A stretch of 64,000 nt of DNA. Origin: Pseudomonadota bacterium. GTDB taxonomy: Bacteria > Pseudomonadota > Alphaproteobacteria > Rhizobiales > Beijerinckiaceae. The position numbers and the translations under genes are program-made. The notes beneath the pieces are model-generated. The model saw only the letters and a program-made list of their open reading frames with translations. It had not been told where the DNA came from and searched no databases. The DNA lies in NCBI GenBank assembly GCA_021804825.1, contig JAJZGX010000002.1, positions 2,760 through 66,759 of the forward strand, read 5' to 3'. Positions 1 to 64,000 of the stretch are shown one piece after another (within the stretch, counting starts at the first letter, position 1; every line of letters starts with the position of its first letter).

Positions 1-641
1 ATGGCATCGTCGCGGCTGTCCTGCAGGGCATAAATCGTATCATAGCCGATGGTCCAGGCGATGGCTGCGGCATAGAGCGCCAGACTTGGCAGCGCTACAT
101 CCGCCATCTGCCCGGCCCATCCCATCAGACCGCCCCAGGCAAAGGCAAGGCCGAGCACGAATTGCGGCCACGACGTGATGCGTTTCATGAAGGGATAGAC
201 CGCGACAATCGCCAGGGAGGCAATGCCAAGCGCGATGGTGAAGCGGTTGAAGCACAGCAAGATTGCCAAACCGACCAGCGCTTCCACCAGCATGAAGCCC
301 GCCGCCGCCTTGGCGCTGACGCGTCCCGACGGCAAGGGCCGGTTGCGTGTGCGCTCGACATTGGCATCAATGTGTCGATCAACGATGTCATTATAGGTGG
401 AGCCGGCCCCGCGCATGACGATGGCCCCCAGCGCCAGCAGCAGCAATTGCCCCCAGGCAGGCCCGGCATGGCGGGCGATGGAAGCCAAAGCGCTCGACCA
501 CCAGCAAGGCGCCAGCAGCAATTGCCAGCCGATCGGGCGATCAAGCCGCGCCAGTTGCGCGAAAGCCTGCAGGCGCCCGGACGCCAACCGCGCCGCCAGA
601 CTGCCCTGATCCGTGTCTGGAAGACCGGCGTTGCCGCTCAC
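1..641 (-). CDS. ubiA: 4-hydroxybenzoate polyprenyltransferase (UbiA family). N-terminal part only; the ORF runs off the left edge of the window.
   Basis: My own minus-strand translation from GTG at 641 gives VSGNAGLPDTDQGSLAARL..LARLDRPIGWQLLLAPCWW..GAGSTYNDIVDRHIDANVERTRNRPLPSGRVSAKA.. It carries the NDxxDxxxD prenyl-diphosphate motif and several hydrophobic helices. It is absent from the ORF track because there is no stop inside the window. The start codon is uncertain. Confidence 0.85.
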   Translation of the reverse strand, partial: MSGNAGLPDTDQGSLAARLASGRLQAFAQLARLDRPIGWQLLLAPCWWSSALASIARHAGPAWGQLLLLALGAIVMRGAGSTYNDIVDRHIDANVERTRNRPLPSGRVSAKAAAGFMLVEALVGLAILLCFNRFTIALGIASLAIVAVYPFMKRITSWPQFVLGLAFAWGGLMGWAGQMADVALPSLALYAAAIAWTIGYDTIYALQDSRDDA

Positions 642-651
642 ACTGCGGCAC

Positions 652-1125
652 TCACAGCGGGCCGCGTGGCAATTGTGTTGCCTGTTGTTGCAGCAATTGC
701 TGTTGCTGCTGCGCCATCCCGGCCGAACGCGCTGCCTGCATTTTCTTGATCTTCACCGCAATGGCGCAAGCCTTGCCGGCCATGGCCGTATCGCTGGAAT
801 GCGCTTTGACGATGCCGGCAACGGCAGCATCGGGAATGTGGCACCATGCGCCATTGGCCTTGAAATAGGTCGCCATTTTGCTTTCGATCAGCGAAAGGCG
901 GCGCAGCGACGGGCAGGCCGTGATGGGATTGAGCTTGCCATGCGTCGCCTTCATCGAGCGGTTCAGCGAAGCGATGATCGACAGGCGTGCCTTGATCAGG
1001 CCGGCAATGTCATTCTGGCAATCCAGCGCGAAAGCGGAGGGCACAGTCGCTGCAAGGCAAACTGCAACAAAGGCAATTCCTGAATAGAAGCTCTTCCGCA
1101 CCACGGCAAACTCTCCGCACATCAA
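652..1125 (-). CDS. Small secreted/periplasmic Cys-containing protein with a Gln-rich C-terminus (hypothetical)
   Basis: 157-aa ORF with a signal-peptide-like N-terminus (..SGIAFVAVCLAATVPSAFA/LDCQ), several Cys in the mature part and the tail AQQQQQLLQQQATQ. Its stop is 10 nt upstream of the ubiA GTG on the same strand. The exact start is uncertain. Confidence 0.55.
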   Translation of the reverse strand: MMCGEFAVVRKSFYSGIAFVAVCLAATVPSAFALDCQNDIAGLIKARLSIIASLNRSMKATHGKLNPITACPSLRRLSLIESKMATYFKANGAWCHIPDAAVAGIVKAHSSDTAMAGKACAIAVKIKKMQAARSAGMAQQQQQLLQQQATQLPRGPL

Positions 1126-1245
1126 CTTGACCGAAGGCCCAGGCGCATTGTCTGCCCAAGCGAAGTGCTTTATCCACTATCGCGCGACATTTCGCAAGAA
1201 TTGTGGCGAAGCGAGCGCAATTTGTGCCGGGAGTGATGTATCGCC

Positions 1246-1983
1246 ATGGATGAACGCGACGTTGCGGCGTGTCGTCTTTTTCTGGAAGGGCCTTTGCAAG
1301 GCGAGACGCGTGTCGCGCCCAGTGCCGACCAGAGCCATTATCTGTTGAATGTGCTGCGTCTCGAGGACGGGGCCGCGCTGCTGGTGTTTGACGGCCAAAA
1401 CGGCGAGTGGCGGGCACGCCTCGAGCGTGCTGGCAAGCGCGATGTCCGGCTGCACATCGGGGCACAGACGCGCGCGCAGCCCGCACCGCGCGCCGTCACG
1501 CTGGCTTTTGCACCGCTCAAACACGCCAGACTCGATTATATGGTGCAAAAGGCCGCCGAAATGGGGGCGACCAGGCTCGTGCCGTGCATCACCGCCCGCA
1601 CGCAGGTCGCCCGCGTCAATCACGCCCGGATGCTCGCCAATGTCGTGGAGGCCTGCGAGCAATGTGGTGTGCTTCAGGTGCCGCAGGTGGACGAACCCTT
1701 GCCTCTTGAGGCCTTTTTGGCGCGTCAGGCCGCGTCCGATTTGCTGATATTTGCCGATGAGGCCGCGCCGCCATCGCAGCCGCTGCAGGCCCTTTCTGCC
1801 GCCACCGAGGCCGCAGCCGTCACCTTGCTGATCGGCCCGGAAGGTGGCTTCACTGCGCAGGAGCGCGCGCAGGTTCTGGCGCGCCCGCATGTGCGACGAC
1901 TCTCGCTCGGACCGCGCATTCTGCGGGCAGATACTGCTGCCGTTGCCGGTCTGGCGCTGATTCAAGCCGTTCTGGGGACATAA
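1246..1983 (+). CDS. rsmE: 16S rRNA (uracil1498-N3)-methyltransferase RsmE
   Basis: 245-aa ORF starting at ATG 1246. The C-terminal LLIGPEGGFT..E and LGPRILRADTA motifs are typical of SPOUT RsmE. Confidence 0.9.
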   Translation: MDERDVAACRLFLEGPLQGETRVAPSADQSHYLLNVLRLEDGAALLVFDGQNGEWRARLERAGKRDVRLHIGAQTRAQPAPRAVTLAFAPLKHARLDYMVQKAAEMGATRLVPCITARTQVARVNHARMLANVVEACEQCGVLQVPQVDEPLPLEAFLARQAASDLLIFADEAAPPSQPLQALSAATEAAAVTLLIGPEGGFTAQERAQVLARPHVRRLSLGPRILRADTAAVAGLALIQAVLGT

Positions 1984-2122
1984 GTCGCGTGCCGAGGCTT
2001 ATGCCGTGCGATGAATTTTGACAGGTGACCCTGCATCATGCGACATGACTTCAAGGGGAACTTGCAGGATAGGATCGGGTGTTGTTTTGCAGCATGTCCG
2101 AAGATGCTTGCCGCTTGGGTCA

Positions 2123-5050
2123 ATGAATTTGTCTGCAATACAGCGATTTTTGCTCTTGGGTCTGGCGATGTGGGCGCTTCTCATGCGTCCAGGCTTTGCC
2201 GCTGATTCCGCGCCGCCGACCTCGGCACAGTCCGCAACGGCAGCAGCCCAGCCGGTGCGTGTACCGCTGAAGATCGCCGCCGTTGACCTGACCCATTCCA
2301 TCCGACTTTACGCTGCCAATGGCGACCATCTTCAGGTTGCGACCGCGCCGGGGTCTGATGGCATTGTGCGACGTATCGAGGTTTCGGCGCGCCATCCCGG
2401 CACGTCGCCGGACTGGTTCACGATCTCGCTCACGAACGATACCAGCGAGCAACTCGAGCGTTTGCTGGTGGCCCCGCATTTTCGGCTGGTGGGATCGGGC
2501 ATTCTGGCGCCGGATCTCGGATCGGGTCGCATTGTGGCGCTGACGGCGAGCCAGGGCTTCGCACCTGTGCGCCAGACCTCGCTGGATGCCGACATTTTCC
2601 GCCTGACCATCGACCCCGGTTCGACGGTCACCTATGTCGGCGAATTGCGCACGAAAACCTTGCCCGAGCTCGAACTTTGGCGGCCCACCGCCTACAAGGA
2701 CGGCCAGATCAGTCTGGCCCTCTACAAGGGCGTCATCATCGGCATTTCGGCTTTGCTGGCGCTGTTTCTGACGATTGTCTTTGTTGTGCGTCGCGGTGTG
2801 ATGTTTCCGGCTGCGGCGGCGCTGGCCTGGGCGGTGCTGGCCTATGTCAGTCTGGATTTCGGTTTCCTTGGCCAGATTTTTGCGTTTGCACAGCATCATG
2901 GCCCGGTTTTGCGCGCCGCGACCGAAACGATCCTTGCCGCAACCATGACGGTGTTTTTGTTCGCCTGGCTCAATCTTTCATCCTGGCACGTGCGCGCCTC
3001 GCGCTTTACTGCGCTGTGGCTCACTGCTCTGGCCTTGCTGGTCGGCCTGTCGATTTTTCAGCCGCAAATCGCCGCGACGCTGGCGCGTGTGTGTATCGCC
3101 ACTGTGGCGCTGGTAGGCTTCGCGCTCATCGTGTTTCTGGCGGCGCATCGCTATGAGCGGGCGATCATGCTGTTGCCTGCCTGGTTCGTCCTGCTGGCCT
3201 GGGTGATGGCGGCAGGCTTTGCCCTCAGCGGTGCCATCAACAATGCCTATGTGTCGCCGGCCTTGATTGGGGGGCTGGTGCTCATTGTCATGCTGGTCGG
3301 TTTCACGGTCATGCAAAATGCCATTGCCGGAGGCGGGCTGTCTGAAGGTGTGGTCAATGATGCCGAGCTGCGTGCTCTGGCGCTGGCGGGTTCCGGCGAT
3401 ATCATCTTTGACTGGGATGTGGTTGCCGATCATGTCCATACCAGCGGCGAACTTGCCCATCAGCTCAATCTGCGCCCCGGGCAACTCGATGGCCCGGCGC
3501 TCGGCTTTGTCGAGACGCTGCACGTCAATGATCGCGATAATTTCCGCGCTTGCCTCGATGCGGTCATCGAGCAGGCGCAGGGGCGCATTTCACAGAATTT
3601 CCGCCTGCGCTCGCATGACGGCTATTACCTCTGGTTCAACCTCAAGGCGCGTCCGGTCGTGGCGGCGGATGGCACCGTGGTGCGCGTGATCGGCACGCTG
3701 GCCGATGTCACCGAGGCGCATGTTTCCCAAGAGCGTTTGCTGCGCGATGCCGTGCACGATAATCTGACGGGCCTGCCCAACCGCCCGTTGTTTTTTGACC
3801 GGCTCGACGCGGCGCTGGCCATGGCCCGGGCCGACTCGACGCTGCGCCCCACCGTGCTGACCATCGATATCGACCGGTTCCGCCAGGTCAACGAAGCCGC
3901 GGGGCTGCCGGCTGGCGATTCGGTTCTGCTCGCCATGGCTCGGCGGCTCGGACGCCTGCTGAAGCCTCAGGATTGTCTGGCGCGTCTTGCCGGAGATCAA
4001 TTTGCGCTGCTGCTGATGTCGGAACCACAAAGCGATCAGGTCATTGTTTTTGCTGATGGAGTGCGCAAGGCGCTCGCCATTCCGGTTGAAGTCAACCAGC
4101 GCAATGTGGCTTTGACCGCCTCGCTTGGCCTCGCGCTCTATGACCCGCAATTGCATCCTCTCGGCGAGGACATGCTGAAGGACGCTGAAATCGCCATGCG
4201 GCATGCCAAGCGCATCGGCGGCAACCGCATTGAAGTTTTCCGGGCCGGCATGCGCGCCTCGCGCACCGATCGGCTGGTGCTGCAAACCGATCTTGCCGGG
4301 GCGATGGAACGGGGCGAAATGAAGGTCTATTACCAGCCGATCATCCGGCTGGAAGATCGCACCATCGCCGGTTTTGAAGCGCTGCTGCGCTGGGACCATC
4401 CGCGCCTTGGCCGCATTGCCCCCGCGACCTTCATCCCGATTGCCGAAGAGACCGGCATCATCATTGATCTCGGCATTTTCGTGCTGGAGCGTGCGGCGCG
4501 CGAACTCGCCGCCTGGCAGCGGGCCGTCAACGTCACACCGCCGATTTTTGCAAGCATCAACATCTCGTCGCGGCAGCTGCTGCGCCATGACCTGCTGCGC
4601 GACGTGCGCAATGTGCTCAGCCGCACGCAGGTGACCCGCGGCAGCCTGAAACTTGAGCTGACCGAAAGCATGGTGATGGAAAGCCCGGAATTTGCAGCGC
4701 AAATGCTGACACGCATCCGCGAACTGGGTGCAGGCCTGTCGCTCGATGATTTTGGAACCGGCTTTTCCAGCCTGTCTTATCTGCAGCGCTTCCCGTTTGA
4801 CACGATCAAGATCGACCAGTCTTTCGTGCGCCAGAATGGCAAGGGTGCAAGGCCGGTGATCCTGCGCTCGATTGTCGGCATGGCGCATGATCTCGGCATG
4901 GAAGTGGTGGCGGAGGGCGCCGAAAGCGAATCCGACGTGATCGAGCTCTATCAATTGGGCTGCCAATATGCCCAGGGCTATGCGTTTCGCGAGCCGGTGA
5001 CCGCCGACGAAGCCCGCAAAATGATGGGCGCAAGCCAGGCGGCGGCTTGA
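2123..5050 (+). CDS. Membrane sensor protein: periplasmic domain + 7TM (7TMR-DISM-like) + PAS + degenerate GGDEF + EAL (probable c-di-GMP phosphodiesterase)
   Basis: Start re-set to ATG 2123 (MNLSAIQRFLLLGLAMWALLM.., signal/TM). A run of about 7 hydrophobic helices is followed by a PAS-like segment. The GGDEF position reads AGDQF (3989-4003). The EAL domain looks intact (GFEALLRW, ELTES, DDFGTGFSSLSYL, KIDQSF, EGAES, QGYAF). Confidence 0.9.
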   Translation: MNLSAIQRFLLLGLAMWALLMRPGFAADSAPPTSAQSATAAAQPVRVPLKIAAVDLTHSIRLYAANGDHLQVATAPGSDGIVRRIEVSARHPGTSPDWFTISLTNDTSEQLERLLVAPHFRLVGSGILAPDLGSGRIVALTASQGFAPVRQTSLDADIFRLTIDPGSTVTYVGELRTKTLPELELWRPTAYKDGQISLALYKGVIIGISALLALFLTIVFVVRRGVMFPAAAALAWAVLAYVSLDFGFLGQIFAFAQHHGPVLRAATETILAATMTVFLFAWLNLSSWHVRASRFTALWLTALALLVGLSIFQPQIAATLARVCIATVALVGFALIVFLAAHRYERAIMLLPAWFVLLAWVMAAGFALSGAINNAYVSPALIGGLVLIVMLVGFTVMQNAIAGGGLSEGVVNDAELRALALAGSGDIIFDWDVVADHVHTSGELAHQLNLRPGQLDGPALGFVETLHVNDRDNFRACLDAVIEQAQGRISQNFRLRSHDGYYLWFNLKARPVVAADGTVVRVIGTLADVTEAHVSQERLLRDAVHDNLTGLPNRPLFFDRLDAALAMARADSTLRPTVLTIDIDRFRQVNEAAGLPAGDSVLLAMARRLGRLLKPQDCLARLAGDQFALLLMSEPQSDQVIVFADGVRKALAIPVEVNQRNVALTASLGLALYDPQLHPLGEDMLKDAEIAMRHAKRIGGNRIEVFRAGMRASRTDRLVLQTDLAGAMERGEMKVYYQPIIRLEDRTIAGFEALLRWDHPRLGRIAPATFIPIAEETGIIIDLGIFVLERAARELAAWQRAVNVTPPIFASINISSRQLLRHDLLRDVRNVLSRTQVTRGSLKLELTESMVMESPEFAAQMLTRIRELGAGLSLDDFGTGFSSLSYLQRFPFDTIKIDQSFVRQNGKGARPVILRSIVGMAHDLGMEVVAEGAESESDVIELYQLGCQYAQGYAFREPVTADEARKMMGASQAAA

Positions 5051-5158
5051 TTTGCCCCGTCACGTCTAGCCCAGCCCATGAGATTGTCGTAAGACTTCGC
5101 GCCTGTCGCAGGGCGTTGAGCCTTGGCTGAAGCATCAACCCGAACCAAAGGACTTCCC

Positions 5159-5872
5159 ATGCGCCCTTCCAACCGCGCGGCCCACGTCATGCGCCCCGTT
5201 TCGCTGGAGCGCAACGTCGCCCGCTATGCCGAAGGCTCGTGTCTGGTGAAATTTGGCGAGACGCATGTGCTGTGCACGGCCTCGCTCGAAGACAAGCCAC
5301 CGGCGTGGCTGCGCGGGCAGGGTCGCGGCTGGGTGACAGCCGAATATGCGATGTTGCCGCGCGCCACCCACACCCGCACCAAACGCGAATCGACAGCGGG
5401 CAAGCCTTCCGGTCGCACCCAGGAAATCCAGCGCCTGATCGGGCGATCCTTGCGCGCTGTCACCAATCTGCAAGCCCTCGGCGAACGCGCCATCTCGATT
5501 GATTGCGACGTGCTGCAGGCCGATGGTGGCACCAGAACGGCCGCCATCACCGGCGCCTGGGTGGCACTGCATGAATGCTTCAAATGGATGCGCCAGCGCT
5601 CGATCATCCGCGACAATCCGCTGCGTGATCATGTGGCGGCAGTATCTTGCGGGGTGTTTCAGGGCGAAACCGTGCTTGATCTCGATTATGCCGAAGACAG
5701 CGCTGCTGAAACCGATGCCAATTTTGTCATCACAGGATCGGGTGGTCTGGTCGAAGTGCAGGCGACCGCCGAGGGTGCGCCTTTCAGCGAGGCGCAACTG
5801 GTCAGCTTTCTGGCGCTCGCACGCGGCGGCATCATTGATCTCGTCACCTTGCAAAAAGCCACGGTGGCCTGA
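5159..5872 (+). CDS. rph: Ribonuclease PH
   Basis: [57 protein letters not shown]; length 237 aa from ATG 5159. Confidence 0.95.
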
Positions 5873-5874
5873 TC

Positions 5875-6495
5875 ATGGGGCGCAAACTGCAAGGCCGCCT
5901 GATCATCGCCACCCATAATGCCGGCAAATTATGGGAGATGCAGCGGCTGCTGGCTCCCCATGGTGTCGATGCGATTTCGGCGGGCGAACTCGGCCTGCCG
6001 GAACCACCCGAGACCGGCACAACTTTCATCGCCAATGCCCGGCTCAAAGCTCATGCTGCCATGACGGCGACAGGCCTGCCCGCCTTTGCCGATGACAGCG
6101 GCATGTGTGTCGATGCACTTGACGGTGCACCGGGCGTCTATTCTGCCGATTGGGCCGGCAATCCTCGTGATTTCGGGGCGGCGATGGATCGTGTCGAGCG
6201 CGAGCTTTTGGCAATGGGCATGCTGGGTTCGCGCGCCAGTTTCAACTCGACACTGATCATTGCGTGGCCCGATGGCCATGAAGCCATATTCGAGGGCAGC
6301 GTTGCCGGTGCCTTGGTGTTTCCGCGACGCGGCACTCAAGGCTTTGGCTATGATCCGATCTTCCTGCCCGACGGCGAGAGCCGCACCTTCGGGGAAATGA
6401 TGGCGGAGGAGAAAAACGCCGTGCCCGATGATGACCGGCTGCCCATTTCCCACCGGGCGCGCGCCTTCGTCAAACTGCGGGCGGCGTGTCTTTAG
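5875..6495 (+). CDS. rdgB: dITP/XTP pyrophosphatase (RdgB/HAM1 family)
   Basis: 206 aa, starting 3 nt after rph. Motifs ..IIATHNAGKLWEM.., FADDSG, GFGYDPIF, ISHRARA. The rph-rdgB pairing is conserved. Confidence 0.93.
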   Translation: MGRKLQGRLIIATHNAGKLWEMQRLLAPHGVDAISAGELGLPEPPETGTTFIANARLKAHAAMTATGLPAFADDSGMCVDALDGAPGVYSADWAGNPRDFGAAMDRVERELLAMGMLGSRASFNSTLIIAWPDGHEAIFEGSVAGALVFPRRGTQGFGYDPIFLPDGESRTFGEMMAEEKNAVPDDDRLPISHRARAFVKLRAACL

Positions 6496-8119
6496 GCGTC
6501 GCCATGAGCGCGCGAGCCTCGCGGTCGAGCCCTTGCAGCAAGGTGTGGACCTTGCGCTTGCGGCGATGAAACGCGGCAATCTCACCTTGCGCGGGCAGGT
6601 TTTGCGCAGCATCGCGTGACATGGCGGCCATGCCCTGCTCCAACGAGTCAAAGGCCCCCGCCGCTACGCCGCCGAGCATGGCGGCGCCGAGCAAAACCGG
6701 CTCGTCCGTTGCCGGCAAACTGACGATCCGCCCGGTCGCGTCGGCGATGATCTGCCTTGCCAGCGGACTGCGGCCAAGCCCACCCGAGATAACAATGGTA
6801 TCCTGACGGGTGAGGCCGCTTCGCTCCTGCTGGTCGAGAATATCGGCAAGGCCATAAGCCAGCCCGCACAGGGCGGCGATGTGCAATCGCAACAGGCTGG
6901 CCGCATCCTCCGTCAATGCGATGCCCGACCATACCCCGCGCATTTCAGGATCAGCCAAGGGCGAGCGGTTGCCGTTGACATCGGCCAGAATATGGACGTC
7001 GCGGGCCAACAAAGCCGCTTGCGAAAGATCAGGCGCGGCGGCTCTGGCCGCTTTTTCAAGCTCCTCGAACAAGCCTGCCTTCAGACCGCCATCGGGGCCG
7101 CGTGCCAGCGGATGCGTGAGCAGAAAGCGATCGAGCGCCGCCCCGGCCGCGGACATGCCGCCTTCGGTCAGCCAATTGCCGGGCGTTATGGCATCATAAT
7201 AAGGCCCCCACAGGCCATTGACGCCGATTTCTCCGGGTGACAGGCTCATGCAGCAGGCCGATGTGCCCATGATCAACGCCATGCGGTGGCGCGGATCGAC
7301 GGTTTTGCCAGCGGCATCACGGCCACCGAGCGTCGCCAGCGCGCCAGCATGCGCATCGATCAGCGCGGCGGCGACCTTGATGCCCGGCATCAGGCCGAGG
7401 TCGTCAGCTGCCTTCTGGCTCAGGCCGGCACCCAGAGGCGTGCCCGGCGGGACAATCCTGTTGCCGATACGGGCGTGATCGGCCTCTTTGAGATCGCCCA
7501 GCCCGATCTCGTCGAGATAGCTGTCGTCCCAGCGATGCTCATGGGCAACCCAGGTCCATTTGCACACCAGCGCACAAGTCGAGCGGGTGAGATCTTCGGT
7601 GGCACGAAAGGTAAGCCAGTCGCTGAGATCGAGAAAATGGCTGGTCAAATCATAAGAGCCGCGCAAATTTTCCTTCAACCACAGCAGCTTGGGCGTTTCC
7701 ATCTCGGGCGAAATCGCTCCCCCGACATAGCGCAGGACGCGGTGCCGCGTCGCGTTGATGCGCGTCGCCTGTGCGGTGGCGCGGTGATCCATCCAGACGA
7801 TGACATTGCGGCGGGGATCCTGCTCCGGCCCAACCGGTACCGGCTGAAACAGGGCATCAAGCAGAACCAGCGAACATGTGGCATCAAAGCCAATGCCGCG
7901 CACATCGACGGCATGGGCTCCGGCCGCCTGCATCGCCGCTTTGACGCTGGAGCAGGTCGCCGACCAGATATCATCCGACGATTGCTCGACCCGTTCACCC
8001 GCCGCACGCCAGATCTTGATGTCGTGCTTGCCGACACCCTTCAAGGTGCCGGCCGCATCGAACAATCCCGCGCGGACGCTGCCGGTGCCGACATCGACCC
8101 CCAGATATAATTCAGCCAT
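6470..8119 (-). CDS. FGGY-family pentulose/ribulose kinase
   Basis: 549 aa. The N-terminal LGVDVGTGSVRAGLFD ATPase motif and FGGY-type C-terminal domain resemble the FGGY pentulose kinase subfamily. It is the last gene of the polyol operon. Confidence 0.85.
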   Translation of the reverse strand: MAELYLGVDVGTGSVRAGLFDAAGTLKGVGKHDIKIWRAAGERVEQSSDDIWSATCSSVKAAMQAAGAHAVDVRGIGFDATCSLVLLDALFQPVPVGPEQDPRRNVIVWMDHRATAQATRINATRHRVLRYVGGAISPEMETPKLLWLKENLRGSYDLTSHFLDLSDWLTFRATEDLTRSTCALVCKWTWVAHEHRWDDSYLDEIGLGDLKEADHARIGNRIVPPGTPLGAGLSQKAADDLGLMPGIKVAAALIDAHAGALATLGGRDAAGKTVDPRHRMALIMGTSACCMSLSPGEIGVNGLWGPYYDAITPGNWLTEGGMSAAGAALDRFLLTHPLARGPDGGLKAGLFEELEKAARAAAPDLSQAALLARDVHILADVNGNRSPLADPEMRGVWSGIALTEDAASLLRLHIAALCGLAYGLADILDQQERSGLTRQDTIVISGGLGRSPLARQIIADATGRIVSLPATDEPVLLGAAMLGGVAAGAFDSLEQGMAAMSRDAAQNLPAQGEIAAFHRRKRKVHTLLQGLDREARALMATPKDTPPAV

Positions 8120-8147
8120 TTCACCCTGCTCCGGCTTTTGCGTCAGC

Positions 8148-8921
8148 TTACCAGCAGGTATAGCCGCCGTCGACCAGCATGATCGAACCGGTCATCAGGC
8201 TCGAAGCATCGCTCGCCAGGAACAGTACGGCCGAAGCGATTTCATGAGGTTGGCCGAGCCGCGCCATCGGCGTCATGTCGAGCCATTTCTTGAACATCTT
8301 TTTGTTGGTCTTGGCAAAGGCGGTCAGCGGCGTCTCGATATAGGTGGGCGCAACCGAATTGACCCTGACTTTGCGCTTGGCCCATTCGGCGGCCAGCGAT
8401 TTGGTCAGATGGTGCACCGCCGCCTTGGAAGCATTGTAATAGCTCTGCTCCTGCGGCATGTTGACGATAAAGCCGGACATCGAGCCGATGTTGACGATCG
8501 AACCACGCTTGGCGGTCAGCATGTGATTGCCGAAGGCGCGGCAGCACCAGAACGTGCCGTTGAGATTGACATCGAGGACATTGAGCCAATGCTCGTCGGT
8601 CACCGTTTCGGCCGGCGTCTCGCTGCGGGCAATGCCGGCATTGTTCACCAGAATGTCGATATGGCCATGCTTGGCGTTGAGTTCATCCGCAACTTGCGTA
8701 ACGCGCTTTGAGTCCGTCACGTCCATCTTGATGATGTCAGGCGCATAGCCCTTGGCTTTCATCGCATCGCGGCCTTCTTCGGCAACGCCCATATCGGCAT
8801 CGGCGATGATGACGTGCGCGCCTGCCTCGGACAGGGCCTCAACGCAGGCAAGGCCAATGCCGCGCCCGCCGCCCGTCACCACAGCATTGCGGCCCTTGAC
8901 CTTGAATTTCTTCATATACAT
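8148..8921 (-). CDS. Short-chain dehydrogenase, galactitol/polyol 2-dehydrogenase-like
   Basis: 257 aa with TGGGRGIG cofactor motif, YxxxK (YNASKAAVHHL) and C-terminal LVDGGYTCW. It resembles Rhodobacter GatDH-type SDRs from memory. AAGGAG RBS lies 8 nt upstream of ATG 8921. Confidence 0.8.
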   Translation of the reverse strand: MYMKKFKVKGRNAVVTGGGRGIGLACVEALSEAGAHVIIADADMGVAEEGRDAMKAKGYAPDIIKMDVTDSKRVTQVADELNAKHGHIDILVNNAGIARSETPAETVTDEHWLNVLDVNLNGTFWCCRAFGNHMLTAKRGSIVNIGSMSGFIVNMPQEQSYYNASKAAVHHLTKSLAAEWAKRKVRVNSVAPTYIETPLTAFAKTNKKMFKKWLDMTPMARLGQPHEIASAVLFLASDASSLMTGSIMLVDGGYTCW

Positions 8922-8939
8922 CGAAAGTGCTCCTTAAGT

Positions 8940-9710
8940 TCAACTCATCCAATTGCCGCCGTCGACATTCAATGTCTGGGCAACGACATAATCACTTTCC
9001 GGCGAAGCCAGAAACACAGCGGCACCGACATGATCCTCCGGGCGGCCCATGCGCCCAAAGGGCACGGCCTCGCCCACCAGCCGCTTCTTCTCGCCCAGCG
9101 GCCGATGCTCATATTTGGCAAAAAGCGCGTCGACTTCGGCCCACATCGGCGTATCAACAACGCCCGGCGCAATACCATTGACGTTGATGCGATCCCTGAT
9201 CAGCGCAAGCCCGGCCGATTGCGTGATTGAAATCACCGCCGCCTTGCTGGCGCAATAGGTCGCGACCAGAGGTTCGCCGCGCCGCCCGGCTTGCGAAGCC
9301 ATATTGATGATTTTTCCGCCATTGCCGCGTGTCACCATGGCTTTGGCGCAGTCTTGCAGCATGAACAGCAGGCCTTTGACATTGACTGCAAACACTCTGT
9401 CATAGCTCTTTTCGCTGATCTCGAGCATCGGCCCCATGTCGAAAATGGCGGCGTTATTGACCAGAATATCGATGCCGCCCCAGGTTCCGAGGCAGGCTTC
9501 GATGGTCGCCTGCCGCGAGATTGCGGAGGTGACATCGAGATGCACCGCCATGGTCTGCGGGCCAAGGGCAGCCGCGGTCTGCCGCGCGGCCTCGTGTGAA
9601 ATATCGGCAATGGCGACGCGTGCGCCCTCTTTCACATAGGCCGCGGCAATGGCCGCCCCTATGCCGCCGGCCGCGCCCGTGATGATGGCCGTTTTGCCTT
9701 GCAGTCTCAT
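8940..9710 (-). CDS. smoS: Sorbitol (L-iditol) 2-dehydrogenase, SDR family
   Basis: 256 aa: [66 protein letters not shown]. It is nearly collinear with the Rhodobacter sphaeroides sorbitol dehydrogenase as I recall it. ATGA overlap with smoK. Confidence 0.88.
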
Positions 9711-10711
9711 GTCCTGATCGCCTCGCCTTTTGGGTTGAATCGATGTAACCGGCCAATATCCGGGGTGAGAAACAACTGGTCGCCGGGCTTGGCGCCAAGG
9801 TCACCCTCGGCGCGCACGGTGAGTTGGCCCATGCCCTCGGCTTCAACATAAAGGAATGTGTCACTGCCAAGCCGTTCGACGATGCTGACGCGCACCGGCC
9901 AGTCACCCGTCTCGCGGGAAATCTTGATATGCTCGGGGCGGATGCCAATGGTCGGCGCGCCATATTTCTGCGCGCGTTCGCCTTCGATGATGTTCATGGT
10001 CGGCGAGCCGATGAATTTGGCGACAAACAGGTTTTTCGGCGATTCATAAAGCTCCATGGGCGCGCCGGCCTGTTCGATATTGCCGCGATTGAGCACCACG
10101 ATCATGTCGGCCATGGTCATGGCCTCGACCTGATCGTGCGTCACGTAAATCATGGTGGTTTTCAGCGATTGATGCAGCCGGGTGATTTCGAGGCGCATCT
10201 GCACGCGCAGCGCCGCATCGAGATTCGACAGGGGCTCATCGAACAAAAACGCCTTGGGCTCGCGCACGATCGCCCGGCCAATGGCCACGCGCTGACGCTG
10301 GCCGCCGGAAAGCTGGCCGGGCCTGCGGGTCAGATATTCTGTCAGATTGAGCATATTGGCGGCGTAGGCGACCTTCTTGTCTATTTCGGCCTTCGGGACA
10401 CCGGCCATTTTCAACCCAAAGCCGATGTTGCTGGCGACGCTCATGTGCGGATAAAGCGCATAGGACTGGAACACCATCGAGAGGCCCCGCTGCGCCGGAG
10501 CGAAATCGGTGACGTCCTGGTTATCGATCAAGACATGCCCGGCGCTGAGATCTTCGAGCCCGGCAATGAGCCGCAGCAATGTCGATTTTCCGCAACCCGA
10601 CGGGCCGACGAAGACCACAAACGACCCGTCCGGGATTTCAAGATCGACGCTCGGAATGACCACCACTTCCGCGAAAGTCTTGCGCACGCCTAGGAGATTG
10701 ATTTTACCCAT
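9707..10711 (-). CDS. smoK: Sugar/polyol ABC transporter ATP-binding protein (MalK-like)
   Basis: Start re-set to ATG 10711 ([13 protein letters not shown]..). Walker [18 protein letters not shown] signature and a C-terminal MalK-type regulatory domain. Confidence 0.9.
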
Positions 10712-10739
10712 GGATGGAATTTCCTGTTTGTAGAGCCCG

Positions 10740-11570
10740 CTATTTGACCGCGCCAAAGGTGAGACCGCGCACAAGCTGCCGCTGGCTGAACCAGCCGAGC
10801 AGCACGATGGGTGCCACTGCCAGCGTCGAAGCGGCAGAGAGCTTGGCCCAGAACAATCCTTCCGGGCTTGAATAGGAAGCTATGAATGCCGTGAGCGGCG
10901 CTGCATGGATATTCGTCACATTCAAGCTCCAGAACGTCTCGTTCCAGCTGAGAATGATGTTGAGCAGCACGGTCGAGGCTATGCCCGGCACGGCCATGGG
11001 CGAGAGCACATAGACGATTTCTTTCCAGCGCGACGCGCCGTCCATGCGCGAAGCTTCAAGGATCTCATGCGGGATTTCCTTGAAATAAGTGTAGAGCATC
11101 CAGATCATGATCGGCAGATTGCTCAAGAACAGGATGATGATCAGGCCGGTGAACGTGTCGAGCAAGTGAAATTGCAGCAACAGCAGATATATCGGCACCA
11201 GCACGCCAACGGCCGGCATCATTTTGGTCGAAAGCATCCACAACAGGATCTGCTTGGTGTTCTTGGTGGGGGCGAAGGCGAAAGCATAGGCCGCTGGGAT
11301 GCCAACGAGCAGCCCCAGGACGGTCGAGCCGAAGGACAATGTGACAGAATTAAAGGCAAAGCGCCAGTAATTGTTGCGCGCCTGCACATCGATGTAATTG
11401 GCCAAGGTCCAATGGAAAAACAGAAACTTGGGCGGCAGTGCAATGGCATCTGCCTCAGACTTGAAGCTGGTGATCACCATCCACAGAATGGGGAAGAACA
11501 GCATCAAGGCAAAAGCATAGGCCAGGAAGGTCATTAACAGGCGTCGGGATGTTGTAGCCTTGCGCGCCAT
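10740..11570 (-). CDS. smoG: Sugar/polyol ABC transporter permease
   Basis: Start re-set to ATG 11570 ([12 protein letters not shown]..). Six-TM MalG-like permease with an EAA loop ([12 protein letters not shown]). Confidence 0.88.
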
Positions 11571-11574
11571 GGTC

Positions 11575-12447
11575 TCAACCTTCCAGGTTCTTGCCGACAA
11601 GGCGGGTCAGGAATATCGACACGACATTCGCGAGCACCACGGCAATGATCCCACCCGCCGCAGCGCCGCCGACATCGAAATCACGCAAAGCCGAGCGAAA
11701 CACGAGGAAGGTGAGATTTGTCGTCGCCAGACCCGGCCCGCCGCCGGTGGTGACGAAGATTTCCGCGAAGATTCCGAGCAGGAAAATCGTCTCGATCAAG
11801 ATGACGACGGTCGCCGGGCGTGCCAGATGCGGCAAAACCAGATACCAGAAGTAGCTCAGAGGCGGAGCGCCATCCATCTGGGCAGCGTCCTTCTGCTCGA
11901 GATCAAGCGATTGCAAGGCCGTCAGCAGTATCAGCGTCGCGAAGGGCAACCATTGCCAGGCGACAATGATGATGACCGCAATCATCGGATCATTGGTGAA
12001 CCAGTCAATCGGCGGCACACCGAAAAGATGCGCAATCCAGGCGAACAGGCCGAAAACCGGCTGCATGAACAGGTTCTTCCAGACCAGTGCGGCGACGGTA
12101 GCCATGATGAAGAAGGGCGAAATCGCCATGACGCGCGCCACGCCCTGTCCAAAGATCGGCTGGTCGAGCAACAAGGCCATGCCTGTGCCACCGACAACGC
12201 TGATCACCAGCACCGAACCGACCAGAACCAGCGTGTTCCAGATCGAAGTCAGGAAGGCCGGGTCGGTGATGAAATAATAGTAATTCGTCCAGCCAATGAA
12301 CTTGTGAACAGGATTGCCCTGTAACGTATAGTTCAAGGTCGAATCATATATTGTGAGTGCCAGTGGCACGATCATCCATAGCAGCAACAGCCCTATCGAA
12401 GGTGCTGCGAGAAGTCGCGCTGCGGATTGAGTTTGCTTGGTCGCCAT
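11575..12447 (-). CDS. smoF: Sugar/polyol ABC transporter permease
   Basis: Start re-set to ATG 12447 (MATKQTQSAARLLAAPSIG..). MalF-like permease with an EAA loop (EQKDAAQMDGAPP). Confidence 0.88.
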   Translation of the reverse strand: MATKQTQSAARLLAAPSIGLLLLWMIVPLALTIYDSTLNYTLQGNPVHKFIGWTNYYYFITDPAFLTSIWNTLVLVGSVLVISVVGGTGMALLLDQPIFGQGVARVMAISPFFIMATVAALVWKNLFMQPVFGLFAWIAHLFGVPPIDWFTNDPMIAVIIIVAWQWLPFATLILLTALQSLDLEQKDAAQMDGAPPLSYFWYLVLPHLARPATVVILIETIFLLGIFAEIFVTTGGGPGLATTNLTFLVFRSALRDFDVGGAAAGGIIAVVLANVVSIFLTRLVGKNLEG

Positions 12448-12606
12448 ACGAGTTATCCCGTGGGAGCAAAGCCTGGCTGTGCTGCATGAACGCTGCGCAG
12501 CGCACAATTCTTGACTGCAGTCTGCAGAAGGACCCCCGGCTCGGGAGGAGGCACCAAGCCGGAGGGCCAGCCGCGCAGCCTGTGACCGCGCGGCATGAGG
12601 CAAAGC

Positions 12607-13920
12607 CTACTTGATGTAGCCAGCCTTGGTCATCACGCGGGTGGTATAGTCCTGCGCCTGCTTCAAGGCAGCATCGACCGTCATTTTACCTGCGAGTGCG
12701 CCCGAGAAATACTGACCGACAGTATCGCCAAGCCCCTCAAATTCGGGGATCGCTGCGAACTGAACGCCGATATAGGGCTTCTTCTTCACGGTGCCGTTCA
12801 TCGAAGGATCGGCTGAATCAATCGAATCCAGCGTCATTTGCGCAAAGGGCGCAGCCTTCAGATAGGCCGGGTTCTTGTAGAGCGAGGTGCGGGTGCCGGG
12901 CGGCACGCGAGCCCAACCTTCCTTGCTGGCAACCAGCTCGGTGTAGTGCTTGGAGGTCGCCCAGGCGATGAACTTCTCGGCTGCCGCGACATGCTTGGAA
13001 GCTGCCGGAATGCCGAGCGCCCATGACCACAGCCAATTGGCGTTCTTGCCAAGACCGGCGTTGGGGGCCAGCGCGAAGCCAACCTTGTCGGCTACCTTGG
13101 ACTTCTTGGGATCGGTCACAAAGCCCGCTGCCACGGTGGCATCGATCCACATGCCGCACTTGCCGGCATTGAACAATGTCAGATTGGCGTTGAAGCCGTT
13201 TGCCGAGGCGCCGGGCGGTCCATCAGCCTTCATCAGATTCACATAATAATTGATGGCGTTCTTCCATTCCGGGCCATCAAAAAGCGGCTTCCACTTCATG
13301 TTGAACCAGCGCGCGCCATAAGAATTGGCGAGAGTGGTGAGGAATGCCATGTTCTCGCCCCAGCCGGCCTTGCCGCGCAGGCAGATGCCATAGACGCCAT
13401 TCTTGGGGTCATTCATCTTGGCGGCAGCTTGGGCAATGAATGCCCAGGTCGGCGATTTCGGCATCGTCAGCCCGGCCTTTTTCATCAGGTCGGTGCGATA
13501 CATCACCATCGAGCTTTCGCCGTAGAACGGTGCAGCATAAAGCTTGCCACCGACGCTCAGGCCGCTGCGAATGGCAGGCAGCAGGTCGTTGACGTCGTAA
13601 TCCTTGCCGAGATTGTCGAGCGGCACCAGCCAGCCCTTCTTGGCCCAGATCGGAACTTCATAGGTGCCGATCGTAATGATGTCATATTGCCCAGCCTTTG
13701 TGGCAATATCGGTCGTCACTTTTTGACGCAGAACGTTTTCTTCCAGTGTCACCCAGTTCAGCTTGATGCCGGGGTTAGCTTTCGTGAAATCGCTGGTAAG
13801 CTTCTGCATGCGGATCATGTCGCCGTTATTGACAGTGGCGATGGTCAATGACTGTGCTGAAGCGGTGGACAATAATGCAAGCGCAAACGCGCCCGCATAA
13901 AGGGCTTTGGTAAACCTCAT
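12607..13920 (-). CDS. smoE: Sorbitol/mannitol-type ABC transporter substrate-binding protein
   Basis: 437 aa with signal peptide MRFTKALYAGAFALALLSTASA/QS and family-1 extracellular solute-binding features. GGAGGA RBS. It is the first transporter gene after the SorC regulator. Confidence 0.88.
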   Translation of the reverse strand: MRFTKALYAGAFALALLSTASAQSLTIATVNNGDMIRMQKLTSDFTKANPGIKLNWVTLEENVLRQKVTTDIATKAGQYDIITIGTYEVPIWAKKGWLVPLDNLGKDYDVNDLLPAIRSGLSVGGKLYAAPFYGESSMVMYRTDLMKKAGLTMPKSPTWAFIAQAAAKMNDPKNGVYGICLRGKAGWGENMAFLTTLANSYGARWFNMKWKPLFDGPEWKNAINYYVNLMKADGPPGASANGFNANLTLFNAGKCGMWIDATVAAGFVTDPKKSKVADKVGFALAPNAGLGKNANWLWSWALGIPAASKHVAAAEKFIAWATSKHYTELVASKEGWARVPPGTRTSLYKNPAYLKAAPFAQMTLDSIDSADPSMNGTVKKKPYIGVQFAAIPEFEGLGDTVGQYFSGALAGKMTVDAALKQAQDYTTRVMTKAGYIK

Positions 13921-14026
13921 GTTGCGTTCCTCCGAGGGTTCTGGGCTTTTGCCCTACACGCAAGCAAATAATCACATTGTGGCAGCATCGTGTCAATCGG
14001 CTTTTGCCGGTGGCGCCAAAATTATT

Positions 14027-14983
14027 TCAGGCCATGTCCAGAAGTGCAGTTGCTGTCGCCTCATCGGTGATGAGGCCATTGACCAAATGGCCGCGCAGCG
14101 CTCCCAGGATCGAGCGGCGCTTGTTGAAGCCCATGGCGACGCCGATCACCCTTGCGCCATCGCGCCGGATCGGCGCGCCGACCACGCGCTCATTGGTGAG
14201 GCCTTCGAGAAATACGCCCGACGCCGAAAAGGCCCGGCCACCGATCTCTCCGACCGCTCCGGCATTGACCAGCACGCGCATCTCGTTGCGATCAATGAAG
14301 CCATCGAGCAGCAGGGGCGCATCATCGCCAATATTGCCAATACCCACCATGGTGAACGCCGCGCGCGCCGCGAGCGCGTAAATATTCTGCACGCTGCGCA
14401 GCGTCAGGATGGCATCTTTTTCTTCGGGCGACGACACGAAGACTGGCACTGGCAGCGGAAAATGCGGCGCGTTGATGCGATCGGCAATGCCGCTGATGAC
14501 ATCGAAGAAGCTGGCTGAGCCATCAGCCGCGATATTGCCCATCAGCGAAATGATCTTGTGCTGCGGACAATCCATTTTCGGCAGTTGCGTCACGGCGGCG
14601 CGCACCGAGCGCCCGGTGCCCAGCGCAATCACCATGGGCGTTGGCGAGCGCAACACATGTTCAAGGCAATCGGCCGCAGCCTGTGCAGTGCCCAGCGTGG
14701 TGGAGCGGCTTTCAGGATCACTCGGCACCACATCGCAATATTGCAGGCCGAAGGTCTCTTGCAGCTTTTGCCCCAATTCCATGCAGGCCGCGACGGGATG
14801 ATCGAGCCGCACCTTGATGAGCTGGCGGCTGACCGCGAGCGACACCAGCCTCTGCGCGACTTGCCGCGAGACGCCGAGCTTGCGGGCAATCTCGTCCTGG
14901 CTGTTGTCGGCGACATAATAAAGCCATCCGGCGCGGGCAGCGTCATCAAGGCGGCTGTGTTCAGGATCATTGTTGCGCGCCAT
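14027..14983 (-). CDS. smoC: SorC/DeoR-type sugar-binding transcriptional regulator of the polyol operon
   Basis: Start re-set to ATG 14983 (MARNNDPEHSRLDDAARAGWLYYV..SQDEIARKLGVSRQVAQRLV = HTH), followed by a sugar-binding domain. Confidence 0.85.
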   Translation of the reverse strand: MARNNDPEHSRLDDAARAGWLYYVADNSQDEIARKLGVSRQVAQRLVSLAVSRQLIKVRLDHPVAACMELGQKLQETFGLQYCDVVPSDPESRSTTLGTAQAAADCLEHVLRSPTPMVIALGTGRSVRAAVTQLPKMDCPQHKIISLMGNIAADGSASFFDVISGIADRINAPHFPLPVPVFVSSPEEKDAILTLRSVQNIYALAARAAFTMVGIGNIGDDAPLLLDGFIDRNEMRVLVNAGAVGEIGGRAFSASGVFLEGLTNERVVGAPIRRDGARVIGVAMGFNKRRSILGALRGHLVNGLITDEATATALLDMA

Positions 14984-15146
14984 TATGCCACCCTGTGAGC
15001 GCCTCGTGCCTCGCGGCAATGCTACCAATCAGGCTCGCGTCTTGGCAAGGCCGCGATGTGCGCAAATTTCAAGAGTTTATGCGCGTCGTTCACCGGCTGT
15101 TTACCAAAAGCCTGTCTATCATGGCGTGACACAACGTGAGGACAAC

Positions 15147-15527
15147 ATGACGGAAGCGCCCGAGATGACAGCCAAAATCCTGCTCGCCGAGGACGATACC
15201 GATATGCGTCGCTTTCTGGTGAAAGCCCTGCAGAATGCCGGCTATGATGTCGCCTCTTTTGATAATGGCCTCTCGGCCTATCACCGGCTGCGCGAGGAGC
15301 CGTTCGAGTTGCTGCTGACCGATATTGTGATGCCGGAAATGGACGGGATCGAACTCGCCCGCCGCGCCACAGAGCTTGATCCCGACATCAAGGTCATGTT
15401 CATCACCGGCTTTGCCGCCGTGGCCCTGAATGCTGGCAACAACGCGCCACGCGATGCCAAAATTCTGTCCAAGCCCTTTCATCTCAGGGACTTGGTCAAT
15501 GAAGTCGGTCGCCTGCTCGCGGCCTGA
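15147..15527 (+). CDS. cpdR: Single-domain response regulator CpdR (ClpXP adaptor/localisation factor in the CtrA network)
   Basis: Start re-set to ATG 15147: MTEAPEMTAKILLAEDDTDMRRFLVKALQNAGYDV..LLLTDIVMPEMDGIELARR..KVMFITGFAAVAL..ILSKPFHL. This is a receiver domain only. The MFITGF and KPFHL motifs are typical of CpdR. Confidence 0.85.
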   Translation: MTEAPEMTAKILLAEDDTDMRRFLVKALQNAGYDVASFDNGLSAYHRLREEPFELLLTDIVMPEMDGIELARRATELDPDIKVMFITGFAAVALNAGNNAPRDAKILSKPFHLRDLVNEVGRLLAA

Positions 15528-15749
15528 TCGGCCAAAAGGCACAGCTTATCGCTGCTTTTCAGCAATTTCCTGCGCGTAGCGCGGGATGCGGGTTGGCTTG
15601 CGCCGACTTTTAGGTTAGAGCAGGGCTAAATCCCGGCTGCCTGACCAAGGTTCGCGTCGCGGATTTTTTCTGGACTTTGCAGAATTTTCCCAACCGGGCG
15701 GTAGCGCGGGGCTCGTTCGCGCCGCCGTCCCTGAAACGACAGGCCTGCC

Positions 15750-18700
15750 ATGCCGAAGCGCCAAGATATTTCGACCATCATGATCATTGGTGCCGGGCCG
15801 ATCATCATCGGCCAGGCCTGTGAATTTGATTATTCCGGCACGCAAGCCTGCAAGGCGCTGCGCGAGGAGGGCTATCGCATCGTCCTCGTCAATTCCAACC
15901 CCGCCACGATCATGACCGACCCAGACATGGCCGATCGCACTTATGTCGAGCCGATCACGCCGGAGATCGTCGCCAAGATCATCGAGAAGGAGCGCCACGC
16001 CATCCCCGGTGGTTTCGCGCTGCTGCCGACCATGGGCGGTCAGACCGCGCTCAACTGCGCGCTGTCGCTGAAAAAAATGGGCGTGCTGGAAAAATTCGAT
16101 GTCGAAATGATTGGCGCCAGTGCCGAAGCGATCGACAAGGCCGAAGATCGCGAATTGTTCCGCAATGCCATGACCAAAATCGGTCTGTCGACACCGCGCT
16201 CGCATCAGATCAAGACCCTTTCGCAAGCTCTGGGGATCCTCGATGACATCGGCCTGCCGGCCATCATCCGCCCGTCCTTTACCATGGGCGGCACCGGCGG
16301 CGGCATTGCCTATAACAAGGCCGAATTCATCGACATCATCGAGCGCGGCATCGACGCTTCGCCGACCAGCGAAGTGTTGGTGGAAGAGAGCGTTCTGGGG
16401 TGGAAAGAATATGAGATGGAGGTGGTGCGCGACAAAAACGACAATTGCATCATCATTTGCTCGATTGAAAACATCGATCCCATGGGTGTGCATACGGGTG
16501 ATTCGATCACGGTGGCGCCGGCCCTGACCCTGACCGACAAAGAATATCAGATCATGCGCGACGCCTCGCTGGCGGTGCTGCGGGAAATCGGCGTCGAGAC
16601 CGGCGGTTCGAATGTGCAATTTGCGGTCAATCCCGCTGATGGCCGCATGATCGTCATCGAGATGAACCCGCGCGTGTCGCGCTCGTCGGCATTGGCATCG
16701 AAAGCGACCGGATTTCCCATCGCCAAGGTCGCAGCCAAGCTGGCGGTTGGCTACACGCTCGATGAAATCGCCAATGACATCACCGGCGGGGCGACACCGG
16801 CGTCATTCGAGCCGACCATCGATTATGTCGTCACCAAAATTCCGCGCTTTGCTTTCGAGAAGTTCCCTGGCGCCGAGCCGATTCTCACCACGGCGATGAA
16901 ATCGGTCGGCGAGGCCATGGCCATTGGGCGTACCTTTGCCGAATCGCTGCAAAAGGCGCTGCGCTCGCTGGAAACCGGGCTCTCCGGCCTCGATGAGGTC
17001 GAGATCGAGGGGCTCGGGCGCGGCGATGACAAGAATGCCATGCGGGCGGCGCTGGGCCGCCCGACGCCTGACAGGCTTCTGGTGGTGGGTCAGTCGCTAC
17101 GCCTTGGCCTGTCGCAGGACGATATTTACGAAGCCTGCCGCATCGACCGCTGGTATATCGAGCGTTTGCAGGAAATCGTCGACTTTGAGCGCCGCGTGCA
17201 AAAGCACGGGCTGCCGACGGACGCGGAAAATTTCCGCAGACTCAAGGCGGCGGGATTTTCCGATCTGCGCCTCGCGGGCCTCGCCGGAATGGATGAGGCC
17301 AAGGTCACGGCAACGCGGCTTGGTCTTGACGTCAAACCGGTGTTCAAGCGCATCGACACTTGCGCGGCGGAATTCGCCTCGCCGACCGCTTACATGTATT
17401 CAACCTTCGCACCGGACTTTGCCGGTGAGGCGCCTTGCGAATCGCGACCTTCGCTGCGCGACAAGGTGGTGATCCTGGGAGGCGGCCCCAACCGCATAGG
17501 CCAGGGCATCGAGTTTGATTATTGCTGTTGCCATGCGTGTTTTGCGCTGACGGCGGCTGGCTATGAGACCATCATGGTCAATTGCAACCCCGAGACGGTT
17601 TCCACCGATTATGACACGTCGGACCGCCTGTATTTCGAGCCGCTGACGGCTGAAGACGTGCTTGCTGTGCTGCGCAAGGAACAGGAAAACGGCACGCTCA
17701 AGGGCGTCATCGTGCAATTTGGTGGTCAGACGCCGCTGAAACTGGCGCATGCGCTTGAACAGGCGGGTATTCCCATTCTCGGCACCTCGGTTGATTCGAT
17801 TGATCTGGCCGAGGATCGTGATCGCTTCAAGCGACTGCTGGACAAGCTGGCGCTGAAACAGCCCAAAAATGGCATTGCCTGGTCGGTCGAGCAATCGCGC
17901 ACCGTGGCCGGAGAATTGGGCCTGCCGCTGGTCGTGCGGCCGTCTTATGTCCTCGGCGGGCGGGCGATGGCGATCATCCGCGATCAGGGCACATTTGATG
18001 ATTACCTGCTCGACACGTTGCCGGGCCTCGTGCCGGCCGATGTCAAGCAGCGTTACCCCAATGACAAGACCGGGCAGATCAACACCGTGCTCGGCAAGAA
18101 CCCGCTGTTGTTCGACCGCTATCTGTCGGACGCCATCGAGGTTGATGTCGATGCCCTGTGCGATGGCCGGGACGTCTATATTGCCGGAATCATGGAACAT
18201 ATCGAGGAAGCGGGCATTCATTCGGGCGACAGCGCCTGTTCGCTGCCGCCGCGCTCGCTCAGCCCTGAAACCATTGCGAAGCTGGAAGATCACACGCGCA
18301 AAATGGCCTTGGCAATGCAGGTGATCGGCCTGATGAATGTGCAATATGCACTCAAGGACGGCGAGATTTTCGTGCTGGAGGTCAACCCGCGGGCCTCGCG
18401 CACCGTGCCCTTCGTTGCCAAGGTGATCGGCGTGCCGATTGCCAAGATTGCGGCGCGCATCATGGCGGGTGAGACTTTGGCGTCGTTCAAGCTGGGCGCG
18501 GCGCGCCCCAGCCATGTCGCCGTCAAAGAGGCGGTGTTTCCCTTCGCCCGGTTTCCGGGGGTTGATACCTTGCTTGGCCCCGAAATGCGCTCGACCGGGG
18601 AAGTCATGGGCCTTGACCGTGCCTTTGATGTCGCTTTCGCCAAGAGCCAGCTCGGTTCAGGCACCAAAGTGCCGCAGCGGGGCACGGTTTTCGTCTCCGT

Positions 18701-19085
18701 GCGCGATGATGACAAGCCGCGCATTCTGGCCACGATCAAGGCACTGCACACGCGCGGCTTCAAGATTGTCGCCACCGGGGGCACGCAGCGCTATCTGCAA
18801 GCCGCCGGCATTGATTCGATGCGCATCAACAAGGTGTCGGAAGGGCGCCCGCATGTGGTGGATTCGATCAAGAATGGCGACATCCACCTGGTGTTCAACA
18901 CCACGGAGGGTGCACAGGCGCTCGGCGATTCGCGCTCGCTGCGCCGTGAGGCCATGCTCCACAAAGTGCCCTATTATACCACGCTGGCGGGTTCGCTCGC
19001 CGCGGCCGAAGGCATCGAGGCCTATATGGCTGGCGAGTTGGAGGTTCGGGCCTTGCAGGATTATTTTGCCATAAATCCAGATTGA
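15750..19085 (+). CDS. carB: Carbamoyl-phosphate synthase large subunit
   Basis: 1111 aa with duplicated ATP-grasp halves (..[21 protein letters not shown].. and ..[20 protein letters not shown]..) and a C-terminal MGS-like domain. Confidence 0.98.
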
Positions 19086-19179
19086 GCGTTATGATGTTGC
19101 CAGCGAAGATTTGAGCACGGCGCCGCCCCCCACAGGGGCTGCGTCTTTACGAAGCATTAGCCAAACCGGAACGACGACC

Positions 19180-19653
19180 ATGGAAAGATTTCCCATTACC
19201 ACGACCGGCTTCGCCGCCATGCAGGATGAGTTGAAGCACCGCCAGCAGGTTGAACGCCCGCGTATCATCGAGGCCATTTCCGAGGCGCGCGCCCATGGTG
19301 ATCTTTCGGAAAATGCGGAATATCATTCCGCCAAGGAAGCCCAGTCGCTCAACGAGGGCCGGATCAACGAACTCGAAGACAAGCTGTCGCGTGCAGAAGT
19401 GATCGATATTTCCAAGCTCTCGGGCGATACCGTCAAATTCGGTGCCACCGTGACCTTGATTGATGAGGACACTGAATTGCAGAAGGTCTATCTCATCGTC
19501 GGCGAAAGCGAGGCGGATATCAAATCCGGACGCATTTCCATTACCTCGCCCATCGCCCGCGCCTTGATCGGCAAGAAGGTCAACAGCAGTGTCGAAGTGG
19601 CGACGCCGGGCGGGCGCCGCTCTTACGAAATCACCAAGATTGCATTTGCATGA
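19180..19653 (+). CDS. greA: Transcription elongation factor GreA
   Basis: Start re-set to ATG 19180: [38 protein letters not shown].., 157 aa. carB-greA synteny supports the call. Confidence 0.95.
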
Positions 19654-20720
19654 GCAAAGGCCACGCCAAAGGCAAAACTCCCGATGACCGCGCCCAATAT
19701 GCGGTGACAGAGCCACGCGTGCCGGGGCTGGAACTCATTGGCACGCCTTCGGTGTGGGTGATTACCGACGGCAAGATCGGGGATGAAGTGCAATGTTTTG
19801 GCCTAGCGCATGCGCTCGGCGTCAAGCCGCAGCGCCACCTCGTGCGCCCGCGGGCGCTGTTCGCGGCGCTGATGCCCTGGGGGCCGATTGATCCGCGCGA
19901 TGCCCATCACAAGCCGGGCAGCCCGGTAGCGCCGCCGTTTCCCGATATTGCGATTGCCGCCGGCCGCCGCACGGTGCCCTATCTGCGTCATGTCAAACGC
20001 GCGTCCGGCGGGCGCACTTTCACGGTTTTCATGAAGGATCCCTATACGGGTGCCAAAACCGCCGATGTCCTGTGCCTGCCGATGCACGACACCTTGCGGG
20101 CCGAAAATATCATCACGGCCATGACTTCGCCTCATGGTCTTTCGCCCGAGGTGTTTCGCGCGGCCCATGATACCCCCGATCCGCGACTTGATGTCCTGCC
20201 GCAACCGCGGCTCGCAATGATCTTGGGCGGGGTCAGCGGCCATTATAATTTCACGGCAGCCGATTCCGACCGGCTCGCGGAAATTGCCGTGCGCCACGCC
20301 AGCGGCGGCTATGGGCTGATGGTGACGCCATCGCGGCGCACGCCCCCCGAATTGCTGGAAACCATCCGCGATGCGCTCGACCGCGCCGGGCTGCTCGGCA
20401 CGCGGGCCTTTGTCTGGAACCGGGTCGGCATCAACCCCTATGTCGGGATTCTGGCTCGTGCAGCGGCAATCATTGTCACGGGCGACAGCGTCAATATGGT
20501 GGGCGAGGCCACGGCCACAGGCGTGCCGGTACACGTCTATATTCCGTCGGGCAAGGGCCATCCGAAAATGACGCGCTTCATCGACCGGCTGGTCGAAGCG
20601 GGTGCGGTGCGGCGCTATCGCGGCAAACTGGAGCAATTCTCCTACGAGTGTGTTGATTCCACACCGCATTTTGCGCGGGAAGTTGCCAAGCGCTTCATGG
20701 CGTTCCGCGCCAAGTTATAA
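19650..20720 (+). CDS. ELM1/DUF1022-family protein (mitochondrial-fission ELM1-like, glycosyltransferase-like fold)
   Basis: 356 aa. [30 protein letters not shown] and [13 protein letters not shown] resemble the PF06258 family from memory. ATGA overlap with the greA stop. Confidence 0.7.
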
Positions 20721-20910
20721 TGGGAACGACCATCGTCGCAGACCGGGATCTTTTGTGGCCGCCTCTGACGCCTCCCGACAAGCCCCTTGCTATGGCCCCA
20801 ACATAGTTGCATCATGAACTAACGATAAAAAGACCATCGGGGAAAAGGGTGTTGCACAAGGCTGTCGAGGCAGGATCACGTTGGCGCGGCCTGGCTGCAA
20901 GGTCGCCAGC

Positions 20911-21690
20911 ATGAGGGAGAGCGCGCCGCTTCTTGATGTCGTCGGCGTCAGCATGCGGTTTGGCGGCATTGTCGCGCTCAAGGATGTGAGCTTTTCCCTA
21001 GCCCCTGAAAAGATATGCGGGCTGATCGGCCCGAATGGCGCCGGGAAAACCACGCTGTTCAACTGCCTGTCACGGCTCTATGATGTGTCGGAAGGCAGCA
21101 TCACCTTTGCCGGAACATCGCTGCTGGGGCTGCATCGCCACGACATCGCCCGGCTCGGAATTGCCCGCACATTCCAGAATGTTGCGCTGTTCAACGAGAT
21201 GAGCGTTCTGGAAAATGTCATGGTTGGGGCGCACGGACTGGGACGCGCCGGCTTCGTCGCGGCAGCGCTGCGGCGACGGGCCGAGCGCGACGAAGAAAAA
21301 CTCATTCTTGCCCGGGCAGAAAGCCTGATCGAGGAATTCGGTCTCAATGCCATCGCCCACCGCGCCGTCGGGCAATTGCCGTTCGGCACGCGCAAACGTG
21401 TGGAAATGGCGCGGGCCTTGGCCATGAACCCGCGCCTGCTGCTGCTGGATGAACCGGCCGCCGGCCTCAACCATGAGGAAGTCGAGGGCCTGATCGCCGA
21501 AATCCGCGCCATTCGTGATCGTCGCAAGGTCGCGGTGCTGCTGGTCGAGCATCACATGAACCTCGTCATGCGCGTGTCGGATCAGGTTGTCGCGCTCAAT
21601 TTTGGCCGGGTCATTGCCGATGGCACGCCGGCCCATGTGCAGGCCGATGCGCAAGTGCTGAAAGCCTATCTGGGAGATGAGGCCGCATGA
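20911..21690 (+). CDS. Branched-chain-amino-acid-type (HAAT family) ABC transporter ATP-binding protein, LivG-like
   Basis: Start re-set to ATG 20911 (MRESAPLLDVVGVSMRFGG). Walker A GPNGAGKTT and the LivG-specific insertion with C-terminal tail. Confidence 0.9.
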   Translation: MRESAPLLDVVGVSMRFGGIVALKDVSFSLAPEKICGLIGPNGAGKTTLFNCLSRLYDVSEGSITFAGTSLLGLHRHDIARLGIARTFQNVALFNEMSVLENVMVGAHGLGRAGFVAAALRRRAERDEEKLILARAESLIEEFGLNAIAHRAVGQLPFGTRKRVEMARALAMNPRLLLLDEPAAGLNHEEVEGLIAEIRAIRDRRKVAVLLVEHHMNLVMRVSDQVVALNFGRVIADGTPAHVQADAQVLKAYLGDEAA

Positions 21691-22400
21691 CGATCCTGCT
21701 CGATGTCAAAGGCCTCAAGGCAGGCTATGGGCCGGTTGAAGTGGTACATGGCCTGGATTTCACGGTCGAGGACGGCGGCGTGACGGCGCTGCTCGGTGCC
21801 AATGGCGCGGGCAAGACCACCATTTTGCGGGCGCTCTGCGGCATGATCCGGCGCGAAGGCAGCCTGCTGTTCGAGGGCCGCGACCTCTGCCCCATGACTA
21901 CCGAAGAGATCGTGCGCCGAGGCATCGCACATGTGCCGGACGGGCGCGGCACCTTCACTGGTCTGACAGTTTCGGAAAACTTGACGCTGGGGGCCTATGT
22001 GCGGCGCGACAAAGCCGCGATTGCCGATGATCTGGCTGAGATATTCGCGCTGTTCCCACGCCTGAAAGAGCGGCTTTTCCAGCAGGCGGGCACCTTGTCG
22101 GGCGGGGAGCAACAAATGCTCGCCATCGCCCGTGCGCTGATGTTGCGCCCGCGTCTGCTGTTGCTGGACGAGCCGTCCTTCGGCCTCGCGCCACTGGTAG
22201 TCAAGGATATTTTCGCGACCCTGCGCGAGATCAATGCCAAGCGCAAGGTCAGCTTGCTGATCGTCGAGCAGAATGCCCGCGCCGCCCTTGATCTGGCCGA
22301 TCATGCCGTGCTGATCGAAACCGGCACTGTGGCTTTGGCCGGGCCCGCCAGCCTTGTCAGCGCCGATGATGCGGTGCGCCGCGCCTATCTTGGTTATTGA
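21687..22400 (+). CDS. HAAT-family ABC transporter ATP-binding protein, LivF-like
   Basis: 237 aa with GANGAGKTT and LSGGEQQMLAIARAL. ATGA overlap with the preceding gene. Confidence 0.92.
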   Translation: MTILLDVKGLKAGYGPVEVVHGLDFTVEDGGVTALLGANGAGKTTILRALCGMIRREGSLLFEGRDLCPMTTEEIVRRGIAHVPDGRGTFTGLTVSENLTLGAYVRRDKAAIADDLAEIFALFPRLKERLFQQAGTLSGGEQQMLAIARALMLRPRLLLLDEPSFGLAPLVVKDIFATLREINAKRKVSLLIVEQNARAALDLADHAVLIETGTVALAGPASLVSADDAVRRAYLGY

Positions 22401-22412
22401 GGGAACTTGCCG

Positions 22413-23285
22413 ATGACAGCCTTCCTCAACCAATGTTTTTCCGGCCTCGCCATGGGCGGCATCTTTGCCATTCTGGCGCTGTCGCTGGTGATGATTTTCC
22501 AGGCGACGGCGCTGCTCAATTTTGCGCAGGGCGAAATGGCCATGGCTTCGACCTATCTGGCCTGGCAACTGATCCAGCACGGCGTGCCTTACTGGCTGGC
22601 CTTTGTCCTGACGGTCATTTTGTCATTTGCAGCCGGGGTGCTGATTGAACGACTGATCATCCGCCGCTTTGCCAGCGCGCCGGTGCTGACGGTGGTGATC
22701 GTGTTCATCGCGCTGGTGTTCATCATCGACAGTATGGTCGGCTGGATTTTCGGCTACCAGTTGCAGGAATTTCCCTCGCCTTTTCCCGAACATAATTGGT
22801 TCAATAACCCGCTGGTATCCTCGCACCAATCGGGAATATTGCTCGTGACCCTGGTGGTGATGAGTGTGGTATGGGCATTTTTCCGCTTCACGACGCTGGG
22901 CCTCGCCATGCGGGCGGCGGCACAAAATCCGGCATCAAGCCGCCTCGTGGGTATCAAGGTCGGCTGGATGCTGGCGCTGGGCTGGGGCCTTGCCGCGGCG
23001 ATTGGCGCGATTGCCGGCATGATGGCCGCGCCCATCGTCTATCTCGATCCCTCGATGATGAGTTCACTGCTGCTTTACGGCTTTGCCGGCGCCGTGCTGG
23101 GCGGCATCAACAACCCGTGGGGTGCGGTGCTGGGAGGCTTGCTCGTGGGTGTCAGTGTCAATCTGGTGGGCGCCTATCTCGTGGGCACCCAGCTACAACT
23201 CGCGGTGGCACTGACGATGATCATAGGCATCCTGCTGGTTCGCCCTTCCGGCCTGTTCGGCCATACAATCGTGACGCGGGTTTAG
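22413..23285 (+). CDS. HAAT-family ABC transporter permease, LivH-like
   Basis: The ORF track starts at TTG 22407; ATG 22413 with a GAGGGA RBS is preferred. It is a multi-TM protein (..FAQGEMAM..). Confidence 0.88.
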   Translation: MTAFLNQCFSGLAMGGIFAILALSLVMIFQATALLNFAQGEMAMASTYLAWQLIQHGVPYWLAFVLTVILSFAAGVLIERLIIRRFASAPVLTVVIVFIALVFIIDSMVGWIFGYQLQEFPSPFPEHNWFNNPLVSSHQSGILLVTLVVMSVVWAFFRFTTLGLAMRAAAQNPASSRLVGIKVGWMLALGWGLAAAIGAIAGMMAAPIVYLDPSMMSSLLLYGFAGAVLGGINNPWGAVLGGLLVGVSVNLVGAYLVGTQLQLAVALTMIIGILLVRPSGLFGHTIVTRV

Positions 23286-23289
23286 AGCC

Positions 23290-24402
23290 ATGAGCGCCAT
23301 CGCAGGCATCAAACCGCAAGCCGCAAGCGTCCCGCAACGCAAATTCGGCCGGGCTCCGGCCTTCGCTGCGGCGTTGATCGCGGGCATTCTTCTGGCTTTC
23401 AATGCTAGCGGTTATCATCTGTTTCAATATGCCCAGGTGCTGATCTACATGATCGCGCTGATCGGTCTCAACCTGCTGACCGGCTTCAACGGTTCGATCT
23501 CGCTCGGGCATGGTGCATTTTTTGCCATTGGCGGCTATGGCGCGGCGATTTTGATGGCACATCTGGGCGTCGCCTGGTGGCTGACCTTGCCGATCATGGC
23601 ATTCATCTGCTTTGGCGCCGGGTTCGGCTTTGGCATGCCGGCGCTGCGGCTTGAAGGGCTTTATCTGGCACTGGCCACCTTCGCGCTGGCCATCACCATG
23701 CCGGGCATTCTCAATTACAAGCACTTTGACGCTTATACCGGCGGCACCAGCGGCCTGCAGGTCGATAAGCCGAAAGTGCCGCTGCATCTGCCGCTCAACC
23801 AGGATCAATGGCTGTTTTTATGTTGTCTTGCGGCGGCCATGCTGATGCTGTTCATCGCCCAGAATCTGGTGGCCAGTCGGGTAGGCCGGGCAATGGTAGC
23901 ACTGCGCGATCATCCAATTGCGGCACAGACCATGGGCGTGAATTCAGCCATGGTGAAGGCCACCTGCTTTGGCGTCGCCGCGCTTTATGCCGGGGTCGCC
24001 GGGGCGCTCGATGCAGCTCTGGTCGGTTTTGTGGCTCCCGACAGTTACAGCGTGTTCCTGTCGCTTTCCCTTCTGGTCGGCATGGTGGTGGGAGGGCTCG
24101 GCTCGCTGTGGGGCATGCTGGCGGGGGCGATTTTTATCGAATTTGTGCCCAATCTGGCCGATTCGTTCTCGGACATGTTTGGCGAAAGCGCCAAGGCTCT
24201 GCCCTGGGCGGTCTATGGCGTATTTCTCATCGCGATCTTGCTTCTGGCCCCGCATGGCATTGCGGGCGCCGTGCAACGTGTTGTCGCATTTGTGCGCGGG
24301 TTGATGGCGAAGGCTTCACCCAACCTCACACCCGAATTACCGGCCATTTCGGCCGGCAACCAACCTGCGGAACAAAACCACAGGACAACCCAAGGGAGCT
24401 AA
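23290..24402 (+). CDS. HAAT-family ABC transporter permease, LivM-like
   Basis: 370 aa, multi-TM, with the ..GSISLGHGAFFAIGGY.. motif typical of LivM. Confidence 0.88.
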   Translation: MSAIAGIKPQAASVPQRKFGRAPAFAAALIAGILLAFNASGYHLFQYAQVLIYMIALIGLNLLTGFNGSISLGHGAFFAIGGYGAAILMAHLGVAWWLTLPIMAFICFGAGFGFGMPALRLEGLYLALATFALAITMPGILNYKHFDAYTGGTSGLQVDKPKVPLHLPLNQDQWLFLCCLAAAMLMLFIAQNLVASRVGRAMVALRDHPIAAQTMGVNSAMVKATCFGVAALYAGVAGALDAALVGFVAPDSYSVFLSLSLLVGMVVGGLGSLWGMLAGAIFIEFVPNLADSFSDMFGESAKALPWAVYGVFLIAILLLAPHGIAGAVQRVVAFVRGLMAKASPNLTPELPAISAGNQPAEQNHRTTQGS

Positions 24403-24406
24403 CACC

Positions 24407-25612
24407 ATGATATCACGTCGCGAACTGCTAGCCACAGGCGCAGCTGCCACGGTGGCGACAGGGGCAACTCTACCGGCCCTTGCCGCAAATGCACCCGGCG
24501 TTACCGCCACCGAAATCCGCATTGGCCAGACCATGCCTTATTCCGGCCCGGCTTCAGCCTATGGCATTATCGGACGCACCGAAGCGGCCTATTTCAAAAT
24601 GCTCAATGCCAAGGGTGGCATCAACGGCCGCAAGATCAATCTGATCAGCCTCGATGATGGCTATAGCCCACCCAAAGCCGTCGAGGACATCCGCCGTCTG
24701 GTCGAGCAGGAAAAAGTTGCCTTCATTTTCCAGAGCCTCGGCACGCCGTCCAATGCGGCCATCATGAAATATCTCAACAACGCCAAAATTCCGCAATTGT
24801 TTGTCGCGACCGGCGCGGCGATTTTCAGCGATCCCAAGCATTTTCCATGGACGATGGGCTTCAACCCGAATTACCAGGCGGAAGCCGCGATCTATGCCAA
24901 GCATATCCTCGCCAATAATCCCAAAGCCAAAATAGGCGTGCTTTATCAGAACGATGATTTCGGACAGGATTATCTCGTCGGGCTGAAGTCGGTGCTGACC
25001 GGTGACAAGGCCAGCATGATCACCAAGACGGTATCCTACGAAGTCTCCGAACCCACTGTTGAATCGCAGATCGTCACGTTGCAAGGCGCGGGCGTTGACG
25101 TGATGCTCTTTGCTGCGACGCCGAAATTCGGGGCGCAGGCTGTGCACAAATCTTTCGCCGTCGGCTTCAAGGGCGTGCGCTACCTTTCGAATGTTTCGGC
25201 AGCATTTCCGATTTTGAAGGCGGCGGGACTCGATGCCGCAAAGGGCTTGCTGACCGCGGCCTATGTCAAGGACACATCCGACCCGGCCCTCGCCAAGGAT
25301 GCGGGTTATATGGAATGGGCGGCTTTCTGCGGCAAATACATGGACAAGAATGCAGTGGTCGATGGCAATGCCGCTTATGGCTATGCCGCGGCACAGACCA
25401 TGGCCCAGGTGCTGAAACAATGTGGCAATGACCTGTCGCGCGCCAACATCCTGAAACAGGCCCAAAGCCTGAAGGATTTCACCTGCGCGACACTGTTGCC
25501 GGGCATCACGCTCAACACGTCGGCGACCAATTATTCACCGATCCGCGCGCTGCAAATCCAGGACTTCGATGGTGCGCATTGGAAATCGGTCGGCGGTTTG
25601 ATCCATAGCTGA
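24407..25612 (+). CDS. HAAT-family periplasmic substrate-binding protein (type I PBP) with Tat-like signal
   Basis: 401 aa. MISRRELLATGAAATVATGATLPALAANA is a twin-arginine-like leader. Leu/Ile/Val-binding-protein fold features and an AAGGGAG RBS. The ligand is unknown. Confidence 0.85.
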   Translation: MISRRELLATGAAATVATGATLPALAANAPGVTATEIRIGQTMPYSGPASAYGIIGRTEAAYFKMLNAKGGINGRKINLISLDDGYSPPKAVEDIRRLVEQEKVAFIFQSLGTPSNAAIMKYLNNAKIPQLFVATGAAIFSDPKHFPWTMGFNPNYQAEAAIYAKHILANNPKAKIGVLYQNDDFGQDYLVGLKSVLTGDKASMITKTVSYEVSEPTVESQIVTLQGAGVDVMLFAATPKFGAQAVHKSFAVGFKGVRYLSNVSAAFPILKAAGLDAAKGLLTAAYVKDTSDPALAKDAGYMEWAAFCGKYMDKNAVVDGNAAYGYAAAQTMAQVLKQCGNDLSRANILKQAQSLKDFTCATLLPGITLNTSATNYSPIRALQIQDFDGAHWKSVGGLIHS

Positions 25613-25623
25613 CAAAGCCCGGC

Positions 25624-26121
25624 TTACGCCGCCAGCACCAAGCCGCTGGCGGCGGCAAAGCTGCCTTGCTCGAGTTCGCAGACCAGCAACCGTGCCGGAT
25701 CAACGGGGCCCGGCATGGTGATTTGTGCCGGTTTGACTTTGGAAAATCCATGGCGCCCGTAATAGGGCAAATCGCCAACCAGCAGCACGAAGCCGTGGTG
25801 GGCGGCGCGTGCGGCCTCAAGCGAGCTGGCAATGAGCCTGCCGCCAATGCCGTGGTTGCGGAAGGCCGGTTCAACCGTCAGCGGGCCAAGCAGCAGCGCT
25901 GACAGATCGCCGCAGCGAATCAAGGTCATGCGGTTGGCACCCACCATCATCGTGCCGATGCGTGCGAGGCGGGAAAGCCCGAGCTCCGGCATGCCGCCCT
26001 CGCGCAGGCGGTAAGCACTGCGCGCAAAACGCCCGGGGCCGAAGACCCGGGCATCCAGCCGCTCGATCAGTGGCAAATCGATGTCACGCCACGCCTCGAT
26101 GCTGACAGCAAGTTCCGACAC
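25624..26121 (-). CDS. GNAT-family N-acetyltransferase
   Basis: 165 aa from a GTG start. The acetyl-CoA motif region is ..VEPAFRNHGIGGRLI.. and the C-terminal part is ..PYYGRHGF.. Confidence 0.75.
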   Translation of the reverse strand: MSELAVSIEAWRDIDLPLIERLDARVFGPGRFARSAYRLREGGMPELGLSRLARIGTMMVGANRMTLIRCGDLSALLLGPLTVEPAFRNHGIGGRLIASSLEAARAAHHGFVLLVGDLPYYGRHGFSKVKPAQITMPGPVDPARLLVCELEQGSFAAASGLVLAA

Positions 26122-26136
26122 GCCTTGATCCTGCCC

Positions 26137-26391
26137 TTAAGACTGCGAGCCGCGCACCATGTGGTAGGCATAGAGCACGATAACCGCGCCAAAGATCGAC
26201 ATGATGATGCCGTACAGGCCGAAATGATCGATACCAACATGAAACAACAACTGGCCGATGAAGCCGCCGACAAAAGCGCCGACCACGCCAATGACAATGT
26301 CCATCACCAGGCCCGATCCGGATTTGTTGACGATTTTACTACCGATGAACCCGGCAATCAGCCCCATGACCAGAATAGAAATAATGCCCAT
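26137..26391 (-). CDS. GlsB/YeaQ/YmgE-family small membrane (stress) protein
   Basis: Start re-set to ATG 26391 behind GGAGG: MGIISILVMGLIAGFIGSKIV..IVIGVVGAFVGGFI.. Glycine-zipper TM helices, 84 aa. Confidence 0.8.
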   Translation of the reverse strand: MGIISILVMGLIAGFIGSKIVNKSGSGLVMDIVIGVVGAFVGGFIGQLLFHVGIDHFGLYGIIMSIFGAVIVLYAYHMVRGSQS

Positions 26392-26609
26392 GACTTGTCC
26401 TCCCAACCCTGCCACGCAAAGGACGGCAGCCCGTCCTTGGTACTAGGCTAAGGCGGAATCGGGGGGCAAGGCAAGCGGCAAGTGATATCATCGTCGTTTG
26501 AGCCCGCCGACCCAGCCGCTGCCATCGGCCTAGTGGCGGCGGCGCGGCCTTGGCGCGAGCCGCGCTGCAAATTCGCTTCGCGGGGCGAAAAATGTGCTAG
26601 GAAGCCGCC

Positions 26610-27788
26610 ATGGAAACCATGAACTCACCTGCAAATACCAGATCGACGCGCTCATTGGCTGGCCTGACGCGCGCCGATCTAGGTCTCGCGCTGGCGAGCC
26701 TCGATGTGCCCGAGCGCGAAATCCGCATGCGCACTGCGCAGCTTTGGCACTGGATCTACCATCGCGGGGTCCGCGATTTTGATGCCATGGCCAATATAGC
26801 CAAGCCATTGCGACTCAAGCTCGCAGAACATTTCACGCTCGCACGCCCGCAGGTAGTATCAGCGCAGCTATCCGCCGATGGCACGCGCAAATGGCTGATG
26901 CGCATGCCGCCGGTGGATGCGCGAGACAAGGGCGCGGAAATCGAGTGCGTCTACATCCCCGAGCATGATCGCGGGACGCTTTGTGTGTCGAGCCAGGTCG
27001 GCTGCACTCTCACGTGCACGTTTTGCCACACCGGCACGCAAAGGCTGGTGCGCAATCTCACCACGCAGGATATTGTGGCGCAACTTCTGGTCGCACGTGA
27101 TCTTCTGGGAGATTTTCCCGGCGCCACCGCGCCGACCGATGGTCTCGTTCCCGGCGAGGGCAACCGCGCCGTTTCCAATATCGTTTTCATGGGCATGGGC
27201 GAGCCTTTGTATAATTTCGACGCGGTGCGCGATGCCGTTGATGTCATGAGCGACGGTGACGGCCTGTCGTTGTCGCGCCGGCGCATCACCGTCTCGACCT
27301 CCGGGGTCGTGCCGGAAATTCCGCGTCTTGGCGCCGAAAGCGGCCCGATGTTGGCGATTTCGCTGCACGCCACGTCCGATGAATTGCGCAACAAGCTCGT
27401 GCCGCTGAACAAGCGCTATCCGATTGCCGATTTGCTGCAGGCCTGCAGGGATTATCCCGGCGCGTCCAACGCCCGGCGCATCACCTTCGAATATGTCATG
27501 CTCAAAGGCATCAATGATTCGCCGGCCGAAGCGCGCGAACTGGTGCGGCTGTTGAAACACATTCCGGCCAAGATCAACCTGATCCCCTTCAACCCCTGGC
27601 CGGGTGCGCTTTATGAGTGCTCCGATTGGGCGACGATCGAGCGCTTTTCCGACATCGTCTTCAATGCAGGTTATGCCAGCCCCGTGCGCACACCGCGTGG
27701 ACGCGACATTCTCGCCGCCTGCGGCCAGCTCAAAAGCGAAACCGAAAAACTTCGTGCACGCGCCAGACTGGCGATTGACGAAGGCTGA
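26610..27788 (+). CDS. rlmN: 23S rRNA (adenine2503-C2)-methyltransferase / tRNA m2A37 methyltransferase, radical SAM
   Basis: 392 aa with the CxxxCxxC cluster ([13 protein letters not shown]), ..[11 protein letters not shown].., ..TVSTSG.. and ..ACGQL.. Confidence 0.95.
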
Positions 27789-28118
27789 TCCACAAGGCCG
27801 CAGCATTGACCCAAATGAACCGCAAAAACGGCGCCTTGCCCGCGCCAATGCGCACTGGAACGGTGCAAAATTCGGGACAAAGTGGAGCGGTAGTGACGAG
27901 CCATCAAGGCGAAAAAACGCCCTCCACGGGCCTTTGGCGCAACTGTTCGCGCCAATGTTGGCTAAAATGCTAGCACATTGAGGCGAACTTGGGCTTGCAA
28001 TGGGGAACGATTTAAGCTTCAACTGTCGTGGCTGATCTGTGCTCGACATGGGCAGACAAGCTGGACGCGCGACTACAAGCTGCGCCGGCTGCGGGTTGTA
28101 GCGGGGGGTGTGACAGGC

Positions 28119-29036
28119 ATGGATTTATTCCTGCAAGAGTTGATCAATGGCGTGACGCTGGGCGCGATTTATGGTCTGATCGCCATTGGCTACACGATGG
28201 TTTATGGCATCATCGGCATGGTGAATTTCGCCCACGGCGATGTGTTCATGCTTTCCGCCTTCATTGCGCTGCTGTTTTTGCTGCTGCTGACGCAGAAACT
28301 GGGCGTCACGTTCATGCCAGTGGTCTTTGTGCTGGCGGCACTGGGGTCCATGTTGATGACCTCGGTCTGGAACTGGGCCATCGAGCGGATCGCTTATCGG
28401 CCATTGCGCGGGTCGTTTCGACTGGCGCCGCTGATTTCGGCGATCGGCATGTCGATCTTTCTGTCAAATTTCGTGCAGGTGGCGCAGGGGCCGCGCAACA
28501 AGCCGATTGCCAATCCCTTCGGCCGGTCCATCAATCTGACCCATGGTGGCCAGTTTGACGTGACCATGTCCTACAGCGACATCATCATTGTCGTGGTGAC
28601 CATCGTGCTGTTGGCGGGTTTCTGGTTCATGGTGCGCTACACGTCGCTGGGGCGTTCGCAACGCGCCTGCGAGCAGGACATGAAAATGGCGGCGCTGCTG
28701 GGCGTTGATGTCAACCGCACGGTGTCTTTGACCTTCATCATTGGCGCGGCGCTCGCGGCGGTGGCCGGGTCGCTCTATCTCATGAAATACGGCGTCATAA
28801 ACTTTGCCGATGGCTTTTTGCCGGGCACCAAGGCCTTTACGGCGGCGGTGCTTGGCGGCATCGGCTCGTTGCCGGGGGCGGTTCTGGGCGGCTTGCTGAT
28901 TGGGCTGATCGAGACGTTCTGGTCAGCCTATTTCTCGACGGATTACAAAGACATCGCCGCTTTCTCGATATTGGCGATCACGCTGGTGTTCCTGCCCTCG
29001 GGACTGCTGGGTCGTCCCGAAGTGGAGAAGGTCTGA
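28119..29036 (+). CDS. braD: High-affinity branched-chain amino acid ABC transporter permease
   Basis: Start re-set to ATG 28119 (MDLFLQELINGVTLGAIYGLIAIGYTMVYGIIGMVNFAHGD..). Classical LivH/BraD sequence. Confidence 0.93.
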   Translation: MDLFLQELINGVTLGAIYGLIAIGYTMVYGIIGMVNFAHGDVFMLSAFIALLFLLLLTQKLGVTFMPVVFVLAALGSMLMTSVWNWAIERIAYRPLRGSFRLAPLISAIGMSIFLSNFVQVAQGPRNKPIANPFGRSINLTHGGQFDVTMSYSDIIIVVVTIVLLAGFWFMVRYTSLGRSQRACEQDMKMAALLGVDVNRTVSLTFIIGAALAAVAGSLYLMKYGVINFADGFLPGTKAFTAAVLGGIGSLPGAVLGGLLIGLIETFWSAYFSTDYKDIAAFSILAITLVFLPSGLLGRPEVEKV

Positions 29037-29040
29037 TTTC

Positions 29041-30414
29041 ATGAGCGTGACCACGAAACCTGAGCGCGCCTCCGGCCAACCCGATATTGCAGAAGCGCTG
29101 AAGCAGGCGGTTTGGGCGGCGCTGGCGGCCATAGCGCTGTCAATCCCGATTCTGTTATTCCGGGCCGGAGCCAATATCAACAACATGCTCGTCGTCACCG
29201 CACGGCCGGTGTTGGTGGCTGGCCTTGTTGCCGCGATATTCGTTGCCCGGTTCTTGATCGTCATTTGGCAATCGGGCCGCACCACCAGAACCAAATCTGC
29301 GGGATTTGCGATTTCACCGCAAACAGCCTTCAGACTGAAAGGCTTGCTGGTTGTCCTGCTGATCGCCTATCCCTTCATCATGTATGGGTTGACCGGGCCG
29401 CTTGGCTCGCTGAAATGGATCAACAATTACGGCATCCAGATCCTGATTTACGTGATGCTCGGCTGGGGCTTGAACATCGTCGTCGGCCTGGCCGGCCTGC
29501 TTGATCTTGGCTATGTCGCCTTTTACGCGGTGGGTGCCTATTCCTATGCCCTGCTTTCCACGAAATTCGGGCTATCATTCTGGATTTGTCTGCCGCTCGC
29601 CGGGCTATTGGCATCGCTTTGGGGCATGATCCTCGGGTTTCCCGTCCTGCGACTGCGTGGTGATTATCTGGCGATCGTGACATTGGCCTTTGGTGAGATC
29701 ATCCGCATGATCTTGATCAACTGGACGGCCTTTTCCAATGGCTATGCGGGGATTTCATCCATTCCGCATGTCAGCTTTTTTGGGCTGCCATTTGAAGATG
29801 ATGACAGCCACCCCACTTTCGCGTCATTTTTTCATCTGCACTACAAGCCGATCCAGCAGACAATTTTCCTGTATTTCCTGATCCTCGGGCTGTCGCTGCT
29901 GACCTATTTCGTGACGATGCGGATTCGCCGCCTGCCGATCGGCCGCGCCTGGGAGGCCCTGCGCGAAGATGAAATTGCCTGCCGCTCGCTGGGCATCAAC
30001 ACGACCATCACCAAACTCACGGCTTTTTCGCTGGGCGCCATGTTCGCCGGTTTCGCGGGCTCGTTCTTCGCTGTGCGTCAAGGCTTCGTGAGCCCCGACA
30101 GTTTCACCTTCATCGAATCGGCGACGATCCTTGCGATTGTCGTGCTCGGTGGTCTTGGATCGCAAATCGGTGTGGCTTTCGCCGCGGCACTGATGATTGG
30201 CGGCACGGAAATTCTTCGTGAATTGGGCTTTCTCAAATATGTTTTCGGACCGCAGTTCGATCCAGTGCAATATCGCATGCTGATTTTCGGGGCAGGCATG
30301 GTGGTCATGATGATTTTCAGGCCGCGCGGCTTGGTTTCGACGCGCACGCCTTCAATTTTCCTCAATGAGGCGCGGACGATTTCCAGTGCCAATGTCAAAG
30401 AAGGGCACGGCTGA
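29041..30414 (+). CDS. braE: High-affinity branched-chain amino acid ABC transporter permease (long LivM form)
   Basis: 457 aa with an N-terminal extension plus the LivM core (..LLDLGYVAFYAVGAY..). Confidence 0.92.
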   Translation: MSVTTKPERASGQPDIAEALKQAVWAALAAIALSIPILLFRAGANINNMLVVTARPVLVAGLVAAIFVARFLIVIWQSGRTTRTKSAGFAISPQTAFRLKGLLVVLLIAYPFIMYGLTGPLGSLKWINNYGIQILIYVMLGWGLNIVVGLAGLLDLGYVAFYAVGAYSYALLSTKFGLSFWICLPLAGLLASLWGMILGFPVLRLRGDYLAIVTLAFGEIIRMILINWTAFSNGYAGISSIPHVSFFGLPFEDDDSHPTFASFFHLHYKPIQQTIFLYFLILGLSLLTYFVTMRIRRLPIGRAWEALREDEIACRSLGINTTITKLTAFSLGAMFAGFAGSFFAVRQGFVSPDSFTFIESATILAIVVLGGLGSQIGVAFAAALMIGGTEILRELGFLKYVFGPQFDPVQYRMLIFGAGMVVMMIFRPRGLVSTRTPSIFLNEARTISSANVKEGHG

Positions 30415-31325
30415 TGCGCTGGGAAAGCGATCCGCTGCTGGCGGTTGACCATTTGAGCATGGTTTTCGGCGGGTTGACGGCGGTCAATGATGTGTCATTC
30501 AACGTCGGGCGCGGCGACATCACCGCCCTCATCGGCCCCAATGGCGCTGGCAAGACCACGGTCTTCAATTGCGTGACGGGTTTTTACAAGCCCACCACAG
30601 GCCGTTTGGCGCTGGCGCGCCAGGGCAAGGTCGAGACCGGGCCGGTGGAAAGCCTGACCCAGTCCGGTGGTCGGCGTGCCCAGACTGCGGACTATGACCT
30701 CTATCTGCTGGAGCGTCTGCCGGGTTACGAGGTGGCGCGCGAGGCGCGGGTGGCCCGCACCTTTCAGAATATCCGGCTGTTTTCAGGCATGACCGTTCTT
30801 GAAAATCTGATTGTCGCGCAACATACGCCGCTGATGGCGGCCTCCGGCTACAGCCTGCTCGGCTTGATCGGCGCGCCGTCGTTCCGTCGCCGCCAGGCGG
30901 AAGCTGTTGACCTTGCCCGACACTGGCTCGACCGCATCGGCCTTACCGACCGGGCGGACGATGCTGCGGGTGAACTGCCCTATGGCGCGCAGCGCCGCCT
31001 GGAGATTGCCCGCGCCATGTGCACCAAGCCGGTGCTGCTGTGCCTTGATGAACCCGCCGCTGGCCTCAACCCGCGGGAATCGGCGGAACTGAACACGCTG
31101 CTGCGTTCAATCCGCGATAACGATGGCGTTTCGGTGTTCCTGATCGAGCACGACATGTCTGTTGTCATGCAGATTTCCGACCATGTCATCGTGCTCGATT
31201 ACGGCATCAAGATTGCCGACGGCGCGCCATCTGACGTGCGCAGCGATCCCAAAGTCATTGCCGCCTATCTCGGTGTCGCCGACGAGGCCGAAGTTGATGC
31301 AGCCGAAGCGGAGATGCGCTCATGA
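30414..31325 (+). CDS. braF: Branched-chain amino acid ABC transporter ATP-binding protein
   Basis: 303 aa with GPNGAGKTT and LPYGAQRRLEIARA. LivG type with an internal insertion. ATGA-type overlap with braE. Confidence 0.93.
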   Translation: MRWESDPLLAVDHLSMVFGGLTAVNDVSFNVGRGDITALIGPNGAGKTTVFNCVTGFYKPTTGRLALARQGKVETGPVESLTQSGGRRAQTADYDLYLLERLPGYEVAREARVARTFQNIRLFSGMTVLENLIVAQHTPLMAASGYSLLGLIGAPSFRRRQAEAVDLARHWLDRIGLTDRADDAAGELPYGAQRRLEIARAMCTKPVLLCLDEPAAGLNPRESAELNTLLRSIRDNDGVSVFLIEHDMSVVMQISDHVIVLDYGIKIADGAPSDVRSDPKVIAAYLGVADEAEVDAAEAEMRS

Positions 31326-32062
31326 GCATCGAAGCAAATGCCAAGCCGCCGCTGCTGGAAATCAAGGGCGTCAAAACCTATTACGGCAATATCATTGCGC
31401 TCAAGGGCGTTGATCTGTCTGTGGCCGAAGGTGAGATCGTCACCCTGATCGGTGCCAATGGCGCGGGCAAATCCACCCTCATGATGACGATTTTTGGCAG
31501 CCCGCGGGCACGCGAAGGCCAGATCCTCTACGATGGGCGCAACATTTCCAAGCTCGCGACCCACGAGATTGCGCGGCTGGGCATTGCGCAATCGCCGGAG
31601 GGGCGACGGATTTTCCCGCGCATGAGCGTCTATGAAAATCTGCAAATGGGCGCGTCGCTGAACAAGTTTGCGCATTTTACCGAGGATCTGGAACGGGTCT
31701 ATGTCCTGTTTCCGCGATTGAAAGACCGCGCAACGCAGCGTGGTGGCACGCTCTCGGGTGGCGAACAGCAAATGCTGGCGATTGCGCGGGCGATCATGTC
31801 GCGGCCGCGGCTGCTGATGCTGGACGAGCCCTCGCTCGGGCTCGCGCCGCTGATCGCGCTGCAGATTTTCGATGTTATCCGTGACCTCAACAAACGCGAA
31901 GGCCTGACAGTGCTTCTGGTGGAGCAAAATGCCTTCGGGGCGCTGAAACTGGCTGATCGCGGCTATGTCATGGTCAATGGGTTGATTACCATGTCGGGCA
32001 CCGGCAAAGAACTTCTGGCGCGCCCGGAAGTGCAGGCTGCCTATCTCGAAGGAGGCCATTGA
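31322..32062 (+). CDS. braG: Branched-chain amino acid ABC transporter ATP-binding protein
   Basis: 246 aa with GANGAGKST and LSGGEQQMLAIARAIM. LivF type. Confidence 0.93.
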   Translation: MSIEANAKPPLLEIKGVKTYYGNIIALKGVDLSVAEGEIVTLIGANGAGKSTLMMTIFGSPRAREGQILYDGRNISKLATHEIARLGIAQSPEGRRIFPRMSVYENLQMGASLNKFAHFTEDLERVYVLFPRLKDRATQRGGTLSGGEQQMLAIARAIMSRPRLLMLDEPSLGLAPLIALQIFDVIRDLNKREGLTVLLVEQNAFGALKLADRGYVMVNGLITMSGTGKELLARPEVQAAYLEGGH

Positions 32063-32433
32063 TGGGATTGCTCTGGCCGGCCACGCCTAGCGGGCCTTAT
32101 GTGTTCGTGGGCGTGACGCTCATTCTGGGCGGTCTGGGTGCGGTGTCGATTGGCCGCGCCATGGCGACCGGCTGGAATCCTATCTTCAAGGTGCTGGCCT
32201 ATTGCGCCTTGCTTGCGGCGGGCGTGCAATTCCTGCATTATGCGCTGTATCAGGAGCGCTTGCTGACCTTGCATTATTATCTGGTGAATTTTGCTGCTCT
32301 TGCGGTGATCGGCGTCATTGCCTGGCGCCTGCAAAGAGTACGGCAGATGACGGAACGCTATTTCTGGGCCTTCGAAAAGGCCGGGCTGGCGGGCTGGTCG
32401 GCGCGCGGAGGGGTGAATCCCCCACGCCAATAA
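32062..32433 (+). CDS. Small integral membrane protein encoded between braG and braC (DUF6867-like, name from memory)
   Basis: About 123 aa with 3 predicted TM helices (PYVFVGVTLILGGLGAV.., IFKVLAYCALLAAGVQF.., LVNFAALAVIGVIAW..). The ATG overlaps the braG stop (TGATG). Confidence 0.7.
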   Translation: MGLLWPATPSGPYVFVGVTLILGGLGAVSIGRAMATGWNPIFKVLAYCALLAAGVQFLHYALYQERLLTLHYYLVNFAALAVIGVIAWRLQRVRQMTERYFWAFEKAGLAGWSARGGVNPPRQ

Positions 32434-32523
32434 CAGGAGTGATGGCGCGATAATTGCATCACTTGGAACGGGCTTTGGGCCAGCATGGCACCGAAGAATT
32501 GAGGAAGACAAGGGAGTTCGAAA

Positions 32524-33657
32524 ATGAAACATCTGATGTATACGGGCATGATTTTGGCGGCCGGGTTGGCTCTGAGTGGGTCAGCAAACGCTGCGAGCGA
32601 TCTGAAAATCGGCATTGCAGGCCCCATCACCGGCGCAGGTGCGGCATTTGGCAAGCAAATGACGCAGGGTGCTGAACAGGCGATTACCGACATCAATGCC
32701 AAGGGCGGCGTGCTCGGCCACAAGCTTGTGGCAGAAGAGGGCGACGATCAGGAAGATCCCAAGCAGGGCGTGTCGGTTGCCAATAAATTCGTGGGCGATG
32801 GCGTGAAATTCGTGGTCGGCCATTTCAATTCGGGCGTGTCGATTCCCGCTTCCGATGTTTACAAGGAAAACGGCATTCTGGCGATCACCCCGGCCTCGAC
32901 CAACCCGCAGCTCACCGATCGCCCCGGCTACTGGAACATCTTCCGCGTTTGCGGCCGTGATGACCAGCAGGGCGCCGTGGCAGCCGCCTATATCATCAAG
33001 CACCTGAAGAACGACAAGATTGCCTTCCTTGACGACAAGACCACCTATGGCAAGGGTCTGGCTGACATTACCCTCGCGCTCGTCGAGAAAGCCGGTATCA
33101 AGCCGGTGCTGATCGACGAAGTGAATGCTGGCGAAAAGGATTATTCGGCAGAAGTCACCAAGATCAAGGCTTCGGGTGCGCAGCTGGTTTATTGGGGTGG
33201 CCTGCAGGATGTGGGTGGCCTTCTGGTGCGCCAGATGCACGATCAGGGCGTGAAGGCAACCATGTTCAGCGGCGACGGCGTCGTCTCCGATGAGTTCGCA
33301 CAGATCGGTGGCCCGGCCGTCATCGGCACGATGAATACCTTCCAGCCGGATCCGACCAAAAGCCCGGCCGCAGCTGCCGTGGTGAAGGAATTCGCCGCGA
33401 AGAACTTCAATCCGGAAGCCTATACGCTCTATGCCTATGCTGGCGTGCAGGTTATCGCGCAGGCGGCGACCAAGGCGAAGTCCATCGACCCGAAGAAGGT
33501 GGCTGCTGAAATCCACACCGGCATGGTGTTCCATACCGTCATCGGCAATTTCTCCTATGACAAGAAGGGCGACCGCAAGGACGCCGACTATGTGGTTTAT
33601 ACGTGGAAGAAACTGCCGAGCGGCAAGATCACCTACGTGCAGAACGCGCATTCCTGA
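32524..33657 (+). CDS. braC: Branched-chain/general amino acid periplasmic binding protein
   Basis: 377 aa with signal peptide MKHLMYTGMILAAGLALSGSANA/AS. LivJ/K fold motifs (..IAGPITGAGAAFG.., ..VVGHFNSGV..). Confidence 0.93.
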   Translation: MKHLMYTGMILAAGLALSGSANAASDLKIGIAGPITGAGAAFGKQMTQGAEQAITDINAKGGVLGHKLVAEEGDDQEDPKQGVSVANKFVGDGVKFVVGHFNSGVSIPASDVYKENGILAITPASTNPQLTDRPGYWNIFRVCGRDDQQGAVAAAYIIKHLKNDKIAFLDDKTTYGKGLADITLALVEKAGIKPVLIDEVNAGEKDYSAEVTKIKASGAQLVYWGGLQDVGGLLVRQMHDQGVKATMFSGDGVVSDEFAQIGGPAVIGTMNTFQPDPTKSPAAAAVVKEFAAKNFNPEAYTLYAYAGVQVIAQAATKAKSIDPKKVAAEIHTGMVFHTVIGNFSYDKKGDRKDADYVVYTWKKLPSGKITYVQNAHS

Positions 33658-33725
33658 TCAACAAGCGAGGCTCGCCGCGTTCGCGCGGCGGGCCTTGCCC
33701 ATTTAGCCACATGATGCATGCTGTC

Positions 33726-33750
33726 CGCCCCTTTATGGGGCGTTTTCTTT
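33726..33750 (+). terminator. Rho-independent terminator after braC
   Basis: cgcccc-tttat-ggggcg hairpin (33726-33742) followed by ttttcttt. A second GC-rich hairpin (ggctcgccgcg-ttcg-cgcggcgggcc) lies just upstream, at about 33671-33696. Confidence 0.65.
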
Positions 33751-33766
33751 GAGTGAAGGCCGGGCT

Positions 33767-34459
33767 ATGAACGCGGTGGTTCAGGTGGACATGTGGGCTT
33801 GGTCGCTCGACCCGTCCGCGCATGCCATTGCCCATCATGCAGCGCTGCTTGATCGCGAAGAACGGGTGCGCGCCGGGCGCTTCCTCAACGAGCGTCATGG
33901 AAGCCGCTTTGTCGTCGGACGCGCCGGCATGCGGCTGCGGCTGGCGCGCTATATGAAAAAGTCTCCGGCCGATCTGGTCTTCACCTATGGCCCGCATGGC
34001 AAACCCATGCTGGCCGAAGCCGGTGCGCCGCATTTCAACTTGGCACATAGCGATGGCGAGGCGGTGCTGGCCGTCTGCCGCGAGCAGGCCGTGGGCGTCG
34101 ATGTCGAGCGTGGACACCGATTGGATACGGATATTGTCAGCCGGTTTTTTTCGGACGCAGAAATAGCCGCATGGCAACTGCTGCCGGACGCGTCGCGCGA
34201 GCGGGCGTTTTTCCGGGCATGGACCGCCAAGGAAGCGGTGTTGAAGGCGCTGGGCGTCGGATTGTCGGTGCCACTGTCGGCCTTCAGTGTGCGCATCAGC
34301 GCCGAAGAACCCCTGCAATTGCAATCGGCCCCACAGGGCGCAGCTTTGCCTGAAACCTGGTCCATGCAGGAATTTGCCCCGGCTCCTGACTATTATGGCA
34401 CATTGGCGGTGGCTGCGCCGCGCGTCGTCATAAACTGGCGGTCGCTGTCGGAGCGCTGA
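33767..34459 (+). CDS. 4'-phosphopantetheinyl transferase, Sfp/EntD type
   Basis: ATG 33767 is preferred over the TTG 33749 of the track, because the TTG lies inside the terminator T-run. Motifs: ..GPHGKPML.., FNLAHSDGEAVLAV, VGVDVER and FFRAWTAKEAVLKALGVG (W/KEA motif). Confidence 0.85.
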   Translation: MNAVVQVDMWAWSLDPSAHAIAHHAALLDREERVRAGRFLNERHGSRFVVGRAGMRLRLARYMKKSPADLVFTYGPHGKPMLAEAGAPHFNLAHSDGEAVLAVCREQAVGVDVERGHRLDTDIVSRFFSDAEIAAWQLLPDASRERAFFRAWTAKEAVLKALGVGLSVPLSAFSVRISAEEPLQLQSAPQGAALPETWSMQEFAPAPDYYGTLAVAAPRVVINWRSLSER

Positions 34460-34556
34460 CGGGGTTAGAATGGCGCTTGTAGCGCCCGCCATCTCTGGCT
34501 TAAGCTCGGCGCATTCTTGCAGTATGATTCGCACAACCAAAGCTTCTGGAGCCGCC

Positions 34557-35234
34557 ATGACCACGCTCACCCTCGATTCGCTTGATCTTGCCGCCCTTGT
34601 CGCCTCTCGGGTCTGCCATGATGTCATCAACCCGGTCAGCGCCATCATCAACGGCCTCGAGGTGCTTGATGAAAATGTCGATGATCCCGAAATGCGCCAG
34701 CATGCGCTGGAACTTGTGCGCAGCAGCGCGCAATCGGCGTCAGCCAAACTGCAATTTTGCCGCCTTGCCTTCGGCGCATCGGGTTCGATCGGGGCGATGA
34801 TCGACACGGGTGATGCTGAACGCGTGGCGCGCCATCTGTTTGAAAACGAGCGCACGAAGCTGGAATGGGATGCGCCACGCATTTTGCTGGCCAAGAACAA
34901 GGTGAAGGTCATCCTCAATCTCTGCCTCATCGCCAATGCCTGCATCTATCGCGGTGGCATTGTGGCGGTGAAAATCTCCGGCGAGGACGCCGATTTTGCT
35001 TACAGCGTCGAAGCGCGCGGCACCAATGCCAAGCTTCCGAGTGCCATACCGGGGCTGCTGGAGGGCAAGCCTGAGAACGACGCTGTCGATGGCAATTCAA
35101 TCCAGCCATTTTATACCGGGGTGGTGGCACGCGCCAGCAACCTCACCCTGAACGTCGTAGTGGAGGCCGATTGCGTGGCGTTTGCTGGCCGCTCTATGGA
35201 GATCGTCGAGAAAAACGATGCTGAAGCGGCCTGA
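34557..35234 (+). CDS. chpT: Histidine phosphotransferase ChpT (CckA-ChpT-CtrA/CpdR phosphorelay type)
   Basis: Start re-set to ATG 34557 behind GGAG. LAALVASRVCHDVINPVSAIINGLEVLDE.. (phospho-His in CHD), ..AKLQFCRLAFGASGS.. and a degenerate ATPase-like C-terminal domain. It is collinear with Caulobacter ChpT as I recall it. Confidence 0.85.
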   Translation: MTTLTLDSLDLAALVASRVCHDVINPVSAIINGLEVLDENVDDPEMRQHALELVRSSAQSASAKLQFCRLAFGASGSIGAMIDTGDAERVARHLFENERTKLEWDAPRILLAKNKVKVILNLCLIANACIYRGGIVAVKISGEDADFAYSVEARGTNAKLPSAIPGLLEGKPENDAVDGNSIQPFYTGVVARASNLTLNVVVEADCVAFAGRSMEIVEKNDAEAA

Positions 35235-35328
35235 TGGCCCTTGCAGGTTTTGATTTCAAGGCTCCCTTAATACCTTTCTGAAATTCTGTTCAGCAAGACG
35301 CAAGCGGCGCGTCTCGGCTGGCTGACGC

Positions 35329-37890
35329 ATGGACGATTTGCTCAAAGAATTTCTGACCGAAACCAGCGACCATATCGAGGCCGCGGGCAGCCAGATCGTG
35401 CTGTTCGAGCGCGACCCCTCGAATGCGCAACTGATCGCAGGTATTTTCCGGCTGGTGCATACGATCAAGGGCACCTGCGGCTTTCTCGGTCTGCCGCGTC
35501 TGTCACGGCTGGCTCATGCCGCCGAGGCGATGATCTCGCATTTGCGCGACGGTGGCCGACCGGAAACCTCGCACGTCTCGCTGATTCTGGCGGCGATCGA
35601 CCAGGTGAAATTCATCATTGCCGAGCTTGAGCGCACGGGTGCCGAGCCGGAAGGCGATGATGCCGCACTGATTGCCCGCCTGACTGCCGTGCGCGAGGGT
35701 GATGTCGGCGCCGTTGGTGCCGCGACCCCGCCGCTCGCGCCCGCGCCGACAGAGGCGGCTGCCGAGATCAACACGCCGATGGCGGTGACGGACGTGCCGG
35801 TGACGGCCCCCGAACCTGCGGCGCGACACGAGACCGTGCGCGTTTCCGTCGATACGCTCGAACGCATGATGATGCTGGTTTCGGAACTGGTGCTGACCCG
35901 CAACCAGTTGCTCGACATCGTGCGGCGGCGCGACGACGAGACGCTGAACCAGCCGCTGATTCGCCTGTCGTCGCTGACCTCGGATCTGCAGGACAGCGTC
36001 ATGCGCTCGCGGATGCAACCGGTCGGGCGCCTGTTCGCGGGGCTGCCGCGGTTGGTGCGTGAACTGGCCAGCGAACTGGGCAAGCCGCTGCAACTGATCA
36101 CGGCGGGGGCCGAAACCGAGGTTGATCGCCAGATCATTGAACTGATCCGCGATCCGCTGACCCATCTCATCCGCAATTGCGCCGACCACGGTATCGAGCC
36201 GCCCGCCGAACGCGCCACCCGCCGCAAGGCCGAGACGGGCACCATCCGGGTCAGCGCTTCCCATGAAGCCGGCCAGATCATCATCGAAATCTATGATGAC
36301 GGGCGCGGGCTGGATGTTGCCCGCATCCGCGCCAAGGCTATGGCGATGCGCCTCGTACCCGAGGCCGACATTGCGCGGATGAATGACGAGGAAATCTGCC
36401 GCTTCATTTTTGCGCCGGGCTTTTCGACCGCCAGTGCAGTGACCAGTGTTTCCGGCCGCGGTGTCGGCATGGATGTGGTGCGCGAAAACCTTGAGGCGCT
36501 CGGTGGTTCGGTGGCGCTTTCGACCACGGCCGGGCAAGGCACCAGCTTTTTCCTGAAAATTCCGCTGACGCTGGCGATTGCGCCTGCCTTGATCATCGAG
36601 GGCGAACCTGGCCAGCGGTTTGCCTTGCCCCAGCATTGGGTCGTCGAAGTGGTGGGGCTTGACGAAACCGGGGGGCCATCGATCGAATGGGTGCAGGGGG
36701 CAAGTCTGCTGCGCCTGCGCGAAGCGGTCATTCCGGTGATCAATCTCTGCCAATTGCTCATGCAAGAGGGCCATGCGGCGGAATCCTCGGCCTGCGACCG
36801 CATCGTCGTCATGCGCCTGCGGGATTTCACCTTCGGTCTGCGGGTGCGCGGTGTTGCCGATGTGCAGGAGGTGGTGGTCAAGCCGCTGGGCTCGCTGCTC
36901 GGGCCTTTGCCGCTATTTTCCGGCAATACCATTCTGGGTGACGGCGCGGTCGTGCTGATCCTCAATCCCGGTGAAATTGCACAGCGACTTGGCCTCGAGC
37001 GCGTTAGCGATTTTCGCGTGCATGCGCGCGCCGAAGAGTTTGTCATCCCCGCCACGCGCACCAGAATGATCCTGTTCAGCGCCGGTTCTGGCCCGCTGAA
37101 GTGCCTGCCGCTGTCGGTGATCAGCCGGGTCGAGCAATTCGACACAGCCGCCATCCAGAAGGGCGAAAATTGCCTGGTTGTGCCGTTCCAGGGCCGTTTG
37201 ATGCCGTTGCTGATGGTCGGCGAGGACATTGATCTGGCTTTGGCGCCGCAATGCCCGGTGCTGGTCATGGCGGTCGGCGGCGAGCCAATGGGCCTGATCA
37301 TTTCCGCCATTGTCGATATCGTCGATGTCGAGCTTGATATTGAAATTGCCGGGCATCATGATCGGGTGCTGGGCATGGCGCAGATCGGCGACGCGGCGGT
37401 TGAAGTGCTGGACGGTGCCTGGTTCATGAACAATGCCCGCCCGCAGGCTTTCGCGCGCGGTCAGGTCAAGCGTTTTCATGTGTTGCTGATCGATGACAAG
37501 TCGTTTTTCCTCGACTTGCTGTCCCCGGTGCTTTCGGTGGCTGGCTATGATGTGACCACCACGGATTCGGCCGCTCAGGCGATCATGCTGATGGAGCGCG
37601 GCGCCAAATTCGAAGCCATCATAACCGACACCGACATGCCGGACATGGATGGCTATACGCTGGCCCGTGCGCTGATTGCCGATCAACGCTGGAGTTGCCC
37701 GCCCATCCTCGCGCTGGCCTCCTATGCTGGCCCGATCATTCAACAGGCGGCAAAGGCCAGCGGCATGGTGACCGCCGTCGGCAAATTCGACCGTCGTGCC
37801 TTGTTGAAGAGCCTGGCTGATGTCCTCGATCAGGCCACCATCGCGAAACAGACCATCGAAACCGATTTGATTGCGAGGCTGCACACATGA
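35329..37890 (+). CDS. cheA: Hybrid chemotaxis histidine kinase CheA: HPt - dimerisation - HATPase - two CheW-like domains - C-terminal receiver
   Basis: 853 aa. HPt is FRLVHTIKGTCGFLG. The kinase core has DPLTHLIRNCADHG, DDGRGLD and GRGVGMDVV. Two CheW-like segments follow, then a REC (HVLLIDDKS..AIITDTDMPDMDG..VGKFD). Confidence 0.93.
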   Translation: MDDLLKEFLTETSDHIEAAGSQIVLFERDPSNAQLIAGIFRLVHTIKGTCGFLGLPRLSRLAHAAEAMISHLRDGGRPETSHVSLILAAIDQVKFIIAELERTGAEPEGDDAALIARLTAVREGDVGAVGAATPPLAPAPTEAAAEINTPMAVTDVPVTAPEPAARHETVRVSVDTLERMMMLVSELVLTRNQLLDIVRRRDDETLNQPLIRLSSLTSDLQDSVMRSRMQPVGRLFAGLPRLVRELASELGKPLQLITAGAETEVDRQIIELIRDPLTHLIRNCADHGIEPPAERATRRKAETGTIRVSASHEAGQIIIEIYDDGRGLDVARIRAKAMAMRLVPEADIARMNDEEICRFIFAPGFSTASAVTSVSGRGVGMDVVRENLEALGGSVALSTTAGQGTSFFLKIPLTLAIAPALIIEGEPGQRFALPQHWVVEVVGLDETGGPSIEWVQGASLLRLREAVIPVINLCQLLMQEGHAAESSACDRIVVMRLRDFTFGLRVRGVADVQEVVVKPLGSLLGPLPLFSGNTILGDGAVVLILNPGEIAQRLGLERVSDFRVHARAEEFVIPATRTRMILFSAGSGPLKCLPLSVISRVEQFDTAAIQKGENCLVVPFQGRLMPLLMVGEDIDLALAPQCPVLVMAVGGEPMGLIISAIVDIVDVELDIEIAGHHDRVLGMAQIGDAAVEVLDGAWFMNNARPQAFARGQVKRFHVLLIDDKSFFLDLLSPVLSVAGYDVTTTDSAAQAIMLMERGAKFEAIITDTDMPDMDGYTLARALIADQRWSCPPILALASYAGPIIQQAAKASGMVTAVGKFDRRALLKSLADVLDQATIAKQTIETDLIARLHT

Positions 37891-38387
37891 CCATTTCTGC
37901 AACCCCCTCGGCCCGTGCCATTCTAGCTCCCGTCGTGCAGCAGGCCGTCGCGACCACAAGAATTTTCACCGTCCGGGTCGCTGATGAGACATTTGGCATC
38001 CCGGTGGCCGCTGTCCACACAGTGTTCATGATCGATCGGCTTTCGCCGGTGCCCTTGGCCCCTGTAGCGGTCATGGGACTGGTCAATCTGCGCGGCCGCA
38101 TCGTCACGGCACTGAGTTTGCGGCGCCGTCTCGGCCTTGCCGAGCTCAATGTCTCGACCAGAGTGGCCATCGTCATGGAAAACGAGGGTGAAATGCTGGC
38201 CCTCGTCGTTGATGAGGCCGGCGATGTCATTGATCTCGACGCCCATGACCAGATCGAATTGCCACGACACATGACGGCCAGCCGGGCCGCCGTGACCCGC
38301 GCGGTTTATCGCCATGCCCGCGGCCTGCTTTCCATCCTCGATATGGCGGCAATTTATGCCCTGACGCCCGCGATGACAAATTCCTGA
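37887..38387 (+). CDS. cheW: Chemotaxis coupling protein CheW
   Basis: 166 aa CheW-like domain (..IFTVRVADETFGIPVAAVHTV..VNLRGRIVT..). ATGA overlap with cheA. Confidence 0.9.
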   Translation: MTISATPSARAILAPVVQQAVATTRIFTVRVADETFGIPVAAVHTVFMIDRLSPVPLAPVAVMGLVNLRGRIVTALSLRRRLGLAELNVSTRVAIVMENEGEMLALVVDEAGDVIDLDAHDQIELPRHMTASRAAVTRAVYRHARGLLSILDMAAIYALTPAMTNS

Positions 38388-38421
38388 AACTTCACCCATG
38401 CTCACATCAAGGTCAAAAGTC

Positions 38422-38790
38422 ATGAAACACGTTCTGGTTGTCGACGATTCATCCGTCATCCGAAAAGTTGCCACCCGCATTCTCGAATCGATGCGCTTTG
38501 ACGCTTCCGAGGCACCTGGCGGGCGCGAGGCGCTGGCTGCCTGCCAGGAGCATATGCCCGATGCCATCCTGCTGGACTGGAACATGCCGGAGATGGATGG
38601 GTTTCAGTTCCTGCAGGAATTGCGTCGCATGCCAGGTGGCCACGGCCCCAAGGTGTTGTTCTGCACGACCGAGAACGAAGTGGCCTATATTGCAAAGGCC
38701 ATGCATGCCGGTGCCGACGAATATATCATGAAGCCGTTCGACAAGGATATATTCCGCTCGAAACTCCAGGAAATCGGCCTCATCGCGTAA
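38422..38790 (+). CDS. cheY: Chemotaxis response regulator CheY (single receiver domain)
   Basis: Start re-set to ATG 38422: MKHVLVVDDSSVIRKV..AILLDWNMPEMDGFQFL..IMKPF. Confidence 0.9.
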   Translation: MKHVLVVDDSSVIRKVATRILESMRFDASEAPGGREALAACQEHMPDAILLDWNMPEMDGFQFLQELRRMPGGHGPKVLFCTTENEVAYIAKAMHAGADEYIMKPFDKDIFRSKLQEIGLIA

Positions 38791-38824
38791 CGCCGCCACG
38801 CCACGCAGCAGGGGTCAGATCGAC

Positions 38825-39502
38825 ATGCGAACCGCACCGGATGCTCCAGGCGATGTCATAAAGGCGGTGGGCGAACCCATCGTCATGCGACGTTTTTCGC
38901 CCATGCCCCCCGCCGCGCTGCTGATAGGCGCTTCGACAGGCGGCCCGCAAGCCCTCGAACTTTTGCTGACAACCGCCTCGAGCTGGCTGCGGCTGCTGCC
39001 CATCGCTGTGGTGCTGCACGCGCCGCCCGGTTTCATCGAGGTCGTTGCTGCCAATATTGCCCGCGCTTCCGGCATGCCCACGCGGATCGCCTGCCATGGT
39101 GACAAATTCCTGCCCGGCACGATCTATTTCGCCCCCGGCGACAAGCATTTGCGAGTCATGCGGGCCGACCGCCGGGTGATCCTGATGCACAGCGATGCCA
39201 AGCCCGAGAATTTCTGCAAGCCGGCAGTGGACGTGCTGTTTTCCAGCGCCGCACGCGCTTTTGGCCCCGAGGCGCTGGGCATTGTGCTCACCGGCATGGG
39301 ACGCGATGGCCTGGCCGGTTCACGGATGCTCGTTGACGCTGGTGGCTCGGTGATCGTGCAGGACGAAGCCTCTAGCGCTGTCTGGGGCATGCCAGGGTCC
39401 ATTGCCCGCGCCGGACTGGCCAGCGCGGTCTTGCCGCTGGCCGGCATGGCTTCGGCGCTCGATGGCCTGCTGGTGGCGAAGCAGCGGAGGGTCACGGCGT
39501 GA
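38825..39502 (+). CDS. cheB: Protein-glutamate methylesterase CheB, catalytic domain only (no N-terminal receiver)
   Basis: 225 aa with the catalytic Ser motif IGASTGGPQAL, His in VLHAPPGF and Asp in LTGMGRDG. There is no REC domain in frame upstream. Confidence 0.88.
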   Translation: MRTAPDAPGDVIKAVGEPIVMRRFSPMPPAALLIGASTGGPQALELLLTTASSWLRLLPIAVVLHAPPGFIEVVAANIARASGMPTRIACHGDKFLPGTIYFAPGDKHLRVMRADRRVILMHSDAKPENFCKPAVDVLFSSAARAFGPEALGIVLTGMGRDGLAGSRMLVDAGGSVIVQDEASSAVWGMPGSIARAGLASAVLPLAGMASALDGLLVAKQRRVTA

Positions 39503-40365
39503 ACATGAACGTCAAAGCCCTCCAGAGATTTCTGTCGCAGCAGGCCGGTCTCGCCTTCCCGCCCGAGAAAGCCTGGCTCGCCGAAAGCCGCCTGCAGCCC
39601 GTGGTGGAACGCCACGGCCTTCCCACCATTGATGCGCTGATCGGCCAGATCGTTTCCGGTTTCGAGCCGCAGCTCGCCGCTGAAACCGTGGAAGCGATGC
39701 TGACCCACGAGACATTTTTCTTTCGCGATCGCCTGCCGTTTGATCAGTTCCGCACGACCATGCTGCCGGATATCATGCGCCTGCGCGATTCCGATCGCCG
39801 CATCCGTATCTGGTCTGCGGCCTGTTCAACCGGGCAGGAGCCCTATTCTTTGGCCATGCTGCTCGATGAGGAATCGCGCAAGCTGAATGGCTGGCGGGTT
39901 GAATTGCTGGCGTCGGATATTTCCGCTTCGGTCATTGATGTGGCGCGGCGTGGTTTGTTCTCGCAATTCGAGGTGCAGCGCGGTTTGCCGATCAACCACT
40001 TGCTGCGTTATTTCCATCGTGCCGGCGAATATTGGGAAATCGCCGAGCATATCCGGGCGCGGATCGAATTCCGGCAGATCAATCTCATGAGCAACATCAG
40101 CCGACTGGGCCAGTTCGACCTGATTTTTTGCCGCAACGTCCTGATCTATTTCGACGACAAAACCCGCGCCAGTGCACTCGCGCAATTGACCTCCGCGCTG
40201 GCGCCGGGTGGCTATCTGGTTTTGGGCGCCTCCGAATCCCTGCCCGACTGCCCGGAGGATCTGAAGCCCATGTCGTTTCAAAACAGCATTTTCCGCAAGA
40301 CTGAAGCGGGCTCGCCGCTGGAGCGCCATTGGGCGCAACCCGGCTCGCGCCTGAGCAAGCTGTAA
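39499..40365 (+). CDS. cheR: Chemotaxis protein methyltransferase CheR
   Basis: 288 aa with ..THETFFFRD.., the SAM motif RIWSAACSTGQEPYSLAM and ..IFCRNVLIYFD.. The start is GTG 39499 (overlapping the cheB stop) or ATG 39505. Confidence 0.92.
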   Translation: MNMNVKALQRFLSQQAGLAFPPEKAWLAESRLQPVVERHGLPTIDALIGQIVSGFEPQLAAETVEAMLTHETFFFRDRLPFDQFRTTMLPDIMRLRDSDRRIRIWSAACSTGQEPYSLAMLLDEESRKLNGWRVELLASDISASVIDVARRGLFSQFEVQRGLPINHLLRYFHRAGEYWEIAEHIRARIEFRQINLMSNISRLGQFDLIFCRNVLIYFDDKTRASALAQLTSALAPGGYLVLGASESLPDCPEDLKPMSFQNSIFRKTEAGSPLERHWAQPGSRLSKL

Positions 40366-40371
40366 CACGAG

Positions 40372-40950
40372 ATGCAGCCGCCACGCATTGTGGAGACCCT
40401 GCGGCTGACGCTGCGGCCTGTGGCGCTCGGGGACGCCCGCGAGATTTATCGCGGCTGGGCCGGGCGCGCCAAGGCCACCAGAATGATGAATTTTCCGCGC
40501 CATCTCAACCAGACAGCGAGCCAGGCCTGGGTCGAACGCTGTCTTCGCAACTGGCAAGAGGCAACGGCTTTTGCCTATATGATCCTCTTGCGGGATACCG
40601 GCGAGCGCATGGGGTCGATCGAAATAGCCCTGCAAGGCAGCGCTGCTGAAATCGGCTATATATTGGCAGAACAGTTCTGGGGCCGCGGCTATGCCACCGA
40701 GGCAACCAGGGCGCTGGTCGACTGGGCCGAAGCGCAGCGCGACATCGGCCGCATCAGCGCCACCTGCCACCCCGATAATATCGCCTCAAGCCGGGTCATT
40801 GAAAAAGCCGGATTGCACCTCGAAGGCCGTTTGGAGGATGCGACCAGCTGGCCGCAATTGCAGCGCAGCAATGGCCCTTGTCTGGTCTACAGCCGCTCCT
40901 TCGGAGGCCCGCGACAGCCGATCGAGCATGCGCCGCTCAGGCTGCAATGA
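40372..40950 (+). CDS. GNAT-family N-acetyltransferase (RimJ/RimL-like)
   Basis: 192 aa: LRLTLRPVALGDAREIY.. ..GYILAEQFWGRGYATEATRALVDWA.. ..NIASSRVIEKAGL.. It starts 6 nt after the cheR stop. Confidence 0.8.
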   Translation: MQPPRIVETLRLTLRPVALGDAREIYRGWAGRAKATRMMNFPRHLNQTASQAWVERCLRNWQEATAFAYMILLRDTGERMGSIEIALQGSAAEIGYILAEQFWGRGYATEATRALVDWAEAQRDIGRISATCHPDNIASSRVIEKAGLHLEGRLEDATSWPQLQRSNGPCLVYSRSFGGPRQPIEHAPLRLQ

Positions 40951-41929
40951 CGGCCGGGCGCGCCTTGGCCGCAATGGTTTCCAGCCAGCCGGCATAAAGC
41001 TCAACGGCGGTCTCGCGCCAGCGTTGGCGCGGCGTGTGCGTCGCCAGCACATCATCGAGGCGGTGCAGCAAGGCTGGGTCACGCTGCTGAATGGCCGTTG
41101 CGGCGAGGTCTTGCAGACGCTGGCGCAGCGCCGGTGAAAAATAACTGGTCGGCAAGGCCGGATGGTGGGCCGTTTCGCCGTTCAGAAAGCGGCGCACGTC
41201 GCGGCGATATTCGAGGCCGAGCGCATTGGCATTATATTCCGGATGGCCCTGGACAAAGAGCATGTGCGGGCTGGCGGCGCGGGTAAACCAGTCCGGCCCG
41301 GCTTCTGCGCTCTGGGTGAGAATGACATAGTCATTGGCACGCAATTGCGCGGCATCAAGCGTGTTGTAGCGCGATTGCGGCGTCAAAGGATTGCCGGCAA
41401 GATGGCGCAAGACCGGCGCATCGCCGACAAGTTCTGTCTGGAAGACGCCGCTGAGTTTCTCTTGCAGGCGCACCCGCTCGATGCCGTCAAGATGCAGCAC
41501 GGCGGCATGCGCGGCGCGACACGACCACAAAACCGGCAATTCCTGCGCCGCCGTCGTTGCAATCAGCGCCGCCATTTTGGCCCAATGCGGTTCGGCGCGC
41601 ATGTCAGGCAACAAGGCTTCGCCGCCGGTGACGACCAAAGCATCGAGGCCAGCTTCGCCAAGCGTGGCAACATCGGCCGAAGTGGCGGCAAGTTCTGCGG
41701 CGATTTCAGGATTGCGCGGAATTTCACTGATATGAAACAGGCTGAGCGTCAGCATGGGAAAGCCGAAGCCGAGCAGGCGGGCAGCGTTGGCGATGAGTTC
41801 GGCAAACTGCCGTTCGGTGGCGCGCAACGCCGCATCGGGCATGTTATTGACCAGGCCGATGCGCAGCGGCTTGCGCCGTTTGGGCAGGAACAGGTTGGGC
41901 AGGAACAGCTTCGTGTCATCGGTCGGCAT
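40937..41929 (-). CDS. MetA/HTS-family homoserine O-acyl(succinyl/acetyl)transferase homologue, divergent
   Basis: 330 aa. LRIGLVNNMPDAALRATERQF corresponds to the MetA LNLMPxK..TE.QF region. The catalytic Cys context is LWSCRAAHAAV and the His/Glu context is FVQGHPEYN. It has an extra C-terminal tail. It is the last gene of the 4-gene operon. Confidence 0.75.
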   Translation of the reverse strand: MPTDDTKLFLPNLFLPKRRKPLRIGLVNNMPDAALRATERQFAELIANAARLLGFGFPMLTLSLFHISEIPRNPEIAAELAATSADVATLGEAGLDALVVTGGEALLPDMRAEPHWAKMAALIATTAAQELPVLWSCRAAHAAVLHLDGIERVRLQEKLSGVFQTELVGDAPVLRHLAGNPLTPQSRYNTLDAAQLRANDYVILTQSAEAGPDWFTRAASPHMLFVQGHPEYNANALGLEYRRDVRRFLNGETAHHPALPTSYFSPALRQRLQDLAATAIQQRDPALLHRLDDVLATHTPRQRWRETAVELYAGWLETIAAKARPAVIAA

Positions 41930-41933
41930 CGGT

Positions 41934-43250
41934 TCAGCCTCCAGCTGCCAGGCGCAGGGGAGCGCGGTGCTTTACCGCCGCACCTAGCGCCTGATCGAGA
42001 TCAGCGATAATGTCGTCAATGTGCTCAATGCCAACACTGATGCGGATGGTTTCGGGACGAATCCCGGCCTTGATCTGATCCTCCGGGGTCATCTGCCGAT
42101 GGGTGGTGGAGGCCGGATGGCACGCCAGCGTCTTGGCATCGCCGATGTTGACGAGACGGCGCACCAGTTTCAGCGCGTCAAAGAACGCCTTGCCATCCTC
42201 CATGCTGCCGGCGATGCCAAAGGTCAGCAGCGAAGGCGCTTTGCCGCCAAGCTGGCTTTGCACCAGAGCGTGCCCGGGATGCTCGGGAAAGCCGGCATAA
42301 TTGACCCACCCCACCCGCCGATCATTCCGCAAAAACTGCGCCACGGCGCTGGCATTGCTGACATGGCGCTCCATGCGCAATGACAATGTTTCGATGCCCT
42401 GCATGAGCTGAAATGCGCTGGTCGCAGGCAGAATGGCGCCGGTCGTCCGCATCCAGACGGAGCGGGCGCGGGCGATATAGGCCCCCGCACCAAAGCGCTC
42501 GGCATAAACGAGGCCGTGATAGGAAAGGTCCGGCTCATTGAAAATCGGAAAGCGCGTTGGCTGCAGGCGCCAATCGAAGCGCCCTGAATCAATGATGATG
42601 CCGCCGAGCGTTGTGCCATGTCCGCCCATGAATTTGGTCAGCGAATGCACGACAATGTCGGCGCCATGCTCGATCGGGCGCAGCAAGGCCGGAGTCGCGA
42701 CGGTATTATCGACCAGCAGCGGCACGCCAGCCTCATGGGCGACACGGGCGATGGCAGCAATATCGCAGATATTGCCGGCCGGGTTGCCGACACTCTCGCA
42801 GAACACCGCGCGGGTGGTGTCGTCGATTTCAGCGGCAATATCTTCGGCGCTGTCACTTCTGGCGAAGCGCACCTTGATGCCTTGGCGTGGCAGCACATGC
42901 GCCAACAATGTGTGTGTGGTGCCATAGAGTTGCGGGGTGGCAACAATCGTGCCGCCGTGATCGGCCAGCGTCACAAAGGCATAATGCAGGGCCGCCTGCC
43001 CGCTGGCGACGGCGAGTGCACCAATGCCGCCCTCCATCGCCGCGACGCGTTTTTCGAGAATGTCCGTGGTCGGGTTGGAAATGCGGCTGTAGCGGAATCC
43101 CTCGGCCTCAAGATCAAACAAGGCGGCGGCATGGTCAGCGCTGTCGAAAATATACGCAGCCGTCTGATAAATCGGCACGCTCGCTGCCCTGGTGGTGGGG
43201 TCGCCATCGAAGCCAGCATGGATCGCCAATGTTTCCAATCGCATCGCCAT
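41934..43250 (-). CDS. metY: O-acetyl/O-succinyl-homoserine sulfhydrylase-type PLP enzyme (MetY/MetZ, Cys/Met-metabolism PLP family)
   Basis: 438 aa: ETLAIHAG.., YSRISNPT, the PLP-Lys motif VVHSLTKFMGGHG, and ..HPASTTH.. GGAGG RBS at 43252-43256 (minus strand). Confidence 0.88.
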   Translation of the reverse strand: MAMRLETLAIHAGFDGDPTTRAASVPIYQTAAYIFDSADHAAALFDLEAEGFRYSRISNPTTDILEKRVAAMEGGIGALAVASGQAALHYAFVTLADHGGTIVATPQLYGTTHTLLAHVLPRQGIKVRFARSDSAEDIAAEIDDTTRAVFCESVGNPAGNICDIAAIARVAHEAGVPLLVDNTVATPALLRPIEHGADIVVHSLTKFMGGHGTTLGGIIIDSGRFDWRLQPTRFPIFNEPDLSYHGLVYAERFGAGAYIARARSVWMRTTGAILPATSAFQLMQGIETLSLRMERHVSNASAVAQFLRNDRRVGWVNYAGFPEHPGHALVQSQLGGKAPSLLTFGIAGSMEDGKAFFDALKLVRRLVNIGDAKTLACHPASTTHRQMTPEDQIKAGIRPETIRISVGIEHIDDIIADLDQALGAAVKHRAPLRLAAGG

Positions 43251-43257
43251 GCCTCCG

Positions 43258-44187
43258 TCAGGTCAACTGCAGGCTGCGTCGCAGCTTGGCAGGCCAGAGC
43301 GCCGGATCGAGCCCATGCGTCGCAAACATCGCGACGGCGAGGCGATCCATGCCGAAGGCGACGCAACCGCTGTGCGGCATCGCACCGTCCTCATCGCGCA
43401 TGTCCCAGACTTCTGTGAAATGTTCGAGGTGGTAGTTGAAACTCATGCAGGCCGTGGGCTTGGTTGCTGACACCACGGGCACCAGCAACTCGAATTTCAG
43501 GGCCAACTGCACCTGACTTGCCGCCATTATCTCACCGCCGCGCCCGAAGAACGGATCATTGGCGACATCCACGCCATAGGCGAGGCCCAACTCATCGGCC
43601 ATGCCCTGGGCGCGCTCGATCCATTCGGCACGAAAGGCAAGGATTTGCTCGGCTGTGCCGATGCGCACAAATTCGCGCATCCGGAACGACTGCAAGCGAT
43701 CGATGGATTTTGAAGGTTCGCGGCGAAAACAATCGCAGGCGACATCGAACCAGAGGCCGGCGCGCGGCACCGGCCCGGCTTGCGCCGCCATGGGGTAGAT
43801 CGGGTAGCAACTCGCCGGGCTGAGCACCAGATCACTCGCCGCCAGCGCATCGGTCCAGTCGGATTGCCCGGCATTGAAGCTGGCGACTGTGCCGGTGATT
43901 TCCCGCTCGGAACCAGTAAGACAGCACATGCACCCAAGTAAATTGGGGAAGGAATTCAGATAGCCCGACCGCTCGATCATCTTGCGGCTCATCACCGGCG
44001 GAAACCTGAAGACCGCCGCCTGTGCCGGTCGTCGACTATCGATAAACGCCTCGAGGCCACGCACCACCGCCTCATAACGCCCGGTGCGCGCCAGCACGCC
44101 GTCCACACCCATCGGGCGAAACAGGGTCTCGATCAGCTCTTGCTGGCCATCGGCGTCGAGCGGAGCTGGTTTCAGGGCGACATTCAT
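43258..44187 (-). CDS. Truncated class II aminoacyl-tRNA-synthetase homologue (SerRS-like catalytic core), amino acid:[carrier-protein] ligase type
   Basis: 309 aa with no N-terminal tRNA-binding arm. Motif 2-like is DCFRREPSKSIDRLQSFRMREFV. A SerRS-like segment is ACMSFNYHLEHF. Motif 3-like is SGCVAFGMDRLAVAMF. A Cys/Glu/Cys set (SPASCYP, FRRE, SGC) matches the Zn site of the methanogen-type SerRS lineage. Confidence 0.75.
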   Translation of the reverse strand: MNVALKPAPLDADGQQELIETLFRPMGVDGVLARTGRYEAVVRGLEAFIDSRRPAQAAVFRFPPVMSRKMIERSGYLNSFPNLLGCMCCLTGSEREITGTVASFNAGQSDWTDALAASDLVLSPASCYPIYPMAAQAGPVPRAGLWFDVACDCFRREPSKSIDRLQSFRMREFVRIGTAEQILAFRAEWIERAQGMADELGLAYGVDVANDPFFGRGGEIMAASQVQLALKFELLVPVVSATKPTACMSFNYHLEHFTEVWDMRDEDGAMPHSGCVAFGMDRLAVAMFATHGLDPALWPAKLRRSLQLT

Positions 44188-44211
44188 GGATATGACTCCG
44201 TTGGCGTTGGA

Positions 44212-45429
44212 TCAGGCGGTGAGCGTCGCTGGCATCGAGATCATCAGCGGGGATATCCCGAGATTGCCCAGAATGCGATCATTGTTGATCATCAACGGTG
44301 CGGAGAGAACGTCGCGCAAAGCACGGGCGTTGCTGGCTTCGCCATCTTCGCGGTAGCCCGGCAGGCCGTTGGCGCGCAGCGAGGCCATCACCGAGGCGAC
44401 GGCAAGCTCCGAGACATCAACCTTCAACAGAGTGATCGCCGTCTGAATATCGAGCTGGTTCAGCAAATCGGGCGTGCTGGCGGCATTTTCGTACTGGTCC
44501 AGCGTGTTGTTGAGCATGGCGCGCAGCGCGGTGAGATGGGTCGCGGCGCGGTTCAGCCAGGTGATGCCGGACGGCACAGTGCCGCTGCTGGTGGCCAATT
44601 TGCGCAAGTGCCGCCTTGCCCGCTCGTGCGCGCCCGCCGCAATGCCAGCCCAGACCCCGCCCCACATCAGATGCGCGGAGGGTATCATGGATTCGGCATG
44701 GATCGTGGCGTAATCGACCGGCATGATCTGGCCAATCTGGCCGCGGGCCTTGAGGCCGAACCCGGTCGAACACGTGCCCCGCATCCCCAGGGTCTCCCAA
44801 CCGAAGGTCGGCGTCAGGCTGTAGTCGCTCTTGTCCAGAATGACCAACACCTGGTCTGAAGCGGCGGCGGCGGCGCTGCGCCGGGCCGTGGTCACCAAGG
44901 CATCGGCCTGCTCGCCGTAAGACAACACTGTTGCAGCCCGCTCCAGCGTGAAAAAGCCACCATCCTCGATGACTGGCCCCGTGGAATTGCGCACATCGCC
45001 GCCGCTTTGGCCTTCGGTGGTGGACGAGGCCAGAAGCAATTGGTCAGTGACCATGCGCCGCATGAAGGCCATGTGCCACGGGCTTTCGCCATAATGGCCG
45101 ATGATGCAGGCAGCCTTGACGTGGTGCATCGCAAAAATCATCGCGGTCGAGGCGCAGGTCTGCCCCAGAATAAAGCAAACCTCGACAATGTCGCGCACGC
45201 TGGCGCCGCTGCCGCCAAAAGTGGTCGGCACCATGGCACCAAGCAATTTGTGCTCGCGCACCGCCGCCATGGCTTCATGCGGAAAGCGGCTGGCCCGATC
45301 GACTTGCGCGGCATGGGTGTTGGCGATGGCGGCAATTTTGTGTGCACTTTGCACAAACGGGCTGCTTTTCTTCGTTGACGCATCCAGCATGCCGTGCATA
45401 GATTGATGTATGTTCACGCCGATCTCCAT
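44212..45429 (-). CDS. Acyl-CoA dehydrogenase-fold flavoprotein (ACAD type-2 / DszC-SfnB-PltE-like)
   Basis: 405 aa: ..RFPHEAMAAVREHKLLGAMVPTTFGGSGAS.. ..TEGQSGGDV.. ..WETLGMRGTCS.. It is the first gene of the operon, directly downstream of the AT-rich region. Confidence 0.8.
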   Translation of the reverse strand: MEIGVNIHQSMHGMLDASTKKSSPFVQSAHKIAAIANTHAAQVDRASRFPHEAMAAVREHKLLGAMVPTTFGGSGASVRDIVEVCFILGQTCASTAMIFAMHHVKAACIIGHYGESPWHMAFMRRMVTDQLLLASSTTEGQSGGDVRNSTGPVIEDGGFFTLERAATVLSYGEQADALVTTARRSAAAAASDQVLVILDKSDYSLTPTFGWETLGMRGTCSTGFGLKARGQIGQIMPVDYATIHAESMIPSAHLMWGGVWAGIAAGAHERARRHLRKLATSSGTVPSGITWLNRAATHLTALRAMLNNTLDQYENAASTPDLLNQLDIQTAITLLKVDVSELAVASVMASLRANGLPGYREDGEASNARALRDVLSAPLMINNDRILGNLGISPLMISMPATLTA

Positions 45430-45590
45430 AAGCTCTCTGGATAACTTCTTGCTTAATGAAGTTAACCTTGCATGTCCGAAAAGTTTTACAACAGGAAATT
45501 GATCATATCGCTAACAAAGGCAGTAAAGATAAAATTATATTTATAGTTCAATTTTATGATGTTATTTAATGTTTTGTTGACTCTGGTTTT
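45430..45590. promoter_or_regulatory. AT-rich divergent promoter/regulatory island between the ACAD-ligase operon (-) and the GST gene (+)
   Basis: I count 47 G+C in the 160 nt 45431-45590 (about 29%) and 23/100 in 45481-45580, against visibly GC-rich flanks. Runs include aaagataaaattatatttatagttcaattttatgatgttatttaatgtttt. I could not fix a -35/-10 pair with confidence. Confidence 0.6.
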
Positions 45591-45728
45591 CTTCGCGCGC
45601 GCGAGGTGGCCACGGGGACGCACGCCATTGCGGAAAACCGCAAGATTGCGGCATCAACGCCGCGCAGGGCCTTGCTTCAGACGCGAAGCAGCGTCAAAAT
45701 TGCATCCAACTCGAAGAGGTCCGTCGTG

Positions 45729-46352
45729 ATGCAACTTTATAATTCGCCCCTGTCACCCAATGGCCGCATTGTCCTGCTGACGGCGCGTCATCTCGGGCTT
45801 GAGCTCGACACCCATGTGGTCAATGTCGCCGCTGGTGAGCACAAGTCGCCAGATTATCTCAAGCTCAACCCCAATGGCCTGTTTCCGGTGCTGGTGGATG
45901 GCGATTTCAAATTGTGGGAGGCCAATGCCATAGCGCAGTTTTTGTGCAGCAAGGTGCCTGGCACGCGGCTCTGGCCGCAACAGGGCAGGGCGCAGGCCGA
46001 TGTGACGCGCTGGCAGTTCTGGGCGGTCGCGCATTGGCTGCCGGCGCTGGCGCCGTTTTTCCGGGAAAATTACTTCAAGCAGTTGCGTCGACAGGGCGAG
46101 CCGGATGCAGCGGTGCTGGCGGCGGCCCTGCCGCAGTTGCAGCGGTTCGCCACCGTGCTGGAGGGCGCGCTCACCGGGCGCACCTGGCTTGCCGGTGACA
46201 GTGTGACCTTGGCAGATTTCGCGGTGGCTGCCGGATTGATGTTTCTCGAGGCTGGCAAATTGCCGCTGCACGACTACAAGGCCATCATGGCCTGGTTCGA
46301 GTCCATCAGGGCGCTGCCGGCCTGGGCGGAAACCACACCAAGGCTGCCATAA
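45729..46352 (+). CDS. Glutathione S-transferase family protein
   Basis: Start re-set to ATG 45729 (MQLYNSPLSPNGRIVLLTARHLGLELD..) with an AAGAGG RBS. N-terminal thioredoxin-like domain (..NPNGLFPVLVDGD..LWEANAI..) and a C-terminal alpha domain. Confidence 0.85.
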   Translation: MQLYNSPLSPNGRIVLLTARHLGLELDTHVVNVAAGEHKSPDYLKLNPNGLFPVLVDGDFKLWEANAIAQFLCSKVPGTRLWPQQGRAQADVTRWQFWAVAHWLPALAPFFRENYFKQLRRQGEPDAAVLAAALPQLQRFATVLEGALTGRTWLAGDSVTLADFAVAAGLMFLEAGKLPLHDYKAIMAWFESIRALPAWAETTPRLP

Positions 46353-46442
46353 CCACATACTATATTTGTGCAATAAAATAATTTACAATTTGATTGTGGT
46401 AATATAGGAGATGGGTATTCGGTTGAACCCAAAGGACGTGTC

Positions 46443-47348
46443 ATGCCTGCCCTGAGTCGTCATCTGCGCGCGCTGGAAAGCGAGGCGATTTTCATCATGC
46501 GCGAGACAGTGGCAGAATTTGCGCATCCCGTGATGCTGTATTCGATCGGCAAGGATTCCAGCGTCATGCTGCATGTGGCGCTCAAGGCCTTCAGTCCCGG
46601 TCGCCTGCCGTTCCCGCTGCTGCATGTCGATACGACATGGAAATTTCGTGAAATGATCGCCTTTCGCGATGCGGTGGCCGCGCGCCATGAGCTGAAGATG
46701 ATTGTCCATATCAACCAGCAGGGGCTTGAACGCGGTGTTTCGCCGATCACTTCCGGGTCGTCGGTGCACACCCATGTCATGAAGACCGAGGGGCTGCGCC
46801 AAGCGCTGGACCAGCACCAGTTTGACGCAGCCTTCGGCGGGGCGCGGCGCGACGAAGAAAAATCGCGCGCCAAGGAACGCATCTTTTCGCACCGGTCGTC
46901 GGCCCATGCGTGGGATCCGCGCAACCAGCGCCCGGAATTGTGGAATCTTTTCAACACCCGCATCAAGCGCGGTGAATCCATGCGGGTGTTCCCCCTGTCG
47001 AACTGGACCGAGGCCGACGTGTGGGATTATATTGCCGCCGAAAATATCGCGGTGCCGGACCTTTATTTAGCCAAGCCGCGCCCGGTCGTCTGGCGCGACG
47101 GCACCTGGATCATGGTCGATGATGAGCGCTTGCCGTTGTTGCCGGGCGAGAACCCGGAGATCAAGATGGTGCGCTTTCGCACGCTTGGCTGCTATCCGCT
47201 GACCGGTGCCGTGCCATCGACCGCCACCACCTTGCCCGAGATCATCGCCGAAATGCGCAGTTCCAGCGTGTCTGAACGCCAGGGACGCCTGATTGACGCC
47301 GATGAGACCGGGTCGATGGAAAAGAAAAAGCGTGAGGGATATTTCTGA
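46443..47348 (+). CDS. cysD: Sulfate adenylyltransferase subunit 2
   Basis: 301 aa: [14 protein letters not shown].., [16 protein letters not shown] (PP-loop), ..[18 protein letters not shown]-terminus. Confidence 0.95.
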
Positions 47349-47349
47349 C

Positions 47350-49260
47350 ATGACCGCTCATGCCCTAGCCAGCGCCGATGCTCCTGCGTCCGCCGCTGCC
47401 CTTGCCACGAATTCTTTGGATTTGCCGACATTGCGCTTCATCACCTGCGGGTCGGTGGATGATGGCAAATCGACGCTGATCGGCCGTCTGCTGTTCGAGC
47501 GCCGCCTGATCCCCGATGATTTGCTTGCAACCCTGCGGCGCGACAGTCTGCGCCATGGCACGGATGGCGACAATATCGACTATGCCTTGCTGGTAGATGG
47601 TCTCGAAGCCGAGCGCGAACAGGGCATCACCATTGATGTCGCCTGGCGCTATTTTGCCACGCCGACCCGCTCCTTCATGGTGGCAGATACGCCCGGCCAT
47701 GAGCAATATACCCGCAATATGGCGACCGGCGCTTCGCAGGCCGATTGCGCTGTGGTGCTGGTTGATGCGCGCAAGGGCGTCTCGCGCCAAACGCGACGCC
47801 ACGCTGCCATTGTCGCGCTGATGGGGGTTCGTCATGTCATTCTGGCGGTCAACAAGATCGACCTGGTTGCTTATGATGCCGCCGTCTTCCATGCCATTGC
47901 CGCTGAATTTACCGCTTTCGCCACGCGTCTGGGGCTTGAAGGCGTCGTCGCTCTGCCTCTGGCGGCGCGGTTTGGCGATAATATGTCGGCGCGGGGCGAG
48001 CGGCTGGGCTGGTTTGATGGCCCGACGCTGATCGAAGCGCTGGAGCGTGTCAGCATCACGTCAACCATGGTGCCCCTGCCTTTTCGCATGTGGGTGCAAT
48101 GGGTAAACCGGCCCGATCTGAATTTTCGCGGGTTGGCGGGGACCATTGCCAGCGGCAGCATCGGCGTTGGCGACAGCGTGGTGATGGCACCCTCGGGGGC
48201 TAGTGCCAAAATCCGCCGCATCCACACGGCCGATGGTGATCTCACCCGCGCCACAACCGGCGATGCCGTCAGCCTCGTGCTCGATCACGAAATCGATGCG
48301 GCGCGCGGCGACCTTGTTTCGATGCCGGAAAGTCGTCCGCAGGTTGCTGACCAATTTGCCGCGCATCTCATCTGGATGAGCGCGGACAAGCTGTTGCCGG
48401 GCCGCTCTTATCTGATGAAAATCGGCTCGCGGTTGGTGCCGACTTCCGTGACCGCCATCCGCAGGCGCATCGATGTCGATACTCTGGAACCGCTGGCCGC
48501 CGCGACTCTCGACCTCAACGAGATCGGCGTCTGCAACCTGTCGACCAGCGTGCCGATCAGCTTTGATGCCTATGCCGACAATCACGCCACCGGGGCTTTC
48601 ATTCTGATCGACCGCGAAACCAATGTTACGGCAGCGGCGGGCATGATTGATTTTGCGCTGCGGCGGGCCACCAATGTCCATCGTCAGGCCTTGGTGATCA
48701 ACAAGGCCGAGCGCGCCACACTCAAGGGCCAAAAGCCGCTGATCCTGTGGTTTACCGGCCTTTCCGGGTCCGGCAAATCGACCATCGCCAATCTGGTGGA
48801 GGCGAGGCTGCACGCCATGAGCGCCCACACCACCTTGCTCGATGGCGATAATATGCGCCATGGTCTCAACCGCAACCTTGGCTTCACCAATGCTGACCGG
48901 GTGGAAAATATCCGACGTGTTGGCGAAGTCGCCAAACTGATGCTGGAAGCGGGCGTCATCGCGCTGTGCTCGTTCATCTCGCCCTTCAAAGCTGATCGCG
49001 ATATGGTGCGGGCACTGGTCGAACCCGGTGAATTCATCGAAATTTACGTCGAGACCAGCCTGGAAGCCTGTATCGCCCGCGATACCAAGGGCCTCTACAA
49101 GCGCGCCTTGGCAGGCCAGATCAAGAATTTCACGGGGATCGATCAGCCCTATGAGGCACCGGAAGCCGCTGAACTGGTGCTGACCACCGAAGGCGCATCG
49201 GCAGAGGCTCTGGCTGATCGGGTGATCGACTATGTGCTCGCGCACGGCATGCGGGGCTGA
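47350..49260 (+). CDS. cysNC: Bifunctional sulfate adenylyltransferase subunit 1 / adenylylsulfate (APS) kinase (CysN-CysC fusion, NodQ-like)
   Basis: Start re-set to ATG 47350, 1 nt after the cysD stop. GTPase motifs are GSVDDGKST, DTPGHEQY and NKID. The C-terminal APS kinase has the P-loop GLSGSGKST. Confidence 0.93.
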   Translation: MTAHALASADAPASAAALATNSLDLPTLRFITCGSVDDGKSTLIGRLLFERRLIPDDLLATLRRDSLRHGTDGDNIDYALLVDGLEAEREQGITIDVAWRYFATPTRSFMVADTPGHEQYTRNMATGASQADCAVVLVDARKGVSRQTRRHAAIVALMGVRHVILAVNKIDLVAYDAAVFHAIAAEFTAFATRLGLEGVVALPLAARFGDNMSARGERLGWFDGPTLIEALERVSITSTMVPLPFRMWVQWVNRPDLNFRGLAGTIASGSIGVGDSVVMAPSGASAKIRRIHTADGDLTRATTGDAVSLVLDHEIDAARGDLVSMPESRPQVADQFAAHLIWMSADKLLPGRSYLMKIGSRLVPTSVTAIRRRIDVDTLEPLAAATLDLNEIGVCNLSTSVPISFDAYADNHATGAFILIDRETNVTAAAGMIDFALRRATNVHRQALVINKAERATLKGQKPLILWFTGLSGSGKSTIANLVEARLHAMSAHTTLLDGDNMRHGLNRNLGFTNADRVENIRRVGEVAKLMLEAGVIALCSFISPFKADRDMVRALVEPGEFIEIYVETSLEACIARDTKGLYKRALAGQIKNFTGIDQPYEAPEAAELVLTTEGASAEALADRVIDYVLAHGMRG

Positions 49261-49277
49261 GCGCGGGCCTCGCAGGC

Positions 49278-49320
49278 AAAAAAATCCCTGACCGCAGGTC
49301 GCTGCGATCAGGGATTTTTG
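49278..49320. terminator. Bidirectional rho-independent terminator between convergent cysNC and the porin gene
   Basis: The A7 run is followed by a 14-bp stem (atccctgaccgcag / ctgcgatcagggat, one mismatch, 4-nt loop) and then T5. It lies 18 nt after the cysNC stop and 28 nt after the porin stop. Confidence 0.8.
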
Positions 49321-49347
49321 TTATGAACAGTTCCTTGCAGCGGATTT

Positions 49348-50601
49348 TCAGAAAATCACGCCGGTTTCGAGCTTGAAGCGGGTCTGCGAGGTCTTGTTGC
49401 CGAGCGGGCCAAACTCGAGAGGCGCGGTGCCGTTCTGCAACTTCACATAGGAAACCTCGCCACGCACGAAGAAGCGCTTGTATTGGTAGGTTGGCGTGAA
49501 GGTCGCCGAATAGGCCTTGCTGCCCGGCCCGTTGATGAGGCTTGGCCCTGTGGTGGCATTGCCGGTCGAAGAAATATATTCAAGACGGATGGGCAGGCTC
49601 AGACCGGCAAGAAAGCTGGTCGTGGGGAAGCTGTAATTGGCAAAGAGGCCAATGCCTGCGGTGCTGCCTGAAGTCGTCGCTGCCGTGGTGAAGTTAGGGT
49701 CGAGATTAGCAGGTGTGTAAGCTGCCAAAGCAGGAACCGCCGTATATTGCACATAGGCTTCCAAGGTCCACGGCGAATTGGTGTAGGTGTAGATCAAATT
49801 ATACATTTGCGAATTGTTTTGCAGGATCGGCGTGACGATCGTGTTGACGCGCGTGCGCTGCAAATTGCCCTCAGCGATGAAGGCCAGCGAATTTTGCGGG
49901 TTGATGGTGTAGGTCGCCGAACCGGACAACCAGCTGTAGTGGTTCGAGTCAAAGCCATCATTCAGTGAAGCTGACAAAGCCACGGGCCCCAGGGTGTAGT
50001 TGAACTGGATACCCTTGCTGACCGCCGTTTCCTGATTCCAGAGCAGGCCGCGATCAATATTCATGTTTTGAAAGGTGAAATTATATTCCGCACCAATCAA
50101 TGTCGGCAAGGCACCGATTTCGAAAGAGAACGAATCGGTCGGAGCAATTTTCAGGAAGGCTTCCGGCACATAGGAGAAGAAATCATGGGTCGCGCGCAGC
50201 GACCTGAAATAGGGCGTGCCAAGTGCCGGCAGTGAATAAGCACCCAACTGTGCGTAAAACTGAATCGGGCCATCTACCTTCTGGATGAAGATTTGCGCAT
50301 TGGTCAGATCAGCCAGAGATTTCTTGTCGGTAAAGAAGGGGCTGACAATCACATTGTCCTGCGTTTGCGCCACGCCGCTCAAAACGCCGGTGATATAAAT
50401 TTTGCCGAAGGGAGTCGCGAAATTGAACGGGTCAGGATTGGCCGTCAAAGGCCCGGCGAAAGCCGGAAGCAACACTGGCGGTGCCGGAGCTGCCGGCCCT
50501 TTTGGCACGGGGGCAGCGCCGTTGTCGGTAAGGTCCGACGCAGCCGCGTAGCCGCTGACCAAAAGCATGGCAAAGAGATATTTCAAAACCGCGGGTTTCA
50601 T
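49348..50601 (-). CDS. Outer-membrane beta-barrel porin (OmpL/BBP2-like)
   Basis: Start re-set to ATG 50601 (MKPAVLKYLFAMLLVSGYAAA/SD signal). Alternating amphipathic beta-strand pattern, Asn/Thr/Tyr-rich, terminal ..KLETGVIF (C-terminal Phe OMP signature). Confidence 0.8.
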   Translation of the reverse strand: MKPAVLKYLFAMLLVSGYAAASDLTDNGAAPVPKGPAAPAPPVLLPAFAGPLTANPDPFNFATPFGKIYITGVLSGVAQTQDNVIVSPFFTDKKSLADLTNAQIFIQKVDGPIQFYAQLGAYSLPALGTPYFRSLRATHDFFSYVPEAFLKIAPTDSFSFEIGALPTLIGAEYNFTFQNMNIDRGLLWNQETAVSKGIQFNYTLGPVALSASLNDGFDSNHYSWLSGSATYTINPQNSLAFIAEGNLQRTRVNTIVTPILQNNSQMYNLIYTYTNSPWTLEAYVQYTAVPALAAYTPANLDPNFTTAATTSGSTAGIGLFANYSFPTTSFLAGLSLPIRLEYISSTGNATTGPSLINGPGSKAYSATFTPTYQYKRFFVRGEVSYVKLQNGTAPLEFGPLGNKTSQTRFKLETGVIF

Positions 50602-50671
50602 GGAGGTGCTCCCAAATTGATGGCTTAGCTTGCCTAATGAAATCAATCGCGCGCAAGACAAAATGTTGAGC

Positions 50672-50697
50672 AACTGCCTATATTTAAGGCAGTTTTT
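50672..50697. other. Perfect 8-bp stem-loop with T-run in the porin upstream / rhaI downstream spacer
   Basis: aactgcct-atattta-aggcagtt followed by ttt on the plus strand. On the minus strand it lies in the presumed porin leader, about 200 nt after the rhaI stop. Confidence 0.4.
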
Positions 50698-50712
50698 CGG
50701 TCTATGCCAATC

Positions 50713-50729
50713 TGATCAATGATTGATCA
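50713..50729. promoter_or_regulatory. Perfect 17-bp palindrome, candidate operator upstream of the porin gene
   Basis: TGATCAAT-G-ATTGATCA, about 110-130 nt upstream of the porin ATG (50601). Confidence 0.45.
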
Positions 50730-50902
50730 CCGGCGTTGCAAAATTGACACACTTTTGCCAGTGCACCGAGGCCTGTGCTCAGCCTGTAAGCGACGGTTGC
50801 GCGGCCGCCGCCAGGCTTGCGGCAAGTCAGACGGCACTTTCAACATGGAGTTGGCGAATCAGGGCAGTTGACGCGCAAAGGTACGCGTCCTCAGGCGGTG
50901 CT

Positions 50903-52195
50903 TCAGACGATCCCCGCCGCTGCGACAGCCGCTGCGGGGCGCTCGCTGGCCTTGTAGTGCCGGTATTGCGAAGCGCGATAGGTCTTGAGCGGCGCAATCG
51001 CCCCGCCGGACAGGCGTCGTACCTCGGCCAGCAGCGGCGAAACATCGGTGTTGAAGGCCGCCTTCAGGATGTTATGCGCGCCGAGCGCATCGTTCCGAGC
51101 CTGTGCCTCGGCCAACGCTGCGCGATCCACCAGCAAAGCCTGCGCATAAGCGCGCTGGATCGAGACCGCTGACGAGAGCAGGCTTTCGATGGGATCGGTG
51201 ACATTATGGGACTGGTCAATCATGTAGGCCGGCGCAAATTCCGCCGCGCCGCGCGCGGTGGCATCGACCAATTCATTGAAGACCAGAAACAGCCGGAAAG
51301 GATCGACCGATCCCGAATCGAGATCATCGTCGCCATAGCGCGAATCATTGAAATGAAACCCTGCCAGCTTGCGCAAATGCACCAGTCTCGCGACAATCTG
51401 CTCGATATTGACGGTGGGCGCATGGTGACCAAGGTCAACGAGGCATTTGGCCTTAGGGCCCAGCGCCGCCGCTGCCGCGTAACTCGTGCCCCAATCGGCA
51501 ATGACCGTGGCATAGAACGCCGGCTCATAAAGCTTGTGTTCAATGAAAATCTGCCAATCGGCAGGAAGCGCGGCATAGATTGCCGTCATGGACTCAAGAT
51601 AGCGCTCGAAACTCGTGGTCAGGTTGGATTGTCCGGCAAAATTCGAGCCATCGCCGATCCATACTGTCAAAGCCTTGGAGCCCAATGCCGCGCCGCGCTT
51701 GATACACTCGATGTTGTGGGCGATGGCATGGTCGCGGACCGCTGCATCCGTATGGGTGAGCGAACCGAAGCGGTAGGATTGCGTCGCCCCTGCCTGATCC
51801 TGAAATGTGTTGGAATTGACCGCGTCAAAGCCGAGCCCCAAGGCCTGCGCATAAGTTTTCAGCGCGGCGCTGTCATCGACCTTGTCCCACGGGAAATGCA
51901 GCGAAATGTTGGGCGTGGCGCGCACCAGTTGCTGCACGGTCGCGCAATCATCGAGCTTTTCGTAAATGCCGCGCGGCTCGCCCGCCATCGGAAAACGGGC
52001 AAAGCGCGTGCCGCCCGTGCCCACACCCCATGAGGGCAGCGCCACCTGAAACTGCTTCAGGGCGGCCAGCACCGGCGCCAGCGCAATGCCGCGCCGCCGC
52101 AGGTTTCGGGTCAGGGCCTCAAGGTCTTCTTCCAGTGCCGAAGCTTCAGCACCATTGGCTTGCTCAATAAACGCCTGGTCAATGCGAAACGTCAT
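50903..52195 (-). CDS. rhaI: L-rhamnose isomerase (Pseudomonas stutzeri/Rhizobium type)
   Basis: 430 aa: ..QVALPSWGVGTGGTRFARFP..GEPR.., a xylose-isomerase-like TIM barrel. It is paired with rhaD and divergent from rhaRSTPQUK, as in Rhizobium leguminosarum. Confidence 0.88.
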   Translation of the reverse strand: MTFRIDQAFIEQANGAEASALEEDLEALTRNLRRRGIALAPVLAALKQFQVALPSWGVGTGGTRFARFPMAGEPRGIYEKLDDCATVQQLVRATPNISLHFPWDKVDDSAALKTYAQALGLGFDAVNSNTFQDQAGATQSYRFGSLTHTDAAVRDHAIAHNIECIKRGAALGSKALTVWIGDGSNFAGQSNLTTSFERYLESMTAIYAALPADWQIFIEHKLYEPAFYATVIADWGTSYAAAAALGPKAKCLVDLGHHAPTVNIEQIVARLVHLRKLAGFHFNDSRYGDDDLDSGSVDPFRLFLVFNELVDATARGAAEFAPAYMIDQSHNVTDPIESLLSSAVSIQRAYAQALLVDRAALAEAQARNDALGAHNILKAAFNTDVSPLLAEVRRLSGGAIAPLKTYRASQYRHYKASERPAAAVAAAGIV

Positions 52196-52204
52196 AGCCG
52201 CTTC

Positions 52205-54304
52205 CTATCGCGTAAAGGCTTGGGCATTGCCCGCATCGACATTGACGATATTGCCGGTGGATTTTTCCGCAAGCGGCCCGGCCAGAAAGGCTACGGCCTC
52301 GGCGACATCTTCGGGCAGGACAGCGCGTTTCAGCAGCGAGCGCTGGCGGTAAACCTCTTCGAGGTCGTCCTCGCTGACATGGTTGGAGCGCGCACGCTGG
52401 GCGCGCCATTCACCTTGCCAGATTTTCGAACCGCGCAGCACGGCGTCGGGATTGACCGTGTTGACCCTGATGCCAAAAGCTGCGCCTTCCAGCGCAAGGC
52501 ATCGTGCCAGATGAATTTCCGCCGCCTTGGCCGTGCAATAGGCCGAAGCGCCGGGCGAGGCCGCAAGGCCGTTCTTGGAGGCAACAAACACGAGGCTCCC
52601 GCCCATGTTCTGCTGCTGCATCAGCCGGAAAGCCTGGCGGGCCACCATGAAATAGCCGGTTGCGAGAATATCCATATTGCTCTGCCACAGGGCGAGCGAC
52701 GTTTCGGCCACCGGCGCAGCCGAGGCAATGCCGGCGTTGGAAATGACAATGTCAACGCCGCCATATTCCCGCGCGACAACATCATAGCCAGCGATCACGC
52801 TGGATTCTTTTGTGACGTCAAGCAAGGTGCCGCGCACCTGATCGGCACCAAATCCACTTGCGAGCGCAGCCTGAGCTTGCTTCAGCGCGGCTTCGTCGAT
52901 GTCGGCCAGCAGCACGCATGCGCCATCTTTCAGCAGGCGGGCAGCGACCGCCGCCCCGATGCCGCCGGCCCCGCCAGTAATCAGCGCCACGCGACCCGTC
53001 AGGGGTTTCGGCTTGGGCATGCGCTGCAACTTGGCCTCTTCGAGCAGCCAGTATTCAATGTCGAACGCCTCCTGGCGAGGCAGACCGACATAGGTGCTGA
53101 CGCCCGAAGCCCCGCGCATGACATTGATGGCATTGACGTAAAATTCCGCCGCAATGCGTGCCGTCGCCTTGTCGCGGGCAAAGGACATCATGCCGAGGCC
53201 GGGAATGAGGAATATCACCGGATTGGCATCGCGCATGGCTGGCGAGTTGGGATGGCGACAGGCCTCGTAATAGGCGCCATAGGTGGCGCGATAGTCAGCT
53301 ATGGCGGCATCCAGCCCGGCGATCAGCTTGTCGAGGTCTGGCGCTGCGGGGTCAAATTCCAGCACCAACGGGCAGATTTTGGTGCGCAGGAAATGATCCG
53401 GGCATGAGGTGCCAAGCGGCGCCAGCGCCGCCAACTCATGGCTGCACACGAAATCCAGCACCGCGGGGGCATCGGTGAAATGGCCAATCTTGGGGCTGGT
53501 CGGTGTAGAAATCCTGCCGCGCACGGCAACCATCAGGCTTTGCGCCAGTTGGGTGCGGGTGGCGGTGTCCAACACCAAGGTTTTGGGGCCGCCGAAGGCG
53601 GGCTGACGCTCGTTTTCGGCGAGCCAGTCGGCCGCCTTCTGGATGATGCGCAGCGTGGCTTCATAACAGTCCTGAGCGGTTTCAGCCCAGGTGAACAGCC
53701 CATGGCCGCCCAGCACCACGCCGACATATTCGGGATGGGCGGTCGCCATGGTACCAAGTTTCAGGCCGAGATCAAACCCCGGACGCTGCCAAGGCAGGAA
53801 GCCGATTTCAGCGCCATAAACCTCGCGCGTCAGCCGTTCGGCATCCTGTGACGCCGCCAAGGCGATCACCGCGTCGGCATGGACGTGATCGACGTGCTTG
53901 TGCGGCACGAAGCCATGCAGTGCCGTGTCGATCGAGGTGGCACGCGGGTTGAGATTGAAGGTGCAATGTTCAAACAGCCCGACCATGCGATCTTCATCGG
54001 CAAGACCACGATAATGGCCCTTCAGACTTTCGAGCTTGTCCATGTAGAGCGTGGCAAAGCCATCGCGTTTCATCGAGCCGATATCACCGCCCGAGCCCTT
54101 GACCCACAAGACAGTGACCGGCGCGCCGGTCAGTGGATCAGTCTCGATGATTTTAGCCGACGTATTGCCGCCGCCAAAATTGGTGATGCGCAAATCAGAC
54201 CCTAAAAGGTTCGAGCGCAGCAGCAGCAACCCGGCTTCATCAAGGCCTGCGGCATCGGCCTCGCGCCACAGGTTGGGCAAGCGATCAGCATGTCGAGCAG
54301 TCAT
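52205..54304 (-). CDS. rhaD: Bifunctional rhamnulose-1-phosphate aldolase / SDR-type dehydrogenase
   Basis: Start re-set to ATG 54304 (GGAGG 8 nt upstream); the ORF track begins at TTG 54331. The N-terminal class II aldolase/adducin domain is followed by a C-terminal SDR (ITGGAGGIG, YCTAKAA). Confidence 0.9.
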   Translation of the reverse strand: MTARHADRLPNLWREADAAGLDEAGLLLLRSNLLGSDLRITNFGGGNTSAKIIETDPLTGAPVTVLWVKGSGGDIGSMKRDGFATLYMDKLESLKGHYRGLADEDRMVGLFEHCTFNLNPRATSIDTALHGFVPHKHVDHVHADAVIALAASQDAERLTREVYGAEIGFLPWQRPGFDLGLKLGTMATAHPEYVGVVLGGHGLFTWAETAQDCYEATLRIIQKAADWLAENERQPAFGGPKTLVLDTATRTQLAQSLMVAVRGRISTPTSPKIGHFTDAPAVLDFVCSHELAALAPLGTSCPDHFLRTKICPLVLEFDPAAPDLDKLIAGLDAAIADYRATYGAYYEACRHPNSPAMRDANPVIFLIPGLGMMSFARDKATARIAAEFYVNAINVMRGASGVSTYVGLPRQEAFDIEYWLLEEAKLQRMPKPKPLTGRVALITGGAGGIGAAVAARLLKDGACVLLADIDEAALKQAQAALASGFGADQVRGTLLDVTKESSVIAGYDVVAREYGGVDIVISNAGIASAAPVAETSLALWQSNMDILATGYFMVARQAFRLMQQQNMGGSLVFVASKNGLAASPGASAYCTAKAAEIHLARCLALEGAAFGIRVNTVNPDAVLRGSKIWQGEWRAQRARSNHVSEDDLEEVYRQRSLLKRAVLPEDVAEAVAFLAGPLAEKSTGNIVNVDAGNAQAFTR

Positions 54305-54346
54305 CCAAGGGGCCTCCAAAATTTTGATCAACTTGAACCGTCATAT

Positions 54347-54399
54347 GCGCAAAGTCAATCATTTGCGCCATAGTCGCGTCATTTTTCAATCAAATGAGC
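54347..54399. promoter_or_regulatory. Candidate RhaR (DeoR-type) operator region in the rhaD/rhaR divergent spacer
   Basis: The direct repeat TCAATCAtTTGcGC (54355-54368) and TCAATCAaATGaGC (54386-54399) is spaced 31 bp. The first copy is embedded in the palindrome GCGCAAA-n8-TTTGCGC (54347-54368). Related inverted copies ttttgatca (54322-54330) and tttgattgc (54446-54454) are also present. Confidence 0.45.
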
Positions 54400-54475
54400 A
54401 ATTGTGATTATATATGACGATTTCATATTGACATCATCGCGTGGTTTTGATTGCATGGCATTGTGGAGGGCTACA

Positions 54476-55297
54476 ATGCACGAGCGTGAGCGCTGTCAAA
54501 TCATCACCGGACTGTTGCAAAGCCAAGGGCTTGTAGCGGTCGCGGCGGCCTGTTCAGCAACGCAAGCCTCACCCGCAACCATCCGCCGCGATTTTGCTGC
54601 CCTTGCAACGCAGGGCGTGGCCCGCCGGGTCCATGGCGGCCTCGAACTCGTTCAGCTGGCCTTTACCGGCGAGGCTGGCGCGCCGCATCTGGCGACGCGC
54701 TCGTTCATTGCCAGCCAGACGCACCGCAGCGCCGAAAAACGCGCCATCGCACGCCGCGCCGTTGAATTATGCAGCGATGGCGAGACCATCATCATTAACG
54801 GCGGCACCACAACTTATGAGATGGGGGCGTTCCTGCGTCCCCGGCGTCTCAAAATTCTCACCAATTCATATCCGCTCGCCGAGCAGTTGATCCGCGACAG
54901 CCAATGTCGGGTCGCGCTGCCCGGCGGCGAGGTTTACCGCGAACAGCGGCTCATCGTCTCGCCTTTCGATGATGATGCGATCCAGCATTATTCGGCGAGC
55001 CGCATGTTCATGAGCGCCGTGTCGATTGGCCCGCTCGGGGTGCTCGAGGGCGATCCGCTGATCGCGCGGGCCGAATCAAAGCTGCTGAAGCGCGCCGAAA
55101 AGCTGGTGGTGCTGGCGGACGGCTCAAAATTTGCGCCGCGCGGCTCCTTGGTGGTGTGCCCGCTGTCGCGCATTGATCTTCTCATCACCGATCCTTCCGC
55201 GCCCGAGCATGCGCTGGAAATCCTGCGCGCGGCGGGCGTGCGGATCGAGGTGTGCCAACTATCCAGGAATGAGGACAGGCCTTTGACCGCAGCCTGA
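54476..55297 (+). CDS. rhaR: DeoR-family transcriptional repressor of rhamnose catabolism
   Basis: Start re-set to ATG 54476 behind GGAGGG: MHERERCQIITGLLQSQGLVAV..ASPATIRRDF (HTH), followed by a DeoR C-terminal sensor domain. Confidence 0.88.
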   Translation: MHERERCQIITGLLQSQGLVAVAAACSATQASPATIRRDFAALATQGVARRVHGGLELVQLAFTGEAGAPHLATRSFIASQTHRSAEKRAIARRAVELCSDGETIIINGGTTTYEMGAFLRPRRLKILTNSYPLAEQLIRDSQCRVALPGGEVYREQRLIVSPFDDDAIQHYSASRMFMSAVSIGPLGVLEGDPLIARAESKLLKRAEKLVVLADGSKFAPRGSLVVCPLSRIDLLITDPSAPEHALEILRAAGVRIEVCQLSRNEDRPLTAA

Positions 55298-55361
55298 TCC
55301 CTGAAACACAGCCTAAAGGTCACTCAAAACCGCAACAAGGCGGATCATCAAGGAGGAAATC

Positions 55362-56372
55362 ATGTTTTCACGTCGTCATCTGCTTCAAGTCGGGGGTGCA
55401 GCTGCCCTCGTTTCCAGCACCAGCCTGCCAAGTCTGGCGGCGGGCAAGGAATTGCGCATCGCGCTGGTGGTCAAAGCCCTCGGCATCGGCTTTTTTGATG
55501 CCTGCCACGAGGGCGGCGAACAGGCCGCCAAACAATTGGGCAATGTCAAAGTCATTTACACGGGGCCAACCAAGACCACGGCCGAAGAGCAGATTGCGGT
55601 GATCGAATCACTCATCGCCCAGAAGGTCGATGCCATGGCCATATCTGCCAATGATACCAACGCCCTCGTGCCGGTATGCAAGAAGGCGATGGCGCGTGGC
55701 ATCAAGGTGATTTCGTTTGATTCCGGCATCGCACCGGCAGGACGCATCCTCCAGATCAACCCCTCGAACAACACCCTCATTGGCGCCAAATGCGTTCAGA
55801 TGATCGCCAAAACCCTGAACTATCAGGGCGAGATTGCCATTTTGTCGGCAACAGCGCAGGCCACCAACCAGAATATCTGGATCGGCAAAATGAAGGAGGA
55901 GCTGAAAAAGCCCGCTTATGCCAAAATGAAGCTGGTCGCCACGGTTTATGGCGATGACGTCGCCGACAAGAGCTACCGCGAGATGCAGGGACTGATCAAG
56001 GCGCATCCGAATCTGAAGGGCGTCATTGCGCCGACGACGGTTGGCATTGTCGCCGCCGCCAAAGCCGTGGTTGATGCCAAGCTGACGGGCAAGATTTTCG
56101 TCTCGGGCCTCGGCCTGCCGTCGGAAATGAAGGCCGCTGTGGCATCGGGCGCAACCGACACCTTCGCCATCTGGAACCCGATCGATCTTGGCTATACCGC
56201 CATCATGGTCGCAGCCCAAATCGCCGAAGGCAAGACCACCGGCAAGCCGGGCAGCGTGCTGCATTGCGGGCGCATGGGTGATTTGAAAGTCACGCCCAAT
56301 GCCACTGTGGCAATGGCCAATCCTTATACGTTCGATAAATCCAACATCGACAAATTCGCCAAGATTTTCTGA
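55362..56372 (+). CDS. rhaS: Rhamnose ABC transporter substrate-binding protein
   Basis: 336 aa with the leader MFSRRHLLQVGGAAALVSSTSLPSLAAGKE. RbsB-like periplasmic binding fold and an AGGAGG RBS. Confidence 0.88.
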   Translation: MFSRRHLLQVGGAAALVSSTSLPSLAAGKELRIALVVKALGIGFFDACHEGGEQAAKQLGNVKVIYTGPTKTTAEEQIAVIESLIAQKVDAMAISANDTNALVPVCKKAMARGIKVISFDSGIAPAGRILQINPSNNTLIGAKCVQMIAKTLNYQGEIAILSATAQATNQNIWIGKMKEELKKPAYAKMKLVATVYGDDVADKSYREMQGLIKAHPNLKGVIAPTTVGIVAAAKAVVDAKLTGKIFVSGLGLPSEMKAAVASGATDTFAIWNPIDLGYTAIMVAAQIAEGKTTGKPGSVLHCGRMGDLKVTPNATVAMANPYTFDKSNIDKFAKIF

Positions 56373-56469
56373 TAGCTGGATCAGCGTTCAAGTCCGACAA
56401 TGTCCCGCCGCCCAGTGCGGCGGGGCCCCCTTGCGTGCGCGCGATCCTCCAAATCCTGAAAAAACAGCC

Positions 56470-57990
56470 ATGGCGGCACATAAAGACAATGCGGAAATTC
56501 TCCTCAGCCTGGACGGCGTGAGCAAAGGGTTCCCCGGCGTGCGGGCGTTGGAGGCTGTGCGCCTGACGCTGCGGGCTGGCGAAGTCACGGCGCTGATCGG
56601 CGAGAATGGCGCAGGCAAATCAACCCTCGTTAAAATCCTCACGGGGCTTTATCGACCCGACGCTGGCCGACTGACCGTTGCGGGAAGCGATGTGAAGCTT
56701 GAAGGGGTGCGCGACGCCGCCCGGCACGGCATCGTCGCGATCCACCAGGAAACGGTGATGTTCGACGACCTCACTGTCGCCGAGAATATATTCATGGGTC
56801 ATATGCCCAAAGGCCGCGGCGGGTTTGTGGATTGGCCGCAAATCAACCAGCGCGCGGCGCGATTGCTTGCCGAGGTTGACGCAGATTTTTCGGCACATGC
56901 ACGTGTCAGCACCTTGTCAGTTGCGCAGAAACACCTTGTCGAGATTGCTCGTGCCTTGTCACAGGAAGCGCGGATCATCATCATGGATGAGCCGACGGCA
57001 GCACTTTCAGGGCACGAAATCACTGATCTGTTCAAGATCATCGCCAGATTGAAGGCGCAAGGCCGGGCGATCCTGTTCATCTCGCACAAGTTTGATGAAA
57101 TCTTCGCCATTGCCGATAGCTGGGCGTGTCTGCGCGATGGCGTGCATGTCGGCGAGGGGCGCATGGGCGCCGTGACCCAGGCCGATCTGGTGCGCCTGAT
57201 GGTGGGGCGCCCGGTCGGACAGATGTTTCCGCAACGCCGAAGCCCATACGGGCCGCTGGTGCTCGAGGCCGAGGGCCTGTCGCATCCAACCGAATTTGCA
57301 GACATCAGTTTTTCGCTGCACAGGGGCGAAATCCTGGGGTTTTACGGGCTTGTGGGCGCGGGCCGCTCCGAGGTGATGCAGGCGCTGTTTGGGCTTACCC
57401 CCATTTCAGCCGGCAGCATCCGCATAGATGGCAAGCCGGTGACCATCGACAGCGCCGGGGTGGCGATCAGCGTGGGGCTGGGCTTTGTGCCCGAAGACCG
57501 GCAGCATGAGGGCGCGATCCTAGCCCTGCCGATTTATCAGAATGTGACGCTGGCCAAGCTGCAACCACATACCAAGCATGGCGTGTTGTCACGAAGTTCG
57601 GAGCTGGCGGCAAGCCGCGCCATTACCGGCGGCCTTGATCTGCGTGCCGCCGGGCAGGATCAGGCCGCGGGGCAATTGTCGGGTGGCAATCAGCAAAAGG
57701 TGGTGATTGCCAAATGGCTGGCCACCAATCCGAAAATCCTCATCCTTGATGAGCCGACCAAAGGCATCGACATTGGTGCCAAGGCAGCCGTGCATGAATT
57801 CATTCGCACGCAAGCAGAAGAAGGCATGGCGGTGATCATGGTGTCATCAGAAATCCCTGAAATCATTGGCATGGCCGACCGCGTCATGGTTATGCGCGCC
57901 GGGCGGATCGTGGCGGAGTTTGCCGCGGGGACGGCGACGCCGGAAAAACTGGTCGCTGTCGCCAGCCAGGACATCGAGGTGGCGGCATGA
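56470..57990 (+). CDS. rhaT: Rhamnose ABC transporter ATP-binding protein (duplicated ATPase)
   Basis: Start re-set to ATG 56470 (MAAHKDNAEILLSLDGVSKGFPG..). Two NBDs (GENGAGKST and LSGGNQQKV). Confidence 0.9.
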   Translation: MAAHKDNAEILLSLDGVSKGFPGVRALEAVRLTLRAGEVTALIGENGAGKSTLVKILTGLYRPDAGRLTVAGSDVKLEGVRDAARHGIVAIHQETVMFDDLTVAENIFMGHMPKGRGGFVDWPQINQRAARLLAEVDADFSAHARVSTLSVAQKHLVEIARALSQEARIIIMDEPTAALSGHEITDLFKIIARLKAQGRAILFISHKFDEIFAIADSWACLRDGVHVGEGRMGAVTQADLVRLMVGRPVGQMFPQRRSPYGPLVLEAEGLSHPTEFADISFSLHRGEILGFYGLVGAGRSEVMQALFGLTPISAGSIRIDGKPVTIDSAGVAISVGLGFVPEDRQHEGAILALPIYQNVTLAKLQPHTKHGVLSRSSELAASRAITGGLDLRAAGQDQAAGQLSGGNQQKVVIAKWLATNPKILILDEPTKGIDIGAKAAVHEFIRTQAEEGMAVIMVSSEIPEIIGMADRVMVMRAGRIVAEFAAGTATPEKLVAVASQDIEVAA

Positions 57991-58979
57991 AGGCGCTTGG
58001 GCAAAATGTGCCGCGCGAAGCCATGCTCGCCGCCATTATTGTCGTGCTGCTCGGGCTCATAGGCTTGCGTGCGCCGGTGTTCCTGTCGCCCGGCAATCTC
58101 CTCGGGGTGCTGACCGACACGTCGTTTCTGTTCATGCTGGCGCTCGCACAAATGGCGGTGATTCTGACCCGCGGCATCGATCTTTCGGTCGCGGCCAATC
58201 TGGCGCTTTCGGGGATGATCGTCACTTTGGCGGATCGCGCCCATCCCGGATTGTCACTGCCGGTGCTGTTTGCATTGGCCGCTTTGAGTGGCCTCATCCT
58301 GGGCGCCTTCAACGGCGCGCTCATTGCATTTGTCGAAATTCCGCCGATCGTGGTGACTTTGGGCACGCTGTCCATCTATCGGGGTCTCATTTTCGTCATC
58401 GCCGGTGGGCAATGGCTCACGTCCAACGATATGAGCCGAAGCTTTCTGGCGTTCCCTCGCGATACGCTGCTGGGCCTGCCCAACCTGCTGGTGGTCGCTC
58501 TTGTGGTGAGTGTGTTGTTCTGGTTGCTGCTCAATCATACCAGCTTCGGGCGCAATCTTTATGCCATTGGCGGCAATCCGGTGGCGGCGCGCTATTGCGG
58601 GATCAGCCTGACGCGCCAGATTTTTGCGGTCTATATTCTGAGCGGCGTGATTTCCGGGCTTTGCGGCCTGCTGTGGGTGTCGCGTTATGGCATTGCCTAT
58701 TCAGGGATTGCCCAGGGCTATGAACTCACGGTGATTGCGGCTTGTGTCATTGGCGGCGTGTCGATTGCCGGTGGCATCGGCAGCATCGTCGGCGCGCTGC
58801 TCGGTGCCTTGTTTCTGGGCATTATCGTCAATGCATTGCCGGTGATGCAGGTCTCGCCGTTTTGGCAGGTTCTGGTCTCGGGTGTGATCATCTTGCTGGC
58901 GGTGGTGCTCAACGCCCGTTCGGAACATCGGGCCGGGCGGCTGATCCTGAAGACGCCAGCGCGCGAGGGCACGCCATGA
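57987..58979 (+). CDS. rhaP: Rhamnose ABC transporter permease
   Basis: 330 aa RbsC-like multi-TM permease. ATGA overlap with rhaT. Confidence 0.88.
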   Translation: MKALGQNVPREAMLAAIIVVLLGLIGLRAPVFLSPGNLLGVLTDTSFLFMLALAQMAVILTRGIDLSVAANLALSGMIVTLADRAHPGLSLPVLFALAALSGLILGAFNGALIAFVEIPPIVVTLGTLSIYRGLIFVIAGGQWLTSNDMSRSFLAFPRDTLLGLPNLLVVALVVSVLFWLLLNHTSFGRNLYAIGGNPVAARYCGISLTRQIFAVYILSGVISGLCGLLWVSRYGIAYSGIAQGYELTVIAACVIGGVSIAGGIGSIVGALLGALFLGIIVNALPVMQVSPFWQVLVSGVIILLAVVLNARSEHRAGRLILKTPAREGTP

Positions 58980-59974
58980 GCGTCATCGTCGACGCCCCCA
59001 AGGCAAGCCCGAAGGCCAAACCAGTCTGGGCGCGCTTCATGCGCTGGGAGACGCTGCTGGCGCTCCTTTGCGTGGTGATGATGGTCGGGAACAGTTTGCT
59101 GTCGCCGTATTTTCTTGATTTTGGCAATCTGTCGGATGCGACGGCGAATTTCTCGGAACAGGCCATTATTGCGCTGGCCATGGCGCTGCTGATCATCGCC
59201 CGCGACATTGACCTCTCGGTCGCATCGGTGATCGCCGTCTGCTCGCTGGCCATGGGTTTGCTTGCGGCCCAAGGTTTCGGCACGCCGGTGCTCATGGTGG
59301 CGGCGCTGGCGCTTGGCCTCGCCTGCGGCATGTTCAACGGCTGGCTGGTGACAAAATTTGCGCTGCCCTCGATTGTCGTCACCATCGGCACCATGTCTTT
59401 GTTTCGCGGGCTGGCCGATATTGTGCTCGGCGACAAGGCGCTCACCCATTATCCGCCGCTGTTGCAGGCCATAGGCCAGAACTACGTCGCGAGTTGGCTG
59501 CCCATTCCGGTGTCCTTTGCGGTATTTCTGATATTGGCTTTGGTCTTTGCCTTTGTGCTGCACGCCACCCCCTTCGGGCGTCGGCTTTATGCCATGGGCA
59601 ACAACCCGGTGGCGGCAAGATTTTCCGGCATCCCGGTCAACCGCATCCGCTTCATCCTGTTTGCCCTGACCGGGCTGATGTCCGGCCTTGCAGCGATATT
59701 GCTGACGGGGCGCATCGGCTCGACCCGCCCCAATATCGCAACAGGCTGGGAACTCTCGGTCATCACCATGGCGATTCTGGGCGGCGTGTCGATCTCCGGC
59801 GGCTCCGGCACCATTGGCGGCGTGGTGCTGGCGGTGCTGCTGCTGGGCTTCACGCAATTTGGCCTGTCGCTGGTCAATGTGCCGGAAATCGTTATCAACA
59901 TCCTGCAGGGCGTGATGCTGATAGTCGCCATTGGGGTGCCGCTTCTGCTGCAACGCCTGCGGGGGAGGCGCTGA
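58976..59974 (+). CDS. rhaQ: Rhamnose ABC transporter permease
   Basis: Start re-set to ATG 58976 ([30 protein letters not shown]..). ATGA overlap with rhaP. RbsC-like. Confidence 0.88.
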
Positions 59975-59976
59975 AC

Positions 59977-60291
59977 ATGGCCCGCTATGTTTTCAAGATG
60001 CACCTCCATCCCGGCAAGATCGAAGAATATCGTGCGCGTCATGACGCCATCTGGCCTGAACTAGTGGCCTTGCTGCGCGCCAGCGGCATCAGCGCCTATT
60101 CAATCCATCTCGACCCCGACACCAACCTCCTCATAGGTTGCCTCGAGCGCCGCGAAGGCCACACCATGGACGATCTGCCGGATCATCCGGTCATGCAACG
60201 CTGGTGGGCGCATATGCGTGACATCATGGCAACCGCGCCGGACGGAGCGCCGCTCAGCACGCCGCTGGTTCCGATGTTCTACATGGAATGA
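59977..60291 (+). CDS. rhaU: L-rhamnose mutarotase
   Basis: Start re-set to ATG 59977: [46 protein letters not shown].., 104 aa. Typical RhaM/RhaU. Confidence 0.9.
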
Positions 60292-61661
60292 CCATGGCCC
60301 GCCTGAGCGCAACAGCCGTGTTCGATGTCGGCAAAACCGCCGCGAAACTGGTCTGTTTCAATGAGAACAGCGAGGTTTTATGGCAGGCTGCCATGGCCAA
60401 TGTCGTGATGGCCGGGCCGCCCTATCCGCATATTGATAGCGCTGCGCTGCAAGGCTTTCTGGAAACAGGTCTGCGCGAGGCGGCTGCGGTTTGCGACATC
60501 GCGACCATTGTCGTCACCACCCACGGCGCTGCGGGGGCGCTGGTCGATGAGCATGGGCTGGTCTTGCCGATCATGGATTACGAATGGAGCGGCCCGCTCG
60601 ACATGCGGGACGATTATGAAAGCCAGCGCCCGCCCTATGCGCAGAGCTTTTCGCCATCACTGCCGCAAGGACTCAATCTCGGGCGGCAGCTTTTTTGGCA
60701 AAGGCATCTTTTCCCGCAAGCCTTTGCATCGGCGCGGCATTTCCTCACCTTTCCGCAATATTGGGGCTGGTGGCTGACGGGGGTGGCCGCATCCGAAATC
60801 ACCTCGCTCGGCTGCCACACGGATTTATGGGAACCGCTGGCGGCGCGCCCCTCGGGTCTCGCCATCGGCCTCGGGCTGGCGGCGAAAATACCGCCGCTGC
60901 GCCGCGCCTGGGAGACGCTCGGCACCTTGCGTTCCGGCATTGCCGACGCCACTGGCCTCGCCCATGACGTTGAGGTCAAGGTCGGTATCCATGATTCCAA
61001 CGCATCCCTGTTGCCGCATCTGGCGCAGCAGCAACGGCCATTTTGCCTGCTTTCGACCGGCACATGGGTGATTGCCCTGCATGTCGGCGGCGATCTCGCC
61101 CGGCTTGATCCGCAAGCCGATATGCTCGCCAATGTCGCGGCCGATGGCCATGCGATAGCTTGCGCGCGGTTCATGGGCGGGCGCGAATACGAGACCTTGC
61201 TGGCGGGCGAGACCGCGCCACCCAACCTTGCTGATGTCGCCGCGCTGGTTGCGTCCGGCACGATGGCGCTACCGGCGTTTTCGCCCATGGGCGGGCCTTA
61301 TGCGACTCTTGAAGGCCGGATTGTCGGGCCGCTTGCGCCCGCATGTCGACCAGCGCTCGCCACGCTCTATTGCGCGTTGATGTGCGATGACATGCTGACC
61401 CGCCTCGATGTGCGCGGCGACATCATCGTCGACGGAAATTTTTCCACCAACCCGACGTTTCCCGCCGTGCTGGCGCAATTGCGCCCGGCAAACAGGGTGT
61501 TCGCCGCCCAAGCCATTGGTACCGCCGCGGGTGCTGCGGCGCTGGCAACCTGGCCGCTGCTGGTGGCAGGCACGCCACCGGTTCCCTCAGCGCCATCAGC
61601 AATCGCGGAGCTGGAAGGATATCGCCGAAGCTGGCGTCAGGCGCTGCTTCAAGCTTGCTAG
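60288..61661 (+). CDS. rhaK: Rhamnulose/rhamnose kinase (Rhizobium RhaK type, sugar-kinase/actin-fold)
   Basis: 457 aa: ..[15 protein letters not shown].., ..LSTGTWVIA.. Called on its position at the end of rhaRSTPQUK. Confidence 0.8.
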
Positions 61662-62443
61662 CGCCCGACGATCGCCCTTAATTTGTCACGAAAGCGCATG
61701 AGTGCGGCCGAAAGGGCCTCGCGTTCGGCAACGAACCTGTGGGTCGGCGCGGGGATGGAAACCGCGACCGGGCGCCCATAGGCGTCAACCACCGCAATAC
61801 CGACGGCGCTGATGCCAAGGCCATGTTCTGCAAGGTCAAATGCCAAGTGCTTGCGCCGCACATTGTCAATTTCACGCAGCAACCGGCCTTGGTCGGCAAG
61901 CGGGTAATCGGCGTGCTCACCGAGGCTCTTGTCGATGAGTTTCATGGCGTCCTCCTTGGCAAAGCAGGCCAGTATGGCTTTGCCATTGGCGGTGCAGTGC
62001 AGCGGAAACCGCTCGCCGATGGCCGATAGCGCCACGAGCCGCTGCTGGCCCGGAATCTGGTCGATGAAGACCACCGAGCCGCCGGAAAGGATCGAAAGAT
62101 CAACCGTTTCGCCCACCTCATCACGCAATGCGACGAGATGTGGATGCAAAATATCGGTGAAATTCGAGCTGAGTGAGGCTGCGATGCGTGCCAGGCCGGG
62201 CCCGATGCGCACGCCATGGCCGGGTTCCGCCTGAGTCACAAAATCTTCTGCCGCCAGGGCCGCGACAATGCGCTGCACGGTGGAGCGGGCAAGGCCCACC
62301 TGCCGCGCTATGGCACCAAGGCTCAAGCCCTCTGGCTTGCCCTCCAGCGCCCGCAATACACTGGCAGCCCGCGCGATGACCTGAACGCCAAGTCCCGCAG
62401 TCTTTTCGTCTTCCCTCACGTCTGATGCACTCACGTCAGCCAA
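61658..62443 (-). CDS. IclR-family transcriptional regulator
   Basis: 261 aa. The N-terminal wHTH is ..RAASVLRALEGKPEGLSLGAIARQVGLARSTVQRIVAAL.., followed by an IclR effector domain. The start is TTG 62443 (uncertain). Its stop overlaps the rhaK stop by 4 nt (convergent). Confidence 0.85.
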   Translation of the reverse strand: MADVSASDVREDEKTAGLGVQVIARAASVLRALEGKPEGLSLGAIARQVGLARSTVQRIVAALAAEDFVTQAEPGHGVRIGPGLARIAASLSSNFTDILHPHLVALRDEVGETVDLSILSGGSVVFIDQIPGQQRLVALSAIGERFPLHCTANGKAILACFAKEDAMKLIDKSLGEHADYPLADQGRLLREIDNVRRKHLAFDLAEHGLGISAVGIAVVDAYGRPVAVSIPAPTHRFVAEREALSAALMRFRDKLRAIVGR

Positions 62444-62511
62444 TCCCCATTGCGCCCGCTTTAGCCCGCAAGGATGAATTTACAAAATTTCAAAATCCGC
62501 CTTGACTGGTA

Positions 62512-62534
62512 TATGATACACATGCACTATCATA
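62512..62534. promoter_or_regulatory. Inverted repeat, candidate IclR operator overlapping a putative promoter for the cyclase operon
   Basis: TATGATA-cacatgcac-TATCATA, immediately downstream of a TTGACT hexamer (62502-62507), in the IclR/cyclase divergent spacer. Confidence 0.45.
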
Positions 62535-62610
62535 CGATACAGAAAAAACCAGCCGCTTGACGAGCTGGAAATGGAAACGCCGAATTTAGTCTGACTCTGG
62601 AGGAGCCAAC

Positions 62611-63486
62611 ATGCCGATCAAAGTGCGCGGGATTGAGTTTGAAGACAATCTCGACAATGCGATGGGTCTGGAATTTTACAATCTCTCGCATCGCTTCGGG
62701 TTCCAGTCGCCCAACTGGCCGTATTTCGAGGATGTGAAGATCGAACGCATTCATTACATGGCCAAATCTGGTGTGTTGTCGCAGCGCATCACCACGTCCA
62801 TGCACAACACCACCCATATCGATGCGCCGGCTCATGTCGTTGAAGACACGCCCTTCATCGACGAAGTGCCGTTGCCGCATTTCTTCGGATCAGGGCTGGT
62901 CGTGTCGATCCCCAAGAAAATGTGGGAGCCGATCACCTATGACGATCTGGAAAAGGCGGCGGGCAAAGCGGTGCGGCCCGGCGACGTCATCATCGTCAAC
63001 ACCGGCTGGCACCACAAATACCGCGACAGCGAGGAATATTTCTGCAAATGCCCCGGCTTCGTGCCGTCGGCCGGTGACTGGTTCGTTGAAAAAAAGGTGA
63101 AGGTGGTCGGTCACGACACCCAGGCCAATGATCACCCGCTGGCGACGGCCATTGGCCCGCATCGCAACGGCCCGCTCCACCCCCATCTCGCGGAAGAATT
63201 CAAGAAATGGTCGGGCGGGATCGATTGGAAAGTCGCTCATCCCGAGTGGGAACCGGTGCATCGCAAACTGTTTACCAATGGCATTCTGGGCATCGAGAAT
63301 GTCGGCGGCGACCTCGATGCTGTCACCGGCAAGCGCGTCACTTTCGCGTTTTTCCCGTGGAACTGGGATCGCGGCGATGGCTGCATCATCCGTCTGGTGG
63401 CGATGATCGACAAGGGCCAGTCCTATCGCATCGCCAATGGCGCACCATTCGAGACCGGCGCCAAGCGCGCCAAAGGCAAGGCCTAG
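62611..63486 (+). CDS. Cyclase-family protein (kynurenine-formamidase-like metal hydrolase, PF04199-like)
   Basis: 291 aa with the HNTTHIDAPAHV metal-binding motif and ..VGHDTQAND.. GGAGGAG RBS. Confidence 0.8.
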   Translation: MPIKVRGIEFEDNLDNAMGLEFYNLSHRFGFQSPNWPYFEDVKIERIHYMAKSGVLSQRITTSMHNTTHIDAPAHVVEDTPFIDEVPLPHFFGSGLVVSIPKKMWEPITYDDLEKAAGKAVRPGDVIIVNTGWHHKYRDSEEYFCKCPGFVPSAGDWFVEKKVKVVGHDTQANDHPLATAIGPHRNGPLHPHLAEEFKKWSGGIDWKVAHPEWEPVHRKLFTNGILGIENVGGDLDAVTGKRVTFAFFPWNWDRGDGCIIRLVAMIDKGQSYRIANGAPFETGAKRAKGKA

Positions 63487-63510
63487 ACGCGCCAGCCCGG
63501 AGGATGGGTC

Positions 63511-63861
63511 ATGCACATCAAGCGTTTCAAAGATGCCAAACCCTATGAGGCACCCAATCATCGCGGCGTTGTCGGTCTGCGATTGCAGGGTTTTGAACCG
63601 GGTGGCCCCACCAACCAATGGGTGGGATTCTCGCAATTTCTGCCCGGCGGCGGCGCGGGGCCAGATTCGACACCCTTCGAGAAAGTCTACATCGTGCTCG
63701 AAGGCGAAATGACCCTCATCGTCGGCGGTGTCGAAATGGTGCTGGGCGCGTTGGATTCCTGCACCATCGCCCCCGGCGAGGTGCGCGAAATCATCAATTC
63801 CAGCAATCACATCTGCAAGATGCTGGTGGTCATTCCCTATCCACCCGGAGTGAAGCCATGA
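63511..63861 (+). CDS. Cupin-domain protein
   Basis: 116 aa with a small beta-barrel pattern (..EKVYIVLEGEMTLIVGG..CTIAPGEVREI..). RBS GGAGGA. Confidence 0.7.
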   Translation: MHIKRFKDAKPYEAPNHRGVVGLRLQGFEPGGPTNQWVGFSQFLPGGGAGPDSTPFEKVYIVLEGEMTLIVGGVEMVLGALDSCTIAPGEVREIINSSNHICKMLVVIPYPPGVKP

Positions 63862-64000
63862 CGCGCACGCTCTCCCATCCGCTGACGCTGTTTGACGTTG
63901 CGGGCAAGGTCGCGGTCATCACCGGCGCTTCGGGCGCCTTTGGAGCGCTTGCAGCCGAGGTTCTGGGCGCAGCGGGTGCCAAACTGGTGCTCACCGCCGG
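63858..64000 (+). CDS. Short-chain dehydrogenase/reductase, N-terminal fragment (runs off the right edge)
   Basis: ATG 63858 overlaps the cupin stop (ATGA). The translation MTRTLSHPLTLFDVAGKVAVITGASGAFGALAAEVLGAAGAKLVLTA carries the Rossmann TGxxGxxG motif. Confidence 0.75.
   Translation, partial: MTRTLSHPLTLFDVAGKVAVITGASGAFGALAAEVLGAAGAKLVLTA

Follow-up and report, generated by a model that had tools for sequence, protein, structure and literature searches.

Adjacency of chpT and an F5-type chemotaxis operon in Hyphomicrobiales: evidence that the link is probably transcriptional

Introduction

What does it mean that the gene of a cell-cycle phosphotransferase stands directly in front of a chemotaxis operon? 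ChpT takes phosphate from the receiver domain of CckA and passes it to CtrA and CpdR, and in a 64,000-nucleotide stretch of DNA from a Pseudomonadota bacterium (JAJZGX010000002.1), the whole of which is termed the window here, its gene is followed in the same orientation by a chemotaxis cluster whose CheA carries a receiver domain of its own. Such a pairing might reflect exchange of phosphoryl groups between the two systems, a neutral relic of descent, a ChpT-like protein dedicated to chemotaxis, or a connection at the level of transcription, and these readings are weighed below using the proteins, their neighborhoods in related genomes and the spacer that separates the two genes.

Results

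The upstream gene, chpT (34557-35234, plus strand), encodes a predicted protein of 225 residues that belongs to the CckA-ChpT-CtrA/CpdR relay as its histidine phosphotransferase. A Pfam search returned HPTransfase (PF10090, E=2e-32) together with a weak HisKA match, and the protein passes the NCBIfam equivalog model for ChpT of Brucella and Rhizobiales (NF046018, 276.9 bits against a cut-off of 240) while scoring below the cut-off of the Caulobacter-type model (NF046025, 191 bits against 225). Among solved structures, ChpT of Brucella (4QPJ/4QPK, E=4e-54) and of Caulobacter (4FMT, 1e-30) are matched, the CHD histidine motif aligning with both over 200 residues, and the protein has the HisKA-like helix bearing the histidine followed by the degenerate, ATPase-like HPTransfase domain. 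The putative phosphohistidine, residue 21 in RVCHDVINP, is invariant in an alignment of 12 homologs. A single chpT copy per genome was seen among the best 80 of 575 genomic matches, and in a tree of ChpT sequences the che-linked, ctrA-linked and unlinked copies are intermixed clade by clade. In most loci chpT is preceded by eipA and an inositol-phosphatase gene, whatever stands downstream, and positional orthology judged by eipA and ctrA holds for most related loci; eipA and ctrA are absent from the window. The equivalog score and the match to the Brucella structures uphold the original naming of this gene, which by sequence is an ordinary and presumably single-copy chpT belonging to the CckA-ChpT-CtrA/CpdR phosphorelay, with predicted phosphotransfer activity. 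The second known phosphoacceptor of ChpT, CpdR, is also encoded in the window where the preliminary description had placed it (15147-15527, plus strand; NF046022 equivalog, 196.2 bits against a cut-off of 180), 19 kb from chpT among unrelated housekeeping genes, its neighbors being a SorC-type regulator gene and carB.

Pfam domains likewise confirm the composition first given for the cluster, cheA(+REC)-cheW-cheY-cheB-cheR, which extends from 35329 to 40365 in the same orientation as chpT. The hybrid, F5-type cheA (35329-37890, plus strand) encodes a single Hpt domain (residues 3-93), a dimerization domain (H-kinase_dim, 168-226), HATPase_c (275-414), a first CheW domain (428-553, 84 bits), a second CheW domain (approximately 581-695, 25.3 bits against a cut-off of 23.5), so that CheW is duplicated, and a C-terminal receiver (REC, 718-827); a domain search of residues 94-167 found no match to a P2/CheY-binding domain. 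The stop of cheA overlaps cheW (37887-38387, plus strand; Pfam CheW, E=6e-25) by 4 nt, and cheY follows (38398-38790, plus strand), encoding a single-domain receiver (Response_reg, E=5e-30) whose residues are canonical (DD, DWNMP, T, Y106 and K109) when aligned with Escherichia coli CheY and 30 orthologs. Gene callers place the cheY start of relatives at the equivalent of 38422. The product of cheB (38825-39502, plus strand) consists of the methylesterase domain only (CheB_methylest, E=2e-51) and has no receiver domain, the NCBIfam CheB model being matched over its positions 168-349 only, and cheR (39499-40365, plus strand; CheR, E=1e-57, with CheR_N) shares 4 nt with the end of cheB. A GNAT acetyltransferase gene (40372-40950, plus strand; Acetyltransf_3, E=8e-33) begins 6 nt past cheR; it is also found 3' of cheR in two related loci (L086 and L087) and is absent there in more distant ones, and may end the operon in the lineage of the window only. 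The che genes are tightly packed, with 4-nt overlaps and gaps of 6-34 nt, whereas the gap between chpT and cheA is 94 nt, a contrast that favors a separate promoter for the che genes.

A CheA with a duplicated CheW, a receiver, a single Hpt and no P2 is nearly diagnostic of the flagellar F5 class (PMC10782961), and because the predicted enzyme has exactly these features the cluster is assigned to this class, on CheA architecture as opposed to MiST class models. The same combination of two CheW domains and a receiver with no P2 is found in the CheA of the F5 cluster of Azorhizobium caulinodans, which controls chemotaxis, and of Azospirillum brasilense Che1 (PMC10782961), although the CheB encoded in the window differs from theirs in having no receiver domain. 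Output of the cluster is presumably flagellar, an indirect sign being the canonical residues of its CheY. It had originally been labeled an alternative-cellular-function (ACF), non-flagellar system, a label that the domain content of CheA contradicts: judged by architecture, this is not an ACF-type CheA, which often has multiple Hpt domains with a receiver and serves a non-flagellar output.

The cluster had also been called receptor-less. Indeed, no methyl-accepting chemotaxis protein (MCP) gene was found in the 64 kb by tblastn with two MCP signaling-domain queries, that of Tsr (which detects the MCP of a related locus, L004, at 1e-16) and the L004 MCP itself, and the window contains no flagellar genes. 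However, the term is a purely local description, because CheB and CheR require MCP substrates and an MCP gene lies close to just one of approximately 35 related clusters. The missing local receptor gene is normal for such clusters, and the receptors are presumably encoded elsewhere in the genome. The operons of A. caulinodans (cheA-cheW-cheY2-cheB-cheR) and A. brasilense Che1 have the same gene order and are likewise not known to contain an MCP gene.

The conservation of the chpT-cheA adjacency, raised as a question by the preliminary description, proved to extend across several Hyphomicrobiales families. Among 77 informative ChpT-centered loci, taken from species genomes with the closest ChpT orthologs, chpT is followed by cheA in 29, in 17 of which a convergent ctrA comes after cheR (the ctrA of chpT-che loci reaches 421.7 bits on NF045991, cut-off 350), and chpT lies directly 5' of cheA in all nine sampled CheA-centered loci. 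The usual arrangement is eipA<-inositol-phosphatase<-|chpT->cheAWYBR->|<-ctrA. The co-oriented junction spans at least four families and has survived several rearrangements in which the upstream eipA and inositol-phosphatase genes disappeared (the window, L001 and L004 are among the loci with such breaks) as well as loss of the downstream ctrA in some lineages (the window and L004). In the window a PPTase gene lies upstream of chpT and GNAT/metA downstream of the che genes, while in L004 and L005 chpT stands between an MCP gene and cheA. Many lineages have lost the whole che cluster yet keep chpT unchanged; the cluster is retained in motile Methylosinus and lost from most non-motile Methylocystis. 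In nine genomes a cheY-derived receiver gene persists right after chpT despite the loss of cheA, cheW and cheB, eight of them having also lost cheR (retained in L062), and these receivers keep the phosphoacceptor Asp and have lost the equivalents of W58 and Y106. The adjacency is therefore ancient and widely conserved in Hyphomicrobiales, far beyond chance. No published description of chpT-che synteny was found in the literature, nor, in the papers accessible to the analysis, any mention of chpT adjacency for the A. caulinodans or A. brasilense Che1 clusters.

Within the 94-nt spacer (35235-35328) no terminator-like site was scored, and the one inverted repeat (AGACGC-N7-GCGTCT, 35296-35314, plus strand) has no T-run, in agreement with the earlier reading of a spacer with no terminator and a hairpin with no U-tract. 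The repeat, which is not kept in L087 or L001, is probably part of the 5' leader of cheA; folding of the spacer is no stronger than that of shuffled sequence (z=-0.33), and there is no Rfam match. What is conserved is a promoter-like block (35253-35285, plus strand; TTTCAAGGCTCCCTTAAT-N9-GAAATT), which is still kept in relatives at 69% CheA identity, whereas the remaining spacer diverges. Inside it lies a CtrA-box-like TCAA-N7-TTAA (35256-35270), the second TTAA of which is 62 nt before the cheA ATG. A CtrA-dependent promoter was defined by TTAA-N7-TTAA (or a TTAACCAT half-site) close to -35 that orthologous promoters share. With at most one mismatch, TTAA-N7-TTAA is present as a predicted site in 23 of 32 orthologous spacers, perfectly in three (L021, L043 and L072), at a density of 4.6/kb against 0.11/kb across the loci (approximately 41-fold enrichment) and, in 20 loci, at a constant distance from the start codon of cheA (-58 to -67). 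Spacers of the Xanthobacteraceae type have the motif in a different sequence context, and those of the Beijerinckiaceae type have a degenerate first half-site (TCAA or TTCA). TTAA-N7-TTAA is also enriched in the upstream regions of ctrA and chpT, in which one would expect CtrA sites. The box of the window itself, TCAAGGCTCCCTTAA, has one mismatch (TCAA for TTAA) and carries weight only from conservation across loci, since within the window alone such matches are not significant (two against 2.7 expected).

Genes for motility and chemotaxis are under direct control of CtrA (PMC4433202), and the majority of promoters activated by CtrA are reported to have one site, at -35 (PMC11264516). In Caulobacter and Sinorhizobium, class II flagellar and chemotaxis promoters likewise have a single TTAA-N7-TTAA-type site over -35 (PMC11264516, PMC4433202), whereas the site in the window is a predicted one with a degenerate first half-site. 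On this pattern, CtrA would bind the spacer site.

Discussion

The reading that we favor, with a probability of roughly 0.6, is that an ordinary ChpT and an F5-type che operon lie together in an old nested locus, the operon being linked to CtrA through its own promoter in the spacer. The closest counterpart is the Brucella abortus locus eipA (bab1_1612)-chpT (bab1_1613)-ctrA (bab1_1614), which has the same ChpT ortholog as the window, shares the upstream eipA and downstream ctrA with most related loci (in which ctrA is convergent) and has CtrA-box-type motifs in its intergenic regions; a CtrA site in it has experimental support (10.1101/442541). In contrast to Brucella, the carriers have the five-gene che operon between chpT and ctrA, and in the lineage of the window eipA and the inositol-phosphatase gene have moreover disappeared from the vicinity, as has ctrA.

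A rather unlikely alternative is that a single insertion in an ancestor placed the che operon between chpT and ctrA and that the arrangement was then inherited vertically, the adjacency being without significance for regulation or biochemistry and the motif that of an ordinary housekeeping promoter. The whole eipA-to-ctrA block is common to most carriers, as vertical descent predicts, the cluster has been lost many times with chpT retained, and the box of the window is imperfect. Against this, the junction outlasts independent breaks on both sides, and a housekeeping promoter sits poorly with the strong enrichment and fixed position of the motif, its recurrence in the Xanthobacteraceae-type context with perfect boxes in L021, L043 and L072, and its enrichment upstream of ctrA and chpT.

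We also think it unlikely that ChpT exchanges phosphoryl groups with the CheA receiver, the CheY of the cluster or both. If it did, chemosensory input would feed into or drain CtrA/CpdR phosphorylation or, in an alternative form, ChpT itself would be the Hpt step in a relay through CheA-REC. ChpT docks several different receivers, the CheA receiver has all catalytic residues and, over its N-terminal half, shows 40% identity to the CpdR of the window. Persistence of the junction in at least four families through independent rearrangements of both flanks, the position of chpT between MCP gene and cheA in L004/L005 and, as a hint, the nine genomes in which chpT-cheY-like pairs outlive the other che genes would all fit, although the latter genomes may have other CheAs. 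A precedent is Rhodospirillum centenum Che3, an ACF system in which the hybrid kinases CheA3-REC and CheS3 reportedly control cyst formation, the receiver of a hybrid CheA passing phosphate to another signaling protein (PMC3868531). The cluster described here differs from Che3 in its F5-like CheA with one Hpt and two CheW domains, in having a canonical CheY and no CheS-type second kinase, and in a neighbor that is an Hpt-like phosphotransferase, not a kinase. Moreover, a CheA receiver characterizes the F5 class as a whole and is not peculiar to clusters beside chpT, and chemotaxis itself depends in A. caulinodans on the CheW2-REC part of CheA (PMC10782961). The receiver scores 30.5 bits on the CckA model, against 79.6 bits for CpdR, and is nearer to TorS/BarA-type receivers; chpT is unchanged in many lineages with no che cluster; a comparison of ChpT site conservation between linked and unlinked genomes found no difference near the His helix; and the spacer has a conserved, predicted promoter of its own.

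That the gene encodes a che-dedicated ChpT paralog, an HPTransfase-family accessory of the Che system distinct from the cell-cycle ChpT, is very improbable and largely refuted: its position immediately 5' of cheA in every CheA-centered locus, and between MCP gene and cheA in L004, is outweighed by the equivalog score, the single copy per genome among the best 80 of 575 matches, a tree that mixes linked and unlinked copies, and upstream eipA/inositol-phosphatase genes and a partner ctrA that are the same as those of unlinked ChpTs and Brucella chpT.

The conserved, predicted CtrA-box-like promoter in the spacer argues for a transcriptional link with at least partly separate transcription, and the chpT-che connection is probably of this kind and not a new phosphorelay branch. 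The pair in the window would be what is left of an old Hyphomicrobiales locus that corresponds to the eipA-chpT-ctrA cell-cycle locus of Brucella and in which the che operon is nested between chpT and ctrA, and selection for co-regulation would hold the genes together. Co-regulation does not need adjacency, however, and does not fully explain how the junction survived rearrangements, nor why a cheY-like gene stays beside chpT once the remaining che genes have gone. In the proposed mechanism the spacer promoter, with the CtrA-box-like site over its -35 region, would be the main driver of the operon, and some read-through from chpT is likely because the spacer has no terminator. Signals would then run from CckA through ChpT to CtrA~P and on to transcription of cheAWYBR, by which chemotaxis gene expression in these bacteria would be coupled to the motile cell-cycle phase.

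Results

Identity of chpT and the Adjacent che Operon

The gene at 34557-35234 encodes a 225-aa protein with an HPTransfase domain (Pfam) that scores 276.9 bits against the NCBIfam equivalog model for the Brucella/Rhizobiales ChpT (NF046018, cut-off 240), and it matches both the solved structures of Brucella ChpT (4QPJ/4QPK, E = 4e-54, with the CHD histidine motif aligned) and those of Caulobacter ChpT (4FMT/4FPP). It is most likely a normal relay protein, and a ChpT paralogue dedicated to the che genes is essentially excluded by the equivalog score, the single copy per genome among the best 80 matches, the synteny with eipA and ctrA, and the intermixed ChpT tree. A GANTC (GATTC) CcrM-methylation motif is located at 34526-34530, ~30 nt in front of the start codon of chpT, within a block that is kept in the related loci L086 and L087 and beside a conserved GGCTTAAGCT element. 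A strong terminator-like hairpin with a T-run (33726-33742) lies just before the PPTase gene (33749-34459), and since the next terminator is found only past the che genes, read-through transcription of PPTase-chpT, perhaps extending into che, is possible.

The ORF list together with Pfam and NCBIfam scans bore out every gene named in the preliminary description. These are cheA (35329-37890), which encodes a hybrid kinase with a C-terminal receiver domain (REC), cheW (37887-38387), cheY (38398-38790), cheB (38825-39502) and cheR (39499-40365). Neighbouring che genes share 4 nt or have 6-34 nt between them, and the sole sizeable gap is the 94 nt (35235-35328) between chpT and cheA. CheA contains a further CheW domain at approximately aa 581-695 (25.3 bits vs. 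a Pfam gathering score of 23.5) and so reads Hpt, dimerisation, kinase, CheW, CheW, REC; it has a single Hpt and lacks P2. According to a survey of CheA architectures, 99% of F5 CheAs carry the CheW duplication, the CheW pair is joined by a receiver in those of Azospirillum brasilense and Azorhizobium caulinodans, and deletion of CheW2-REC in A. caulinodans abolished chemotaxis (PMC10782961). In addition, the CheY of the cluster aligns with that of E. coli and retains its canonical DD, DWNMP, T, Y, and K residues. Based on the CheA architecture and these CheY residues, the cluster is best assigned to the flagellar F5 class rather than to the non-flagellar, alternative cellular function type suggested earlier.

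The 225-aa CheB contains the methylesterase domain only, as do the CheB proteins of Beijerinckiaceae-type loci (212-243 aa). In the loci L060 and L065 a receiver-like segment is situated directly ahead of the CheB esterase segment, so the receiver was apparently lost in the window lineage, which would predict a CheB free of control by phosphorylation. The gene call in the locus L089 (8514-10061) joins cheB and cheR into a single 515-aa product, perhaps a true fusion and perhaps a frameshift. Co-oriented with cheR and beginning 6 nt downstream of it is a gene for a RimJ/RimL-like GNAT acetyltransferase (40372-40950), which only L086 and L087 share. Che proteins are reported to be acetylated in A. 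caulinodans (PMC9927263), and a link of the GNAT gene to such acetylation here is speculative.

No chemoreceptor (MCP) gene was found in the 64 kb by tblastn with two MCP signalling-domain queries, that of Tsr, which finds the MCP of the Methylobacteriaceae locus L004 at 1e-16, and the L004 MCP itself. A hidden MCP gene was rejected on these two negative searches and on the assignment of ten more large ORFs to housekeeping or c-di-GMP genes. The cluster had been termed receptor-less, which holds for these 64 kb as a local property common to nearly all related clusters, among which only L004 and L005 have an MCP gene within 10 kb. In this Methylobacteriaceae MAG, the MCP gene (L004 1-926, L005 2-925) immediately precedes chpT and is co-oriented with it, giving the order MCP-chpT-cheA. 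The presence of CheB and CheR implies that receptors are encoded elsewhere in the genome. The gene at 15147-15527, proposed previously to be cpdR, scores above its equivalog cut-off and is flanked by unrelated genes, those for a SorC-type regulator and carB, and no ctrA is present within the window. Outside of chpT-che, obvious signalling genes in the window are limited to cpdR and one at 2018-5050 for a large 1010-aa 7TMR-DISM/PAS/GGDEF/EAL protein, a c-di-GMP turnover sensor.

Conservation of the chpT-che-ctrA Arrangement

Homologues of the CheA (52-95% identity) are found in assemblies of 'Hyphomicrobiales', Beijerinckiaceae, Methylovirgula, and Methylobacteriaceae, and an HPTransfase gene is directly upstream of cheA and co-oriented with it in 9/9 of the CheA-centred contigs that were fetched. 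For a ChpT-centred sample, with one genome per species, the best 80 of 575 genomic matches (50-64% identity), each from a different genome, were classed by tblastn, and three loci at contig ends left 77 that were informative. The genes cheA(Hpt...REC)-cheW-cheY-(cheB)-cheR follow chpT in 29 of them, a cheY-like gene only in nine, a convergent ctrA directly in five, and something else in 34. Adjacency of chpT and cheA is kept in several Hyphomicrobiales families. Carriers of the linked form include Methylosinus sporium, Methylocystis, Methylovirgula, Rhodoblastus, and Methylobacterium aquaticum, as well as Flaviflagellibacter deserti, Pseudolabrys, Rhodoplanes, and other Xanthobacteraceae.

In 17 of the 29 che-linked loci cheR is followed by a convergent gene that encodes a CtrA equivalog (421.7 bits vs. 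a 350-bit cut-off). Wherever ctrA is retained after cheR, it has a conserved divergent neighbour, an ORF of 124-135 aa with no Pfam match (L001 14258-14632, L002 14136-14543, and about 11.0-11.6 kb in L088-L091). Upstream of chpT, eipA and an inositol-phosphatase gene are present in most of the best 80 loci regardless of the downstream genes, as established by tblastn with the EipA and inositol-phosphatase proteins, which replaced longest-ORF clustering that gave noisy results at this high GC content. In Brucella abortus, eipA (bab1_1612), chpT (bab1_1613), and ctrA (bab1_1614) are adjacent, with a CtrA site between eipA and chpT (10.1101/442541). The widespread arrangement contains the same eipA/chpT/ctrA set but adds an F5 che operon between chpT and ctrA, and is hence a Brucella-type locus with a nested che operon.

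A Candidate CtrA-Dependent Promoter in the chpT-cheA Spacer

Scans of the 94-nt spacer revealed no terminator-like site, in agreement with the preliminary description, no sigma-70 consensus promoter and no Rfam match, and the spacer folds no more stably than shuffled sequence (z = −0.33). The AGACGC/GCGTCT repeat noted previously is present at 35296-35314. A role for it as a regulatory RNA or terminator was rejected because it has no T-run, is not conserved in relatives of 87% and 69% CheA identity, and lies in a spacer with the folding energy and Rfam result just given.

Comparison of orthologous spacers, from relatives of 95, 87, and 69% CheA identity, was the sole means by which a conserved block, TTTCAAGGCTCC(C)TTAA, was detected, the remaining spacer being divergent. 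TTAA-N7-TTAA with ≤1 mismatch is present in 23 of the 32 non-redundant chpT-cheA spacers compared (79-359 nt), at a density of 4.6 per kb in spacers vs. 0.11 per kb over whole loci. In 20 loci the downstream TTAA is 58-67 nt before the cheA start codon and is followed after 11-13 nt by a GATAGT/CATAAT-like element, while the Xanthobacteraceae-type spacers have another conserved context, with perfect or near-perfect boxes further upstream (perfect in L021, L043, and L072). The copy in the window, TCAAGGCTCCCTTAA (35256-35270), and one other site are the only such matches in the 64 kb. The same motif is ~5- to 8-fold enriched in the upstream regions of both chpT (300 nt) and ctrA (400 nt), where CtrA sites are expected. 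A single site at −35 is typical of CtrA-activated promoters (PMC11264516), and motility and chemotaxis genes are under direct CtrA control in Sinorhizobium and Caulobacter (PMC4433202). Together with its conservation and position, this suggests that the spacer block is a CtrA-dependent promoter of the che operon, as predicted from sequence.

Repeated Loss and Partial Retention of the che Cluster

In the ChpT tree, che-linked and unlinked copies and those next to ctrA are interspersed in clade after clade; the Methylocystis/Methylosinus clade, for example, contains all of these linkage states. This indicates that the copies are orthologues and that the che cluster was lost repeatedly. Partial che states are seen in L062, L016, L026, and L091, and cheB is absent altogether from the last three (Methylosinus sporium and a Methylocystis MAG). 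The upstream eipA and inositol-phosphatase gene are missing from the window lineage (the window, L086, and L087), L001, and L004, and the downstream ctrA is missing from the window lineage and L004 but kept in L001; the chpT-cheA junction is intact in all of these despite the flank losses. Nine genomes that lack cheA, cheW, and cheB have a cheY-derived single-domain receiver directly after chpT (L013, L039, L049, L051, L058, L069, L074, and L075, at about 10.7-11.2 kb in locus coordinates, and L062), and cheR is also gone from all except L062. This receiver keeps the DD and the acceptor Asp but has lost the equivalents of W58 and Y106, with DWNMP replaced by D(G/S)xMP and Y106 by F or I. This receiver may now serve another role, possibly that of a ChpT acceptor.

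Discussion

The reading preferred here, with a probability of about 0.6, is that chpT encodes the relay protein, that the che genes are an F5 flagellar operon set by CtrA~P, and that the two are neighbours by way of an old CtrA island. ChpT would work in the relay that yields CtrA~P, which would in turn set expression of the F5 che operon, and this would serve flagellar chemotaxis. Read-through from chpT into che may occur but would not be the main driver. The proximity of chpT and che would then reflect their both being part of an old island in which genes of the CtrA circuit and of the CtrA regulon lie together. Of this reading, the present analysis demonstrates the gene identities, the domain architecture, the synteny, and the conservation of the motif, and infers binding by CtrA, a flagellar output, and the cause of the linkage.

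The preliminary description proposed instead that ChpT exchanges phosphate with the receiver of CheA, to which CheY can be added. The robustness of the chpT-cheA junction to rearrangement, the MCP-chpT-cheA order in L004, and the receiver that nine genomes keep after chpT in spite of losing cheA, cheW, and cheB are all consistent with such an exchange, but the REC is a class-wide F5 feature, CheA-REC reaches only 30.5 bits on the CckA model, where CpdR reaches 79.6 bits, and chpT persists wherever the che cluster is lost. Moreover, a comparison of per-site entropy between 34 che-linked and 48 unlinked ChpTs, which is confounded by phylogeny, gave few differing sites, which all fall within the C-terminal domain, and showed no added constraint around the His helix. 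At the alpha-1 'specificity' residues of CheA-REC, CheY, CpdR, and CtrA, the known ChpT partners already differ from each other, so these positions carry no information on the exchange. Phosphate exchange is on balance unlikely. Purely neutral synteny is similarly improbable, weakened as it is by the enriched, position-fixed motif in the spacer. A broader form of the exchange, in which ChpT is a shared hub where CheA-REC and/or CheY trade phosphoryl groups, so that the array raises or drains CtrA~P and CpdR~P or the relay gates chemotaxis, and in which the CheY-like receiver kept by lineages without the che kinase is a dedicated third ChpT output, is likewise unlikely.

Both components belong to known families, ChpT as well as the F5 Che system with its predicted CtrA-box promoter, and the chpT-che-ctrA arrangement is apparently undescribed in the literature covered. 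A literature search, which left the key A. caulinodans papers, including that on the phosphorelay, outside its range, found no paper that links ChpT or HPTransfase to a che cluster and no published description of this arrangement, and ChpT is not mentioned in the paper characterising che1-3 of Bradyrhizobium diazoefficiens.

How environmental input reaches the CtrA circuit, and how motility and chemotaxis are coupled to it outside of Caulobacter, is only partly understood. In a large part of the Hyphomicrobiales, including Beijerinckiaceae, Methylobacteriaceae, Xanthobacteraceae, and relatives, in which methanotrophs and plant-associated bacteria are found, a complete flagellar-type che operon is physically inside the chpT-ctrA cell-cycle locus, with a predicted CtrA-box promoter. 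If the transcriptional link alone holds, the finding amounts to a neat piece of comparative genomics and does not reveal a new mechanism, while a ChpT hub shared with the Che system is a low-probability, high-value alternative, and cultivable carriers allow the flow of phosphate between the Che kinase and ChpT to be tested directly. The locus offers a simple, testable wiring for cell-cycle-gated chemotaxis in these bacteria.

Follow-up and report, generated by a model that had tools for sequence, protein, structure and literature searches.

A four-gene operon that links an amino acid:carrier protein ligase to MetY-type and MetA-like enzymes, a reduced form of a widespread proteobacterial gene cluster

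The 64-kb stretch of DNA analysed here (hereafter, the window) carries on its minus strand, at positions 40937-45429, a quartet of genes that forms a single compact operon. These genes encode an ACAD-fold flavoprotein (44212..45429), an amino acid:[carrier protein] ligase (LIG; 43258..44187, 309 aa), a MetY-type PLP enzyme of the O-acylhomoserine gamma-replacement family (METY; 41934..43250) and a divergent MetA-like, HTS-family acyltransferase (HTS; 40937..41929, 330 aa). The coordinates agree with the initial annotation, which had described a tight operon with gaps of 24, 7 and 4 nt, as measured between the longest ORFs, and a convergent 14-nt overlap of the HTS gene end with a plus-strand GNAT gene (40372-40950). 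Profile searches bore out its four family labels, with matches to Acyl-CoA_dh_N (the only Pfam match of the flavoprotein), NF005479, TIGR01326 and PF04204, respectively. The host is an uncultured soil-type bacterium.

The Shine-Dalgarno sequence of metY, GGAGG at 43252..43256 on the minus strand, lies, as previously noticed, between the ligase stop codon (43258-43260) and the metY start. Because its spacing to the ATG at 43250 is only 1 nt, compared to 7 nt for the second ATG at 43244, the latter is the likely start of translation. Gene callers on public contigs likewise give a product of 436 aa instead of the 438 aa of the complete ORF, so that the gap between the ligase gene and metY becomes 13 nt and the three gaps 24, 13 and 4 nt. 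For the flavoprotein gene, whose longest ORF encodes 405 aa, the more probable start codon is the GTG at 45417, which is preceded by GGAGA at 45423-45427 and yields a protein of 401 aa that matches the orthologues in length. For the ligase gene, an SD-like GGAG was read at 44196-44199 (minus strand). The Shine-Dalgarno sequence of the MetA-like gene (GGAGG, 41938..41942, minus strand) is located inside the 3' end of metY, 8 nt upstream of the ATG at 41929, a placement consistent with translational coupling of the two genes. No terminator-like site above the shuffled expectation was found inside the operon.

The arrangement of the quartet is not due to chance because the same order is kept in three close relatives (L088-L090, 78-94% amino acid identity) and in two more distant loci (L091 and L119). 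At least four independent assemblies carry uninterrupted reading frames, all four genes evolve under purifying selection (dN/dS 0.04-0.19), and the window proteins retain most of the family-conserved positions: 113/121 in METY, 49/58 in HTS, 64/68 in the flavoprotein and, for LIG, 110/115, where a position was counted if its conservation among 75 relatives reached at least 95%.

The intergenic region that separates the operon from the divergent GST-cysD-cysNC genes (45430..45728) combines low GC content with a conserved block. The GC content is 27% over 45441-45590 and 32% over 45430-45600, compared to 60% for the window, so that the island of about 29% GC reported previously at the start of the operon is indeed present. 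It is not, however, a mark of foreign DNA: it is conserved within the lineage, and such dips recur in relatives, where they are common upstream of the ACAD gene. A 31-nt block (45443-45473) containing TTAACTTCATTAA (45453-45465), which has the form of a T-N11-A dyad, is identical within the window lineage and is kept in L088 and L089 despite a dS of 0.5-1.2 in the flanking genes. One promoter-like site was detected on the minus strand (45580-45551), and an Rfam search of 45430..45728 produced no match. We accordingly regard the AT-rich island as a predicted conserved promoter or operator region typical of such loci.

The ligase is the most constrained component of the operon, with the lowest dN/dS among the four genes (0.04-0.05). 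It scores 430 bits against the NF005479 model of amino acid--[ACP] ligases (cutoff 357) and shows about 60% identity to Bll0957 (PDB 3MEY; E = 4e-119); judging by sequence, it is a tRNA-independent relic of a class II seryl-tRNA synthetase. Mocibob et al. are said to have shown in 2010 that Bll0957 is specific for glycine, and by orthology and context with that enzyme, glycine is the likely substrate of the window ligase, alanine being less likely. [quoted passage not shown]

The genomic context of the ligase was compared across 60 genome loci with full 10-kb flanks, with ACAD-LIG adjacency scored in 80 loci, and in a reciprocal, HTS-centred set of 25 metagenome loci of at least 8 kb. CP1, a divergent carrier protein of about 95 aa, is encoded in 60/60 fully flanked loci, as are ACAD and LIG, and the ACAD gene adjoins the ligase gene, immediately upstream of it, in 79/80. 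METY is found within 10 kb in 32/60 and METY together with HTS in 27/60, with positions and orientations relative to ACAD-LIG that vary between loci; the linkage recurs across Alpha-, Beta- and Gammaproteobacteria in many gene orders, such as contiguous ACAD-LIG-METY-HTS with CP1 divergent upstream (L091, L119), ACAD-LIG-CP1-METY-HTS (L040) and METY-HTS-CP1-ACAD-LIG (L025). This co-occurrence speaks for the earlier view that the four genes work as one unit. Roughly half the LIG loci, among them every one from Bradyrhizobium, contain neither METY nor HTS within 10 kb; the Bradyrhizobium CP1-ACAD-LIG trio lies beside mtnA and the gene for MTA phosphorylase. Fuller clusters add a second carrier protein (CP2), two AMP-ligases, an SDR, an esterase, a PLP decarboxylase and an Atu2574-like protein. 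Thus, the window quartet is the reduced core of a cluster that is widespread in proteobacteria, comprises some 10-14 genes and is centred on the amino acid:carrier protein ligase; we rejected the notion of a self-contained four-gene pathway.

The initial annotation had invoked a carrier protein encoded elsewhere in the genome, and the absence of one at the locus was confirmed: none was found in the window and the 10 kb beyond its right end (74 kb), or near the close relatives of the locus, which leaves the ligase without an evident acceptor for its loading step. A gene for an Sfp-type phosphopantetheinyl transferase (PPTase) lies 6.5 kb from the operon. Among the lineages sampled, only that of the window lacks CP1 next to ACAD; its locus is also devoid of F5, CP2, the AMP-ligases and the SDR, as would be expected of a decaying remnant in which ACAD and LIG, once the carrier protein and the other cluster genes had been lost, persist as functionless passengers of a metY-metA operon. 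This scenario is already disfavoured, and we consider it highly improbable, given that these two genes show strong constraint (dN/dS as low as given above for LIG and 0.10-0.19 for the flavoprotein), that both proteins keep nearly all conserved positions, and that their frames remain intact in the independent assemblies.

The flavoprotein had been assigned, by analogy, the logic of PltE/RedW/ZmaI-type dehydrogenases that act on carrier-tethered amino acids, and this assignment was not supported. At the position equivalent to Glu376 the protein has an invariant Ile381, and at that of the catalytic Glu of the isovaleryl-CoA dehydrogenase (IVD) type it has Ala252; its NCBIfam scores fall far below every curated cutoff (RedW, 34 bits against 650; PigA, 43 bits against 500), making an alpha,beta-dehydrogenase unlikely. 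The top Foldseek matches of its AF2 model (pLDDT 82.5) are DszC, TdsC, MsuC and KijD3, with DszC and TdsC at ranks 1-5, mixed with true ACADs that score nearly equally, so that the fold search does not tell an oxygenase from a dehydrogenase. The PDB sequence that it matches best, 6cxt_B (Bmp3, a prolyl-S-PCP oxidase), aligns weakly (E = 1.8e-11) and mostly over the N-terminal half. HpaC-like flavin reductases are encoded within 13 related clusters, in most cases immediately after HTS or before ACAD; the 64-kb window contains no flavin reductase gene. These features make an oxygenase or oxidase a likelier assignment for the flavoprotein than a dehydrogenase of the PltE type. Because both catalytic Glu residues are missing and related clusters encode HpaC-like reductases, we favour oxidation or oxygenation at either the amino nitrogen or the C-N bond.

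METY matches PF01053 (423 bits) and passes the TIGR01326 model of O-acetylhomoserine sulfhydrylases (584, cutoff 495), retains the PLP-lysine motif SLTKFMGGHG, and is over 50% identical to solved homocysteine synthases; it is equally similar to these genuine enzymes and to the C-C-forming Fub7 (E = 2e-135 against the OAH sulfhydrylase 8SF5 and 2e-132 against Fub7). In HTS (PF04204, 162 bits), Cys137, His229 and Glu231 align with the catalytic triad Cys142/His235/Glu237 of the E. coli enzyme, the equivalents of Arg193 and Arg249 are retained, and the top fold matches of the AF2 model (pLDDT 90.7) are all MetA. These features, together with the position of the operon divergent from GST-cysD-cysNC throughout the lineage and the lack of a second metA- or metY-like gene in the 64-kb window, would also fit a direct-sulfhydrylation (or alternative) route to homocysteine that uses CysD/CysNC-derived sulfide, with ACAD-LIG as a co-transcribed passenger that shares no intermediates and whose own product would be required in the same sulfur or methionine regime. 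A methionine link without a shared pathway is likewise compatible with the mtnA/MTA phosphorylase neighbourhood in Bradyrhizobium and with the co-induction of bll0957 and bll0958 with metZ in a phaR mutant (PMC10888616). Nevertheless, we rate this explanation as unlikely, though deserving of some weight, because HTS is not a canonical MetA. As the initial annotation had surmised, it is divergent: it scores below all NCBIfam MetA cutoffs, far under the canonical equivalogs (108 vs 495 and 93 vs 460), and belongs with the distinct NF003776 clade (293, cutoff 358; relatives 372-404), which comprises about 326 clusters at 50% identity (E <= 1e-30). Whenever examined, this clade resides inside a cluster with long-chain acyl-CoA synthetase, CP2, AMP-ligase and SDR genes, sometimes in one operon with CP1. 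Moreover, in 23 loci METY-HTS is found together with a PLP decarboxylase, encoded separately or as a fusion, and the methionine pathway needs none.

The same clade raises the possibility that HTS is carrier protein-dependent and, instead of using acyl-CoA, takes or delivers its acyl group on the phosphopantetheine arm of CP1, for example by moving an (oxidised) glycyl unit from CP1 to the homoserine hydroxyl, upon which MetY would rearrange or replace it. The clade includes P0463, an HTS-PP-binding-thioesterase fusion, and Steroidobacteraceae-type loci have overlapping HTS and CP1 genes in one operon; in L051 the overlap is 16 nt and the shared operon is divergent from ACAD-LIG. Two residues of the E. 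coli enzyme, which we take to be donor-side residues, are replaced throughout the clade (Lys47 by Ala and Gly111 by Leu), and HTS is under purifying selection in the window lineage, which has no acyl-CoA synthetase next to it. However, P0463-type fusions show functional proximity, not the direction of acyl transfer, and in the HTS-centred set, where METY is present in 24/25 loci and LIG/ACAD/CP1 in 10/25, a long-chain acyl-CoA synthetase is co-located in 17/25, suggesting a CoA donor. We therefore consider carrier-dependent acyl transfer improbable.

On balance, and with moderate confidence, we interpret the operon as the retained core of the LIG cluster, with a four-step route to a small aminoacyl or homoserine-derived metabolite. 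Under this model, LIG, true to its family, would adenylate a small amino acid, presumably glycine, and thioesterify it to the phosphopantetheine arm of a CP1-type carrier, supplied here from elsewhere in the genome. The flavoprotein would then oxidise or oxygenate the tethered aminoacyl group at its amino nitrogen or C-N bond, with no desaturation between C-alpha and C-beta. HTS, with its complete triad, would make O-acyl-L-homoserine via an acyl-Cys137 intermediate, and METY would catalyse PLP-dependent gamma-replacement on this ester, delivering a 3-amino-3-carboxypropyl unit to either sulfide (the resulting homocysteine then being consumed by the pathway) or the N/N-OH of the carrier-bound, oxidised glycine. 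The ether- or sulfur-linked amino acid envisaged in the initial annotation is a hypothetical product. Our best guess is a carrier-tethered, flavin-modified glycine to which a 3-amino-3-carboxypropyl or homocysteine unit has been attached, and which in the fuller clusters would be processed further by CP2, the two AMP-ligases, SDR, esterase, PLP decarboxylase and Atu2574-like protein. Counted against the pathway are the similarity of METY to homocysteine synthases and the adjacent cysD-cysNC, both explicable by plain sulfur assimilation, as well as the lack of METY and HTS near about half of the LIG loci, of a flavin reductase in the window and of a carrier in 74 kb. The cluster is widespread yet uncharacterised, joins an aaRS-derived carrier protein loader to a dedicated homoserine-activating enzyme pair, and offers, in the quartet, a testable handle on the 15-year-old question of what amino acid:carrier protein ligases are for.

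Several known systems share parts of this logic. As in the thiotemplated ACAD-fold oxidases (Bmp3, PltE, RedW, PigA), of which Bmp3 (6CXT) is the best PDB sequence match, the window flavoprotein is genetically coupled to a carrier protein amino acid loader; however, this loader is an aaRS relic where those systems use an NRPS adenylation domain, the amino acid concerned is probably Gly or Ala instead of proline, and both classical catalytic Glu positions are non-acidic. The two-component ACAD-fold flavin monooxygenases (DszC/TdsC, MsuC and the nitrososynthases KijD3/ORF36), to which the isobutylamine N-hydroxylase VlmH also belongs, provide the top Foldseek matches and resemble the window protein in its lack of the catalytic Glu and in the reductases of the 13 related clusters, but the window itself lacks a reductase gene and the sequence scores are far below curated cutoffs.

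The direct-sulfhydrylation pathway (MetA/MetX and MetY) employs the same two families as the adjacent window pair, with catalytic residues intact and METY passing TIGR01326, but the window HTS belongs to a separate clade that is housed in a carrier protein cluster and some members of which are fusions, either with a carrier domain plus a thioesterase or with a PLP decarboxylase. In another set of pairs, namely Fub5 (with Fub7) in fusaric acid, LolC in loline, RtxA in rhizobitoxine and DcsE/DcsD in D-cycloserine biosynthesis, homoserine or serine is activated by an acyltransferase dedicated to the pathway, and a PLP enzyme of the Cys/Met family then brings in a nucleophile other than sulfur. 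The window pair would follow the same activation-replacement logic, Fub7 being as near to METY as the real sulfhydrylases, although its acyltransferase is MetA-type and those of the other pairs are MetX-type; to our knowledge, none of these pairs has a link to either an aaRS-like ligase or a carrier protein.

Finally, the Bll0957/Bll0958/Bsr0959 system of Bradyrhizobium diazoefficiens (PDB 3MEY, 4H2S) consists of amino acid:CP ligase 1, an adjacent acyl-CoA dehydrogenase-like gene and a carrier protein. It was reportedly studied by Mocibob et al. in 2010 and 2013. The window locus differs in the absence of a carrier protein gene at or near it, and in that its ligase gene is followed by those for MetY (gap 7-13 nt) and the MetA-like enzyme (4 nt), neither of which occurs within 10 kb in Bradyrhizobium. 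Nonetheless, the likeness of the two ligases extends over their full length and includes the putative Zn ligands C127, E172 and C275, and the flavoprotein gene lies directly upstream of the ligase gene, as does bll0958.

Four consecutive minus-strand open reading frames, separated by gaps of 24, 7 and 4 nt, make up the operon on a contig that comes from a metagenome assembly, and profile searches agree with the family that the initial annotation had assigned to each of them. These are an ACAD-like gene encoding an ACAD-fold flavoprotein (ACAD; 44212-45429, Acyl-CoA_dh_N match only), the gene for an amino acid:carrier protein ligase (LIG; 43258-44187, NF005479), that for a MetY-type PLP enzyme (METY; 41934-43250, TIGR01326) and that for a MetA-like acyltransferase of the HTS/MetA family (HTS; 40937-41929, PF04204). 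The GGAGG motif described for metY was read from the sequence at 43252-43256, where it had been placed, with a spacing of 1 nt to the first ATG and 7 nt to the second (43244); the latter start is the one used by gene callers on public copies of the contig and yields a protein of 436 aa. The ACAD start is probably the GTG at 45417, behind a GGAGA motif, which matches the 401-aa orthologues. HTS, the last gene of the operon, shares a 14-nt overlap with a convergent GNAT gene; we rejected the latter as a fifth operon member because it is not conserved, being shorter and non-overlapping in L088 and missing from L089 and L090, loci of the same lineage as the window.

Scanning one genome per species, we found at least 591 relatives of the ligase, including representatives of Bradyrhizobium, Caulobacteraceae, Methylocapsa and Steroidobacteraceae. 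The best 80 of these at least 591 loci were analyzed, each with as much as 10 kb of flanking sequence on either side; for the 60 whose flanks were complete, genes were counted by searching profiles against the six-frame translations. The four genes and a carrier protein are genomically coupled. ACAD, LIG and CP1, a ~95-aa PP-binding protein encoded divergently upstream of ACAD, are present in all 60 loci, METY in 32, and HTS, always together with METY, in 27. The other cluster genes encode a ~290-aa protein (F5; 45/60), a FabG-like SDR (39/60), a 463-aa AMP-ligase (38/60), a second carrier protein (CP2; 36/60), a PRK08279-type long-chain acyl-CoA synthetase (FACL; 32/60), an Abhydrolase_3 esterase (26/60) and a ThDP enzyme (13/60). 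F5, found with a length of 270-300 aa in L007-L086 and in L091 (e.g. L091 6618-7427), has a CNxSSW motif in which Cys, Asn, Ser and Trp are invariant and gave no match in Pfam, NCBIfam or PDB sequences when remote homologs were sought. Judged by its position in the cluster, it probably belongs to the Atu2574-like family, and we take it to be the Atu2574-like protein of a 2010 neighborhood note.

The METY-HTS pair, which occurs in Caulobacteraceae, Methylocapsa, Roseiarcus, Xanthobacteraceae, Rhodopseudomonas, Rhizomicrobium, Steroidobacteraceae and a betaproteobacterial MAG, is placed differently relative to the CP1-ACAD-LIG trio in several lineages, upstream or downstream and on either strand, and this variation speaks for selection over inherited synteny. 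L091, whose ACAD is 61-65% identical and which is the closest relative beyond the window lineage, has exactly the order ACAD-LIG-METY-HTS, with CP1 and the remaining cluster genes divergent upstream, and L119 has the identical order. Elsewhere, the genes are arranged as ACAD-LIG-CP1-METY-HTS (L040) or METY-HTS-CP1-ACAD-LIG (L025), and in the Steroidobacteraceae-type loci, a single operon facing ACAD-LIG contains HTS and CP1 with a 16-nt overlap between them. Co-occurrence of the quartet across genomes was thus found, both as METY and HTS accompanying LIG in those 27 loci and as a contiguous quartet in L091 and L119, and the core idea of the initial annotation, that the four genes work together, is largely borne out.

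In the window and in L088-L090, the quartet lies beside GST-cysD-cysNC, and CP1, F5, CP2, both AMP-ligases, the SDR, the esterase, the reductase and the decarboxylase are all missing from this lineage. The operon is nonetheless real and maintained by selection. Compared with L088 and L089, the dN/dS values are 0.04-0.05 for LIG, 0.05-0.07 for METY, 0.10-0.19 for ACAD and 0.10-0.12 for HTS, and of the positions with at least 95% conservation among relatives, the window retains most (LIG 110/115, METY 113/121, ACAD 64/68, HTS 49/58); by these measures, the four genes are not decaying. Profiles of CP1, of CP2 and of both combined, together with known ACPs (E. coli AcpP, DltC), were searched against every stop-to-stop frame with 30 aa or more and gave no carrier protein in the 64-kb window (best E = 1.3) or in the 10 kb to its right. 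The best match, a 45-codon frame inside the AT-rich region upstream of the operon, was judged to be noise because the region has 27% GC and the frame is not conserved. A 95-aa gene that follows HTS in L089 and L090 was likewise considered and turned out to encode a SAF-domain dehydratase subunit, and a carrier domain fused to any of the four proteins was rejected given that their lengths equal those of the relatives and that a PP-binding hit is absent. The suggestion that the system uses a carrier protein encoded elsewhere therefore holds in that a dedicated carrier protein accompanies all 60 relatives and none was detected in the window.

A holo-carrier protein for the ligase would need a phosphopantetheinyl transferase, and a gene for such an enzyme, of the HetI/Sfp type, is located at 33749-34459 on the plus strand (Pfam ACPS; NF042922 141 bits, below cutoff). 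It lies 6.5 kb from the operon, beyond a chemotaxis-like cluster, with the same synteny in L088. The chemotaxis-like cluster itself (34470-40365, plus strand) encodes a ChpT-like HPTransfase, CheA, CheW, CheY, a CheB-like methylesterase without a receiver domain, and CheR; it is complete, sits between the transferase and GNAT genes, and is not found at this position in L089 and L090.

The intergenic region 45430-45728 contains a low-GC island (27% GC over 45441-45590) and, on the minus strand, a 31-nt block (45443-45473), ATGCAAGGTTAACTTCATTAAGCAAGAAGTT, which the window, L088 and L089 share without a mismatch despite a dS of 0.5-1.2 in the flanking genes. Within this block, TTAACTTCATTAA can be read as a T-N11-A dyad, a form recognized by LysR-type regulators. 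Because the AT-rich sequence is conserved in the lineage and most relatives show a comparable drop in GC ahead of ACAD, the region is predicted to be regulatory. The same two observations led us to reject the island as a scar of horizontal gene transfer; the window belongs to the core chromosome, with carB, rlmN and liv transporter genes. A riboswitch or leader RNA (e.g. SAM-II) was also rejected, since Rfam gave only noise (E ≥ 0.57) in 45300-45800 and nothing at the gathering score in the whole window.

The ligase (309 aa; NF005479 430 bits, cutoff 357) consists of a class II, methanogen SerRS-like catalytic core without the tRNA-binding domain, and the SerRS models match the C-terminal core only. 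It is ~60% identical end to end (E = 4e-119) to Bll0957, the Bradyrhizobium reference ligase (PDB 3MEY). In the alignment to 3MEY, C127, E172 and C275, all invariant in 24 relatives, fall on Cys131, Glu176 and Cys279, reportedly the active-site zinc ligands of Bll0957 (Mocibob 2010).

The three-domain fold of the flavoprotein was modeled with AF2 (pLDDT 82.5, pTM 0.86), and the fold search returned 315 PDB matches at E ≤ 1e-3, of which the top 50 among the matches listed all have the ACAD fold. Foldseek ranks 1-5 are the two-component oxygenases DszC and TdsC, followed by MsuC, KijD3 and a nitrososynthase; true acyl-CoA dehydrogenases trail DszC and TdsC by less than one order of magnitude in E-value. 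Among Pfam models, only the N-terminal domain (PF02771) matches, the models of the middle and C-terminal domains not being passed, and no curated equivalog is passed either (best NCBIfam score 81 bits, cutoff 600). In classical ACADs, the catalytic Glu is found at the position of either MCAD Glu376 or IVD Glu254. In profile alignments, the flavoprotein lacks a Glu at both positions: the invariant Ile381 stands opposite the E of YEGT in 8i4p at the MCAD-type site, and Ala252, aligned with 7p98, occupies the IVD-type site. Since neither site carries the catalytic residue, the flavoprotein is not predicted to be a classical alpha,beta-dehydrogenase, and these alignments show it as a non-classical ACAD. 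The dehydrogenase logic of the PltE/RedW/ZmaI type, which the initial annotation had invoked for this protein, is unlikely to apply, given the same two positions.

Among PDB sequences, the flavoprotein is matched best by 6CXT chain B, which a review identifies as Bmp3, an FAD-dependent prolyl-S-carrier-protein oxidase in complex with its own carrier protein (PMC8857579). Genes for HpaC/RutF/HsaB-like NAD(P)H:flavin reductases are present in 13 related clusters, typically directly after HTS (L010, L014, L033, L039, L042), directly before ACAD in L040, and within the cluster in L087 (11035-11565); none was found in the window. The reductase genes suggest that a two-component flavin oxygenase is present in these clusters, where the ACAD-fold protein is the sole flavoenzyme candidate.

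The MetA-like protein matches PF04204 with 162 bits, and its model (pLDDT 90.7) has MetA structures as all of its top seven fold matches, with a target-normalized TM-score of ~0.8. The catalytic triad is kept (C137, H229 and E231, equivalent to C142, H235 and E237 of E. coli MetA), as are the SRY arginine and the RD motif. In characterized MetA, the acyl donor is determined by Lys47 (E. coli numbering) and by position 111, with Gly, as in E. coli, for succinyl and Glu for acetyl; in the alignment to the E. coli enzyme, the HTS clade has Ala in the Lys47 column and Leu in the 111 column. The window protein falls below all three NCBIfam MetA cutoffs (293 vs 358 bits for NF003776, 108 vs 495 and 93 vs 460), and same-cluster relatives pass NF003776 with 372-404 bits. 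That model (PRK05368.1-3) labels the relatives 'homoserine O-succinyltransferase MetA', an equivalog name that may be an over-annotation because the clade is found in carrier-protein clusters and has other donor-side residues than characterized MetA.

The MetY-type enzyme scores 584 bits against TIGR01326 (cutoff 495) and keeps the PLP lysine, its SLTKFMGGHG aligning with SMTKFLGGHG of 8SF5, and it fails equivalog-level models (e.g. PRK06084, 628 vs 790). It is equally near to the solved homocysteine synthases 8SF5, 7KB0 and 2CTZ and to the C-C-forming Fub7, so that its sequence fits sulfhydrylases and Fub7-type enzymes alike. No paralogue of METY or HTS was found in the window. The main rival explanation starts from this pair: the MetA-like and MetY enzymes would only make homocysteine, with sulfide from the neighboring CysDN, and ACAD-LIG would merely be co-regulated. 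The canonical MetY sequence fits this possibility, as does the company of sulfur and methionine genes. Here, a GST (207-aa call), CysD and a CysN/APS-kinase fusion are encoded at 45729-49260 on the plus strand, divergently from the operon; the GST-cysD-cysNC adjacency is kept in all close relatives (L001-L006 and L088-L090), even where the other flank differs. In Bradyrhizobium loci (L026, L028 and others; ~5900-8000), CP1-ACAD-LIG lies directly beside genes for S-methyl-5-thioribose-1-phosphate isomerase (MtnA) and MTA phosphorylase. Both exceed curated cutoffs, and their position is another link to methionine metabolism. Co-induction with metZ (PMC10888616) points the same way.

Against an ordinary homocysteine pathway stand the specialized cluster context of the HTS clade and its domain fusions. 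The clade comprises ~326 clusters at 50% identity (E ≤ 1e-30), belongs to the gene cluster and is physically linked to carrier proteins. Among 25 HTS-centered metagenome loci of at least 8 kb, METY adjoins HTS in 24, and an acyl-CoA synthetase (17), an AMP-ligase (14), an SDR (14) and the CP1-ACAD-LIG trio (10, with many of these contigs truncated) recur; three individually inspected contexts (Tepidamorphus L087, L092 and L093) have the same specialized neighbors. One fusion protein, P0463 (711 aa; L176 10001-12136), joins HTS to PP-binding and thioesterase domains. In its locus, a class-B flavin-monooxygenase-like gene and a METY homolog come before it and an LCM-type methyltransferase gene after it, and ACAD and the ligase are both absent. 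Another, P0399 (813 aa, on a JGI contig), fuses HTS to a group II PLP decarboxylase, and free-standing homologs of this decarboxylase, nearest to the DABA decarboxylase RhbB and to PanP (both models below cutoff), lie beside METY-HTS in 23 loci (e.g. L092 7233-8651). This association suggests that the MetY product is decarboxylated in many clusters. The NF003776 'MetA' clade is probably not active in ordinary methionine synthesis.

We favor a mechanism in which the four enzymes act together. Under this model, glycine (or alanine) would be loaded onto a carrier protein supplied in trans, the flavoprotein would oxidize or oxygenate the tethered amino acid at N or C-N, the MetA-like enzyme would produce O-acylhomoserine, and MetY would move its 3-amino-3-carboxypropyl skeleton to sulfide or to the tethered unit. 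A far more specific version, which we regard as improbable, is an undescribed thiotemplated route without an NRPS adenylation domain, built from the tRNA-synthetase relic, a carrier protein, an ACAD-fold N-oxygenase and the MetA-like and MetY enzymes. Glycine would be tethered and N-oxygenated on the carrier and then joined via N-O or N-C to the 3-amino-3-carboxypropyl group from O-acylhomoserine, the MetA-like enzyme would act on the Ppant arm rather than on CoA, and the acceptor charged by the ligase in the present lineage would be a distant or different one. Given that ligase relatives occur in at least 591 species-level genomes, the question concerns a metabolite of bacteria that are common in soil and the rhizosphere. 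The census names a minimal reconstitution set of five genes, including CP1, and we rate the interest of the system as moderate to high because the open question becomes directly testable.

Amino acid:carrier-protein ligases were reportedly described, biochemically and structurally, by Mocibob in 2010 and 2013. Our literature collection, which is incomplete, gave only this work and the 2010 neighborhood note on the function of the ligase clusters, with no solved function, and no paper that links the cluster to the MetA-like/MetY pair. The biological role of the ligases was still listed as unknown in a 2022 review (PMC9437257). From gene neighborhoods, the 2010 note predicted that a redox enzyme monooxygenates the amino acid and that the Atu2574-like protein ligates it to a cell-surface sugar (PMC2922099). 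The quartet, which lacks a local carrier protein, represents this known and functionally unsolved system in a reduced form. Across the clusters, the recurrent linkage of the LIG-ACAD-CP1 trio to the MetA-like/MetY pair, a flavin reductase, a PLP decarboxylase and a second carrier-protein module narrows the chemistry to the addition of a homoserine- or homocysteine-derived unit to a flavin-modified, tethered small amino acid.

Follow-up and report, generated by a model that had tools for sequence, protein, structure and literature searches.

Organization of the locus

The window analyzed here, a continuous 64-kb stretch of DNA, contains a tightly spaced minus-strand operon with the gene order ACAD–ligase–MetY–MetA, inside which Shine-Dalgarno-like sequences are found. 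The aa:CP (amino acid:[carrier protein]) ligase gene occupies positions 43258..44187 (minus strand), where the preliminary description had placed it; the reading frame is genuine, begins with ATG and encodes a 309-aa product. An ACAD-fold flavoprotein of 405 aa (44212..45429, minus strand; Pfam Acyl-CoA_dh_N) is encoded 24 nt upstream of the ligase. On the other side, the gene for a MetY-type O-acetylhomoserine sulfhydrylase, a PLP enzyme (41934..43250, minus strand), starts 7–13 nt past the ligase stop; its product scores 584 bits with TIGR01326 against a cutoff of 495 and matches Pfam Cys_Met_Meta_PP with an E-value of 1e-126. The last gene, located 4 nt past the MetY stop (40937..41929, minus strand), encodes a divergent homoserine O-acyltransferase of the MetA/HTS family, 330 aa in length. 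It matches Pfam HTS (E 2e-47) and reaches 293 bits with NF003776, under the cutoff of 358, which eight of the nine cluster-linked MetA genes tested from reference loci pass (the ninth scores 337). Alignment with E. coli MetA indicated that the putative catalytic Cys and the His-x-Glu motif, which we take to be the catalytic residues of the E. coli enzyme, are kept in the window protein. The same gene layout is found in a 90%-identical relative.

The operon is separated from the GST/CysD/CysNC genes by a divergent intergenic region (45430..45605) with a GC content of 34%. A promoter-like site is present within it on the minus strand (45580..45551), and the region is likely the operon promoter region. 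In other genomes this is the position of the carrier-protein gene; no carrier-like ORF was found in the region here. A snoRNA match within it was rejected, being at chance level (E 0.57). The window gave no Rfam match at the gathering threshold, and hence none for a riboswitch, of the SAM or any other class, upstream of the operon. An Sfp/HetI-type phosphopantetheinyl transferase gene lies 9 kb from the ligase and was counted in support of carrier-protein chemistry in this organism.

Family assignment and architecture of the ligase

The aa:CP ligase family was characterized biochemically and structurally in 2010–2013. Against the curated NCBIfam equivalog of the family (NF005479, named ‘amino acid--[acyl-carrier-protein] ligase’), the window protein scores 430.3 bits, above the cutoff of 357, with an E-value of 3.4e-129, and the match spans ligase residues 13–308 and model positions 21–317 of 318. 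The best solved relative is Bradyrhizobium japonicum/diazoefficiens Bll0957 (PDB 3mey, 4h2s and others), which carries the PDB label ‘Amino acid--[acyl-carrier-protein] ligase 1’, belongs to the same length class and fold family, and is a Gly:CP ligase; its alignment with the window ligase covers residues 7–306 with a single one-residue gap (E 4.3e-119). Identity over the full length is 59%, as measured on the Bradyrhizobium diazoefficiens homologue among the reference loci (L057), whose neighboring carrier protein is near-identical to Bsr0959 and which was therefore treated as the orthologue of Bll0957. Methanogen-type SerRS families rank next (NF002120, 76.7 bits where the cutoff is 611; TIGR00415, 59.9 bits against 489.55), and the Pfam tRNA-synt_2b match is weak, at 26 bits under a gathering score of 29.3.

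These matches, far stronger than chance would give, bear out the family proposed in the preliminary description and support an assignment, on sequence grounds, of the window protein as a predicted aa:CP ligase of the Bll0957 subfamily, within the methanogen-type SerRS lineage. In the NCBIfam profile search no HisZ, EpmA/PoxA or AsnA model matched the ligase at E ≤ 0.01, so the placement in another aaRS paralogue class that the preliminary description had named as one outcome counting against its assignment did not materialize. With more than 7,000 homologues on record, some of them already correctly named in NCBI and nr records, the window ligase is typical of a large, annotated family, and stands out only by its missing carrier gene and its methionine-gene operon.

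The product is a stand-alone class II catalytic core, and every motif string quoted beforehand was located in it. Motif 2, DCFRREPSKSIDRLQSFRMREFV, comprises residues 152–174 (43666..43734, minus strand) and contains Arg155, Glu157 and the zinc-ligand Glu172; ACMSFNYHLEHF corresponds to residues 246–257; motif 3, SGCVAFGMDRLAVAMF, comprises residues 273–288 (43324..43371, minus strand) and contains Cys275, Ala277 and Arg282. The FRRE of motif 2 (R155, E157) and the GMDR of motif 3 (R282) are intact and invariant in a 23-sequence family alignment. Homologues are 303–319 aa long, and those of 303–310 aa align over 94–100% of the window protein, which is of full length and has no additional N- or C-terminal domain. 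The type-2 SerRS match is confined to model positions 306–504 of 518 (PDB chain residues 310–505). Since methanogen-type SerRS is matched only over its catalytic half, the tRNA-binding N-terminal domain is absent, and the earlier observation that the protein has neither a tRNA-binding arm nor an anticodon-binding domain holds. Methanogen-type SerRS (2cim, 3w3s) thus shares with the window ligase a homologous core, motifs 2 and 3 and a Cys/Glu/Cys zinc site, but differs in its N-terminal ~300 residues, including the tRNA-binding domain, which the ligase lacks.

Predicted zinc site and amino-acid specificity

The preliminary description had placed the zinc ligands at the Cys of SPASCYP, the Glu of FRRE and the Cys of HSGC. 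Both cysteines stand: Cys127 (SPASCYP; 43807..43809, minus strand) is the first zinc ligand by alignment, pairing with the PAqCeP Cys of type-2 SerRS 3w3s, and HSGC contains C275. The glutamate was misassigned, as E157 of FRRE is the canonical motif-2 Glu and it is E172, in the RMREF part of the motif 2 segment (codon 43672-43674, minus strand), that aligns with the zinc ligand. In the alignment with M. barkeri SerRS 2cim, E172 corresponds to chain residue 375 and C275 to chain residue 481; subtracting the 20-residue tag gives Glu355 and Cys461, which we take to be the zinc ligand numbers of Bilokapic et al. 2006. C127, R155, E157, E172, C275, A277 and R282 are all invariant in the 23-sequence family alignment, and the site is conserved with either glutamate, because C127, E157, E172 and C275 are all among them. 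By alignment offset, C127/E172/C275 correspond to C131/E176/C279 of Bll0957, which has the same zinc triad and the same Ala two residues past the second Cys (Ala277, Ala281 in Bll0957). The pattern points to a Cys/Glu/Cys site inherited from methanogen-type SerRS and predicted to bind metal.

The alanine at the Bll0957 Ala281 position, taken as a hint of the small amino-acid pocket of the Gly-specific, Bll0957-like subgroup, is kept as Ala277, and two clade-specific substitutions, T273S and G258T, fall near active-site motifs. An A281G variant of Bll0957 is reported to have been studied, and A281 reportedly has a role in specificity (Marsavelski et al. 2014). Enzymes of the family are zinc-dependent; they attach Gly or Ala to a carrier protein's phosphopantetheine (Ppant) arm and leave tRNA uncharged (PMC9437257, PMC5370406); for Bll0957, Bll6282 and Atu2573, activity on the holo-carrier Ppant thiol and lack of tRNA charging are summarized in the same sources. 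Methanogen-type SerRS, in contrast, uses Ser and tRNA, whereas the substrates reported for the family of the window ligase are Gly or Ala and the Ppant thiol. By analogy with these relatives, the amino acid used by the window enzyme would be small, most probably glycine.

Carrier-protein gene in reference loci

Comparison with 80 reference loci revealed that the ACAD-fold gene is directly upstream of the ligase in essentially all of them. A Bsr0959-type carrier-protein gene adjoins the ACAD/ligase pair in 75; the remaining five loci are truncated by contig ends, so that all 75 informative loci contain the carrier gene. The carrier is identical in type to Bsr0959 (PDB 4h2s_C, E 2e-49). MetY and MetA genes are also present in about half of the reference loci, in at least four arrangements, and one locus (L038) has the order ACAD–ligase–[carrier]–MetY–MetA, with the carrier gene in place.

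The carrier gene was searched for with two profile HMMs, one per cluster carrier family, built from 45 and 19 sequences; a positive control locus (L086) scored E-values of 7e-34 and 4e-39 with them. No carrier gene of either cluster type was detected in the 64-kb window (best E 1.9–2.8, below 5 bits and not credible) or in about 10 kb beyond each of its ends, a total coverage of about 84 kb, and the contig from the 90%-identical relative likewise gave none at E ≤ 1. A PROSITE-style Ppant-site regular expression, run on the six-frame translation, was dropped as uninformative because it misses the known cluster carriers, whose motif is GLTSxDMV and not DSL. The matter of the acceptor, which the preliminary description had called unknown, is sharpened by these results: the dedicated carrier gene, universal among informative loci, is missing from about 84 kb around this ligase.

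The Bll0957 locus shares with the window the ACAD-fold partner gene upstream of the ligase. It differs in that Bsr0959 lies divergently beside the pair, with MtnP and MtnA coming next, whereas the window has no carrier gene and MetY and MetA follow the ligase. Agrobacterium Atu2573, reportedly an Ala-preferring aa:CP ligase (Mocibob et al. 2010), has by description the same enzyme family and reaction type and a dedicated small carrier, Atu2571 (PDB 2jq4, 4h2w_C). The Agrobacterium neighborhood comprises a Rossmann-fold redox enzyme, a conserved uncharacterized ORF and genes for cell-surface polysaccharides (PMC2922099); it differs from that of the window, and ACAD, MetY and MetA are not mentioned in that paper.

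The ACAD-fold flavoprotein partner

AlphaFold modeling of the flavoprotein yielded an ACAD fold with a pLDDT of 82. A fold search returned DszC/TdsC, 3-sulfinopropionyl-CoA desulfinase and ACADs as the best matches, at 17–20% identity. E-values of 1e-13 to 1e-16 were obtained alike for DszC/TdsC, the desulfinase, classical ACADs, TcsD and nitrososynthases, and these matches do not discriminate between a dehydrogenase and a monooxygenase. In the C-terminal region where classical ACADs have their catalytic Glu, located here by eye, the flavoprotein has the residues M-I-N-N, invariant in its family.

In PDB, the flavoprotein's closest sequence match is 6cxt_B (E 2e-11). Chain 6cxt_A of that entry ranks second among the PDB matches of the Bsr0959-type carrier; the entry combines an ACAD-fold chain, the fold shared by the window flavoprotein, with a 77-aa carrier-like chain. 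Among NCBIfam models, those of L-prolyl-[peptidyl-carrier protein] dehydrogenase, of PigA and of the acyl-ACP dehydrogenase MbtN were also matched weakly by the flavoprotein. The 6cxt match and those to carrier-linked dehydrogenases fit an enzyme acting on a carrier-tethered thioester, and the flavoprotein is presumed to modify the aminoacyl thioester. The ACAD fold is likewise common to the window protein and the FK506 acyl-ACP/acyl-CoA dehydrogenase TcsD (6u1v); set against carrier-dependent ACAD-fold flavoenzymes, the window flavoprotein is only 17–20% identical to any solved structure.

Divergence and selection in the carrier-less clade

Comparison of the ligase with that of the 90%-identical relative gave a dN/dS of 0.058 at a dS of about 1, next to 0.044 for MetY and 0.041 for CysD. 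The ligase is under strong purifying selection in the carrier-less clade and is still in use; a pseudogene reading was rejected on these values.

The clade carries seven specific substitutions, which also set it apart from Bll0957, at ligase positions that are at least 85% conserved elsewhere: Y32L, E58A, K78N, R103S, R137A, G258T and T273S. Three conserved basic residues are lost among them (K78N, R103S, R137A), as many as in only one of 187 other sequences. These changes suggest a possible shift of the acceptor surface or of the pocket for the amino acid. Changes in conserved columns number 10 in the ligase (mean 3.8) and 19–24 in the flavoprotein (mean 5.1), and conserved Lys/Arg residues are lost in both proteins.

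Residues 217–227 of the ligase (GGEIMAASQVQ; 43507..43539, minus strand) resemble the consensus GGQLMAxSQxQ. This segment is the sole difference between the PDB sequences u50432 and u63803, which are two Bll0957 constructs. The variant construct was co-crystallized with the carrier protein of Agrobacterium (4h2w_C and Atu2571 have their sequence match in common), and on this basis residues 217–227 are presumed to be the carrier-protein recognition segment.

Proposed function and alternative readings

We consider it fairly probable that the window encodes a zinc-dependent aa:CP ligase of the Bll0957 type that is served by a carrier protein in trans, with the ligase/flavoprotein pair placed in a MetY/MetA operon. 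The class II core would bind ATP and a small amino acid, the amino group of which would rest on the Cys127/Glu172/Cys275 zinc, and would form an aminoacyl-adenylate. Instead of going to tRNA, the aminoacyl group would then pass to the 4'-phosphopantetheine thiol of a small dedicated carrier protein, and the resulting thioester may serve as the substrate of the co-transcribed ACAD-fold flavoprotein. A gene elsewhere in the genome would provide the carrier protein, the pair having been fused into one operon with MetY and MetA.

An unlikely reading is that the acceptor has changed and the clade ligase loads CoA, a small thiol such as cysteine or homocysteine, or a Cys or Ppant group of an operon partner, feeding the homoserine-sulfur chemistry of MetY and MetA. 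The absence of the carrier gene from about 84 kb and from the relative's contig, set beside its presence in every informative locus, would be consistent with such a change, as would the gap of only 7–13 nt between ligase and MetY where L038, in the same gene order, keeps the carrier. The excess of conserved-column changes and the lost Lys/Arg residues in both ligase and flavoprotein point the same way, and free CoA and cysteine are aminoacylated in vitro by aa:CP ligases (PMC5370406). However, residues 217–227 are still near the family consensus, a phosphopantetheinyl transferase gene lies nearby, and the excess of substitutions represents a single evolutionary event that could be ordinary lineage divergence. 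Carrier genes can also work in trans, and the sequence at hand covers just part of the genome.

Two further readings were weighed. That the ligase is a decaying, non-functional remnant carried along in the operon after loss of the carrier gene would agree with the missing obligate partner and the several substitutions at conserved positions; we regard it as very improbable, given that the reading frame is unbroken and keeps every catalytic and zinc residue, that constraint against the relative with the same gene order is comparable to that on MetY and CysD, and that the operon retains tight spacing and Shine-Dalgarno-like sequences. A tRNA synthetase fragment or another aaRS paralogue (HisZ, EpmA/PoxA, AsnA-like, or a SerRS/GlyRS subunit) finds some footing in the class II core and the subthreshold tRNA-synt_2b match. 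It is nevertheless extremely improbable: the family assignment is unambiguous, SerRS models reach only 60–77 bits against cutoffs of 490–611, tRNA- and anticodon-binding domains are lacking, and the closest solved structures are carrier-protein complexes. A HisZ, EpmA or AsnA identity was rejected outright on the NF005479 score and the lack of matches to those models.

Physiological context

A 2022 review (PMC9437257) still gave the physiological role of aa:CP ligases as unknown, and our literature search found no later paper assigning one. Going beyond the ligase itself, we tentatively hypothesize, while regarding it as quite unlikely, that the ligase/ACAD pair acts in a conserved pathway with MetY- and MetA-type enzymes, of which the window clade represents a four-gene, carrier-free core using another thiol acceptor. 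If true, this would link an aminoacyl thioester to the activation of homoserine and its gamma-replacement, provide a first physiological handle on aa:CP ligases, and tie them to sulfur/methionine metabolism, not to peptide or cell-surface synthesis.

On its own, the gene adds little to a known family, and its carrier-less setting is only modestly curious. More is gained from the context: across the reference loci, the Bll0957 subfamily is constantly accompanied by a single type of ACAD-fold flavoprotein and a single type of carrier protein, and the window clade offers a pared-down natural form that lacks the carrier gene. Methionine-related genes recur beside the pair, with MtnP/MtnA as its neighbors in Bradyrhizobium and CysD/CysNC in the window.

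Identification of the ligase family

The ligase gene, encoding 309 residues, occupies 43258..44187 (-) and starts with an ATG located 24 nt past the stop of the preceding gene, with GGAG 11 nt upstream. The product is complete; homologues of 303–319 aa cover 94–100% of its length. All motif strings quoted in the preliminary description were located in this translation: DCFRREPSKSIDRLQSFRMREFV at residues 152–174, ACMSFNYHLEHF at 246–257, SGCVAFGMDRLAVAMF at 273–288, as well as SPASCYP, which includes C127, and HSGC, which includes C275.

In Pfam, the class II core family tRNA-synt_2b was matched below threshold (26 bits vs 29.3). The curated NCBIfam equivalog NF005479, "amino acid--[acyl-carrier-protein] ligase" (cutoff 357 bits), was matched over nearly the whole model at 430.3 bits (E 3.4e-129). 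The top solved structure was Bradyrhizobium Bll0957, "Amino acid--[acyl-carrier-protein] ligase 1" (E 4.3e-119; PDB 3mey and, in complex with its carrier, 4h2s-v), aligned over residues 7–306 with one gap of one residue. Over its full length, the protein is 59% identical to the homologue from Bradyrhizobium diazoefficiens at reference locus L057; this homologue was taken as the Bll0957 orthologue because its neighbouring carrier protein is near-identical to Bsr0959, the carrier of Bll0957. The next relative is the methanogen-type SerRS, whose likeness is confined to the catalytic half: its model was matched at positions 306–504 of 518 (77 bits vs a cutoff of 611), and the SerRS structures 3w3s and 2cim over residues 310–505 and 363–510, respectively, in agreement with the earlier view that the protein has no tRNA-binding part. 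An NCBIfam search revealed no match to HisZ, EpmA/PoxA or AsnA models at E ≤ 0.01; together with the NF005479 and Bll0957 placement, this supports the initial interpretation of the protein as an aa:CP (amino acid:[carrier protein]) ligase. The family is large: of 8,000 scored candidates, 7,382 matched at E ≤ 1e-5, and the correct name already appears in part of the NCBI and nr records. By sequence, the protein is a new member of a known, already annotated family, probably Bll0957-like in its working. It has the sequence features of membership (equivalog score, stand-alone catalytic core, class II motifs and zinc ligands), and the one family feature missing is contextual, namely an adjacent carrier gene. 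The finding is sound but unremarkable, though its context offers a useful lead.

Zinc site

The preliminary description proposed a conserved Cys/Glu/Cys zinc site with the FRRE glutamate, E157, as a ligand. The site holds, but E157 is the standard motif-2 Glu, and it is E172 (RMREF) that aligns with the ligand position. In the alignment with 2cim, E172 and C275 correspond to residues 375 and 481 of the 522-residue chain, or 355 and 461 assuming a 20-residue tag, modelled on the tag inferred for the Bll0957 chains. These positions agree with Cys306/Glu355/Cys461, which we take to be the zinc ligands of M. barkeri SerRS. The offset to Bll0957 is +24 in the chain and +4 in native numbering (the L057 alignment gives the native protein 326 aa), by which C127, E172, C275 and A277 map to C131, E176, C279 and A281. 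The first three agree with Cys131/Glu176/Cys279, presumably the Bll0957 zinc ligands, and A277 falls at the position of A281G, which we take to be a specificity mutant. Conservation of the site stands despite the wrong Glu, since C127, C275, E157 and E172 are all invariant in a 23-sequence alignment. In methanogen SerRS, the zinc has Cys and Glu as its ligands along with water (PMC7373986).

Operon architecture in the window

The window has a compact operon on the minus strand, ACAD–ligase–MetY–MetA, in which the ligase gene comes second. The first gene (44212..45429 (-); Pfam Acyl-CoA_dh_N) encodes an acyl-CoA dehydrogenase (ACAD)-fold protein and is separated from the ligase by 24 nt. After a gap of 7–13 nt follows a MetY-type O-acetylhomoserine sulfhydrylase (41934..43250 (-); TIGR01326 584 bits, above 495), and after a further 4 nt a MetA/HTS-family acyltransferase (40937..41929 (-); Pfam HTS E 2e-47). 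The latter scores under the MetA equivalog cutoff (293 vs 358 bits); aligned to E. coli MetA, it keeps the Cys and His-x-Glu that we take to be catalytic. Its 3' end overlaps that of a convergent GNAT acetyltransferase gene (40372–40950 (+)) by 14 nt (40937–40950).

Upstream of the operon lies a 176-bp intergenic region (45430–45605) of 34% GC, compared with ~60% for the window, with a promoter-like site and runs such as AAATAACATCATAAAATTGAACTATAAATATAATTTTATC. The stretch presumably has a regulatory role for both sides, and searches against Rfam gave no riboswitch or other family for it or for the window. On its other side, the divergent genes for GST, CysD and a CysN/CysC fusion (sulfate activation) occupy 45729–49260 (+). 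L085, the locus of a 90%-identical relative, keeps this layout. With these genes, a third class of sulfur- or methionine-related gene adjoins the aa:CP ligase family.

Conserved neighbours across reference loci

A one-genome-per-species scan yielded 591 relatives of the ligase, of which the best 80 were retrieved together with 10 kb on either side; these derive from Caulobacterales, Beijerinckiaceae, Xanthobacteraceae including Bradyrhizobium, Rhizomicrobium, Steroidobacteraceae and other Gamma- and Betaproteobacteria. An ACAD-fold gene (49–59% identity) lies directly upstream of the ligase in essentially all 80 loci, and its product is an obligatory partner of the ligase. A 90-aa carrier protein, encoded mostly divergently from the ACAD gene, adjoins this pair in 75 loci; in each of the other five, the contig breaks off at most 1.7 kb from the ligase. 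For the Bradyrhizobium carrier, PDB 4h2s_C, "Aminoacyl carrier protein 1", is a near-identical match (E 1.8e-49). Genes that also recur nearby encode two AMP-binding enzymes, a second, 81-aa carrier protein, an SDR, an alpha/beta hydrolase, a 309-aa protein, a ThDP enzyme, a class IV aminotransferase and a cupin. The 309-aa neighbour, which has no Pfam or NCBIfam match, occurs in 53/80 loci (in the range L005–L084; e.g., L013 13542–14471 (+)), often beside the second carrier and the two AMP-binding enzymes, and is absent from the window.

Within 10 kb of the ligase, MetY is found in 39 and MetA in 37 of the 80 loci, always abutting cluster genes, in at least four arrangements: MetA–MetY adjoining an AMP ligase; 3' of the second AMP ligase; MetA in the direction of the carrier gene and divergent from ACAD–ligase; or every gene on one strand (L023, L038). 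Chance alone should bring a given single-copy gene to within 10 kb of another in far fewer than 1% of genomes. In Gammaproteobacteria and other MAGs (L035, L049, L077, L021, L015, L053; about 7300–8650), the MetA-type gene adjoins the carrier gene co-directionally, a hint that the carrier and the MetA-like enzyme may act together. Bradyrhizobium loci instead have, after the carrier gene and on its strand, genes for MtnP (MTA phosphorylase) and MtnA (MTR-1-P isomerase), both over NCBIfam equivalog cutoffs (about 5900–8400 in L024, L026, L027, L044, L055, L057 and other loci), which connects the characterised Bll0957 system with methionine salvage.

Absence of the carrier gene and divergence of the clade

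Profile HMMs of both carrier families and six other cluster families (limit E ≤ 10, filters off) gave no credible hit within the 64 kb of the window (best E 0.01–2.8, under 11 bits), and carrier, AMP-ligase, hydrolase and 309-aa-protein profiles gave no match at E ≤ 1 in ~10 kb of the source contig past each window end. In the positive control, locus L086, the two carrier families were recovered at E 7e-34 and 4.5e-39. The 90%-identical ligase comes from another soil metagenome, and its locus shows the same layout, CysNC–CysD–GST and then, divergently, ACAD–ligase–MetY–MetA, with different genes downstream; no carrier gene was found there either. In L038 the order is ACAD–ligase–carrier–MetY–MetA, and the window layout looks like this arrangement minus the carrier gene.

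The ligase is under purifying selection and is not decaying: against the 90%-identical relative, at a dS of about 1, near saturation, dN/dS was 0.058 for the ligase, 0.044 for MetY, 0.041 for CysD, 0.086 for MetA and 0.166 for ACAD. Clade-specific changes at columns at least 85% conserved among 187 other sequences comprise Y32L/M, E58A, K78N, R103S/G, R137A, G258T and T273S, along with one inserted residue. The ligase deviates at 10 conserved columns (mean 3.8, sd 3.1) and has lost three conserved Lys/Arg, equalled by only one of the 187 others; the flavoprotein deviates at 19–24 (mean 5.1, sd 3.7), R28 and R280 included. This pattern would fit an altered interaction with the acidic carrier, but the conserved-column changes count as a single lineage event. 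Ligase residues 217–227 are near the family consensus; the same segment differs between two crystallised Bll0957 constructs, the variant being the one co-crystallised with the Agrobacterium carrier.

ACAD-fold flavoprotein

The best PDB sequence match of the flavoprotein was 6cxt_B (E 1.8e-11), and the 77-aa chain 6cxt_A was the second-best match of the Bsr0959-type carrier; we take 6cxt to be a prolyl-carrier-protein dehydrogenase whose crystal also contains its carrier domain. The AlphaFold model (pLDDT 82) matched DszC/TdsC monooxygenases, a 3-sulfinopropionyl-CoA desulfinase, classical ACADs and TcsD to a similar degree, with 17–20% identity. Residues 380–383 read M-I-N-N, invariant in the family alignment, whereas classical acyl-CoA dehydrogenases, aligned by eye only, have the catalytic Glu (Y-E-G) there; the C-terminal tail around this motif has a pLDDT under 50.

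Proposed function

The aa:CP ligases are zinc-dependent dimers that activate Gly or Ala with ATP and load the amino acid onto a dedicated carrier protein, at its Ppant thiol, without charging tRNA; free CoA or cysteine can be acylated as well (PMC9437257, PMC5370406). The ligase belongs to this family, with class II motifs and zinc ligands intact, tRNA-binding parts absent and purifying selection acting on it. Since Ala277 is conserved, it would prefer glycine, and the aminoacyl thioester may be handed over to the ACAD-fold flavoprotein. For the Agrobacterium-type neighbourhood, a 2010 note predicted amino-acylation of a cell-surface sugar (PMC2922099); the Bll0957-type neighbourhood differs in having ACAD, carrier, AMP ligases and MetY/MetA, and our literature search found no paper assigning it a function. 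On a speculative and rather improbable reading, the system would be linked to homoserine and sulfur metabolism, and the window clade would run it without a dedicated carrier.

The carrier protein could be supplied in trans, an idea that gains some support from a gene for a 230-aa Sfp/HetI-type 4'-phosphopantetheinyl transferase at 33767..34459 (+) (Pfam ACPS; passing the TIGR00556 domain model; 141 bits on NCBIfam HetI, below the model cutoff). This gene shows that the organism modifies carrier proteins besides AcpP. It lies 9 kb from the ligase, with no carrier gene nearby, past a complete chemotaxis cluster, CheA–CheW–response regulator–CheB–CheR (35329–40365), which separates it from the operon; an HPTransfase-family gene is directly upstream of CheA.
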